Counted from the first letter of the stretch, positions 1 through 64,000 are shown. The stretch: 64,000 bases of DNA from Auanema rhodensis (GCA_964057225.1 OZ059897.1:5518001-5582000); one strand, 5' to 3'. The notes: generated from the sequence alone by a model not told the origin. Made by a program: numbers and translations.

Positions 1-663
1 ACGTGACGCCACAACGAAACTTCATTTCTATTTAGCGTAGAAGCACACAGCGGTTGTGATTTCATATATTTTATTGTAAAACAAATTAATTTATTTGTAA
101 AAAGTACAATATTGACTTGCTAATATGGGTTAAGCATTTTCATCCTGCAATCATTATCATAACTCTTGTTTCTTCTATCTATTTTTCTCATTTGAGAAGT
201 TTTTTTTTTGTTGTTATAATTTTTTAAACTTTTTATCTATCGTACTTTCTCATATAAATGTTATTTCGGGTCAAAATAGGAACCAAAATGCCTAGTTTAC
301 TTTAAAAATTCAATATCGCCGCCATTCTCGATCTAAAGCTCTTCTTATTTCTTTTCTTTTTAAACATTATATTTTTCTTTTTGCTGCATGTTTTTTTTGT
401 TTTGGTGCCAGGTATGTAAATATGGTTACCTCTTACCTATTCTGATCTCAATAAATTATATATTTTTTTTTGTTTTAAACTTATATATCATTATTTTAAA
501 ATAAATAAATATAAAAAATATGTATAGATCTACATATATAGATAATTCGAGAAAGAAATACAATGCTGTCCGCAATTAACTATGCATATAGTAAATGACG
601 ATCAAAATATGTAAATTTCAAAATTTCATTCATTTTTTTCAACCTTAAAGCAAACGCTTATAT

Positions 664-1346
664 CTATATTTGACAATAGGTTTCTTGCTCAATAGACGAA
701 TAATCCCGTTCATTCCATGCTAATGTTGTATGGCAAAGCTGGAAAAATGGAATAAATACTATTCATGAATATACAAACCGATTAATACAACATGAAACTA
801 GAACTTACAACTTTTTGTTTTTCAGAACTGTCTAATTTGCACTTAGGAACTTGAGTCAGCGGTGTTTTCTGACAACGTAATTAGCTAAGCTAAGTTGCAG
901 TGAATAAGAGATTTACCTGAGGACAGCCACTTCGTTGAAAAGTTGTTTCGAATGAATATGTGGAATACATTTTGCCATTATTGATTACTGAAACCTAAAA
1001 CATGTAGAAAAGTTAGAAAACGATGAGGGTGAACAAAGTTTGTACTTTGGTAGCATGATGTTTATTGGATGTTGCTATCCACCAGTTTGAGTCATGAATC
1101 TGTCTATTTGCTTCAGGTGTCACACTCTTGTTAATTAGATCCTATAATAAAAATATTTTGAAAAATATAATTTTTAAATTGAAAAAAATCACAAAGTCGA
1201 AATTAAATTTTTCAAAAGAAATAAAAGTAAGAAGAAGGATCTACCTGTAAAGTTGAATCATTATCTGGAACGGATATCTTTTTACCAGTAGATGCACTGT
1301 TGGAAATATTAATAAGGCAAGATAGTAAAAAGATGATTTTAATCAT
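664..1346 (-). CDS. Secreted cystatin-like protein, about 136 aa, 5 exons
   Basis: Spliced ORF MIKIIFLLSCLINISNSA-STGKKISVPDNDSTLQ/DLINKSVTPEANRQIHDSNWWIATSNKHHATK/VSVINNGKMYSTYSFETTFQRSGCPQ/KTPLTQVPKCKLDSSEKQKV/LCHTTLAWNERDYSSIEQETYCQI*. It has a signal peptide, a G..S.PDND..LQ N-terminus and cystatin-like Cys/Trp spacing. All introns are GT-AG. Confidence 0.65.
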
Positions 1347-3132
1347 GTCGACACAAAGATAATGAAAATTCTTGATGGTGAGTATCGAATAAATATATCT
1401 AAAAATGTCAAATATTGACAGAAGTTATTGGAAAAATGCTGTGATATCATGAAAAATGGAACACAATTCTGCAACAAAGATGAGTCATATTTAACCATTT
1501 TTATATATGTATAGTAATGAAGAGTGAAAATATTTATGAAAATAACTTCTAAACTAGCAGGCTTATTATTAAAATGAAAAAAAAATGGGAAAACCAGCAA
1601 TGAATAGATGGGAATAATAATGCGAAAAAAATTTCTTTTTTTTTCATTGAGAATAAAAGAGCTCAAATGATTGGAGCGAGATCAAATACTTTTGACAAAC
1701 TTTGCGGTGTTTCTGAATCTCACAAGTCAAACGTTGGACTGAAACGACGCATTATGATTACCATCGAGGACGTTGTCACGCATGTCAACGTAAACGTCAT
1801 ATAGTTATTCGGAACAAACAGGATAGGCTTTCTTGAAATCAGTAAAAAAGCAGAAAAAAGGTCAATTCAGCAAGTTTCGCTAGACAAGTTTATGTGTCAA
1901 ATCAAAGTTGAAAACGTTAAGTAAACTATAGCATTCTATTCTAATATTAGATAACTTTCAAGCAGTCTATCTATGTCTATACATTTGAACCTCGTCAACC
2001 ATTATGTGTACTTATTTCTTTCATGTTTTTTTTCTTAATAACCTACTTCAGACGTAAACTTTATTCCCGTGTGAGAGGGATCGACGAGAGATATGGATTC
2101 ATCAAATAAAAAATATTTGATTTTAGGACAACTTAGAAATTTTAAAAGTCAAGATAGCAAATAGCTTCATTTTTTCAATTCTTTCCTCATTCTCCTTCTA
2201 TCTATCTCTCTCCCCCCACTACTCTCTCTCCCTCTTTCACTCTTCTCTCTCTCTCTCTCTCTCCCTCTCTCTTTAAATATTTTTTTCGATATCTCTACAT
2301 CTTTTATCTCCGTTTTTCCCTAATTTCAACTTTTTGTCTAGTATTTGCAAAAAAACAGTTGTAGGATGATCTTATTTCAATTCGTGAAAGATGTTACTTT
2401 AGCGTTTGTGCAATGGAAGTTGATCTTTTCATTTATGTTTCGTGGGTTTCTTAAGGAAGTACATCCTCAGTTTTTCTATTATTCGCTTCTATTGTCTTAT
2501 TATTTCATAAATCATGCTTTGTTTTAATTATAATTATTATTATATATTTAATTAATATAATATGTTTCATATTATAATATTATAATATATTCCTTTTTCT
2601 CTTTTTATGTGCTGGCGCCAGGGGAAATCGATAATCAGTAGCAACAGCCAGCAAATTCTTTTGTTGTCTTCGCAGCATTTATCTAACTATCTATCTAAAT
2701 TATATTTTAAGTATTATAAAGATATAATAGTTGAAAACTATTGAAAAATAATCAATAATTTGCCTTCCTTTCCTAGGTTTAAAACTGATTTTTCAAAATG
2801 ATTTTTGACAACGGTTTATCATTATTTTCATCAATAAAATATTCTCACATTCAACATTGTTTCAATACAATTATAATGAATTTAAAATATTTTTTATAAA
2901 TTAAAATATTTGTATAATCTATATAGCATATTATATTCGAAACTTCCTAATTTTAGTTTTAAAAAAAGCTATATAAATAAGTTGAAATGAATGTATTGGC
3001 AATATTCGTTGCATTTTAATTAAATGAATTTAATAACTTTTTATATTATTTATTTGTTTTTTATATTAATGAATTCATAGAAAATATTAATGTGTTTTTT
3101 TTTCAGTGATTATCCTTATTACGTGTAATAAT

Positions 3133-3848
3133 ATGAGTTTTTTTTACTATTTCGCTTATGGTAGCAATCTTTTAAAAGAAAGAATTAGAGTTCAAGTTTG
3201 TTAATTTAAAATATACTAATTGAATATGTTTTCTTCAGAATAAAGGAGCAGAATATGTATGCAATGGTTGTTTGAATGACTTCAAATTGACGTTCGTTCG
3301 CGATTCTCAAAGATGGAAAGGAGGTCTTGCTACTGTTCTACAAGAATCAGGAAAACAAGTATGCTTTTTCTTTTCAATAATAAAATATGAATCCTTTATA
3401 TTTTCCAGGTATGGGGTTGTGTATGGAAAGTGCCAATGGAATACTCGCCAGAATTAGATAAACAAGAGTGTGGTTATCATCGTTTAACTGGTATTACTTT
3501 TAATTTACATATTTAAAACTTGACATATCTTTAGTTCCTATTGTTTGTCAAGATTCTTCTATTATCGAATGTCGTACTTACCAATTTTCTGATTTAACAG
3601 CTGAAATACGTGCACCTTCCCCACATTACAAGGTTCGAGTGTTAAAAAACAATTTTTAGTCTCCTGATATTCACATTCTGAATACATGTTATCACCTGTT
3701 TCAGACTGTTATAGTATCGGGTGCTGTTGAGCATGATTTGCCTGCGGATTATATCAAGAAACTAAATGAAATTGAGGACAATGGCTACAAGGGAACTGTT
3801 GAAGTTGATCTTGAAGTCATTCGAGCTTTAAACGTTTCCATAAATTAA
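3133..3848 (+). CDS. Gamma-glutamylcyclotransferase (GGCT/AIG2-like family), 5 exons
   Basis: N-terminal MSFFYYFAYGSNL motif, RWKGGLATV, VWGCVWKV, LDKQE, and PSPHYKTVIVSGAVEHDLPADYIKKL, joined by short GT-AG introns. Confidence 0.9.
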
Positions 3849-4013
3849 ACTTTAAAACTTTATTAACAGTACGTTTAAGAAAACAAAAGCTAAAAATAAT
3901 AAACAGAGATCAACTTTAGTCTGATTATTATGTTTATTTACATTATAACGAAGTTTAACTATATTAGTTACAAATAAATTTTTAAATTTACAATTCTTGT
4001 ACATAATATATAA

Positions 4014-7000
4014 TTATTTTCCAAACAATTTGTCAACGGTATTGGATGCACTACCAAGCATTCCTTGAGCAACGTCAGTTACTTCATCTTCAATAGCATT
4101 TTCAAAGCTCGCAGCTCCATCCACAAAAGCTTTACCAGCATCAGAAGCCTTCTCTCCCATGTTGCCTATACCATCCTTGGTTTGATTGAATGCATCGCGA
4201 GCAGTATCAGAAGCAGCGTTTCCAGCCTTTTTAGCTTCATCTACGGCGGTGGTTCCAGTATCAGAAACCTTCTCCCCCATGTTGTTTATACCGTCTTTTG
4301 CCTGATTGAAAGCATCGTGAGCAGCATCTGAGGCCTTCTGTCCCATGTTGCTTATGCCGTCTTTTGCTTGATTGAAAGCATTGTGAGCAGCATCTGAAGC
4401 CTTCTGTCCCATGTTGCTTATTCCGTCTTTTGCTTGATTGAAAGCATCGTGAGCAGCATCAGAAGCAACATTTCCAGATTTTTTAGTTTCATCCACGGCG
4501 GTTGCTCCAGCATCTGAAGCCTTCTCTCCCATGTTGCTTATGCCGTCTTTTGCTTGATTGAAAGCATTGTGAGCAGCATCTGAAGCCTTCTGTCCCATGT
4601 TGCTTATGCCGTCTTTTGCTTGATTGAAAGCATCGTGAGCAGCATCTGAAGCATTCTGTCCCATGTTGCTTATACCGTCTTTTGTTTGATTGAAAGTTTC
4701 GCGAGCAGCATCAGAAGCAGCATTTCCAGCCTTTTTAGCTTCATCTATGGCGGTTGCTCCAGTATCTGAAGCCTTCTCTCCCATGTTGCTTATACCGTCT
4801 TTTGCTTGATTGAAAGCATCGTGAGCAGCATCTGAAGCCTTCTGTCCCATGTTGCTTAAACCGTCTTTTGCTTGATTGAAAGCATCGTGAGCAGCATCTG
4901 AAGCCTTCTGTCCCATGTTGCTTATACCATCTTTTGTTTGATTGAAAGTTTCACGAGCAGCATCAGAAGCGGCATTTCCAGCTTTTTTAGTTTCATCCAC
5001 GGCGGTTGCTCCAGCATCTGAAGCCTTCTCTCCCATGTTGCTTATACCATCTTTTGCTTGATTGAAAGTATCGCAAGCAGCATCAGAAACCGCATTTCCA
5101 GCTTTTTTAACTTCATCTATGGCGGTAGTTCCAGCATCTGAAGCCTTCTCTCCCATGTTGCTTAAACCATCTTTTGCTTGATTGAAAGTATCGCAAGCAG
5201 CATCAGAAGCAGCATTTCCAGCTTTTTTAGTTTCATCCACGGCGGTTGCTCCAGCATCTGAAGCCTTCTCTCCCATGTTGCTTAAACCATCTTTTGCTTG
5301 ATTGAAAGTATCGCAAGCAGCATCAGAAACCGCATTTCCAGCTTTTTTAACTTCATCTATGGCGGTAGTTCCAGCATCTGAAGCCTTCTCTCCCATGTTG
5401 CTTAAACCATCTTTTGTTTGATTGAAAGCATCGTTGGCAGCATCAGAAGCAGCACTTCCGATGCTTTTAGCTCCATCCACTACAGTAGTACCAGCATCAG
5501 CAACTTTTTCTCCGATGTGGCTTATACTTTCTCGGGTTTGACTGACGGCATTGTGAGCAGCCCCAGAAGCCTGCTCTCCCATGTGGCTGATACCTTCCTT
5601 TGCATTCAATACTACGTCTATTCCTGATCCGCCAACATCCATAACTGTTTCTAGTACTGAGAGTCCAGCTTCGACGGCTTGCTCACCAAACCATTCGGCT
5701 CCATCTTTTGTTTTACCCAAAATTGTTGATGCTCCTTCGTAAATAGTATGTGCTCCTGCAACAGCAGCATCGACAACAACTGAGCCGGCGTTAGACATGA
5801 CTTCTCCAGCTTCAATAGCTGCTTCACTCATGTCTTGTAGTACTTCTTCTGGTTCCTGGTCTGGTGCATGGTTACCAAAGTTGCCTGAATCAGATATGTG
5901 AACCCATTCAGATTCATGATGATCATTATCATGATCATCAGAATTTATTTCTTCTGTAACATATTTCACATAACTATATCATTTTTTTGATAATAGTTAA
6001 TAGACACAGGTATAAAGGTTAATAACTGCGGGAAAACATCTCTACTTAAGTTCTATATAGATAAGTAAACTCGAACTACGAACTACATTTTTTCTCTATT
6101 CTACACATTTTTTAGAGGAAAATGATGAAATTTGGAAGAATATCACAATAGTAATTTATAATATATTTCATTCTTTTTATTTCACAAGAATACATATAAG
6201 AATTCCAAGAACATCTTTTTCCACTATTTTCAAAGAAAGCTTCATTTTCTAATTTTTAGAAAAATTAGTTTTCTAAAAACAAATTAATTCTATGACAGGT
6301 TAAAACAATATTATGAATCAAACATTGATACGAAAGCACAACAGGTGATGATTGAGTTATTCTACTTACTCTGTTTGGCCGCTGTGTATCCTCCGGTTAC
6401 AACCTTTCCGACTAAAATTTATTTTATAAACTTGAAAAGATTCTAAATCTCACTCTCTCCTTCCACGTCATCAATGACTGGCTCATGATCCTTGGAGAAG
6501 TCACCAAGATCTTTCTTTAAATCTGCTGAAATATTACATTAAAATGTTTTCAACAGCAATTTTGATTCGCCATACCAGTGTTCTGTTTGCCAAGAGCTCC
6601 ACCAACTTTTCCAACTGAAATAAAATTATTTGAAGAAAAAGTTAGCATTCGAATATTTGGGGAACTTACGTAAGGCTCCAATACCAGCTTGGATCTTTTC
6701 TAAATCTTCTTTGGTCATCTGAATTGCACCATCAGATGTCTGCTTGGTGGTACTTGCTGAACGTCTACATAAGTATTGCTAGTTTGCTCTTATTGTACCT
6801 GCAGCGCTAGCGCCTTCCTTAACTTTATCAGCTCCTTCAGCTGTCTTCTCGCTGATCACAGCTCCAATATCTTTTGCGATCCCAAGAATATTGCCTAGGA
6901 AATCACTAGAATCTGAAAATTTGTTTATTATTGTCAGCATTACGATGAATAATCTAACGATTTGCTGGTTGTTCACTGGACGTCTTGGTATCGCTGGAAC

Positions 7001-8295
7001 TTGACAGTTGGACTTTGCCTCCTTGGGCATCAACTTTACCGACTGAAATTGAAAAATAAAAAAAACGAATAGGAATAAAAATTTCACCAGTTTCCTCAAC
7101 ATTGTCTTTGTTTGAGTAGTTTTGATATGCTTCCGTAGCTTTAGCAACTAAATTTGTAAAAGATATAGAAAAGTTATTGAAGTGAAAAGTACCCAAAGCT
7201 CCAATGCCAGCTTGAAGTTTTTCTAAGTCTTCCTTTGTCATCTTGACAGCTCCTTCGGCTGCATCTTTAGTTTTATCAGCTGAAATATTCAGTATTTTGT
7301 GATAAAAACCCACTCGTTCGTAGTTCTAACAGATATAAATATCATATTTTTATGAAGATAAGCCAATAAAAATAAATGTTAGTAATCAAATTTGAACTAA
7401 ATGAATTTGTTATTGCAATCGATGAACTAATCTCATTTTTCAAGTGACATCGTATAAATAAGAGTTCAATCACAATCTAATGATTTGAACTTTTGAAATT
7501 AAAGTTGTACTTTATCGAAAACACGAGAAAAAGTAACTGAAGATCTAACCTGCTGTTGAAGCTCCTTGCTTAGCTGCATCAGCACCTTCTTTGCTTTTAT
7601 CACCAACAACTTTTCCTACCTCCTGTGCAATTCCAAGGATTCCACTGAGCAAATCATTCTTGGAATCTGAAAAATAAATTTTGGCCAATTTTATTCCAGA
7701 AAGTCTGACTATCTGATGATGTAGGTGCTGGAGTAGACCCTAAAATATTGACGATGACAATATCGCAAATCGAAGATTAGTATTTACCTGGAGCAGCTTG
7801 TTTAGAAGCATCTCCTTGTCCTTGCTGCCATGTTTTACCAATCTCCTGTGCCATCCCAAGGAATCCTGATAGGACATCAGAGGCTTCTAAATCGCGAATC
7901 ATTATTATCATCAAGTTAAATAGGCAGAAGCCCAATACTTACGGTTTTGTTGAGCAGTTTGTTGATTTTGCTCTTTTGGAGTATCTTGTTGTGGATTTTG
8001 TTGATTTTGATTATTGGGTTGTTGCTGTTCAGCGATATTATTCATCGCTTGTTTAGCTGAAATCAGAGAAAATTAAATAATTAAAGTTTTTTTATTGAAA
8101 AAGATTTCTACAATACAGCATAGCACAACCGGTTCACAAAGAAACACCAAAGAAAATAACATGAAAGCAAGAAGTAAACGTCAAATTTACGTGAAATTTA
8201 CGTGAAATTTACGTGAAAATATAATTTTTTATATGTAAATTTATGAAATAAAAATTAAAATAAACTAACCAGAGTTTAATAGTGAACTGAACATG
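4014..8295 (-). CDS. LEA/dur-1-like amphipathic repeat protein, 14 exons; the 651-aa ORF is essentially the terminal exon (4014-5953)
   Basis: Starts MFSSLLNSAKQAMNNIAEQQQ. Thirteen small exons (6369-8295) join in frame through GT-AG introns to a large exon of 22- and 40-aa A/K/D/G-rich repeats (FNQAKDGISNMGQKASDAAHDA) with 11-mer helical periodicity. Confidence 0.8.
4140..5460 (-). repeat. Coding tandem repeat array of 66-bp and 120-bp units
   Basis: Near-identical units such as GAAGCCTTCTCTCCCATGTTGCTTA...TTTGCTTGATTGAAAG recur at 120-nt spacing (about 5000-5420) and at mixed 66/120-nt spacing (about 4140-4950). Confidence 0.95.
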
Positions 8296-9941
8296 ATTAT
8301 TATCTCGTTTATATATCTGAAAATGATAGAATTATAAACGATAAGCTTAAACAACTTCCACGAAACATAGAAATGGTTAAAATAAAATAAAAAAAAAAGA
8401 ATGAAAAATATTGGAAAATAAAGAACAAAAAATATAAAAACTAGTATATGTATAGAAATATTTAATAGCTACAATTTTTTCTGCAGAAAGAATGCTTTTG
8501 AATGATAGAACATGATAAGTTGAAGCGTAAAATGAAGAAGGGAATACGAAGAGAAAATAATGTTTGAAATACAAACATAAACGTGAAGAAACGGTGGGCT
8601 TTCTGAAAGAAAAATCGACAATCAAGCAAACATAGTTTCAGTTAAAATGTCCATTTTATCTTTGAAAATGAAACGAAAAATCAGCAACTCATCACGTGCG
8701 ATTCGTTTTTTCGAGGTGAAAAGGGTAGTTGGTTGGTTGGATGGTTGTTACGAGAATACTGCAGAAGAGATTGGTCGAGAAAAAGAGAGATAGAGATAGA
8801 ATTAGAGAAATAGAGATAGAATATAGAATATGTGAATATGAGATGATGAGAAGAACGTTCATGATCACACAATGAGAACAACAAATGAAAATAATTTAAA
8901 AGTTTGTTTCAGATGGGGACATCAACTGGAAACTGACCTTATGACCGACTACGAAATAAATATTTCGAAATGTTCAAAACAAAAAGCAAAGAACTACAGA
9001 TATCATATCGACTCCTGCTCTTCATCTCGTGAAAATATGCTTGTCATCACTGACACATTTTCGAAAAAGAAGAAAAAACATGTTTTTTACGATGTAATTA
9101 GAGAAGAAATTACAAATAAATCGAAGAAAAAAAGTCAAATTTAAAAAAATTGCTAAAGAAATCAACATAAAGAAAGAAAATACTATTTAGATAACAGCAT
9201 CAATGTCTTACGTATTGATATTCGATGTGAACATGCTGAACCTAAGAACAGGTTTTTTAGATTCAAAACAAAAAAAATCTTTGAAGAGAATTAGAAGAAA
9301 TTTAATTATTCGTTAAATAAAATATTTTATAAGTTCATAGAAATATTCTAATTATTGAAATAGAAATGTATATAAATGAAGTTAGTCAGTCAAATAACAA
9401 CTACTTCAACGAAAAGCTCATAGATTAGAGGACAAGATTTGCAGTCAGTCATTCAGTTTTAGGTGAAAATCATGTATATAACACAGAAAGAACTAACACA
9501 AGGGGTATCCAAATAGCAATGAAAGAAAGAGAAAGTATCTGAAAAACATAAACTTGCTGAAGATGATATGTTGAAACAAAAATACAAATTAAGTTCAAAA
9601 ACTTTCTTTTCATCAAGCTTTCAATTAAGTTCAAATATTTATTGTAACAATTCAAATGTTCTATTTTATTTCAAAACAGTTTAAAAACAAAATTTTATTT
9701 GAATAAATTAATTGAAAAGTGATAATTTAATCATATATATATATATATATATATGCATGAATAATGCTCGAAATGTGGATAAAAACTTCGTTAACATTGG
9801 ATAATAGTATAAATAAATATTTTTTCTATTCAGTAGTTCAATACCGATGATATAATTTTATTTTTTATATTTAAACCATTTAAATTTTTAAATTGTACTT
9901 TGTTGCTAAATATCCACGTATACATTAAGCAGTAAGCATTT

Positions 9942-9955
9942 TGAGAGAGAGAGAA

Positions 9956-9994
<39 letters not shown>

Positions 9995-10020
9995 AAGAGA
10001 AAGAGAGAGAGAGAGAAAAG
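9942..10020 (+). repeat. Imperfect (GA)n microsatellite
   Basis: GAGAGA run with A insertions. Confidence 0.9.
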
Positions 10021-10536
10021 AAAAAACAATCTTTTTCCAGCAGTAAAAATACTATTTTTACACGAATCAATAAAACATTCAATGTCTCTCTATATATTTA
10101 TTCATATTAAAAAGAAAAAAAAGAAAAAAATATATTACATAGCAGTCTGCTCTAAATTCATAAGATAACGCTGTTAGGGAAGTCACAAGAAATGCAACAA
10201 AAACAATTAATGAACAGAATTTCAAATGAAATAAGAGAGCAAAAGTAAAGAATAGCAAGAGGTAGATTGAGAGGAATATTTAAAACACAAAAAGAAAATT
10301 ATAAGAAGCAGATATAGCAGAGAAATAACGAGACAGCTAAAGTAGTAGTAGTAGTAGTTGAGAGACAAAAATAGAGAGACGAATACATGCAACTTCTTAT
10401 ATTAATATTCTACATAATATATCTATAACTATATATGTATGTATCTAAAGAGATTGAAGTTATTCTACAAAACAAAAATATATTTTACAACTATATTACA
10501 TTAGTATTCAATGAATGATACTACGAAGATATTATC

Positions 10537-13500
10537 TTAATCAATAGGTCCAATTTGATTATGGTTAACTCCCCACATGTGATCTTCCTGTCGTACTGAA
10601 AATAATAGAATATTTATTATAATAATATAATAATAGATAACTTACGCATAGTGCGGCAATCCTTTTGATGTGGTTGAGGAGATGTACCAGTAGATGAAGT
10701 AGATCCTGCAACGGATACTGTAGAAGATGTTAATGAAGTCGGATTGTGGGGAGCTGGCATGAAGCCAGACGCTCCAGGATTAGTGAATGGAGTAAATGTA
10801 CTGGCTTGAGCTTCACTTTTATTGAACCAATCATTAACTTCTGGAAAATAACAAATTTCAATTTCTGCAGAAATCAAAGGATAAACCTTTCAGCTTGTCG
10901 TCTGCATCAACACAGCGGCCGGACACAATTGGTCTTGGATGAATCACGTTTGTTGGAGCATCACAAGTGAAACGCTGAGGAATAAATTCACCAGGATTGG
11001 GTGAACTTGTTGGTGCTGGAGGCATAGACGATAACTCAGGATCTTCTACAAGTACCATTTGAGTTATAGCTTCAACGTTCATCTTCAAAGAGGCTTGGAT
11101 TGCTCACTCACCTCCTTCATCTTGATATTCACCTGCTGGAGCCTCGGAAAATCCTTCATCTGTAATGGAAAGGCCATCACGGACCATTTGCTGTTCTGGT
11201 ACAACAGCCTCGACTATTCCACACGTATTCACAATGAATAGACGGTTATTCGGATTCTCCTCTGACGATTTGCGCTTGGCCACACGCTCTTGAGCACGTT
11301 CAGCAGCAGAGAACATCTTCAGCTCGTCAGGCTTCCACGCTTCACCATGCAGGCTGTGATGAATCACTACGGATAACTTCTCTTCCTGTGAATCGTTCTT
11401 CATCATGTCTGGGTTGGAAGAATTGGGTAAAACATTGCTTTGAACCCAATTAGCAGTATCTTTAGCGGTCTGTTTAACAGAATCGGACATTGATAAGCTG
11501 AGCTTACGAAAACGGGATGATATAGCTGAAGCTACATGCTTGCCGGCATCCATAGTGTCGTTGCCAAGTCCAGAAACGACGTCAACTGAAAAATCTATTA
11601 AGTTACGAAAGACGTGTTCCTACAATGTTCACCTCCCGCCTTCATATGATCAAATACTTGAGAAACTGAAAAAAAAAAGAAGTAAAAACAATGATTTTGA
11701 GAAAAGATTTACATAGATTCATCAAAAGAACCAAAAGATATTTACTTTTCTGAAGATTAAAGATAATATTTTGAAGTTAAAAATACATTTTGCAAAAACC
11801 AAATATATTGTATGTTAATGACATTTTCATTAAATTCATAGAACAGCTTACTTCTTGATGTTTCGTTACGTTTTTCCATTTCGAGATCCACTAAACGAGC
11901 ATCCACATTCTCTCGTCTTTCTAACGAAAAAACAAATTATGTGAAGATTTTCAAAAGAATAATGGATGTATTTTCATAAAATTAATAAAATAGAATATTT
12001 CTTTTATTAACTATCAGCGAATTATGGTAAAATTGCGATTTTGATAACATCAAAAATTTCAAATTATTCTAAAGAATCAACGTTCTAAAATCAAACAAGT
12101 AAAAAATAAAATAACTATATCTAACTATCTATTGAATATTAATTTGAAAAAGTCATAATATTGAGAATAAAACTACCTAGATATTGAGGTTTAAGACGTT
12201 CGTGTCCTTTGCAGCACGGTTCGACTGAAACATATAATAATAAAAACATGAATATATACATATATATATATCTAAATATCTACAAATAAAGCAAAAATAT
12301 AATTAATATCATGTGAAAATTGAAAGAAAAATATAATATTATATATATATATAAAAAAAGAAGAAAGAATATGTATATCAAATGTAAATATATGAAATTA
12401 TATTAGAAATATATATTGAATATAATTCTTTTAAATAGTAACTATATGCATAGTATATACATATGATAAATGAACAATTGAAAAGTAAGGAAAGGTTGAC
12501 ATCTGTGATAAACGACGATGCTAACGTCTTGTAAGGAAGACATGAGCAGATATGAGACAGACTGAACATTTAAATTTCCATATATTTGCTATACAATTCC
12601 ATCTTGATCTCTTGGCTGAGAATCATTTAGTTCTGTCTGTTTCATCTCTTTCTATTCTTGACTCTTACAGCTAACATCACGCCTCATATCAATCTCTCTA
12701 GTTCTTTCGTTATCTTACTCTCTCATTCCGTTTTTTTCACTAGATTCTCTCAAAATATCCTTATTAACTTAAAATTTGTATAGGTTTTTCTTTTTTTCTT
12801 TTAATCTTATATTCTGTTATGCTCTCTATTCCATACTCTCTTTCTCTTATTCATCTTCTGCTGCATAAAAATATTTACGAGAAAAGTCGACCACGCGCTG
12901 ATCAACCAAAGTGCACATCGAGGCAAATGTCGAAAACAAGCTGGGGGGATGGTGGCAAAAGAAAGCATGAGAAGAGAAAATGGAGAGAGAAATATTAATA
13001 GGAGAATGTGAAATATAAGAGTAAAACGGACAGTAAAAGAGAGTCAGATTTGAAAAAGATAGAAAGTCAAGAACAGTATTCGAATGAAAAAAAAAGGATT
13101 AAACACACACGTGAGAGTAGACGCTACCGACAATAAATTCAGCGGAATCGTTAGAAGACAAAATTGGCAGAAAGTCGGAGCAAATTATAAACAGCCAGAT
13201 GTAGACTATTGACGAACCAAAGAATGAATATAAGAGGTTTTTCGAGTCTACACGAAAGTAAAATCGGATAGATATATAGTAAAAATAAGGAAAATGAGAC
13301 AGAAGGCCACACGAGGGCTGTTTTTGAATTTTTTTTAAAACATTTTATTTTGAAACATTTCCCTGTAGCCTCAAGAGGTTTTTGTTAAAATTCACCAATG
13401 TTTTTTTCTTTTTTTCTGTTCGGAAGAAAATAATCGTTCACGACCATTGATCAGTTTTGCAAAAAAAAATGAAAAAGCTTGTAAACCGAATACTAGTGCA

Positions 13501-14179
13501 GAGCAGTTGGGTCTTACTTGTCAAATAACTTAGTTGACTAATTGTAACAGAAACAATATTCAGAAACAAAAAAATCTTTTTTTATAATTTTTGAAAGAAT
13601 GCATCAAAGCTAGTCCCATTGAAGCAGCTTGCTATTGGTCGACAGAATAGCAAAAATACGAAAACCGTCATTGCTCAGGGAAGGGGGGCGTGTTGATTAC
13701 TTTGGATGTTCAGTAGTTTGAAAGCCAAAAATGACTCAAATGTGTTGGACGATAAGAGAGATTTCTAATTTTTCCAATGCAACTGTTATGTTCTTCGAAG
13801 ATCCTCAGAAGATTTATATGGAAAAAGATAATTTTTAAACGAATTTTCTACCGAAAATTGCTTATGTACACACTCTCTCTCTCTCTCTCTCTCTGAAAAC
13901 TTTCATTATTTTCAATTACTTTCTCTTTATAACTTTTCAACAGTATTATCTATCGAACAATCTTCTTATCTATTCTTTCTACCTTTCCTCATTCAACTTA
14001 TTTCCAATACTCGTGGTTCCTTTTTCTTTTATTTAAATCTCTAAATTCTCTAAATTTAACAAACTATCTAACTTACTGTGTTCTTTTCTATCTTAATCAA
14101 GTTATTTTCTAATTGATAACAAAATTCAACAAATAACTATAAATAGATTACCTCGAGTTTCAGATTTCATCGATGACAT
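10537..14179 (-). CDS. Uncharacterised, probably partly disordered protein, at least 8 exons; 5' end may extend upstream
   Basis: In-frame exon chain MSSMKSETR/VEPCCKGHERLKPQYL/ERRENVDARLVDLEMEKRNETSR/ISQVFDHMKAG/VDVVSGLGNDTMDAGK...EYQDEG/AITQMVLVEDPEL...DDKLK/EVNDWFNKSE...KDCRTM/LRQEDHMWGVNHNQIGPID*, with canonical splice sites. The frame stays open upstream of the ATG to an acceptor near 14225. Confidence 0.75.
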
Positions 14180-15733
14180 TCTAAATGATTCTTTGGTAGT
14201 AGGAACTAACTCTTTGATCTTTTCCTAAAATTAAATTCTATTATAGATCAATTGAATTTGTAAATAAAATATTCTTCTAAACACGAACATGAAAATGCCG
14301 TTGAATTATGAACATATCAAAAGTACAAGAGAGACTAAGAGTTGAAAAGACACAAAGAAATACAGAGAGAATGAAAGAGAGAGAATGAGAGAGAGAGAGA
14401 GAGAGAGAAAAAGAGAAAGAGAGAGAGAAGATAGAAAGAAAAATACTGTAGAAGTCGAGTTGACGAGAGAGTGAGGGAGTAAAGGAGAGAATAACAAAGG
14501 TAACCATAGATGATGATCTTTTTTACTCTTTTTTTTTCCTCAAAAATTGTGTGAATGCAAGAACACGTAAATACATTAAATTATAAATATTTTGTGAAAT
14601 ATATAAAGAAAAATAAAAAAATTATGTGGATTTGTGATACATGCATATGTAAAATAATTTTTCTAAAAGTAAATGTCGTTGCATAGCATGAAGAATAAGA
14701 GGCGAATTGAAAGAAACAATTCAGTAGATCAGAGATCTATGTTTGTTCCTTCTTTTCCTCATTGTCTCTATTCCTTTTCTCTTTTTGGTTCGTTATTTTT
14801 ACTCATATATTCCTTCTAAATTCTCTTTCTTTTTTTCTTCTCTCTATCTGCCTATCTATTTATCTCTCTATCTCTTCCTCTCCCTCTCTCCCTTTCTCTT
14901 TCCTTATATATATGTATGTATATATAGGTTTTTGTATGTTTGAAAGAGATAAACGTCTTGGATATTTGACAAAAAAAATAAAAAATCTATTATAATATAA
15001 GAATATGATAACTATTATTGAAATTAAATATATGTATATTGAGAGTTATATTAATAAATTTCAAAAATTTTACTTATTGTTATTTGAAAATAAAAAAAGT
15101 TTATACAATAGATAATGAACTTATGATGAAAATATGACAAGTTGTTGGAAAAAAAGTGAAAACAATGAACATTGGATTGGATGGGAAGTCCGATGGGGTC
15201 GTAAGAATATAACGAAATAACAAATAATAAGGATTGTAACTAAGAGAATTACAAAGCTAATGAATTCCTAAAAGAAAATCAAAAAACGAAATCTGCAGAG
15301 CATTATGGGCCAAACATCGTGAAAGCTCTTTGGTCGATGTCAATGAGGCAAGATGGAGTTGAATTTGAATTTATATTTTCCCAATGCTTTCGTCCTTTTC
15401 GCCAGGTCCTGTTCTCTATCCTATATCATATATTCGAATGAAAACATAGAACACTTTAGTGAACGAGAGTATATGATGGTGATCATGGTTGTAGCATATA
15501 AAAAAAAGAAAAAAGAAGACGAAGATGATGAAGACGAAGAGGAGAATTGAGATGAATTTTCGTTGTCAACAACTTTAGTGATCGAATGACAGAAGAGCCG
15601 ATTTGCAAAACAGAATCTCTGTTCAGAACAAAAGTTTTAACCAGCTAAGGGCACCTGTGAAACTTGAAAACTCTTCCTATATTTCTGCGGTTCTGGCGTT
15701 TGCCCTTTCTCTCTCTCTGTCTCTGTCTCTCAG

Positions 15734-15764
<31 letters not shown>

Positions 15765-18700
15765 GTTCATTCTGATTGATTAAAAAATAAATATTTGGTA
15801 CAAGCAAAATAAAGTTTTGATTTCAATTCTTATCTTTCATAAAGCTTTAACTACATAAGTTTATGTTATTTCATATTAAAATATTAATAATTTATATTTT
15901 AAATAAACATATAAAAAAAAGAAAAAAATAATCCATTTATGAATATAAAAATTGAGAAATAATAACCAAATGTGGATGTTTAATAGTTAGAATAACATAT
16001 GAAACAAGCAATGTTAAACAGATATCTCAAAAACATACAAATGAACACAGCTGATATAAAAATATTTGAAATATAATATGAAAGTATTATTAAGAATTTC
16101 AAGTGATTTTTGAAACTTATTCGTATAGGTAAAAGGGTCCAGCCCATCAATTCCGCTCAAATGCATTTCTTTTTTTTCCTGAAAAATGAGAAACATAAAG
16201 CTTGATGATTATAGATCCCTCAACATTACAAGATATGTGAAAGTCAAATTTCTTAATTTTTTGAAGATGAAAGAATGGAATGAGAAGTTGTAATGTCAAC
16301 AGCAAATTATGGGAAAAATCGTATTGCTCTTCATGAAAACTGTTGATTAAAACTATTTTTTGTCATCTTTGTTCATCGAAAAAAACCAAATAAAAACTCT
16401 TTTAATTTAGATTCAACTGTTGAAATATGAGAAGAAGCGTTATGAACTGTCACGCTACATACATGTGCTGTCAACTATATATTCATCTGATTACCAAATT
16501 TCATGTCTTCACAATTCATCTAATTTTCGTCTCTTTTCTTTCTCATCCTCTTCCAAGCTCAGTAAGATCTTCTTTTACGTGTCGAATTCAACGGCTATTG
16601 CATTAAGTACTTTAAAGAAATTTCCACAGATATACTCTATCCTTCCCTTGTTTTATATTTCAATTTCATCTAATTAACAATCGTTTTCCATTTTTTTTAT
16701 TTCTTTCATTCCAATTAGACGAAATGGCTTAGCTACTCATCTTTTTTTCTTAATCTTACTGTCAATCATTCTACTTGTTATTCTCTTTTAAACACATTTT
16801 TTCTTAAAGATTTCTATGCTATTCCTTTTCTTTTTTTATTTTAAATTTTCTTTTATAATTATTTCCGAAATGAAGATTTGTCAAACTACATGAAACATTC
16901 TGTTTTTTCTCTTTTCATTTTCAACAAATTTGTTATGTATATTTCTAGATTTTTGTATCAAAAATTTTATTTCTAAATTTAAATAACTTTTCATCAAAAC
17001 TAATATTTTTATTCTTTTTTGTAAACTATTTATTAAATTTTTGAATAATAAATTCTACAAATTGTCATTTTTACATATTATTACATATATTATAATAATA
17101 ATATATGGATAGATATAGAATATTTCTATATTATAATTAAAATTTATTAATTATTTCTAAATATTCTTTTATTATATGTATATTGTAGAAGAAAATAACT
17201 ATTTCACGTTTATAATTATCATATTATTGTCATAAACTGTAGGATTTAAGAACGAAAAACAAAATAAAACCATATAGTATTCATAAGTGGAAATATGGAG
17301 AAATGGTTGAAAACATTGTTGAGTAATCAAATACAGTATCAGATGAAAACAAGAACTTGCAGATTTCTTTGAAAGTATTCTCCAAGATGCTGATATTCAC
17401 GTGAACAACTTCTTTCATTCACGTGTTTACCTAGTATTGGCCGATCCATATGATTAGTCGCTAGATTCTTTCCTTCATTTCTCTCTCTCTCTCTCTCTCT
17501 CTTTTCATCTCTGTCTCTATTCGTCTTTCTACTTCCCTCTTTTCTCTCTTATCATTATATTTATATTCTTCTGACCCTTCCGTGGTATTTCTCTGTAGTT
17601 TCTGACCAATCTGATCAACTTTCATATTTATTGTTGTGACTCGATAAATGTCGACTTATAGTTCGTCATTCATTGCATTTCCTTTGAAACGTTTGATATT
17701 TCTTCATTCACCCTTTATGTTTTTATAATTTTTATTTTCATTATATATAGATTTGCCGTAGAAATATTTAGTAATGTTGCAAGTATGAGACTAAATTCAA
17801 ATCTTAAGGTTCAAATTCAATAGTTAGAGAAAGTATTTGAATTAGGTGGCATCATGATTAAGCTTTGTACCGAGATCTTCTAAGTGTTCTGCTCAATAAA
17901 CCTTGTTCTGCTAATTAATATAATTTGATTTTATCTTTAGAACATCTTGAATTAGCAAAATGTTAATCTCAACCACTTCAAAGTTATATATTTCTCTATT
18001 TCTAACTGATTTTCCTTTATAAAATATCCTTTACATGCTCATTTGTCTGAATTACTCATGTTAAATGCATCTTATCTACATGTTTCTGCTGTATCTTTGC
18101 AAATGCATCCTATCCAATATTTGGAGCGGTATGGTTCTTGAGCAGACAGCAGAGTGCATTGCCAACAACAAGCCTCCTGACCTAGTAAAAGGACACAATT
18201 ACGTTGTATACAAGGAAAAAATCGAAAAATAATGAATATAATGTGTAATGAACGACTTCTGGAACAATCATCAACCCTTAGCATTTATATAAACTGTGTT
18301 AATTGAGCTGAATATGAAAAACATGAATGATATATAGGCTGTATGAGTATGCTAGTTGTGTCATATCAGTTCAAAATATCTCGTAATCGGTAAAAGACTA
18401 CTCGTCTTGTTGTCTTAATCATTCAAGATTATCAATAGGCGTTCTTCCTTTTTTCATTTTCTTTTATTTTATTTCTTCGTTTCTTCATCTACTTCTTCTG
18501 CAGATTCTTAAAAGTATTATACCCACATATGTGTATATTTATATTTTTAATTTAATAGATAGGCTTTTCTAGATTATGTTCAGCTTTTAACTTTATTGCT
18601 TTAAGTCATTTTCTTTATTTTCTTATTTCTTGTAATAATTTTTTTTGTTCGTAATTTACTTTTCAAATGAAAATTTGTGTAAAAAAAGCATTTTTTTAGT

Positions 18701-18945
18701 ACTTTTTCAATTTAATTTTCAATTTTTATTAATTTTGATCTTCCTTATTAATATATTAATGTTATATTTTGTTATTAATGTATTTTGAAGATATAATTGT
18801 AAAAGAGAATAGAAAAAAAGTTCATTCTAAGTTCATTTTTCCAAGTATTTAAGAATTTTGTTTACCAATTGTTTCAGTTTTTCTAGCATTTTTTTCTCTT
18901 CAAACCAGGTTTAATCATTTTTTTATTTTTTTACAGCTTCTACTA

Positions 18946-21900
18946 ATGCCTGCAACACTGATTCTTGGAGGTGATCGCTTAGCCTTCACGTTGGCACGTC
19001 TTTGTAAGTTGTTTTGTTATAATAGGCATAGATTAACTTTTTATTTTGGTTAAGTATATCATATAGTTTATATCATATATTATAATTTATTTTTGTTCAT
19101 TTAGTGTGTTCTTCGGGAGAACGTGTATATCTTATGGGAAGTGTACAGAAAACTAAGGCTATTATGACCGAACTTTTGCAATCTGATGTTGAAAGAGATC
19201 ATCCTTTTCAGCTAATTGATGATCTCAGAGTATGCGATACAGATAAATTTAATTGATATAGTTAATTGAAATTTTAGAATCAAGAACATTACCTTAAGAA
19301 ACGATTGGAAAACATCCAGTTCTGCAACCGTATGGAAGAAGTTGGCAGAGATCTGAAGGCTGTTGTTGTTACTGATAATTGTATGTATTTGATAATATAT
19401 TTGATAATATATATCTTTTTTAGCAAATGAATTGAATGTACATAACTTTGGTTCTGTACCAGTGGCTAATTTCCAAGAAGATTGCTCAAGTGTTTCTAAC
19501 TGTATTGATGTGAAAGCTTACCAGCCACTAGAGCTGACGAAGATGGCTCAAGTTAGTTCATTTAATATTTTTCAAATTTCGTATACTTCTGTCACAACCA
19601 ATGGCTTATGTATGTATGTTTATCCACAATTATTGTGTAAACAACCATTTTAAAGTCAAAAGCACGAGGAGACTCCTGAAAATGTTAACAGTTGAACTGA
19701 AAGAATATTTATGAAAAGCATTGTTATACGTCTTTTTTGGTACAAAAAATGCTTTAATAACCAAGGTGGAACGAACTAACATGGCAACGGAACTAACGTC
19801 AACATCGCTATATTATTATTTATCTAAACGATGAAAGACTTTAAATGAATGGAAGTCAAATATGTTTCGAGTCATTTTCTTTGAACTAATGATCCTTGTT
19901 CTTTGATGATTTCGTGCTAAATACTAAAGAGCATAATGTTCCAAATGATGGGAAATCTTGACGAAATATATTCAGAATTGTGAAATACATGTTCAGCACG
20001 TTGCCATAAGATGTGTTTTTTCCGTTCAAAGTACATGAATCTTGGATTGAGCTGAGATAAGAAAAATAGATTAATTTTAAAAGTTGATGGTTTAAAGCGT
20101 TCGGTTGTTAATGCTTTAGATTATTGTGGAACAAGCTATGATAGTAGATTTTGGGTGCAAGTGAGGAGATAAACTCTATAGAGAAGAAGATTGTTTGATG
20201 AATAGATAGCTTGTAGAGTAAGAAAGTTTATAAGACAAAAACATTGAAGGAAAGATTGAAAGGGTAGAATGAGTGGTTTGGTAAAAGTACTGGGACAACG
20301 GACAACCAGAACATATTTTTATCTGTTAACATGTGAAGATTCGATTACAATATTTATGAAGAAAAAAAGGGAATAAAAATGATTAATAGAAGACTAAAAA
20401 AGTTATTTTGTTATTCAGCTATATAAGATGATATACTGATTAGCTCTTCAAGTATTTATAACATACTTTTGATTATTCATTTCTTTGAATTTTGAATTCA
20501 AATACATTTTATTACAACTTTTTTGTGAATCTAAAGACGGAGAATCATCAGGCATTAAGCCTTTCAAGCGCCTTGTGCTTACTTCATTGTATAATCAACA
20601 CTACGCTCATCTACATCATTCAACCACTCATTCTCTCTTATACTATCTTCATTCCTTCTTCCCACTCCTTTACTTGCCATCTTTCGAATGCTTCTGTTTG
20701 CTTCATTAGAAGGCTTATCGGCATTGGGAACATCGTCCCAATCAGACGCTTTCATATCGGGAACTACCATGCCAGTAGCTCTATGCTTTCTCAACTTGAA
20801 TACTCTAATGGACGTATTTATATTTTTTTCCGGCAATAATAGAATCTTATGCTTACTTTATTTTGAAGATTTATGCTTCATATGCATATTATAGTTTTCA
20901 CGTGAATCACGTGAATCACGGGTCAGATAGAATATCACAATTCATTTTTAAAATTTTCATTAAACAGAGCGGTTGTGTCGTACTACTTGCTCCCTGCTTT
21001 TCTAATACCATTCTTGCAGTTTTATCTGAACATCTCTTAAAGTTATTCCTACTTACCAATTTGGAGAGATATTGGCATCTAGAGAAGATATGTTCATGTT
21101 GTTACTAGCACAGCATGTATCCCAATCCGTAGTTCAATCAACACTCATTCGAGCTTGGTCAATGTGCATGGGTCATGTGGTTGGCCAGATGTCACATGTC
21201 CTTTCAAGGCATAAAAAGTCTGTTCATGAGAAGAGACGGATAGCAGCAGCAGTTGCGCTGGTCTGAGTAGTAGTAACACCAAAACCAACAGCACTAGACG
21301 TACTCAATAGCCAATCCTCGCTTCATGATCACTTTCTCTCTCTCTCCCTCTCTCTCCCTCTCACTCTCCTTCTGCATCCATTTTCTATCAATCGTTCCCG
21401 TTTTAGCTATCTCTTTCCAATCCACTCTCTGATTCAGGAATACTATTTCAATTTGCTTTCATGTTAGCCACCATCGGATTACATAGTGTTGAGAGCTAAA
21501 TAGAAATTAATTTTCTTCAAGATGTAGCTATGAGATGCGGAGCTAAATAGTGGGGTGAACGATTTTCTTAACATTGGAGGAAGAAAGAAAAAGTTTTTTT
21601 TCTCATTTTTTACTTTCCACTCTTCTTGAATCTCATGCCTGCTTTCTCACTTTTTTCATTTCTTTTGTGTTGAAATACTTTATTCGAAATTCAAAACAAT
21701 TTATTCATTTGTATTATATAATGAAAGATGAGAATAAGAAGAACAAAGGACAAAATAAAATATGCGAATAGTCATATAACCTTACTACGAGCCGATGATC
21801 GAGATGTTGTAATATAGTTTGCGACTGTTAACCTCTGTCAGCAAAAGGCAGAATTTTGCATCATCTTCTGCTTTGCTCTTTCTTGCCAATCTAACGCCGA

Positions 21901-24496
21901 TTTCTCTTCTTCATTCCGATCTGACCTCGTCCAGCGACCATCTGCGAGTTTTTGAGTTGTATTAAGAGGCAAAAATAAGAAGAACGTAGATGTGGAAGGA
22001 ATGAGAGGGATGTCGGCAGAAAGGTTCAATGCCAGCCAGACTTCTGCCGGTAAACAAGTATCGCCTGACCCTTCCGGTTCTGGCCGTACCCACAAAAGAA
22101 TTTTTTTATTTCAAAAAACGTCTGTAGTTAGCTACGAATAACGATGTCAGAAAACAATTTTCTGTTTTTAAATCTTTGTAGGACTAGCCTGCGCATTTAA
22201 ATGATGCTAAGCATAGTGAATTAACAATAAGAAAAATATATTTATTATATCATATAGTTAGTGAAAAGAATAAAATATACATTAACCTAACAAGAGGCTA
22301 ATAGGATTAGGTAATAGTCTGTATAAAGAGTTGTAAGGAAAAAAAAGAATGAAAAGACTAGGTCAACAAGACAATACGAGAAGAGACAAGATGATTGTTC
22401 TTTCAAATTAGCTATATATATATAATCTTTTATAATAATCCAACTTAACCCTCGTGAGAAAGAATACAAAAAAATGTATTTTTGCATCGTCTATCACGTT
22501 ATTTGATATATTCGTGACAAATTGTGGGTCTGTAATTTGCTTTCGTGCATTCATATAAGGAAATACGTTATGAGGTTATACATAGATGATTATAAACTAG
22601 TAATTATCATAACTATAGAGAGATATAATTATTTATATTTATTGGCCCATTGATAATATATAATTTCTACAAAAAATAAAACAAACGGAACAAATTGAAC
22701 AAACTGTCATTCTTCATTTTTCTCAAAGGTCCATTCGCAGAAAGAATACTGTGATATCAAACTCAAACCGATTTCACTAGAATCTTCCTACTAACGGACG
22801 TTTGGACAACTATGAATGAATGACAATGGCTGGGAATTTGCGAGGAACTGACAATGACAAGAAGTGTTTTTTTGGAAGCTCAATGACTGAAGAGAAGGAA
22901 TTAACCGGATCATTGTGGCTAGCATTGAAACGCTGTGCAACAACAGGAACTGTGATACCTTAGAGAAGCCCATCGGCACCGGTATATACGGATCCTGTCA
23001 TCGAACAGAGATTCAAAAGCCATATTACTGGATGAAGGAAGTGATATTCTGGTTAAAGTTAAGTACAAGTCAGTATGAATAACATAGTAAATAAACGAAA
23101 CGATCAGTTCGAATGACGACGATGAGGAGGCGGTGGATGAGAAAAGCAGATGAATGATGAATTACTGAGATTTGCGGGTGAATTGAAAGATAATAATGGA
23201 AATATAATCGCTATATTCCGTATGATGACTTGACAAAGTAAAGCTAATGAATTGAAATATTGTGGACTTTAGACATTACGAAGTAGCTTATTACGCACTT
23301 CAATACATATCACCATCAATGAATCAGAAATCATTTTAACATAGCCTAACATCGGAATTAAAGACCGAAGACAGCCTAATCCACTCCTCAAACCTCCTGC
23401 TGATATATAGGATTGTTGTGGAGGCGGAGCTTGAAGTAGGCGGAGCAATAACAACCATGTTACTTGCGGTCATTTTTTGAAGTTGATAAGTTGGGAAAAA
23501 TGCCAAATAGTAGGCATCTCTTCAGGTTATATATGAAGTAACAATGTGGTTCACAGCGGAAAAGATCAGAAAGTTACTAAGATGGTAACAAGAAAGTTCG
23601 AGGAAGGAAGAACTTAGAAACTACAACGATGTTACTGGCGGGCACGATTTATGCTGAGCAACCTACGCACACTTTGTGGCATTGGCTGAGAATCAGTGAA
23701 AAGGAGCAGAGTGAATACTCGATTTCTAAGACGATGCAGAAAATGGAAGGAGTATCTTGATGATAAGAATTTCAAAGAAAACAAGAGTATTGGGTACAGG
23801 AAACCATGTAAGATCTAGATAGGAAGAATGATGTGGGTGAGGGCGAGTTGAGTTGAGTTGAACAGAATGAGGAGGAGAGAGATGAGAGCGATAAAGGGGG
23901 GTGAAGAAGAGTGACGAGGAGGTTAGCTGTAGCAGCTGTGTTGGTCGGCCTCAACATAGAAAAGATACTTCGTTAGAACATCTGGCAATCCATTGGGTCT
24001 GGTCATCCCTCTTTTCCTTCATCTTCCACTGTGTTTCGCTCTTTGAGGCTTAGCCTTGTGCTGCTCTCCCCGCTGTCCATCTTCTCTTCATCTTGCTTCT
24101 CTATCTGACTCTGATTTCCATTTGATCTCTCTCATTATCGTCTTGTGTTCTGTGCTCAATATATTTGATTCGAAAGCTAGTTTCGTTATTTCCTATGGAC
24201 TTATGTCGTCGTTTTCTTTTTTTTTTCACAAACATACATACAAAGAAAATAGAAGGAATAATCGAGGATTGGTTTAATGATCTAAAGGGAGAGCAAATTT
24301 TCAATATGAATAAGATATATGATATAGTTAGCTATATAATATTTTGAGGAAGAAAAAATTAATTGAATGTCATTCAAACTGACCACATATACATGATTAC
24401 CCAAATTGTCTTGTTTTTCCACAAAATCAATGAGAATAGAATATACATATAAGAGAATGAAACTAGGAAAGCGGAAACTGTTTACGAGTGTATGAA

Positions 24497-24558
<62 letters not shown>

Positions 24559-26551
24559 GTTAATAGCAACTAAGTTAAGTATGCATATACATATAGTACT
24601 CTATCTCGAGACAGTAAGTATGAAACAGCAGGAGGAACAGATGTTACACACCGTATGTCCCATGGAGATATAATGTATAGAATTATCGATGGATGAGATT
24701 CTTTGATTGGCATCTCAATAGAATAATCGAAAATAATGTTTTTATGGAAAACTAATCAAGAATGTGATTATCTGTATGTGACGATCTACATATATACTCA
24801 AATGAATAATCTTTCGTTATTCAGATTTCTCATAAAGAATTGAGAATGTGATATTACTATCTTTGGATTTTTTGTTTATATTAAAAGTGGCTACTGCTCT
24901 AAAGGATATGGTTTTGACATTCGCAATGTCTCCTACAAATGGCTTGAGCATTGAAATTGCCGACATCATTGCCGACATTTTCTTTTTCTGTTAGCCGTCC
25001 GGAATTACTAGCGGATCAGACCGATCCGTTTTGGGCAGACATGCTACGAAGTAAGGCAGCTGGGCCATATTTCGAACGTATTTGTATGTGTATCAACAGG
25101 AAGCAATATTGCCTGCACGTACTGAAGAGCTTTGTCTTCTGTGGCTCTCATTCTTACATTCTCTTTACCCTCTATTTCTTCAGTCCCCCCCCTCTCTTTT
25201 TCTTTATTGCTTACTCTTAAATTCTGTTCTTCCCACTGCCTCATCTGTCTATGCTGGCTGCATTGTCATCGATGTTAGCCAGCTAGTAAATGGTGCTTTC
25301 TTCCGTTTCTAGGCTTAGTCGTCATCTGATTCATGAGGTCAATTGTTTTTCCGTCAACTGGTCAGCCCTTGAATCTAATAGTCGACCACATGGCTGCCTT
25401 AGTCAAGCTCCGCCCCTCAGGCAGCATATATGGTGGTCCTAATGCTAATCGAGATTGTTCGTCATACTATTTCGCTTTTTTCTCTCTGTCTCCATCTTTC
25501 TATTTCTCCATCTGCTCTCCTTTCTACAATTCTCTTTCTTCTATATCTAGCTATTGCTCGTTCTTATTCTACAGCATGCTTCCCACCCTCTCCTCTCTCT
25601 TGGAGTACGAGAAAGGAAAGCAGTAGTTAGAGAGAAATAGACAGATTGAGAGTGAGTCGACATATACAGAGTCAGGGAAGCAGGGAAAGAGCTGGACCTC
25701 CTCCATTCAGCCATATCCTCTTCCTTCTATCCCCCTAACGCTTGCTGCTGCTTGAAGCCATTTTTGGGTGCCCTCAAGGCACCTACTCTTATATTCTTAG
25801 ATTCATTGAATGTGATTTCATGACTTCTACGACCATGAACATTATGACAAGCCTCATATGACATTCATTATTTTGACAATTAGATTCAAGTCAACCATAC
25901 AATTCCAGCTGATACAATGCTATTCTTCTAGTAGCTCATATTCAGTCCCCACGCTCTCCCCTTCTGGACGCCAAAATCTAAAAGTTCACTCTCTATACAT
26001 TTATCTTTATGCACTTAACTTGGTCGTTCGATTACAGGTTCTGTAGAATCCAATGTACTTACCGGTTTCTCAGACCCTGTATTCGATCGGCTCAAGTTTA
26101 CAGTTATATATCAGAAATATTCAATGTAGCAGCAATGTTTTCAATCAGAGTAGATACACATAGCTCGATTATACATCATTGTCCAAATAGTTGTGACAGT
26201 TTCAAAAGACTTTAAACATAAAATGTGCTTTTCTTGCATAATAATAGCTTTTCTGTATTCAGATTCTGGTACAACCATCTACAGATCCTACAGCATTGTC
26301 ATGTATTCGTACTTTACTTGAAAATGCTGGAATCAGTGAAATCACAAGTGAACAGGCTAGTACAGCCAATGAGTAAGTTTAAGAACAATTTGATATAAAT
26401 TAGAAAAATATTTCTAATAAATATTTGCAGAATGATGGAAAATTCCAAAAATAAAGGATTCGAAGGATCTGTATCAAACATGAATAACATCATCTTTTCG
26501 CTATTTCCCCAGCGAAAACCAATTGATCATACTCATTCAATCATGCACTAA
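18946..26551 (+). CDS. Degenerate Rossmann-fold protein resembling the 3-hydroxyacyl-CoA dehydrogenase NAD-binding domain, about 215 aa, 6 exons, with a 6.7-kb intron 4 (19552-26262)
   Basis: MPATLILGGDRLAFTLARLLCSSGERVYLMG forms a beta-alpha-beta start. The chain continues LKKRLENIQFCNRMEEVGRDLKAVVV, YQPLELTKMAQ|ILVQPSTDPTALSCIRTLLENAG (resembling the HADH 'NPV..M.LVEV......T...' segment) and ends HTHSIMH*. Splice phases match across the long intron. Confidence 0.65.
22729..22799 (-). ncRNA. Pre-miRNA hairpin 2, miR-2/miR-43 seed family; predicted mature 3p UAUCACAGUAUUCUUUCUGCGA (22756-22735)
   Basis: GUCCGUUAGUAGGAAGAUUCUAGUGAAAUCGG-uuugagu-UUGAUAUCACAGUAUUCUUUCUGCGAAUGGAC forms an imperfect stem of about 27 bp. 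It carries the same seed as hairpin 1, 200 nt away on the same strand. Confidence 0.85.
22924..23016 (-). ncRNA. Pre-miRNA hairpin 1, miR-2/miR-43 seed family; predicted mature 3p UAUCACAGUUCCUGUUGUUGCA (22957-22936)
   Basis: The 5' arm CUGUUCGAUGACAGGAUCCGUAUAUACC pairs with the 3' arm GGUAUCACAGUUCCUGUUGUUGCACAG, with an extra basal stem UUGAA/UUCAA. The seed starts near the loop on the 3' arm, as in miR-2-family precursors. Confidence 0.75.
23403..23446 (-). promoter_or_regulatory. Putative core promoter of the antisense pri-miRNA (two GC boxes plus TATA)
   Basis: The minus strand reads GCTCCGCCT-N8-GCTCCGCCTC-N11-TATATAT about 400 nt upstream of hairpin 1. A minus-strand AATAAA lies at 22643-22638, downstream of hairpin 2. 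Confidence 0.45.
24498..24555 (+). repeat. (GA)n microsatellite
   Basis: About 28 GA units. Confidence 0.95.
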
Positions 26552-29207
26552 CTGAATTTTAATCTAATTACTCAGTAACTCTTCACTCCAATCTTAACAA
26601 CTTGTATTTATAAAATCAAAGTTAAACTTTGAAATAGAATAGAATGAAGAATCAGACTCAGTTTGTTGTAATTATACTGTGCTATTCTGCTAATAAATTA
26701 TCTTCGTTCCGTATAGTTTTTACTATATTTGCCATCTAATATTTTTTTTAAATATTGCAAAAACTTCAAAGAAAAAGCAATGTTTTTGCAAAAATACAGG
26801 AATATCGTACAGCGACTTATGCTAGTTTGAAATCAAACAAATAAAATATGTTTAAAAGCTTCAAAGAAAGAAATGAAAAAATATTTTTATGAAAATATTT
26901 ACGTGAACCTTACGTGTCAGGTTTTCATTTTAAGGTGACATTGCTGCAGAAATGGTTGATTCCGCTGTGGAGATGAAGCAAGTTTAAGATTTTTATTCAA
27001 AAAAAAAGAAAGAAAGTGTGAAATTTGAAAAAAATTTATTATATACTATATTTCCTTTTATTCTGGATAACCTTCTCCCATTTTTCTTTCAGCTTTCCGA
27101 TTCCGTTTCTGAAAAATATTTTACTTTTAGATGCAAAAAATATAAATAAATAGACTTTTACTTATTTTCTTTCTTTTCGTATGTTTGAATTTTTAAAACT
27201 AAAAATAAAAAATAAAATATCTAACTCAATTCTATCTTTCTTACCGCAGTTGCAACTTTGAATTCAAACTTAAAGTTATAACTTTATTTAAAACTTAAAT
27301 TGATATTCCATTTATTAATAATCATCATCATTATGTTGTATACATATAAATAACATAAAATTATATTTTGATCACGATGTTCAGCTTCAAGTTATCAATG
27401 AGTTGTATGGAATTACATGCGTTTTTGCAAAAATTCATTTTTTTTAGTGATAAGAGCTTTAAGACAAATATAATATTTTTAAAACAAACAAAAGAAATAT
27501 GAACTTAGGATGATCCAATATATGTTTTGAAAGAGTTTTGTCCCATTTATAGATTTGTTATTTTCGTATTCAACTACTGTATTAATGCCTAAGTCTTCAG
27601 AATTTGTTTTCAATTCACTTTTTGTTCATCACTCAACCGGAAAAAACCGTTTTGAAGTACATGTTCAACAATAATTTATTTTATAAAATTAAAATCATTC
27701 TAATTATAATTCATTAATTTGAATAACTATTTATATAATACTATAATAATAGTTTTCTTTAAAAATTTTTTTTTGTCAAAATTCTTTTCCATTTCTCTAA
27801 GTTCCAAATAAATTCGCAAAATGTGTAATCATGTTTGCCAATTAACTGTAATCTTACCTAACCGGAAACAATTTTTTGTTTGTAATTACTGACTGATTTT
27901 TGAAAGCTTATCGACAAATATAGTTTTATAGTCCATCCTTTTTAAATAATTTATTATAGTTTATAAAGAAAATTAATGTTTTAACATGTATTCTTAATAT
28001 TTTTTGATCGATTTGGTTTATAGATTAGTCTACGAAAGCCTATAAATCTTTCATCTTTGCTTTTTTCTCTTTCTATCGTAACCAAAGCAAGTTTTTAACC
28101 ATTATGAACCGAAAAAATTAATGTTGATCCTTTTTTAAAGATGTGTTGTCCTTCGTTTACAAAATACTTAATTCGATTTCGTCCAAAGTACATAGATAAT
28201 TTAACCAAAAATTCTTTTTTTTCTTCACTTTATTCGGATCTTTATGGAAACATCATGACGATAATTGTTTTATGATACTTACAAGTTGTAACATGAAATG
28301 GAATTTCATTCATTTTTCCTCTTTATCAATCTTTCTAATTCAATGTTTCTATTAATCTTAAAAGATTTTAATATCTATTTAATAAAAACCTGATATATTC
28401 ATAATGTTTAAGCCTTATTTATGCTTTATATTTTTAAAATAAAAATCAATTTAATAATCTTGATATTTTTTCATTTGAATATCAAAATAATATTTTTGTC
28501 TAAATCTTTCAAGATATATAATGACGTATAGTTTATTATTAAAATTATTATAAATATATATATACTGTATTCATATGACATAAATAGTATTAAGCACTAT
28601 TTATCACTTATATTCCTATTACTATCATCAATTAACCCTCCGCCCCTCTCTTTCTATATATATATCTTCTCTTTTCTTTTCCTTTTTTTTTGTTTGTTAC
28701 TGATCATTCTAATTTTCTGTTCATTTCTTTCTTCATATTCCTGAAATTTTCGTTTTCTTTTTAAACTTTTAGTTTCATAAAATGTTTAATCAAAATGTAA
28801 CCTGGAACTTTCCTTAAACAAGTTTAAATATCGTTAACTACATGTCATCAATAAAACATTCTCACTTTCTTCTTTATCGTTTCAGCCATTTCCTCTTTCA
28901 TGATCAAGTTCATCATTGGATTATTCGTTTATTCTATATGTTTGTGAGTCTTGTATTTATATTTCAGAACGTCCTTAGTGCCATTAACGAAAACCCAAAA
29001 CTATGAATAGAGAAAGTAAAAAAAAAAGAAAAAGAATCAAAAAAGAATATGTGTCTATAGAGAAACAGAGAAAAAGAATGAGTCGAATAGTGGATGTAGG
29101 CAATCTGGAAGTAGACATAATAAAGTAAAAGCATAAGAATTATAAGCTGAATTCAATTCCGCTGTCGTTTGAGTTAACTTCTAGGTACCAGCTTTATTCA
29201 TGCTTGA

Positions 29208-29232
29208 ATCTCTCTCTCTTTCTGTCTCTCTT

Positions 29233-29275
<43 letters not shown>
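29208..29275 (+). repeat. (CT)n microsatellite
   Basis: Imperfect TC run upstream of CAT paralog 1. Confidence 0.9.
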
Positions 29276-29277
<2 letters not shown>

Positions 29278-29673
29278 AAATCTCTATTTTATTGTATACA
29301 TCAATATATTTATATATTTAGTTAAATATTATAATTTTACTTAAAATTATATCTGTCATTTCAAATATATGTATGTATATTTGCCATATGATTTGGTTCT
29401 TTTGTTGATCCATGGATTTCTCATTTGCAGACATTTTTCTCATCGGTAGTCAGCCATTTTTTCCGGTTACATGCCAGTCAACTCGAGAATTGAGGTCTAT
29501 CCAGTTTATTTTTCTGGATAATTTGCTTTCAATCTCTACCTTTGCATTGTATTCAACTTTTTGCCATTTCAATTCATTCTTTGAACTTATTTTTATCTGA
29601 ACAAGTGATTTAAAAAGAAAAAAGAAGTATATTCTAGCATACTTCATCATATACTCGTAGATCAGAAACTTAA

Positions 29674-32648
29674 ATGTTCCGTCAATCATGGTTCACATCT
29701 CTTTTTCGTAAGAAAACATTTCAAAATGGTGAGTACAATCTTTATCTTTTATTTCTATTCATCTATACCATGTTTTAGATGTTTTGTCTACCAATTTGAA
29801 GCGATGCCTATCCACTCTAGATGTAACATGTCTAGCTTTAGGTCAGATGATCGGCGCTGGAATTTACGTACTTACAGGTTTTATTCTCACACTTGTACTT
29901 TTCTAACATCTATAATTAGGAAATGTCGTTCGTGAAAAAGCTGGACCATCTGTTGTATTTTCCTTCTTATTCGCTGGTATTGCAGCTCTTCTATCAGCTT
30001 TCAGTTATGCTGAGTTTGGAGCCCGGTAAGTGCTAAGACAAAACAGTTCTCTCTGATTACAGTTGTTCTCATTATAAGAAGAAAATGATTTTATAGGTTT
30101 CCTCGAGCTGGAAGTGCTTATACGTATACATACGTAGGAATTGGAGAAGTCTGGGCTTTTGCCATCGGTTGGACAGTTATTTTGGAATACATGATTGGCT
30201 CTGCAGGTATAAATTATATTTTATATACTTTTGCATACATATAAAAATATTTTTATTATATTTAAAAAACTTAAATTGTTTTTTTTTCAGCCGTAGCACG
30301 ATCATGGTCGGGATATTTTGATTCGTTGATTGACAATCGAATTCAAAATTGGACTATTGAAAACCTTGGTCGATTAAGCGGAGTAAGTTCTTAAGTTTAT
30401 AAAATTGAATAATAGAAATATGATTTTGAACTAACTTTTATTTCTTTTTTTATAGGACAATGGTTTCTTCAGCAACCATTTTGATCTTTTAGCTTTTGTA
30501 CTTATCTGTTTATGTGCTATAGTTATTGCAAATGGTGCAAAATCGTCAGCTACCTTCAATACTATTTTCGTTTTTATAAATTTGGCGGTAATTGACTGAA
30601 TAACGAATATGAAAAAAGTAAAAGACAACTTTTCTATAGATTTTGGGCTTTGTGATTGTGTCTGGATTCTTATATGCTGACTTTAGCAATTGGTTTGGAA
30701 CAACTTCAACGGGAGTTTCAAAGTAAGTTATGGTTACATTCAGTGAATCAAATTGCTGCTCTACCTGAAGTTCAACATTCAATGTTTCAAGCCTATTGTT
30801 TTCCTTACTTATAGATTCTTTCCGTATGGACTAGGTGGCACATTAGCTGGAGCTGCAACGTGCTTCTTTTCTTTCATCGGATTTGAAATCTTAGCTACAG
30901 CAGGAGAAGAAGCTAAAAGTACAAAAATTTACAAACAAACATCTGAAACAACAATATGTTCTTACAGACCCTCGTACAGCTATTCCAATTTCAACGTTTT
31001 TATCTTTGGGATCTGTTACCTTAATATATATTCTGATGGGATCAGCATTAACATTGATGGTTCCATATGATCAGGTATGATTCAATATCATTAAATTAAC
31101 TTGATTTCAAAAAATAATCATAAAATAGTTTTCAATTCAATAAGAAAAGTATAATATAAACTGAATCGCTTAGCGTTTTTTTACGTATTTTTCACGTAAA
31201 CTATTGACGTCACTCACGTGTAATACTCATTTCCTTCAAAAAATATCTGTTGCACGGTTGCTTTTTCTTGAAATTCTAATAATAAAAATAGTAAATTATT
31301 GAATTTTTCCAGATTAGCTCAACTGCTGGATTCGCGGATGCTTTTCAAAGTCGTGGAGCTACCGTCGCACGTTATGTTGTAACCATTGGCGCATTAGCTG
31401 GAATGACTAATAACTTGGTATGTTTTAAGTTAAAATAATTGTATTTATTTATTATGATATTGTTTAGTTAACAAGTATTTTTGCTTTACCAAGAGCTGTC
31501 TATGCAATGGCTTCAGACGGTTTGATTTTCAGCTTCTTTGCTACTGTCAATAAACGTCTTCAGGTATGATATTTCTACATAATCATAGAACAAAATATTA
31601 TTTTATACTATCAGATTCCATTGAATGCCGTCATTGTATTTACTCTTATTAATGCTTTATTTGCTGCTGTATTTGATCTTGATACTCTTATCGAATTCCT
31701 TTCTATAGGTAAAATTTATAATCTTTTAAGTATTAAAATAATAATTATATTTGAAGGAACATTAATGGCTTATTCATTTGTTTCTGTATGTGTTATTCTA
31801 TTAAGATATGAAATACATGAACAGGGAGAAGGTATTTAGAATAATATTAATAGATTAAAGAATATATTCATTTGTATAGAAAATCGTTTAAAGAATTGGG
31901 TACCAGCTCATAAAACAATAGAATCTTTTACACGAGGATGTTCTGTTATCTATAGTTTAGTCATTTTAATAATTGGCTTCTTCTGGATTGCATTAACTAT
32001 TCGAATAGGTATGTAATATATTAATTTATAATTAACTATGTGTGATGTACATGATGAATGTTATAATATTTCATCTATTTATATAATTATTTAATTTCAT
32101 TTAAGCTGGGATCGACACTAATGTAGGAATAGTAAATCTAGTCAGTGGTACATTCATAAGCTTGATTGGTTTCATAGGCTTACTGTCACATGAGCAAAAT
32201 AATGACAACTTAGCGTTCAAGGTACAGCAGGATATAGAGAATATTTACAAATACAATACATATAGTTGAAATTACATGAGATAAAGATTAATTTTTGATC
32301 AGAATTTCGAAAAAAACAACTTTTTTTTTTAAATTATAAACAAATTTATTTATAATAAATTATATATTTAGGTGCCTCTTGTGCCATTGATACCAAGCAT
32401 ATCACTTCTAGTTAACATCTTCATGATATCTTACTTAGATCCTTTAACCTGGGTTCGATTAGTTGCATGGATGGTTATAGGTAATTAAATAACTTATTTC
32501 ATATAATAAATAATCTAAAAACACATAATATATTTTCTTTTTTTAAGGATTTGTTATTTACTTTGGATATGGATATTTTCATAGTGAAGAAAGAAAAAAA
32601 GCTAAAAATTCAACAAGTCAAGTATATCCTGAATCAATCAAATTGTAA
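29674..32648 (+). CDS. Cationic amino-acid transporter (SLC7A1-4/CAT family, APC superfamily), paralog 1
   Basis: Motifs [97 protein letters not shown] and TWVRLVAWM, across about 16 exons. Confidence 0.95.
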
Positions 32649-34874
32649 AATCAACATAAAACAATATATAATATTATAATTATTATTATATGAATTGAAA
32701 TATTGTATTGTATTCATGAAAATTGGTTGCTCTTTACTGAGTTCTTTGAGTTTTATTGAAATTTTGTATTCGCATTAGTCAACCTAGTCGGCTTGAACGG
32801 GTTGTTCTACTTAACCTTTCCATATTTCTCTTTTCTTTTTCTCTTTGTCCCTTTCTCTTTCTCTTATTTTCTCTCTCTTTCTCTATCTCTTTTTGATTAT
32901 CTCACATTTTCTTTGAATATATTTCGTTATTCCCTTTCAATACCTCCTCACACCTTTTCTCTCTACTATTCTTTTCTACTCGCTCTCTCTCTCTCTCTCA
33001 TCTTTCTACCTATATCTGGCCGCATTTTTAAAAACTTTTTTTTCAATTTTTGAATGTAATTTGCAAAATATAAATAAAATTGTTTTATTTTTATGATATA
33101 TATAGATATGTATATGTATTTATGTATAAATGTTTCTATATTCGTTTTTGGTTTCTTTTCCAAAAAAAAAATGAAATAGTTATTGAAAAAATGAGTAAAT
33201 TCATACAATTTACGCCTCATAGATCAAAGACATTGAAATGCAAAAATAATTTGAAGATTAAACTCAGTTATTATGGGTTACAAAAGGTGTCAGCATTCAT
33301 CACACAGATCATACAACAGACCAACAGACTAAAACGGATATCCAGTTATACCATTAAGTCAATCGGTTGCTAATTCAGTTAGCGTGTGCGGTACTCACAC
33401 ACAATGTCCTCGTACATCATCATTTTTTGAACTTTTTAGTTCGTTATCATTGGCTTCTCTGAAGTACACACAGAGAAACATTTATTCAATTTTATTTTCA
33501 ATCTTTTATCATCACTATCATCATATTTCTATCCAAAAATCTATATGAATATTCTAAATATATATATATATATTCTCAAATAGTATTATGGTAGTAAGTA
33601 TAGGTTAAAATTGATGTTAGATGTCAACTAATGTCTAGTATATTATATATATATATATGCATATATAACTATATAACTATATATGAAAATAACATGAAAA
33701 TAAAAATAAATTGTGGTAAAAGTACTACAGTAATCTCAACATCTTCATTGAAATATTTTGAAAATCATCTTAACCTAACAAGTGGATCATAAGTGATTTA
33801 TCACCATATTACTTTTATTCAATATATATGTTGTTAGCCTTTTAGCCTCCTTTGTTTTTGCTATCTTTTATAACTTGATCCTTTAGTTTAAGCCTAAGCT
33901 TCAATAAAAAAACTTGGAATGTACTTACATATTGGTATAAAGAGTGAAAAAGAGATGAAACATGACTTCAGTTGTATCAACTTGATGATAATTCTTCTTC
34001 ATATTTATTCATAGTTTTCCACCAGATTATAGTTTTCTGTCGATTATATTTCTCTTTGTAATCATGTGATATTCACAAGAATTTGAATAATTATTCATTT
34101 AGTTATATACAAGCATTTAAGTTACATCGAAAGATAACATTTTTATATTTACTGAAACTATTTTTGTATTTTTTTGAATATTTTCTTCTTTTTTTTGATC
34201 TTTGTATCAAATATTATAATATTTTCATTATAAATCATCATCATCTACATCATTATCATCTCTTTCTTTATGTGAATTGATACATCTTGATCTCTGAATA
34301 CACATACATACTATATAACATTATCAAATCCAGTAGTTAGTTATCCTATAGTTACCAGGACATATAACTATAAATATAAAATTTTATAAATTTATATTGT
34401 ATGTGATAAAATATAAAATATCCATATATACATATTCATATTTCATTTTAAAACAAAAACTTATAAAAATCATGTATAAATAATATTATAAGTCAATTAA
34501 AAGTTTCAACAAAGGACGTCGTCAATTTGAAATTTTTTCCAAATCTGTACCTATCTATCCGGTTTTTTTTCTTTATTTCATATTATATACATATATGTAT
34601 ATGTATAGATATGAAAAGATAAAGAAGAATTTAGATATCAATTGATTTTGATAATAAAATCTTGTAATGAAAAGCACGTGAATTTAGATATATCTTCATG
34701 CTTTACATAGAACTGGATCATTTAGTCCAAAATGTTCTATCATATTGACCAGATGGCATGCCAGCTTATCATCTAAGTTATTCAGAATTTCTCATTTAAA
34801 TATTTTATATTCTATAATTTTTCTTATATTTTATGCTTGATTAGATTGATAATAACCTTTTTTTTCTTTTAAGT

Positions 34875-37800
34875 ATGCATCATACAACGTTCTTGGTTAA
34901 CCTATTTCGGAAAAAAACTTTTGAAAAAGGAGGTAATATCACTTCTAGTTATCTATATATTATTAAAATATATTCTTTTAATTTAGGCCAACTTGAATCT
35001 GAACTCAAACGATGCCTATCCGTTTTCGATATTATGTTTATTGCTGTAGGGCATATGATTGGAGCTGGAATTTTTGTGTTAACAGGTAACAATAATTAAT
35101 ACAAAAACTTATAATTCTTAATTATTCATTATATAAAGGATCTGTAACACATAATCAAGCTGGCCCTTCCATCATATTTTCATTCCTTCTTGCTGGATTT
35201 GCAGCCCTTCTATCCGCATTTAGTTATGCTGAGTTCGGAGCTAGGTGAGTATTTTTATTTTTATTTCCAATATTTCATATTAATTTTATTTCCGATCAAA
35301 ATCAATATTTATATAATAAAATAAAGAAAAAAGAGAGAATAATAGAAAGAAAAACGTTTACAAACCTTTCCAAAAATTTGACAATAAAGTTGAGTAATCC
35401 AGAGTGTTTTTGAACATTCTTTTGGCCTTGAAACATTTCATTTCCGGAAATTCCTGTTATGACACAGATTATCAATTGTTTTTGTGTTGTTCTGTCAATA
35501 TTTTGATTGTCATGGCTTTAGAAAAAAATGTTTGATTTCATCTAAATATGAGCTTTTTTATTTAAAAAATATGGAACAAACATATCAATAGGTATCCACG
35601 AGCCGGCAGTGCTTATACTTATGCATATGTTGGCTTGGGCGAACTCTGGGCATTCATTATTGGTTGGACAGTATTATTAGAATACATGATAGGAAATGCT
35701 GGTAATGCTTAAACTTTATGACAGATTATATTCAATTGTTATAGCTGTGGCTCGTTCCTGGTCAGCTTACTTTGATTCATTGTTGGATTATCGCATAAAA
35801 AATTTGACTTTAACCCATATTGGCCACTTAAGTGATGTAAACTCAAATTTTACTCCAAGTTCAAAAGTTTAAGCTGGAATTCTTTTAAGGGCACAGGATT
35901 CTTCAGTGATTATCCTGATTTATTGGCATTTTTATTACTTGTTGTTGTTGCCATAGCCGTTGCTATTGGTTCGAAAGCATCAGCAAGTATGAATTCAGTA
36001 TTTGTATTGCTCAACTGTGCTGTAAGATTAAAGAATATCATTCAGAATATATATGAAAGTTCTTTCAGGTTTTATGTTTTGTCATTGTATATGGCTTAAC
36101 ATATGCTGATTTTAATAATTGGATTGGATATACTGAAACGGGTGTAAACAAGTATGGTACATCAGCAATAGCATAAGTAATACTACATGTTGTAGATTCT
36201 TCCCATTTGGTGTTGGAGGAACATTAAACGGAGCTGCTACTTGTTTTTTTGCATTTATTGGGTTTGAAGCTCTTGGATCAGCTGGAGAAGAAGCTAAAAG
36301 TATTCAATGTTCTTTAACTATAGCTTAACAAGAAAATTAAATTTAGAGCCACATCGTACTATACCATTGGCTATTTTTGGTTCATTAGCTTTGGTCACAG
36401 TTTTGTATGTTTTGATGGCTACAACATTGACTTTAATGGTTCCATATGAGGAGGTACAAACTTTATTATTGTATTTAACTATGCAATTGGATTCAATCAA
36501 TGACTTTTAGGTTCACGAATCAGCTGCCTTTGCTGAAGCTTTTCGTGCCCGTGGGGCAACAGTGGCTCAATATGTTATAACTATTGGTGCTTTATGTGGA
36601 ATGTTAAATAATATTGTAAATTTTTTTTATTATTATCTTGTATAAAAATCTTTTTTTTTCTAGGTTACCGGAACATTTGCATTACCTCGTAGTGTATATG
36701 CTATGGCTGCTGATGGACTTATCTTCAATTTTTTTGCAAAAATCAATAAAACAACAAGAGTATAATACTTTATTTACAAATTAAAACTAGAAAAATATTA
36801 ATTAAGGTACCACTAAATGCTATAATAGCAGCAACAGTTCTTAATGGTTGTGTAGCTACAGTATTTGACCTTAAAGCTCTAGTTGATTTTCTATCAATTG
36901 GTAAACTACCGTAATCCAATATTAATTTTTCTTATAAAATATATTTTTAGGAACATTATTTGCTTATTCTATTGTATCTGCTTGTGTACTAATCTTACGT
37001 TATCAACCAGCACCAATAGATGATGATTTGGATAAAATGGATGATGGTCAGTTTTACCTAACTTTCGTTGTAAATGTTTCTCAAAACTTGTTCTAAACAT
37101 CTTTACATCTATCACCCTGCTAATACGTTCATCTGATTCAAAATATTATTGTGTGTGTTAAGGAGGAACACTTGCCACATGGATTCCGTTCCGGGAGTTT
37201 TGGGAAAATCAGCCTAAAGGCCAATCAATCACGGTTGCTGTTGTTGTTATGATAGTGGGAGATTTTTGGTTAGCACTCAGCTGTGGGGCAGGTTTGATTA
37301 AGAAGTTCGAAGAACAGAGTTAACTTCATTCACATGAATTCAGAAGCATATAACTCAGTTGGTGGAATAATCATGATGGCATTTAGTGTGTTACTCATTG
37401 CATTATCATTTTTTTTCATACTTGGTCATAAACAGAATTCTCTTGAACTTTCATTTAAGGTATTTTTCTTCTATTTCTTATAATTATTTTGGAATATTTT
37501 GTATATTATAGGTTCCTTTAATACCTTATATACCTGCACTTGGATTACTAATCAATGTTTTTATGATGGCATTTCTTAATGGTCTCACATGGCTTCGTAT
37601 GGTTGGATGGATGTTGATTGGTAAAAAAAATTTTAATTTATATTAATCCTAATATAAGGAAAATACAAGTCTTATTACCCCTTGAAAAGACAAAGGGCTC
37701 CAAAAATTGATACAAGGGTCTTACAAAGACCACGTTACAAATTGCAAAATGCTTGCTGATCACAACAGTCTGACGTGTACAGTCACATTAGTTCGCCGTA

Positions 37801-38192
37801 GACCGTATGGGTAGTGAAGACTTGTTGAGGACAACAAAACAAATAAAGAAACTGAGAGATATAGAGACAGCAAAAAGATGACACGGAGTGACCTACAGAT
37901 ATAGATATCTATACAGAAGTTATGGTGATATTTAGAAACCAAAGGATAGAAGAGGATTATAGAGAGATTATGGGAGAATGAGAGAAAGATAGAAAAAGAG
38001 AGAAAAGAGATAATGAGAAAATAGTAAATTAGAGAAAGAGAGAGATGAAGAATAATGACCTCCTAGCACTATTTAGCCTTTTTTTTAGGTCTAATCATCT
38101 ATGTAGCCTATGGATTCCGACACAGTAAAGAGGGAAAAAAACAAAAAACGATTACTAATGGAGTAAATCGTGAAAATACCACTACGCTATAA
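34875..38192 (+). CDS. Cationic amino-acid transporter (SLC7A1-4/CAT family), paralog 2
   Basis: Same motifs ([55 protein letters not shown]) and the same intron positions as paralog 1. Confidence 0.95.
37674..37748 (-). ncRNA. Sm-site small RNA with SmY architecture, antisense in the last intron of CAT paralog 2
   Basis: Stem-loop 1 (UGUAA-cgu-GGUCUU/AAGACC-c-UUGUA), then Sm site AAUUUUUGGAG (37708-37698), then stem-loop 2 GCCCUUUG-ucuuuu-CAAGGGGU; about 75 nt in total. A GC-rich block (CGGCGAAC...TGTACACGTCAGAC, about 37768-37800) sits upstream where an snRNA PSE would be. Confidence 0.7.
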
Positions 38193-39607
38193 GCTTTAGA
38201 GAAGTTATTCTCATCTGATGAAAAGAAAATATTTTAAAAATATATTGTATATTTGACGAGAAATATTCATTAATTTCATGTTATTATTATTATTATTTCT
38301 TTGTTGTTTTTTGAACAAAAAAAAACATGACAAATAAAAGTTTTAATGATTTTCGTAGATTTATAGTTTAGATTAAACAATGGTTGTTTAGCTAATAAGG
38401 CGTCAAGCTGGATATGACATCATTGATGTACCTAAAGTAACGTGAGATATTGCCAGTGGCGTGGTCTTTGACAGATGATTCATTCTTCAGGTTTTAACGA
38501 TCATTTGATCTTTATCCGATACTTCTAATCTTTATATGCGAATATATAATATAAATAGAGGATCAATCTTAATGTCATTAATTTTATATGAGAAAATAGA
38601 TTTTAGATTCATAAAGTCTTAAAAATATTTTAATTTTTTATTGAAATACGTTCATTTTCATTTTGTTTTATTGATTATTTTTCTTTTTTTTTTAAATTTT
38701 CTTGTAAAATCGGCGTGACTTTGAAAGAAGGAGGAATAGGTGTGTGTTATCTGGACCTAGAAACCATGTCATCTGTCCTTCATTGACTATTCTAATCTTG
38801 TTGATCGCTCATCTATATAAAATACTTTTATTTTCCTCAATTGAATCATTTAATTTTAATATTTTTTTAAAAATTGGAGTTATCAATCTTTTATATAATA
38901 TATATAATTGAAATTATATATAGATAGCTAGTTAGTAGGAGCTTGGAAGTTTTTTTCTAAGTTTACGTAAAAGCTGCTTTTTTCTTTCCGGGTTTCTATG
39001 TATATACTATGCGAAGAAGCTTGATGAGTGACTTCATTCAAATGAGAAACAGTTGGAAATGTTGATTTTTGGTCAACTGAAATCGCGATCAACCTAGATT
39101 ATTCTGTCGATTTCACAGCTTTTTTTATTGGAAAATCTTATTGTATTCAAAAAGATATGAAATACTGATAGCAAGCTATTTAACGAAGGAGTAACTTTCC
39201 CATATGTCTCTGTCAAACACTCTCTAAGCAAGGAATCTCCTTCTAAAGCATCATGAACGTATTTTAAAGTTTATAAAGTTCTCCGTTCAATCATGTCTTG
39301 GATTGAGTTTTGCCGTGCGAAAGTCTTAGTTCTCTATAAATTGAAAAAGTGAGACAGAAATGTAAAACTTCCTTGTTTTCAACCTTTCCAAACTCTACAC
39401 ATTCATATGATTATCTGAAAATCGTTCTCTTTCAAGCACTTCCTTTTAAAGATAGTTATCTCTACCTATCGTTCGTCATTTCACATTATTTCATCTTTCA
39501 TGTTATAGGGTCTTTCTCTTTTATTTTTCGACAATATTGGATATATTCTTGATTTTTATATAAAATAAGAATATATATATACATATCTATATCTATATAT
39601 ATACGAT

Positions 39608-40995
39608 ATGATGATGGATAGACACCTTGCGTATGTTTTTATAAAAATAATTTATATAAAATATTTTATTTTTTTGAATTTAGACTTCTTTTTGTTATTT
39701 CTATTTGGGCAATAAGCAAGCAGTATAATCAAGTTACTGAAAAAGGGTAAGAAAATCAAATTATTTTTACAACTTAAGCTTCTTCATTCTCAGATATACA
39801 TGTCTAATCGGATCATTAAGCGGTACCGAACGAGGAAGCGGGACCGGCAATTTATTTTTTGAATTAATCAACTTCATAGCTATAGCTAGATCTCATCAAA
39901 GGTAAGAACTTGAAATATATAATAATTCATTTCGTTAATATAATGTTTTCTTATAGAATTCCTGTAATACGTGATTCTCATACGAAAACAAGGTTATTAG
40001 AATTACAACCAATTTTCCCACATCTTCGTGAAATTCTACCTCAAGATGAAAATGTATATATCATATATTATTATTTTATTTTTATTATTAAAACTTTATT
40101 TTCTAGTTAAACTGTGGTAAAGAGAAAAGATTAGTTCTGAAAAGTTCTAAATGCTGCGTATATGATTCTAACTTAATAATGGAAAATAATCTTACAAGAT
40201 CTGTGTCACTGAATGTAGAATTTTATTATTTACAAGTATTTTTCAATTTTATTTGTTCATATTTATGATTTTTTTTATTTTTTCAGAGTTATAAGTATTT
40301 TATTAATGATATGTCATTAGATGTTCGACATATTTTACAAGGATCACTTGGTGTGAGACATATGGCTCGAACTGAAATGGTTGATCCTCGTGTACTCAAG
40401 GAATCTAAATTCAAGTAAGTGTTTTCTTATAATTTTCTCATTTTTTTCAATATTTCTTTTAAGTATTTGTATTCATATTCGTCGTGGAGATTATATGATG
40501 TCATGGAGACATGAACCAACTCGTCTGGATTTTACTTTGGCAATTAACGACCATTTGAACCAAAAATGTATTTTTTAAAATATTTTAAAACATTAATATT
40601 TTATTTTAGATGCTAATTATTCACCAACAACCATTGTACTAGGAAATGATCCAATATGGGCTCAAAATACTTTCCGAAATCAAAAAGTTCATATCGCTCC
40701 GTTTAGTCCTTTGAATCCTCCAAATGTTGACTGGGAATTCAGTCGTCTCTTCTGCGATGTGGTAGCATTAACAGGTCTGAAGCTTTTTCTAGAACTTCAG
40801 ATTAAATGAATGATTCAAGCTTCTGCATCAACGTACGGTTGGTGGATGGGTTTTGTATCACGCGGTGGTATAGTCTATTACAATCGCAAATTCTCGCAGC
40901 CATATGGAATTGAGCTAGAGCTCGATCCCGAGGACTTCTTCCCTGAAACATGGACAAGCTTATACCTGAAGAACGGTCGTGTCTACGAATCATAA
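39608..40995 (+). CDS. Alpha-1,2-fucosyltransferase-like protein (glycosyltransferase family 11)
   Basis: Short N-terminal hydrophobic anchor, GTGNLFFE (variant of GLGNQMF), CIHIRRGDY donor-binding motif, VLGND..W, ASASTYGWW, and DFFPETW at the C-terminus. Confidence 0.9.
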
Positions 40996-41625
40996 AATCA
41001 GCGTATAATCGTTCTAGTCATGATTTGAATTCAATCCAATTCCATTATTAGTTTGAAAGTGATATCAGTATTTTAATCATTTATGATGAAATGACATTTC
41101 ACGGGTTTCTTCCCATTAATTGGGATAAGAAAAACATTTATTTCATATTTTTTGTTATATTGTTATTATATATATATATACATATTACATTAATATAACT
41201 ATATATGTATTTTATTTGTTTTTAATATTTAAAAATACATTATAATTATGTTTAGATCTCATATATAAGAATGAAGTATTCTAATTTGAATTATTATTAT
41301 ATTAATTTCCGTATAACATATAGTATATCATTTCTATAATTATCTATTTTATGAGATTTTATAATTTCATCTTAATTTATCTTGTTCACAATGAACAAAC
41401 CAAAATTGAAAAAAAAAATGAAAAAGTATGACCAACCGTTCTATGCATATCAAATTTTGGAAATAATTTTAATTTTTAAAAATTTTAGATTTCACGTGAA
41501 AAGTACGTGAAAACATATTAAGACAATCATTTCATATTTATTTAAATATTTCTATCAAATTGATTATACTACATTTATTTAATTATAAATATAATTACAA
41601 TAAATATATGTTAGAATAATATAAA

Positions 41626-43630
41626 TTATAATTTTCTTAATATAAAAAGATCTTGCTCAGCACCGGTAGCCGATTGATGAGCATCCAGATCATGTAACTT
41701 CACCGTTACTGGATGCCTAGAAGATCCCCGGAAAGTATCTAACCATTCAAAACCTGAAATTTTTTTAAAATAAATCAATATATAGTAAAATATATTAATT
41801 ATAATAAGAATACCTGTCATGACCATAGCAAGACGAATACGACCATATATACGATGAACATTATAATTCAAAATATCTTGACCACGTGGAAGTCCCAAAT
41901 AGAAAATACCTTAAAGGACATTAATTTATAAATAAAATGTAAAAATGTATGATTTGATGAGTATAAGGTCAAAATTATGTCATCTTGATACCTCCAGGTC
42001 GTAATGAACAATGAATTTTTTGAATTTCTCTTAGATCTCCAATAGGATCGAGTACGTCGCCATATCTAAACGGTAAAATCAGTCAAAAAGGAAATATTAT
42101 AGAATGCTGGTCATAACGATCATTCATCTTTCATATTCATATGGATGTATGTAAGATAGAAAGATTCACATGATAATGATGTCGAATGGCTTGCTTACCG
42201 TCCTAGCCCACTGTGTTCAAGTGATGAGAATGAAATAACAAAATCAAATTTGTCCAAATAACTATAATGAAGACAATGAGTTTGTGTCATTAACTAGAAC
42301 TATAGAACCTCTCGAAATTTTTCGCAAAATCTAATGGATGAGCGTATTTGATGATGTCGTTGTTTTCAATTTTCAATTTCAAATATTCTACAGTAAGTAT
42401 CTAAGGAATATTACTGATTAATGAAATTAATTTGAAATGATCATACTTCTTTGGCTCCAGCTTGTATGGCCATACCTTCTACCCAAGGCGTTAACGATCC
42501 AAAAACAGCTCCAGACAGACCTGTTACAGGATAATACTTCAAAGCGTAGTGTACAGCCACTACAATCATGAAATTAAGAAAATACAAAATTTAGAAAAAT
42601 CAATTACATCCAGTTTGACCATAATTTGATATATGAGCATATTGTTTTTCGGTATATGAACTCCAGTCATCAATATTATCCCAAATTCTCTCACTTGGAG
42701 GGTGCATATCATTACGAAAATACTATAAGATTTACAGTATATTATATAATTAGAATAGTTATTTTAATTATATTAAAATATTTTTAAATGATTTACATCT
42801 GCTCGCCTGACATATCCATTCAACATATATTGGTTCAAAAGATGTTTCGGAATTCTTTGATGAGGTCCAGAAAATTCAGATGCTTCAATAATTCTCAACC
42901 AATTACCGTAAATCTTAAACACAATCGTTTGAGTATTTCCTAGATTATCAATGAGAACTAACCTGTCCGCATGTCTGATTATCAGTACGTCTTAACGTCG
43001 GAATTGGCACAGTATAATTCTGAATCTCATAGTTGAGTGGTTTATAGATATTCTTCTCAATATCGTTGTATGATACCCATCCCTTGTTTGTATTCACAAT
43101 TCTATAATCCTCTTATATTTATAATTATTTCAAACTATATAAACGAAAAATTGAAATACAATGTCTGATATTATTATTTACTTCTTATTTGTGTTGTTGC
43201 TATAATTTAATAAAGAAAAGAACAAGTATAACTAACCGTTCACCATACTCTTGATAAAGATTATCATGCTTCCATTCAAGATATAACGTTTTACTGAAAT
43301 TTTAAACTTTTAAAACAACAAAGGAGAAGAGACAAAAATCTCATTATCATTCGAACTAAGTTGTTCATCATTTTTTCATAAAATATAATAATAATTATAA
43401 TAAAAATAATTTAAAATAATGTTTTAAACTAAAAATAAATCAAAATGTCTTACTTTCCCTTAATTTGATAAATAATAACAAAAGTTACAAGAATAAATAA
43501 TAATATCTTGATGACAGTTGATGTCAGTATTTGACGTGGAATACAATTCCGTATCAGCCTACAACAAACAAAATTATTCATAAAACAGATTTAATTATAA
43601 AATTTATAACAAACTATACCTTGAAGACAT
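41626..43630 (-). CDS. DUF268-family SAM-dependent methyltransferase-like type II membrane protein
   Basis: N-terminal TM segment (VIKILLFILVTFVIIY), then VFGSLTPWVE, ILTVEY, FDFVISFSSLEHSGLGRYGDVLDPIGDLRE, LRPGGIFYLGLPRGQD and HRIYGRIRL. Confidence 0.9.
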
Positions 43631-44071
43631 CTATGATATAGCTACTATACTTCTCACAAAATTCACAAGAAATTCAACGAAGTCAATATTTTACAAGAAC
43701 GTCCTAAAGACACCCGGTAATGTTAACAAGAACTTCAATAAACGTGACCTCTTCTAAATAGCTAGGTGATGTCGTTTCCTAGATTGCAGATCACGATTAC
43801 AGATTACAAAGAGATTGGATTGAAGACATTGCTAAGAAACCTAGACCATATCGGTATCTATTAACTTCCTTGTGTTGAAACATTTCAAATCTTTTTGAAG
43901 ATTTTGATCTCCTAAATACTTCCTTCTATCAATCTCCCGAAATAATAAATCAATTAAATTAATTCTTATAATATTTATTTAGTTTCATCATTGGTTTATA
44001 CAGATTATTAAACCTATTTCTTGGAATCCTGTTTAACAGGAATAATAAATATACTAAATACAATTGAAATA

Positions 44072-45062
44072 CTAGTTAACAAATAGCTTAGGCATCGTAG
44101 CAGTAGCCAAAGTTGCATTTCTTTCGCAAACGAAGTAGTTGGAGTAAGAGCATGGATACCAGAAGGTGTACTTTCCGAAAGAAGTGAATGGATTGTAGTG
44201 AGCAGCACATTGGGAGACGCTGGTCCATCCGTTGACAGAGTCAGTGTATGGCTGGATGATCCAGTTCCTGCAAAACGATTATTACAAAACAATGAAGAGA
44301 TGCTCAAGCTCACAATTGTTCGAGAGAGACGGCATCACCGGTGTGCCAGGCTGGGAGGGAATCGTCAGCCTTCTTGTAGAGCCCAGTCCAGGTGAAGTAG
44401 TTCATTGGAGCGTCTTGCATGATGGTATCCTAAGATGTTAGCTGATGCTTTAGAATGAATAATTTTAACTCACGAATTCTTCCTTGGAGTTGGGAACGAA
44501 AAGAGTGGCTCCCTTCTTGACGCAAACTTGTTCAGCTTGATCCAAAGGCAACTTCTCTTCTCTTTCGATGTAATAGCAAGACTCCTTGAAAAGCTCCCAT
44601 CCATCGGCACACAAGCTTCCGTACTGAAAAGAATTCAAAATCATTTTAGTAGAAGCTTGTTCGTTAGACCACTCACATCAACTACCCAGGACCCAAGAAG
44701 GGGCTGTTCCTGGTTAGCCTGCAGCTTCAAATAAATAAAAGTCAAAAGATGTTACTCACCGCTTCTGGTTTCTTAGCTACTTCTTTTGGAGCAGTTTCAT
44801 CGTTCAAGATCTCAACAGTGGTAAGGTTATCCTTTTGTTGGAGGCGAGCCTTATCAGATTCAGACCAGCTGAATGGCTTATCTGGAGAAGGAACAGTGAC
44901 ATACTTCACTTTCTTTTCTAAAAATACTTATTATTAAAAAAAAAGTAAAAAATAAAAGATACCAATCTGCTTTTCGGAGCAGTTTCCTTTGCAACAGCAC
45001 GGTCCACCGCTTACAAGCTGAACAGCAACAGCAAGAAGAGCAGAAATTCTCAGAAGAAACAT
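44072..45062 (-). CDS. Secreted C-type lectin domain protein (clec-87/91-like), 6 exons
   Basis: Signal peptide MFLLRISALLAVAVQLVSG; CTLD CADGWELFKESCYY...AEQVCVKKGATLFVPNSKEEF...FTWTGL...NGWTSVSQCAAHY...YPCSYSNYFVCERN. Strong C-ending codon bias suggests high expression. Confidence 0.9.
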
Positions 45063-46744
45063 GTTTGACAAACAACGACGGTATTAGATTAGTAGAAGTA
45101 ATGAACTGCTATTTGTTAATGTGAGATGGTTATCTGATTTGATAAGTTCATTCTTTTTCTTATATAGTGTAGATTTGAGCGGCAAACTCATATTTAGAGA
45201 TCAAATAGATCAAATATGATGATTGAACATATACAATCTAAACTTCATTTTTTAAAAATGTAAAGAATTATAAACTACAATTATTTATTTATTTTTTAAA
45301 ATAAAAATAAATATATTCTAATATATAAATTCGAATTTATATTGTTTTTAATGTTTTCCGTATATTTTTATAATATTATATTATAAAAAAATAAAATGAA
45401 ATTTAATAAATTTTTATCATTTACTCTTCTTCTTTCTCTTTTTCTTTTCTTCTCTTTTGCTATATTTTCTTCTTTTTCGTTTTGAAAAAATTGAAAACAA
45501 AAGCCTCGACTATGTTTAGTATATTAGAAGGGCGGGGATTTTGTAGTGATGGAGGACGGGGTAGCCCCTATACAAAGAAAGAAGAAAACCTGAAGAGTGG
45601 GAAACGAAAAAGTTAGAAGATGGGAGGATCAAACGTTCTTTGCGCATGTTTTAATGAAAAATGAAATAATCATCAGTGATTAACGTCACGTGGATTTTCA
45701 CGTGATAAATGAAAAAAGATATTTTATATATTGAATTGAAGAAAAATAAAACAAAAAATGGAAATTGAGAAGAAAAAAAACGAGAATTGAAATAATAGAA
45801 ATCTTCTTAGCAACTTAATACGGAAAGCTAACAAATAATCGTTAAATAATTTTCTTGTGATGATTGTTTAAGTATTATGCTTCAAAATGAAAAGTTAAGA
45901 CAACAATTAAGTGTTTTAGAGAATAATCAACTAGAATTTTTAAAGAAGAATTGAGGAAGATTACTGATAATTTTGAAAAAAAAACATAATAAGAATTGAG
46001 AAAGAGTAACGATGATAGAGGTAGAAGACAGAAGGAGGTTAGAGAATCAGATGTATGTTTGCTTTTCGATAAATAAACTGATGGAAGCCATTCATCTAGA
46101 CAGCCAAATACTGCCAAGGTACTACCCATGGCCATCAACAAATTCCATTTTTCCTCTGCTTTTCCTAGTTAGCAACCATTTTTGAAAGATATTCCTTCAT
46201 ATTTTCTTTTCCAACATTTTTTTTATTTGAAAATAATTGAAAAAGGAGCGAGGAAGTGATGAGACTTCTCCTTTGCCTAAGATTTCTGATTGATGCTATG
46301 TGACTTGAGACTGATGTTGATAACCATTTGTCATAGATACCCAGAACAAGCTGTCATTTTCTTTGAATTTTCCAATGAAAAGACAGTAGGCCAATAAAAA
46401 ATTTAAAAATAATTTTCTTTTCAATGTTATAACTTCCTAATCTTACAGTCTTGTGTCGTTGATGATGATGTTTTGATCATAACTTTTCTTTCTTTGACCT
46501 GATGATCATTAAGAGAAAACATGAGAAAATGAATAACTGCCAAGATTTATTAGCAGAGTAATTGAGAAAAAAAGATTTATTTACCTTTTTTTGCAATGTT
46601 TTATCAAAAAATTACTTAAAATAGTATCAGAAGAAAATAAATATGGACAGATCATTAGAGCTAGAGTTGTGAGGAAAAGGTGATAAAGAGACCAAAAAAA
46701 GTTGTGGGACAGAGTATAAGAAAAGCAAAAACATAATAAATATA

Positions 46745-46750
46745 AGAGAG

Positions 46751-46810
<60 letters not shown>

Positions 46811-46826
46811 GAAGAGAGAGAGAGAG
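46745..46826 (+). repeat. (GA)n microsatellite
   Basis: Long GA run. Confidence 0.95.
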
Positions 46827-47782
46827 GTATTGCACTTCTTACTATTACTCATTATCTTTACAGTTTTTACACCAAATTCTAAACCCAGATTGATGAAATT
46901 GTTTCCAATCATGATAAAAATGAAAGAAATAAGGGAAAGTTGTAACTAATGATGAATATGATGCTTTGTGTTAATGTTAACAATCATTTAATGATAGTAT
47001 ATTTTCTTCATAAAGAACTTCCGATAAAGTTAAAGATGTAATACAACGATATCATGTAAGAATCATTAACAGTGTTACAAGAGATTGAGAAATAGAAAGA
47101 GAGTGATAAAAGGCAATTGAATGCTTATGAATGTTTCAAGAATATTTATTTCATTTATCATTATAATAAAATTTTAAAATGAAAATATATTTTTTTTAAT
47201 TCAATTATTTATAATATTGAATAACTAACTATATGTATGTATATGTATAAATTTTTTTTTATGGTATCATACAGATAGATGACGAGATACGTGTAATGTC
47301 TTCAGTATTCTAAAAATGAATTATGTATTTCCGGTGTCTTTTTAAATCCAAGACTGTATTTTCTTGTCAACAATTTGTCTTTTTTTCCCCACTTTAATAT
47401 TCTTAACTTTAACCAGTTCTTGACATAATGGCTAGGGGGGGGGGGAGTGTTAGTGATGATGGGGGGCAAGAAAGTCCAGATACTACCTGTATATGTATTT
47501 CAACTCTCTCTCTCTCTCTCTTTTTTCTCTCTATGTATGTCTATTTCACCTTTTTTTAATAAATTTCCCATCTCTATGATAGTCTTTCACAGTTTTAAGA
47601 TCACCCCATATACATACACACATGTACATAATAATTAACTTGTGTTATCTTTGAAATTACCACATTTATATTTTCAATTTGATATATTTTCTAATTTCAA
47701 GTATTAATGTTTATTAATTTCATACTTTCTCATGTTATGTTTCTTCTGAACTTCCATTTTTAAGGATACTATGGAATCCCCA

Positions 47783-47784
<2 letters not shown>

Positions 47785-47836
<52 letters not shown>

Positions 47837-47870
47837 CTTCTACTCTCACTCTCACTCTCTCTCTCTACTA
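47785..47870 (+). repeat. (CT)n microsatellite, followed by (TTC)n near 47890-47925
   Basis: Read directly from the sequence. Confidence 0.9.
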
Positions 47871-50800
47871 TTATTATTTCATTTCATATATTCTTCTTTT
47901 TCTTCTTCTTCTTCTTCTTCTTCTTCATTATCATCATTAGCAAATGCAAAATACACCTTTTTCACGTATTTTATCTATTTTCTTTAATTATTTAGCAAAA
48001 TGTTCATTTCATATGATCACCAATGATATGAAAGAAATGTTTCGTTCATGATCAGATTGAACACCCACATCAGATATATTTAGAAAACGAGATTAAACGT
48101 CTATATATAGTTCCAACATCATCAGTGACAAATTTCTCTGATTATTTTTTCCTTTAAAACATTCTCTATTTCAAATCAAATGATCTTTTGTTACAAAATA
48201 GTAATTGATTCACAAACGATTTATGATTATGGTTTTGAAGGACTCACACAATCATCATGATCAACCCCCTCCACTAGCCTATCATTCACACCTACTATAT
48301 AACCATCAGCAGACCTGATGTCTTCAGAATCTTTTGAATCTCTTCTCTGATTTCTCTATATACACTGCTTGCATTCCATCTTGCAGTTAGCGCTTCATCA
48401 ATCTATTTTCTATTTCGTAAATCTCTTCAGTTCAAAGCATTTTTTTGCCGAGCATGACACGCATCATCATTCTTTCGCACTCCCCCCCCCCCCCCCCACC
48501 GTATTTTGGACAAGTCACATTCTGCAACCATAATCTTTCATCAGCATATCGTAATAGTTCAAATCGCTTTGAATGTCATGTCAAAGTATTCTGGCAGTCC
48601 TCAGACGTTTTCATGAAAACGTTTTTTTCATATGAAAACCGTAATAATTATCATTTCGTCTTTATCATATTATCATTCTCTATCTCTTTTTGTTCCTCTT
48701 TCACCACCAAATTTTAGTTTCTCTGTCTCTATTTCTAGCCTAATATCTCATATACTTCTAACTTCTCCCTCTCATTAAATCACTAACTCTCGCTGGCTGT
48801 CTTTCAGTTTCATCTTTTGCTCTAATTTTTCTACTTTTTTTCCTTTTTCTGTTATTGATATGTTAAATGATTTATTTCCGGCGGTTCTCTTTCTTTAATC
48901 GTTCGCTTGAAACAAAAGAATATGAAATAATTGAAAAATGAATGATTGGAATGTAATAGAATTTGGAAAATGTACTTCATATTTCAAATATGCAAACTGT
49001 AACCGGCGTTAGTTATTCTGCATCAACAGTTCCGGAAATCTATTTTTTTTTGTTTTCCGAAGATATTATATTTCGGCTTATACTATATATGAGCAAATAT
49101 GAGTTTTTCTGCTAACTATTTGTTATCTCAGTTCAGCAACTAAGAAGAGATATTATAACAAATTTTCTGATGTATAGTATGAAGTAACAAGGATTACCGT
49201 CTAAGACTTTGGAATTATTGGAAGCTTAATCACATAATTTAGAAATTGAGTTTAAAAAAAAAAGAATTTAAATCATTAAAAGGGTATTGTAGGATTATAT
49301 TTATTAGAAAATGAAATTCTGCTTGCAATACAACCGTTCTATCATCTTATGATCTTATGAATCATTTCACGTACACACGTACACACGTGAGTTTTGAATT
49401 AATTATTTCACGTACACATATTTGTATTTAAAATAAATTCGTGAAAATTGATAAAACAATATATGAAGTACATATTTTTATTTTATATATAGTATATATG
49501 AAATATTATATAAAAATAAAAACCTGTTTATTTTTCAATAAAAGCTTTAAAATGCTGAAATTATTGTTAATGAACATAAAGATTTTATTAAATATATAGC
49601 AATTCTTCATTCTTCTTATATATACATTCTTTCAAATTATAATTATATGATTTATATTAAGCTTAATCATTTAATCATTTCGATGATATTCCCCTCTTAT
49701 CCCAATAAATCATTTCAAGAAATTGAAATGCTAAGAATGATGATGATGACGATATTGAACATCATGATCATGATGAAGTCAACGCCAATGTTTTGGACTA
49801 TGAAGTCACATATGATTTTTAAAGATACCGAAACATTTTTGATAAAACATTTTCAATTGATTAGAAATATAAATTTCTATATATATAAATAATATTTATA
49901 TCGTTATTCTTCTATTTATAAGTTTATTAGAAATATAGATATAAAAATCTAATCTTGTCTTATCATATGAAACGATTTAAAGGTTTCCAAGGATTTTTGC
50001 AATTTTATAAGCTAAAACATATAACTTTTTGGTTTTATTTCAAATAAATATATAATGTAAACATAAGTGCAGATATGTTTCTTCAAAAGGAAAATATATA
50101 CTTTGTTCTCTTTCATTTTCTATATTTTGTTCAGAAAATAATTTTTATTATTCCATAACAGTGGATCTAATCTCAAATTTGATGATCATAAAGTCAATGA
50201 AATCTATTCCTGAAGCTCATTCGCACTATTCTTTGTCAGTAAAACAAAATAAAGATAGAGAGAGAGTTAGAGAGATTGAGAGAGAGGGGGGAGTGGATGA
50301 TGGAGGAAGAATAGAGAGACTGACATGAGATAAGCCATGTTCTATCTTTAGCCACATTATTGATATTTAGCGATATGATTGGTTAGAAGTATGGGCAGAC
50401 TTGACAAGACAAGTTACAGGAAACGAATTATTATAGTTATTCTATAACAGTATTAATCCATATCTATATATATATATGTATATATATAAACATACAAATT
50501 ATATTTTTTATGTTTAATTTATGTGAATTTAATCTTCTTTTCTTCATTTTTTTGCAATTTTAAAGAAAAATTTCCGTTTCTGAATAGGTTAAATCTGTAG
50601 AGAATTAATGTTTCCGAATGAAAATGAAGTTATTAAATGGTTCGCCGAAAGCATTTCGTTCTATTAGAGCATATACGAAATTACTTTTTCATCTAAAAGA
50701 TATAAAATTCTCTCTTTATATCTTCTTATAAATGGAAAAAAGGCAAAATTTTGTAAGGCTGGGCGAGAGAGAAAGGCATTGGGGAGGAGTCAGGAGGTTT

Positions 50801-52361
50801 CCCAAGTCACATTAGAATAGTTCTCGTCGTCGTCGTCTTCTTCTTGTGAATCTGTCTGTCTGATGTGATGTGTATATACGTATGCATGTGTATCTATGTA
50901 TGTTTCTGCTCTCCTTTCCTTGTTGTAATATAGAAAACGATGACAACGAAGGAGAAATGCTAGACCAAAGGGACGTCGTCGTCGACGTCTTTGCCTTCGT
51001 CCATCTTCACATCGTTGTCATCGTTGTCGCCCGGTATCATGGTCAGCATTATCATCATGATCAGGAGCGACACGTATTCTTCTCTAAGCATCTATAATGT
51101 TGATGATCACGTTAATTCTCGGTTTGTCTATGACCTAACTGATAGACTATCAGAAGTTAGACCATCTATCACAATTTGATTCGACTTTATTAATTTTGTT
51201 CAAAATAAAAATATATTTGAATTGCTATTCAATTACTATATTTTTATAATAATCTTTGAATCTTTTTTTTTTTTTTTTTTGTTAAATATTTTTATAAATT
51301 GTACTAAAACATTGCCTGTTTTGGATATATACAACTTCCGTTTATCATCTATCAGTTTATAATTCCCATTCAATACAACTGGCTTATAGAATTTCTTATA
51401 AGATCAAATTGCAAATAGTTTATGAAATCATCGAAAATCAACAAAAATAAAGATTATCTACTATCAATGCTATCTATGCTATTTATAGTTATTTTTTAAT
51501 TTTTTTCTTTTCATCTTTCAAACCTCTACTGTCTCTCTTTCTATTTCTCTCTCTCTTTTCTTTTTTTTTGTTAAATTCACATGATTATATTGAAAAACAC
51601 AAAAAGGTGTGAGGTAGTTGTCTTCGTTATCTCGTTTACAGCATAATCACAAGTGTTTTCTTTCCGAAAAATCATGTTTCATAGTGATATGGTATAACAG
51701 ATGTACTGAAGATATGCATTTTCTCTCTCTCTTTCTAATTCTCTCTCTCTCTCTCTACTTCTTCTTTCTTTTGTTCCTGCCCCTTTTCTACCCTTTCCTA
51801 CCTCTAACAATCATTGCCGAATCAAAATCATATTACTGTACTTATCCATTTAATAATTATTTCTTGTCTATGACATAATATGCTTCTAAAAATAATGTTC
51901 ATATCAAATTCATAGATAAACATTAAAAAAATAAATTTTTCTTTAATGTTTTCTAGATAACGTACGATACTCTCACATCTGCGTGCATTGAGTTTTGCCC
52001 GTCTGAGTGTCTAGGGCGATTTGATAAGTGAGTTACTGTAATCGGTTTAAAATCCTACAACATTCGTCCTTATATTCTTGAAAATTATTGTTATACTTAG
52101 ATATATACTATATATCTTATTGATATATTGATATACACACATACATGTATACTGTAACTATAATATAGTTTATAAAGGTTTCTTTTCAAAAATAGATAGA
52201 TGATGCCCAATGAACAACATTAGTTTTGTTCTTTCTAGCAAAGCTAATGTGATTTTCCTTATTCAGCAAGATAATTCTCGATCATCACATGACCAAAATA
52301 TCATTCATAAAACGATTTATTTTATGTCATGCTTTGTCTATTTTAAGATTTTCATGCTCTC

Positions 52362-52363
<2 letters not shown>

Positions 52364-52412
<49 letters not shown>
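52364..52412 (+). repeat. (CT)n microsatellite
   Basis: About 24 CT units. Confidence 0.95.
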
Positions 52413-52417
<5 letters not shown>

Positions 52418-52737
52418 CTTTCTCTTAGTCATTTAATTTTTCTTTAATTTTTGTTCTTCATACTTTTTCTTTTTTTTTGTATTTCTTTTTCATTTGTTAA
52501 GCATTCATTTTTTTTGAAATGTAACACTTAATCATTTCCAATCTTTTAATAACAACTATAACTCTAAATTTGTTTTTTTTTCTAGAAAAACAATCTGCGT
52601 GTGCGTGTGTTTGTGATCATTGGCTAAAAAGGCGAAAACGATCAAGAACAGCACGGCCGCCACAATAACGACGACAACGCCGCCGAAGCAGAAGTAGAAA
52701 GTCTCATCGGGAACAGTTCGAGATCTGTCATTAAAAA

Positions 52738-55700
52738 ATGTTTGAAAAGGAGAACGGAACCTGCACAACGACAGATGACAAAAATCCTCTGAATCCAACA
52801 TCAGTTGCTAGCAGCAAGGCCAAGGACGATACGTTGGAGGCCGGTGATAAAGGGTAATTTTGAAAACTTAAAAACCTTTTGATCGTTGAACCCATATTGA
52901 TTGTCATTATTATCATCATACTTTGGGTAATATAATGATCAGTACAATCAATCTATCCTACCCTACTAGCTAAATTCCTGTTATATTCCTCAATTTGTTT
53001 TCACTAACTTCATCAAACTCAACGACACGTCATCATCCAGTTAGATGCAGAAGTACAGGAAAACAATTCCTCTTGGTTATGTTAAATATTCTCGCTTACG
53101 GTATGAATATTCTCTGAATTTTTCTATTTTTATTGTTTTCCGCATCACGTTTTCGTTTCTTCATCTCTATTTCCTTAAACAATAGTTTGAACTTATCGAA
53201 CAAACTACATCATGGGGAAGAGGGGGGGATTCCCTTTCATTTTAACAATTAAGAACCGAAATTTGAATTGAACAAAAAACTTTTTTGAACATTATAATGT
53301 AAGTTTTTAAAGTTTTATGATTCATATTATTATTTTTAGAAAAAAAGTTTTTATTTTTAATTATAAATATATAAAGTTTATATATTTTATTTAAAACATA
53401 TAGTACATTGAGTAATGTTGCAACTTCATCTTTTTCATGATCATGTTAAGTATTGATGATCAATCTGATCATCATCTTTCTCTTATATTCTGAAGTTAAA
53501 ATCATCTGAATCATTTTAATTTATTAAAAAAATGTAATATTCTGATCATCTAAAGGTGATAAGTACATTCAAATCTATTTTCATAACCAGCATCTTCTCT
53601 TTTCGTTTTCTTGTTCTCATTGTTGCTTGACGTTGTCATCAGTGATGAAAACGAGGAAGAAGGTTGACGTCAACGCCAGAAATTGTCATTTCTGCTCTCG
53701 TCGTTCTCCATTCCCAAAGCCAAAACTAATAGTTTCCGTTACACTAAAAACCGGTCAGTAACTCAAAAGATAACGTGAAAATGGAAGAGAGAAATAGAGA
53801 GAGACAGATATGGAGTTGTCGACGACGTCGTCATCTATCAACGCCTCATTCCCCTGAGAAATTCAGGCGGATACCGTCCATATATGAACGGATTGGCCTC
53901 ACGAGTTGGTATCACATTCAATAATCTTATTCAAGTTCTTTGTAACAAAAGAAAGCAAAGTGAGTATGATTAAGATTCTTGTACTGTACCTGCTATTTCC
54001 CTTTTGACCCTTTTTTCGGAAGAAAAGATTCATCAAACGTTCATTTGATACACATAATATGATTTGAGTCAAAGTTATTTTAGTGTTGTCAAACAAGAAA
54101 AAGATAATTTTTGAATTATAATTCTCAAATAATTACAGTATTTCTGATAATATTGTAGAATATGATGAAATATAAAATTGAAATGACATTCCAATAAAGA
54201 AATGATTATGAGTTTCCTTATTTAGAACTCAAATTCTTGATATGATAAACTGATACCCAGATCGTAGTTATAGAGAAATTTTGTATTTTTAATCTTTCTT
54301 ATCAGCTAATTTTTAAGTTTTATCTTGTATGTATGTTTATGACTCTTGGAAACAAACTATTTTTATCCCAAATTGCAAGAAAGTCAAAGAATTTGAAATT
54401 ATACAGTTCATTCTCATTTTTATATAAAATTATAACTTTTAAGAGGTTTTTTCTTTGTAAATATGGTCAAAACTAAATATCTTAACTCTTCTACATCTTT
54501 TCTAATCTGGTATTTTATAACCGGAAACTGACGTGACGGCATATAGTTATATGTGTAGTTAAGGATTGGATTTACTTTGGCTTGATTGGAACAGAAATGA
54601 TCAATCTAAAATATTTGTTATATCTTGAATCAGAGCCGTTCTCTCCAATCACTCTTCATATATCTCTCTCTCTCTATCTATTTCTCTTCCTTGGTATTGT
54701 TGTCATCAATCATCTTATAAGGATGTTTCCGGTACCTTCAGCATAGAAATCAATGTTATTGCTCAGGATGATTAAATTAGATCAGCTCTCATCGTTCACA
54801 GTTCAATCCAGTTAGGCAAGGGAATCCCAAACCTTACTTCTTCTCCTTTTTCTTAATCTCTCTCTTTCTCTCTCTCTCTAATTGTCTCTTTCCATACAAG
54901 GGAATGAATGACTAAAAAACCAGACATAACTATCAATCAATATTGTCATTTTTCCATAACAACATATCAAAATGAATTACATCTGTAACTTTATTTCTAA
55001 TAAACTGGTACTCTATCTTAGCTATCCTCTCTATCTTTCACATACTATTTCTTTATCTTTTTTCGAAAATTATCAGCTTTATGTCTGTATATTAATGATT
55101 GATCGATGAACGTTCAAGATATTGTCTTTGGACTTACGGTATCGGAACAGGCAGTTGACCGCGTCGCGATCGCTCGCTTCGCAGACGAAACCCTCGAGGC
55201 GACGTCACTGATGGATTGGTAGTTTCTCCTTTGCTTGTATCACCTCATATTCAAGAATATCAAAACATTACTTTAATCTTATCAAGCTTTATTCTCTCTA
55301 AAATATAAGATTCAATGGCAGTCTTTGAATTACTCAGGTATGTTTTTATACATTAAATCTGTCTCTCCGATAAATCTAAAGATGCAAATCATGGACTCTT
55401 AATGACGTTATTTGTAGATTTTATCAAAGGTTTCTAAATTTATCTTGCTAAAATAATTTGAAAGCATCTACATAGCAATATCTTTTTTTATTTCCAATTT
55501 GAAGACAATGAAATTCATATTCTTGAAGTGATTTCAGTTGAGTTGTTACAGACAATTTTTATCAGATTTTTGGTAATAACATAGACTACTTAATAGATTC
55601 TTTATTTCTGATAATATATTTTCCTCGATTCCTTTTATGAATATCAATACTTTTGGATTTTTTTTCAATTTTTTTGATCAATTTCCATTTCTAGTAAGCA

Positions 55701-58700
55701 TTGTCAATCAATATACATCGAAATTTCATTGTGAAATATATTGGCCCAATAGAACTAAGAACCGGTTGGCAAATAGTGCTATGTGAATGAATTGTGTATT
55801 GAGAATTGGAAATGAAAAAAAAAAACATTTTTTTTAAGGATAATTGACTAAGATGTTGTCAGAGTTTAAAAAGTAATATGTGTAAAACCTTGAGGACGTT
55901 GGAATGACAGATGGACTGAGAGATTGAACAGATTTAGTTATATGAATCCAGTTGTTATAACTTGGAGAAATTAAAAAAAATACGAAACGAATACAAAAAG
56001 AGAGAGAGAAAAGACAGACAGATAGATGTGAAGTAAGGATACACCATGAGAACAAGGTTCAAATGATGTCATAGATTGAGATAAATAAATTTGATGAGCT
56101 TCAGTGTCCGGTTAATGAATGTATGAATGAATGTTCAGCTAACATTTACTGTAGACTCATGTTGGAAAAAGCGTTGTATGTTTCCAACTTTCAATATAAT
56201 TTAATAATTTTCTTTTGCTTATACCATTAAACCATTAAAGTTTTACTTTTTAAGCTTTTTATTTGACATCATTCTTTCATTTTCAAATATTACGGTAGCG
56301 ATTTGATATGAAAGAAAATTAGTATCAGTGTTGTCAAATCAAATAATTATAAATGAAATGATATGTATTATCTTTCATTTCTTTCTATTTCTCAGATATA
56401 TTTTTAAAATTCTTTTTCATTTCATTGAAAGAAAATAAATTTCATTGAGGACCAATTACCGACGATTTCACTTCAAAGATCGTATCGTCATGTATAGATT
56501 TTCTTCTAATTTGAATAACAGTTTTATGTTATTTCTTTGAAGCAAAAAAAAGATTTTTAAACTCAAATCAAAGCTTGAATGTCACTTTCGATTTCCATTT
56601 CAATTCTTAAAATACTTTCACCTCTCCTTGAATGTTTTAACTATCGCAACAATCTATTCCATGTTGTGTCTTTTATTTTTTCAAAAATAAAACGAAAATG
56701 AAGCGCTTCATTGTCTATCAAATTCCTCAATTTTTCATATTTCACCCAACAATATTCATTAAAAAATGGTTAATGAATAAATTAAATAATGAGTTGAAAT
56801 AAGAATTTATAAGAATTTTTTTTATAATTTTATATTTTTAGCACTGATAATCAGGAACAGCAAGGCTTGCTGGATGATGATGATGATGAGCATGATGAGC
56901 AAAATGACGAAGATGATTATGACCAATATGATCAAGAAAATTACTATTTGGATGATCCGAAGCCATCTCGTAAAGAAACAATGGAACAATTCCTACATCG
57001 TATGTTATTGCTTTAACTATATCATATAGTTTATTTATTTTTTCTTTAGGACAATTTCGAAATGTCGTTCATTTCCTTGTTGAAGATTGGTTTTTAAGTG
57101 CTATGCTTGGTATTATAACAGCTATATTATCAATTTTTATGGATGTAATTATTGAATATATGCAGCATTGTATAATATAATTTATATAATTTATACTAAT
57201 TTTAATATAATTTAAGATAAAGTTTACTTGTATACAATGGCGAGTGAACGCAGTTTCACATCTGGATTGGCTACTTGGATCCTATTCAGTACAATACTTG
57301 TAGGCTTAGCATCATTCTATTGTTATGCATTCGGAAAACAAGCTGTTGGTATGTTTAATATGAAAATCATTTTAATTTTTAAAAACTTCAATAATAGGTT
57401 CTGGAATTCCTGAAGTCAAAGTTATTATCCATGGATTTGCTTTAAAGAATTATCTCAGTTTTCGAACTTTAATAGCTAAAATAGTTGGTTTAACATTATG
57501 TCTTGGTGCGGGAATGCCAATCGGTAAAGAAGTAAGCTTTCATCTGAAGTTAGATTCACAATAAAATTCTTTTTTCAAGGGACCATTTGTACATATTGGA
57601 GCTATTGTTGCAACTTTATTAACGAAAGCAACCGAGGCTTGTCAATATAATTCATTTTTTTCTAACGAAGGTCGTCAGATGGAAATGCTTAGTACTGGAT
57701 GTGCTGTAGGAATAGCTTGTACTTTCTCAGCACCAGCTGGAGGTTAGAATACTTGCTTTAACTAAGAATTACCAATCATGTTATTCCATTTTAGCTGTAT
57801 TATACGGTATTGAGTCAACATCTAAATACTTTGCCGTCAAGAACTATTGGAGACAATTCTTTGCTACAACATGCTCCGCAATCATTTTCCGTTTTGCGAT
57901 GTCAGCTATTGTACCTCGTCATATTGGTAACCAACTTTAAAAAACTTAATTAGCAACTTAATTATAATTTAAGCTGGAACTATTATGGCATATTATCAAA
58001 CAACATTCCCAAATGAAGTATTTCTTATTGAAGAAATTCCATTCTTCTTACTATTAGGGTAAATTCAAAAATTTAATTTTTCAAATATTTATAATTAAAA
58101 ATATTTTTCAGAATTGTATATGGTTTATTGGGAGCTACTTTTGTATTTGTTCATCGTCGTATTGCCACATTCCGTAAACGTAATCGTGGATATGTGAAGA
58201 TATTTGGTTCCAGGTAAATTCTAAATTCTAATTTTTTTCTTGAAAAATATATTTTTCAATATTAATTTTGTAATTTAAAAAAAAATTTAGACCTGTTGCA
58301 TTCACCATTTTGATGGCTTTCATCTATGCTGTAGTATCTTGCCCTGATGGTCTTGGACAATACTTTGCTGGACAAGTAATCAGATTTTTTCATTTTTTAT
58401 TGAAAATTAATTATTTAATTACAGTATACCTTCCGTGAAACATTAGTTGATTTCTTAGCTAATTGCACATTCTCGGCTTCACCTAATGCTACAAATGCTT
58501 GTCCACCTGAAATCTTAAGACATTGGACATCATACAGTAGTGAATTCCATCCCCTATCATCATTATCTATCTACTTTGTCTTTTATGTGAGTTGAATTTT
58601 TATTTTTTTTTTAATTTTATCTATAAGCTTTTAGTTCTTCATGGTGGCTTTATTCGTTTCTCTTTATTGGCCCGCTGGTATTTTCGTTCCTTGTTTCGTT

Positions 58701-60989
58701 ATTGGAGCCTGTGGAGGCCGAATCTTTGGAGAAGTATGAAAATCAAACTTGTTTCCATTTTACTTTGAAATATTTTAGGCTTTGGCTACTTATTGGCCAG
58801 ATGGTTTCCGTGGAATCGATGGTCCACAGATTTATCCCGGGCTTTATGCTGTAGTAGGTGAGTACAAGAAGACATGAAATTAGTTGTTCAAATTTGAATT
58901 TCCAGGTGCTGCTGCATTTACCGGATCAGTTACTCATTCTCTCTCCTTAGCTCTGATTGTATGTGAAACAACTGGACAATTATGTGCCCTCCTTCCTGTT
59001 CTTGTAAGAAATTTCAATGCTCAAAGTCAAAAATGGTTAATGTGATATTTCAGATTGCTTTAATGGTTGCTAATGCTATCAGTAGTTTCTTACAACCATC
59101 TATTTATGAAAGCATTATTAAGATTCAAGGATATCCATATCTAGCTGATCTTCCACCTAGTCGTATTAGGTTTGTTTTAAATTTTCAAATTTAACTATAA
59201 CATATAATACATGTCATATAGTATATAATATTTAATTTTAGTGTTCATACTATGAAAGTTGATCGTGTTATGGTTCGTGATATTGTATTTATCACAAAAG
59301 AAACAACATATCGTGAGCTTCGTGAAATTCTTCTTGAAACTCCTACACTCCGATCGTATCCATTTGTAACTGATCGCAGTATGTGTCTCAATATAATTAC
59401 TCAATTCATCTATTATTCTTTCAGAAACAATGGTATTATTGGGTAGTGTTGGCCGTAGGTATCTTATTTATCTTTTGGAAAAGAAGCTCGGACCTGATCC
59501 AATCAATCTTAGCAGAAACGGACGTCGTAGTAGACGCGCTTCTGAAATTTTCAACGTCGTTGCTCCATTCAGGTATTTCATATACATCAGTTAGTCATTC
59601 ACAAATTGTTTAATTCAGACGTGGTTCTTCATTCACTAATGCTAATCATGCTTTGAACAATCATCAAGTTCTTACTGATCGTCAAATCAGTGGAAATACT
59701 CTGTTGGCTCATTCACCTTTACATGAAGATCGTGGATCTCGTGGTCCATTAGCTGGCCTTCTATATAGCCAAAATGAACCAACATCCTCAGTGGTATATT
59801 GAAATGTTTTTCTGAATTTTCAGTTAAAATCATATTTTCAGCCTTCTCTTGCTCGTCGTGCCGAGATCTTATCATCTAAGCTTGATCTTGATGATGTAGC
59901 TATTGATCCAGCTCCATTCCAATTGGTCCGTGGAACATCCCTTTACAAGGTGAGTATTGTAAAAATTTTCATTTTTTATCCTTAATTTGTGAAAAAAACA
60001 TTATAAAGGAAGAGTTGTTTTTAGTTTTTATTGAATAATTAATTTAGGTTCACACTTTGTTCTCTCTTCTTGCTCTTAATCATGCATACGTTACGGAACG
60101 TGGTCGTTTGATTGGAGTTGTTGCTTTAAAAGAGGTATGTGTATTGTTTCTATAATATCTTTAAAAGATATCATATTATTAATAATTCTTTATAAATAGC
60201 ATTAATATACTTTAATAATAATGAAAGACAAGTTCTTTTTCGTTATAAACGATTTAGCTAAAAGCATATGTATATAATAAAAGAAAGAAACGAGTAGCAT
60301 ATACATACATATAGATAGATAGATAGATAAGTTGATGCTTGTATGATTGTTTTGATGGTCACACCATCAAACACTATTATATACTATATATACTATATAT
60401 GTATATATGTATATATAATATTATATTTTTTCATGTAAAAGTGAAAGTGCAAAGCTTATTTCACGTGATTTTACATTTTATGTCAAATGTAATTAATGAT
60501 TTGAACATTAACGATAATGAATGATTGTGTATAGTTAACAATTATGATATTGCTTCAAATATCATACAACATGATTTGTAGCATGATTGACAACTTGAAA
60601 AAACGTTTTCAGTTATTTTCAAAAACAAAATATTTTATTTTATCTATTAATGCTATCATTATAAATCTATATTAGGGAAAATTGTCTTGATGAACTACTT
60701 ACACAAGATTGAGATGAATCAAAATCTAACCTATGTGATTTTCAGCTACGTGAAGCCTTCAACAACATTTACTCTCGGGGAGCTGTGCCAGTTAATCCAC
60801 GTGCCAGAACTGCTTCAGTATTTCGTCAAGATAATGGAGAAGCCAATGGAGATCAACCCATTCAAAATACCCATACTGCTAACGAGTAAGTTTTTGTAAA
60901 TATGCTTGAAATTTAAATTAAATTTTTATTATTTCAGGCTTGTTCATATAGAAGTTCCAGCAATAAATATTCACCGACATAGTCAATAA
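52738..60989 (+). CDS. clh-4: CLC-type chloride channel with CBS domains (CLC-2-like, clh-4-like); common exons start at 56842, with several alternative first exons
   Basis: GSGIPE, GKEGPFVH, GIFVP, ETTGQL, IYESII and the CBS pair are present. Segments such as [20 protein letters not shown] and [13 protein letters not shown] match my recollection of C. elegans CLH-4. Confidence 0.85.
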
Positions 60990-63900
60990 GCTGCCTTAAA
61001 ACTTCATTTCAAGAGAAAGAAAATTATAAAAAATGGCAATGAAATTCAATATTTTCATCATGAGAATTCTTTCTTCTTTTTTTTTTGATTTTATAACGAC
61101 AAATCAAAACAATTTTTGGTGCGATTAGAAATACTTTATTGATATTTCGGGTATATCAAATCGTCAAAAATGTTATATTCTATTACTTTCATATTATTTT
61201 TTTTCTTTTCAATCTATTATAACTATTTTTAAAAAATTATAATTATAATATATTGAAAATTGAAAAAAGAAAAACAAGGCTAAAGCTGTAGCTTCTTCCT
61301 ATCTAATAATCCCATTTTATTTTTGTTTTTCTGATTTATCATTTCCAATTTAAAAAGGAAAACATCAATATATACATTCTCGCACCTATGTATATGAAAG
61401 ACAAGTTTTTTCCGGAAATTCTTTAGTTTCATTCAGATTCTGCTTTCTCGAACACTGGTCCCTTCACCTTCATTTATGTACATTCTGTCTTTTTTTTCTT
61501 GAACATTATAATATTCTTTGTTTTATGTTCAATTTATTAGTGTCAAGCCTCATTATATGTGATTCGCTGCTCATCATGATCCTGCTCAGTTCGTACTTCC
61601 ATGTACTCTTCTCGATGTTGTTATATGAGTTGTATTAACATAGCTCATTGCAGCTTAAGCTTCATCTTATCATCCTCAATCATTATTCAAAATATCTTTT
61701 ATGAGATATAAATAGAGATAAGATGTTAAGAAGAAACAGAAACAGTTATTTTCATTAAAATGAAAGTCAAATATGAATAGTTCTTATATGCTTTCTTAGA
61801 TCTGAAATATATAAAAATTGTTTTTAATAATCTTAAAAATGAAGAAAAACACTGTGTGTCAATTCTAATTAAGATGATCATTATATTACTTTATATTATA
61901 CTTTTATATTATAATAAATATTATAATTTGTATATTTAATTGAAATTTTATATAATTTAAACCTTATATATGAAATATTTTACATAAATATGAAAAAATC
62001 AAATCGTTAACTATACTATATATGAAGATACATACATCCAAACATCCATACATCCAGAGATATATCTGTATATGCTAACATCTATTGATATATCTATGTT
62101 TCTCTTTCTGTTATAGCTGGTAGAAAATAAAATATTTTAAATTATGACAATAACATTGTTATAATTGATGTCAATTATCATAGAAACACATTCAATATGT
62201 GAACTTTTAGTTGAAAAGTTTTGAAAAAATATTATTATTAGGCTGAGTTATAGAAGTTTTTTTTATTTTAAAAATTAAACAATATGTTATAAAATTATTA
62301 TTTATGATATTTTACATTTGATAATAAGTATGTATACAATTAATAGAGGGAAGAGAGGGAGAAATAGAGAGAGAGAGAGAGAAAGAGGTAAAAGAGGGAA
62401 AGAAGAAGGACATACAGTCAAAATCCCGATAAAAATTATTGTTCTGTTTGTTATTCTTGTCGATTAGTTGGCAATTGCCTTCACGTTACCATCATTCATC
62501 ATGTTGAATACGGTTGTGAAACACAGAAAAAGAGGAAAATCATTGATATATCCTCGAATATTATCTATATTTGATCATTCTCCCGTATATTATTTCAATC
62601 GAAAAAAATAGAAAAAAGCCAAATATCATGTGTTACATGTTGAAACATCATTCTATTTTTCATTTCAAATTCTTTATTTTCTTTACAGTATATCGACATT
62701 TATTTCTTTTTTTTCTTTGAGTTTTTGAAATTTGAACTGTCACGTAATTTAAATTACAATATAAGCTTCTCATTTGATCTATCTATTCTGATAAAAAATT
62801 TGTTGAACCGTTATAAGAACGTTATGTAAAGCATTATCATATCAAAGTTCATTGAGTAATTCCTTGTAAATTCTTCTTGTAAATATCAAAAGTTTTCATG
62901 ATAATGCCGCTATATATTTACATATGTGTTTCGAGCCTTTACTCTCTCTTTCTCTCTCTCTATCTTTTCCTCTATTTCTCTCTTTTCTTTATTTTTCTCC
63001 TCATCTCATTGTACCTGACCGGTAAGTTTAAGAGACACAACGATGCTTCGGTATTATAAGATTAAACTTTGTTAGATCAATGTTATAATTAATTCGAAAC
63101 ATTACAAATATACAAAGTATGATTATTCAGCCATTTTCATTTTTATTTTTAATCAAATATATCTGAAAAGTTTGACAAAATAATTATGTGATTAAAGTTC
63201 ACAGAGTTTAAAATATCAAAAATTAACAAGAAAAAAGCTTTTTCCTTTTCATATCTTGGTACACATGTCCTCAGCTTTCATATTAATAGGTACTAAAATC
63301 GAAAAAAAAAGACTTGAATAGCTTTGTATGTGAATGAAGGAGAGGAAAATATTTATTTTTCTCAATTTTACTTTTATATTGAGATGAAAGTTAAGAAAGT
63401 TTATTGAGAAAAAAAATCTTTAATTGGTAATAATAAAACATTTTTTATATGAAAATGATGTTGACATTTTCTATAAATAGATTTCAATTTTTCTATTAAT
63501 ATCAAGTAATAAAATATTTTTTTTTATTTATTTAAAGTTATAAAAATATGTTTAAGCTTCTTTGAATATTTCTTTAATTTTTTTTTCAAAAAAAAAAAAA
63601 AATATTCGTTTAATTGTTATGAGAAGATTTTCCTTCCTTTCGATGTAACGAAACATCACCTGATTTTCTTTGAAAGAGAGAATAAAACTGAACAACTAAG
63701 TGAGGTTAAAAAGGAAAGAAAAGAAGATAGAGAGAGACTGAGAGAGACTGAGAGAGATACAAAGAGAGAGAGAAATTTTTCTTTTCTCTTCATATAGCCA
63801 TTATGTAAAATTATCTATCCTCTTCTTCTTTCAATGATTGATATATGATGTATGTACATTTCACATTTGTATTCATTATGTCAAACTGTAAATGATTTGA

Positions 63901-64000
63901 TTGTGTCTAATTGACCATATCACTCCTGACTGATTCTATTTGTATTTTTAAAGAAAAGTTCACCGAAAAGAAGATAATAAAATTGGATGTTACATATCTT

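What the first reader, a model, noticed from the sequence alone, without database searches (positions are those of the whole stretch)
22620..23446. Antisense intronic cluster of two miR-2/miR-43-seed microRNAs with unfamiliar 3' halves
Seen: two long imperfect hairpins 200 nt apart on the minus strand, each with UAUCACAGU at the start of the 3' arm, flanked by a GC-box/TATA block (23446-23403) and AATAAA (22643-22638). That implies a pri-miRNA of about 750 nt. Known: AUCACAG is the miR-2 family (K-box) seed, shared by nematode miR-2, miR-43, miR-250 and miR-797. Inference: the mature 3' halves (UCCUGUUGUUGCA; AUUCUUUCUGCGA) match no member I recall, and I found no miR-71, miR-42 or miR-44 partner hairpin. 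This looks like a lineage-specific, independently transcribed cluster nested opposite a coding gene.
Basis: partly seen in the sequence, partly recalled or inferred. Interest (0 to 1): 0.85.

Follow-up and report, generated by a model that had tools for sequence, protein, structure and literature searches.

The report
Conserved antisense miR-2-family microRNA pair
Two real, unannotated microRNA genes of the well-known miR-2 seed family lie antisense, behind their own conserved promoter, in a large intron of a small Auanema gene; they are new members of a familiar family, not a new kind of element.

Summary
Two minus-strand hairpins (23008-22933 and 22804-22724) are the most stable hairpins within 6 kb. 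Each carries UAUCACAGU at the 5' end of its 3' arm.

A collinear locus from Auanema sp. JU1783 settles the question. Both predicted mature arms are 22/22 identical and both star arms 20/23, while loops and flanks have diverged. Only 12% of the surrounding intron aligns at all. All seven stem substitutions keep the base pairs.

The upstream block (two CTCCGCC boxes plus TATA) is also conserved. The pair lies antisense in a 6.7-kb intron of a plus-strand gene of about 218 aa with no known family.

Three things are not shown:
- Expression: the only served runs gave uninformative low-depth contigs.
- The transcript ends: the AATAAA is not positionally conserved.
- Lineage specificity: hp2 is 17/22 identical to bma-miR-2d and 16/22 to cel-miR-43, and synteny is lost outside Auanema.

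Clusters of miR-2 paralogues and divergent 3' halves are already documented in nematodes, so I file these as new members of a known kind, of modest interest.

This scan earlier found the same architecture (an antisense intronic mir-64-family cluster with its own TATA promoter) elsewhere in this genome. It also holds unchecked notes on other mir-42/43/44 clusters.

A third conserved hairpin (26019-26098) with no family match lies in the same intron.

The parts
23383..23481 (-). Conserved core-promoter block of the miRNA transcription unit. It holds AAAAAATGACC (23478-23468), two CTCCGCC boxes (23445-23439 and 23429-23423), TATATAT (23409-23403) and the conserved ATCAGCAGGAGGTT just downstream. 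The TSS is inferred near 23380-23375.
   Evidence: Sequence. CTCCGCC occurs 4 times against 0.51 expected. The composite motif occurs twice against 0.02 expected. The block aligns to L006 5908-6007 with both boxes, the TATA and the downstream motif conserved. The TSS was not measured.
22933..23008 (-). Hairpin 1 (pre-miRNA-like). Predicted mature 3p is UAUCACAGUUCCUGUUGUUGCA at 22957-22936. Predicted star (5p) arm is about 23003-22981.
   Evidence: Fold dG -38.8, z -3.6. The JU1783 orthologue L006 5645-5747 folds the same way, z -4.9. Identity is 22/22 in the mature arm, 20/23 in the star arm and 16/25 in the loop. All 28 consensus pairs are kept, with 4 one-sided changes. The minus strand is 7.5 kcal/mol more stable than the plus strand.
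22724..22804 (-). Hairpin 2 (pre-miRNA-like). Predicted mature 3p is UAUCACAGUAUUCUUUCUGCGA at 22756-22735. Predicted star (5p) arm is about 22791-22769.
   Evidence: Fold dG -32.6, z -3.5. The JU1783 orthologue L006 5540-5622 folds with z -4.3. Identity is 22/22 in the mature arm, 20/23 in the star arm and 5/12 in the loop. All 28 pairs are kept, with 2 one-sided changes and 1 compensatory change. There is a weak sub-threshold Rfam mir-43 hit of 20.4 bits, E 0.63. The minus strand is 11.6 kcal/mol more stable.
22638..22643 (-). AATAAA, a candidate poly(A) signal 79 nt after hairpin 2. The evidence is weak.
   Evidence: Present in the window. In JU1783 the first AATAAA is 293 nt after hp2, so the position is not conserved. 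Contigs of two runs run through it down to 22464/22492, but the nature of those runs is unknown.
18946..19554 (+). Host gene, exons 1-4: 18946-19014, 19104-19232, 19278-19376 and 19423-19554. It encodes a small protein with no known family.
   Evidence: tblastx/blastn conservation with JU1783 at 64-83% amino-acid identity, with substitutions biased to one codon position (13/4/1 by coordinate mod 3) in exon 1. The start coincides with the annotated JU1783 gene start, L006 3962. There is no Pfam hit.
26263..26551 (+). Host gene, last two exons: about 26263-26373 and 26462-26551 including the stop. The intron 19555-26262 between exon 4 and these exons contains the antisense miRNA unit.
   Evidence: 76% and 86% amino-acid identity to JU1783. 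The end coincides with the annotated gene end, L006 8233.

Best explanation
This is a bicistronic microRNA gene of the miR-2 seed family in an Auanema-group rhabditid nematode.

Inferred mechanism:
- RNA polymerase II starts about 30 nt downstream of a conserved CTCCGCC-CTCCGCC-TATA core promoter, near 23380 on the minus strand.
- It transcribes antisense to the large intron of a small plus-strand protein-coding gene.
- The primary transcript carries two hairpins about 200 nt apart.
- Drosha/Pasha crop them about 11-13 bp above the base of the stem and Dicer removes the loops.
- The 3' arms (UAUCACAGUUCCUGUUGUUGCA and UAUCACAGUAUUCUUUCUGCGA) are loaded into miRNA Argonautes. Their 5' ends lie in weak A-U pairs, whereas the star strands begin in G-C pairs.
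- With the seed AUCACAG they would repress mRNAs carrying K-box-type sites (CUGUGAU), like other miR-2, miR-43 and miR-250 members.
- The differing 3' halves could give each paralogue its own supplementary pairing or turnover behaviour.

What is shown: the hairpins, the seed position, the strand preference, purifying selection on arms and structure, promoter conservation, and the antisense-intronic placement.

What is inferred: transcription, the exact cleavage sites, Argonaute loading and the targets.
For: - The seed 9-mer sits at the start of the 3' arm in both of the two best hairpins of the region.
- The orthologous locus in Auanema sp. JU1783 is collinear with the window.
- Both mature arms are 22/22 identical, within uninterrupted identical runs of 26 and 29 columns.
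- Star arms are 20/23 identical, loops 16/25 and 5/12, and the flanks are much lower.
- The spacer between the hairpins differs by about 95 nt and does not align.
- Only 803 of the intron's 6708 nt align at all.
- The seven substitutions in the 56 stem pairs all keep pairing, and one is fully compensatory.
- The JU1783 hairpins fold with z -4.9 and -4.3.
- The minus strand folds 2.6-11.6 kcal/mol better than the plus strand in all four hairpins.
- The promoter block is conserved and its composite motif is about 100-fold enriched. The only other copy lies 1 kb upstream of the neighbouring transporter gene, in the correct orientation.
- hp2 gives a full-length but sub-threshold match to Rfam mir-43. 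It is 16/22 identical to cel-miR-43 (sequence from PMC3105410) and 17/22 to bma-miR-2d (PMC4019659 supplement).
- In nematode miR-2 families the mature strand is on the 3' arm, and 3' halves diverge between paralogues (PMC4019659, PMC11648932).
Against: - There is no expression evidence. The three served runs are low-depth contigs of uncertain type with nothing on the hairpins.
- No Rfam family reaches its gathering score, and hp1 has no Rfam hit even at E<=10.
- Conservation rests on only two species.
- The AATAAA is not positionally conserved.
- The exact 5' ends of the mature RNAs are predicted, not measured.
Confidence: 0.85

Rival explanations
1. The two hairpins are not lineage-specific novelties. 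They are diverged orthologues of already named nematode miR-2-family genes (for example the lineage of cel-mir-43 or bma-miR-2d for hp2) that have been relocated and lost their miR-35/miR-44-type partners.
For: hp2 shares 9/13 positions beyond nt 9 with bma-miR-2d and 7/13 with cel-miR-43 and bma-miR-2e, where about 3/13 is expected by chance. It also gives a full-length weak match to the Rfam mir-43 model. hp1 shares its first 11 nt with hgl-miR-43 and min-miR-2b.
Against: The Rfam score of 20.4 bits is far below the gathering score of 54. hp1's 3' half is near chance against every verified member. No partner seeds lie nearby. Unchecked scan notes place canonical mir-42/43/44 clusters elsewhere in this genome. 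miRBase and MirGeneDB could not be searched.
Confidence: 0.3
2. The hairpins are real miRNAs but are not transcribed from the proposed promoter. They would be processed from a longer minus-strand transcript that starts further upstream, possibly beyond 26100 and including hairpin 3 read on the minus strand.
For: Hairpin 3 folds well on both strands. No TSS data exist. Several other conserved non-coding blocks lie between 23900 and 26100.
Against: A TATA plus double CTCCGCC block, conserved in sequence and order, sits about 370 nt upstream of hp1 in the window and about 190 nt upstream in JU1783. The same composite marks the neighbouring gene's upstream region. Hairpin 3 is slightly more stable on the plus strand in both species.
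Confidence: 0.1
3. The conserved hairpins are structured elements with another role and are not processed into miRNAs. They could be regulatory structures of an antisense lncRNA or of the host intron.
For: No small-RNA evidence was obtainable. Only two species were compared.
Against: The conservation is asymmetric in the miRNA-specific way: the 3p arm is perfect, the 5p arm nearly so, and the loop is free. The perfectly conserved arm begins with a canonical family seed in both hairpins. The stem length and lower stem fit Drosha substrates. G-U pairs make the structure specific to the minus strand.
Confidence: 0.04
4. The hairpins and the seed matches are chance features of AT-rich non-coding DNA.
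For: Two TATCACAGT matches in 64 kb arise in 11% of shuffles.
Against: Both lie at the same structural position of the two best hairpins. They are perfectly conserved in an intron that is 88% unalignable. All stem substitutions preserve pairing.
Confidence: 0.01

Closest known systems
C. elegans mir-43 (of the mir-42~44 cluster), miR-2 seed family
   Same: Same seed and same first 10 nt (UAUCACAGUU for hp1; UAUCACAGU for hp2). The mature strand is on the 3' arm. hp2 is 16/22 identical to cel-miR-43 and gives a full-length match to the Rfam mir-43 model.
   Different: The Rfam score of 20.4 is far below the gathering score of 54. There are no mir-42 (miR-35 family) or mir-44 partners. Here two miR-2-family members are clustered with each other, which PMC4019659 states does not occur in C. 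elegans. The genomic context also differs (antisense intronic).
Brugia malayi miR-2 family (11 members; clusters such as miR-2d/miR-2i and miR-2h-2/miR-5839/miR-2f; PMC4019659)
   Same: It is a nematode expansion of the miR-2 family, with paralogues clustered with one another, divergent 3' halves, and the mature strand mostly on the 3' arm. hp2 is 17/22 identical to bma-miR-2d.
   Different: The Brugia clusters mostly also contain miR-36 paralogues, and the listed miR-2c/2d/2e loci are annotated intergenic. The distant clade makes orthology unproven.
Antisense intronic mir-63/64-family cluster in the IFT139 intron of this same genome (earlier scan finding s1-387514)
   Same: Same architecture: several hairpins of one seed family, antisense in a host intron, behind their own conserved TATA promoter, and conserved in Auanema.
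   Different: A different seed family and a different host gene. That report is the scan's own and I did not recheck it.
Protostome mir-2 / mir-13 / mir-71 clusters (Drosophila mir-2/13; lophotrochozoan mir-71~2)
   Same: Tandem miR-2-family hairpins on one primary transcript, with a K-box-complementary seed.
   Different: No mir-71 partner here. The 3' halves are unrelated.

Membership tests
miR-2 seed family (miR-2/43/250/797 in C. elegans) | AUCACAG at nucleotides 2-8 of the mature miRNA | tested here: met
   Both hairpins have UAUCACAG starting at the first paired base of the 3' arm. This depends on the predicted, not measured, 5' end.
miR-2 seed family (miR-2/43/250/797 in C. elegans) | Mature strand on the 3' arm of the precursor | tested here: met
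   The seed-bearing, perfectly conserved arm is the 3' arm in both hairpins and both species. This is the same arm as in the Rfam mir-43 consensus and in most B. malayi paralogues (PMC4019659).
Canonical animal miRNA gene (hairpin criteria) | Stable imperfect hairpin of about 33-35 bp with about 11 bp of lower stem, significantly better than shuffles | tested here: met
   z -3.5 to -4.9 in four hairpins. The lower stem is 11-13 bp.
Canonical animal miRNA gene (hairpin criteria) | Phylogenetic conservation with arms above loop and flanks, and structure-preserving substitutions | tested here: met
   Identity is 22/22 and 20/23 in the arms against 16/25 and 5/12 in the loops. None of 56 pairs is broken and one change is compensatory. 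Only two species were compared.
Canonical animal miRNA gene (expression criteria) | Discrete reads of about 22 nt from both arms with 2-nt 3' overhangs and homogeneous 5' ends | not testable with these tools
   No small-RNA run was served. The three runs found are low-depth contigs with nothing on the hairpins.
Rfam mir-43 precursor family (RF00795) | Covariance-model score at or above the gathering threshold (54 bits) | tested here: not met
   hp2 scores 20.4 bits, E 0.63. hp1 has no hit at E<=10. I therefore do not file either as a mir-43 orthologue.
mir-42~44 / mir-61~250 type cluster | A miR-2-family hairpin adjacent to a miR-35/36-family or miR-44/61 (GACUAGA) hairpin | tested here: not met
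   There are no CACCGGG, ACCGGGT or GACTAGA seeds between 15000 and 30000.

The most novel reading that the evidence does not exclude
The 6.7-kb intron may be a conserved nest of non-coding genes specific to Auanema. It holds two miR-2 paralogues whose 3' halves are fixed within the genus but unlike those of any described member. That could mean paralogue-specific supplementary targeting, or 3'-dependent turnover as shown for miR-43. It also holds a third, perfectly arm-conserved hairpin (26019-26098) with no family match, which could be a new miRNA family. All three are embedded among enhancer-like conserved blocks of a fast-evolving orphan host gene.
Probability: 0.3. Interest if true: 0.45.

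Novelty: new member of a known kind. Interest (0 to 1): 0.3.

Why it matters
It adds two well-supported miR-2-family genes, and probably a third miRNA of unknown family, to a three-sexed model nematode genus for which the library I searched holds no miRNA catalogue. It shows that the miR-2 family, known to expand and cluster in Brugia, also forms a homotypic cluster in a free-living rhabditid. It also documents a conserved CTCCGCC/TATA promoter driving an antisense intronic miRNA unit, the second such unit in this genome. This is useful for annotation and for studying how the 3' halves of seed-family paralogues evolve, but it does not challenge current understanding.

Tried and rejected
- Rfam at gathering thresholds found nothing in the window. 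A permissive scan gave only the weak mir-43 and mir-5 hits for hp2.
- Sequencing runs: only three small runs were served. Laying them gave scattered 150-240-nt contigs at depth 2-5, none on the hairpins. My guess that they are low-coverage or reduced-representation DNA is unproven.
- Exact mature sequences were absent from about 8.4 million full texts and from metagenome contigs.
- The 171-aa exon of the upstream gene gave no protein hits because of the length filter.
- I first judged the cluster intergenic, because no ORF of 55 aa or more looked coding between 12000 and 29600 and the transporter starts at 29674. The JU1783 annotation and exon conservation overturned this.
- Logan contigs of exon-sized transporter fragments were too short to reach the cluster.
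- The orthologous transporter loci of C. elegans, C. auriculariae and Ancylostoma ceylanicum hold neither the host gene nor a credible miR-2-seed hairpin. The one AATCACAG in L007 (15187, +) falls within the span of an annotated gene.
- A repeat or MITE origin was rejected because the region is single-copy.
- A twin CTCCGCC/TATA promoter for hairpin 3 at 25408 was rejected because the box is not conserved.
- The host exons have no Pfam or Atlas match.
- A word-based protein search on ORFs spanning the hairpins could not have reached significance.
- The cel-miR-250 sequence could not be verified from text, so I make no comparison with it.

Full report
**Observation**

On the minus strand, TATCACAGT occurs exactly twice in the window, at 22957-22949 and 22756-22748. 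The count alone is unremarkable, since 11% of shuffles give two or more matches. The placement is what matters.

A sliding fold of 20000-26000 on both strands ranks the two stretches around these motifs as the two most stable single hairpins. They fold at -38.8 and -32.6 kcal/mol (z -3.6 and -3.5). In both, the U of UAUCACAG is the first paired base of the 3' arm, and 11-13 bp of lower stem continue beyond a 22-nt mature arm. The two hairpins share little beyond the 9-mer, and the region is single-copy in the window.

- Two CTCCGCC boxes and TATATAT lie at 23445-23403.
- AATAAA lies at 22643-22638.

No miR-35/42 or miR-44/61 seed occurs between 15000 and 30000. The only miR-71-type heptamers there lie about 3-5 kb from the pair.

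**Database and read evidence**

No Rfam family reaches its gathering score. At permissive thresholds, hp2 aligns end to end with the mir-43 model but scores only 20.4 bits against a threshold of 54. hp1 matches nothing.

Laid on 20500-26000, they gave eight short contigs at depth 2-6, none between 22683 and 23757. This neither supports nor refutes expression.

**Comparative evidence**

The neighbouring plus-strand gene is a cationic amino-acid transporter with its ATG at about 29674. I reached a related locus in these steps:
- A representative search with one of its exons led to a full-length relative.
- A homologue search from that relative listed an Auanema sp. JU1783 protein, P0228, which matches this paralogue best.
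- Its locus (L006, GCA_943334845.2) proved collinear with window 12174-26549.

This also verifies, at the DNA level, the earlier scan lead that the genome belongs to the Auanema group.

Both hairpins are present in L006 on the same strand:
- The predicted mature arms are 22/22 identical, within uninterrupted identical runs of 26 and 29 columns.
- The star arms are 20/23 identical.
- The loops are 16/25 and 5/12 identical and contain indels.
- The flanks fall to 15-60% identity.
- The spacer between the hairpins is about 95 nt shorter in JU1783 and does not align.
- Only 803 of the surrounding intron's 6708 nt align at all, so neutral sequence is close to saturated.

Structure is also under selection. 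The seven substitutions within the 56 consensus stem pairs all preserve pairing: six are wobble/Watson-Crick exchanges and one is a compensatory A-U to U-A swap. The JU1783 hairpins fold with z -4.9 and -4.3. In all four hairpins the minus strand is more stable than the plus strand, by 2.6-11.6 kcal/mol, because of G-U pairs. This is the classical signature of a miRNA gene, with the 3' arm as guide strand.

**Promoter and transcript ends**

Window 23383-23481 aligns to L006 5908-6007. The alignment conserves AAAAAATGACC, both CTCCGCC boxes, the TATA element and ATCAGCAG.AGGTT.

The composite CTCCGCC-N5-30-TATAWAW occurs only twice in the window (0.02 expected). The other copy lies about 1 kb upstream of the transporter ATG, in the sense orientation. 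From general knowledge of C. elegans promoters, an Sp1-like CTCCGCCC box plus TATA is a recognised core architecture.

An autonomous pol II promoter with a TSS near 23380 is therefore likely, but it was not measured. The AATAAA is weak evidence. The first AATAAA lies 79 nt after hp2 here and 293 nt after hp2 in JU1783.

**Host gene**

I first thought the pair was intergenic. The JU1783 annotation, however, has a 218-aa plus-strand gene at L006 3962-8233. Translated comparison finds its exons conserved in the window at these positions:
- 18946-19014
- 19104-19232
- 19278-19376
- 19423-19554
- about 26263-26373
- 26462-26551

In exon 1 the substitutions are concentrated at one codon position.

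The host protein has no Pfam or Atlas match. It is absent next to the orthologous transporter in C. elegans, C. auriculariae and Ancylostoma ceylanicum, as are miR-2-seed hairpins. Synteny therefore cannot date the pair beyond Auanema.

**Family placement**

AUCACAG is the miR-2 family seed. In C. elegans the family comprises miR-2, miR-43, miR-250 and miR-797 and has divergent 3' sequences (PMC11648932).

Compared with sequences verified from papers:
- hp2 is 17/22 identical to bma-miR-2d.
- hp2 is 16/22 identical to cel-miR-43 (PMC3105410) and to bma-miR-2e (PMC4019659 supplement).
- hp1 is at best 15/21 identical to hgl-miR-43 (PMC10443972).

So neither sequence is an exact known miRNA among those I could check, but hp2's 3' half is not wholly unfamiliar.

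B. malayi has 11 miR-2 paralogues, several of them clustered with one another, whereas the C. elegans members are not (PMC4019659). A homotypic miR-2 cluster is therefore precedented in nematodes.

Unchecked scan notes place other mir-42/43/44-type clusters elsewhere in this genome. An earlier follow-up described the same antisense-intronic, TATA-driven architecture for a mir-64-family cluster.

**Verdict**

These are real, conserved, unannotated miR-2-family miRNA genes, most likely transcribed as one antisense intronic unit from their own promoter. They are new members of a known kind, and interest is modest.

Expression, the exact ends and the phylogenetic age of the pair remain to be tested.

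**Side observations**

- A third hairpin at 26019-26098 shows the same arm-perfect conservation and has no Rfam match.
- A conserved enhancer-like block lies at 25299-25448.

Noticed in passing
window 26019-26098 (= L006 7792-7871): A third strongly conserved hairpin lies in the same host intron, about 165 nt upstream of the penultimate host exon. It folds at dG -38.8, z -6.9 on the plus strand and -36.1, z -5.9 on the minus strand. Both arms are 100% identical to JU1783 (25 and 26 nt) while the loop and base have diverged. It has no Rfam hit even at E<=10. The plus strand is slightly more stable in both species. It is a candidate miRNA of an unrecognised family, with the strand undecided.
   Followed up: partly
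window 25299-25448 (= L006 7257-7402): A conserved non-coding block holds a perfect CArG-type motif (CCATATATGG), an E-box (CATCTG) and TGAGGTCA, all identical in JU1783. The CTCCGCC box next to them in the window is not conserved. It looks like a cis-regulatory module rather than an RNA gene.
   Followed up: partly
window 21165-21242, 23928-24046, 24670-24727, 25671-25781: Further blocks in the host intron are conserved with JU1783 at 77-88% identity (21165-21242 has no gaps). None has a shared open frame or a convincing hairpin. Their function is unknown.
   Followed up: partly
window 28638-28665 (+): The only other copy of the composite CTCCGCC...TATATAT in the window lies about 1 kb upstream of the transporter paralogue-1 ATG (29674). 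It is probably that gene's core promoter.
   Followed up: no
window 29674-32650 and 34900-37650 (+): The window has two tandem cationic amino-acid transporter (SLC7/CAT) paralogues. The collinear JU1783 locus has a single copy followed by a PIGA-like gene, which suggests a species-specific tandem duplication or a rearrangement.
   Followed up: partly
window 21766-22097 and 22464-22682: All three served runs hold contigs over 21766-22097, and two hold contigs over 22464-22682, although each run has only about 20 million letters. Recurrent coverage at such low depth suggests transcription or reduced-representation sequencing. I could not tell which.
   Followed up: no
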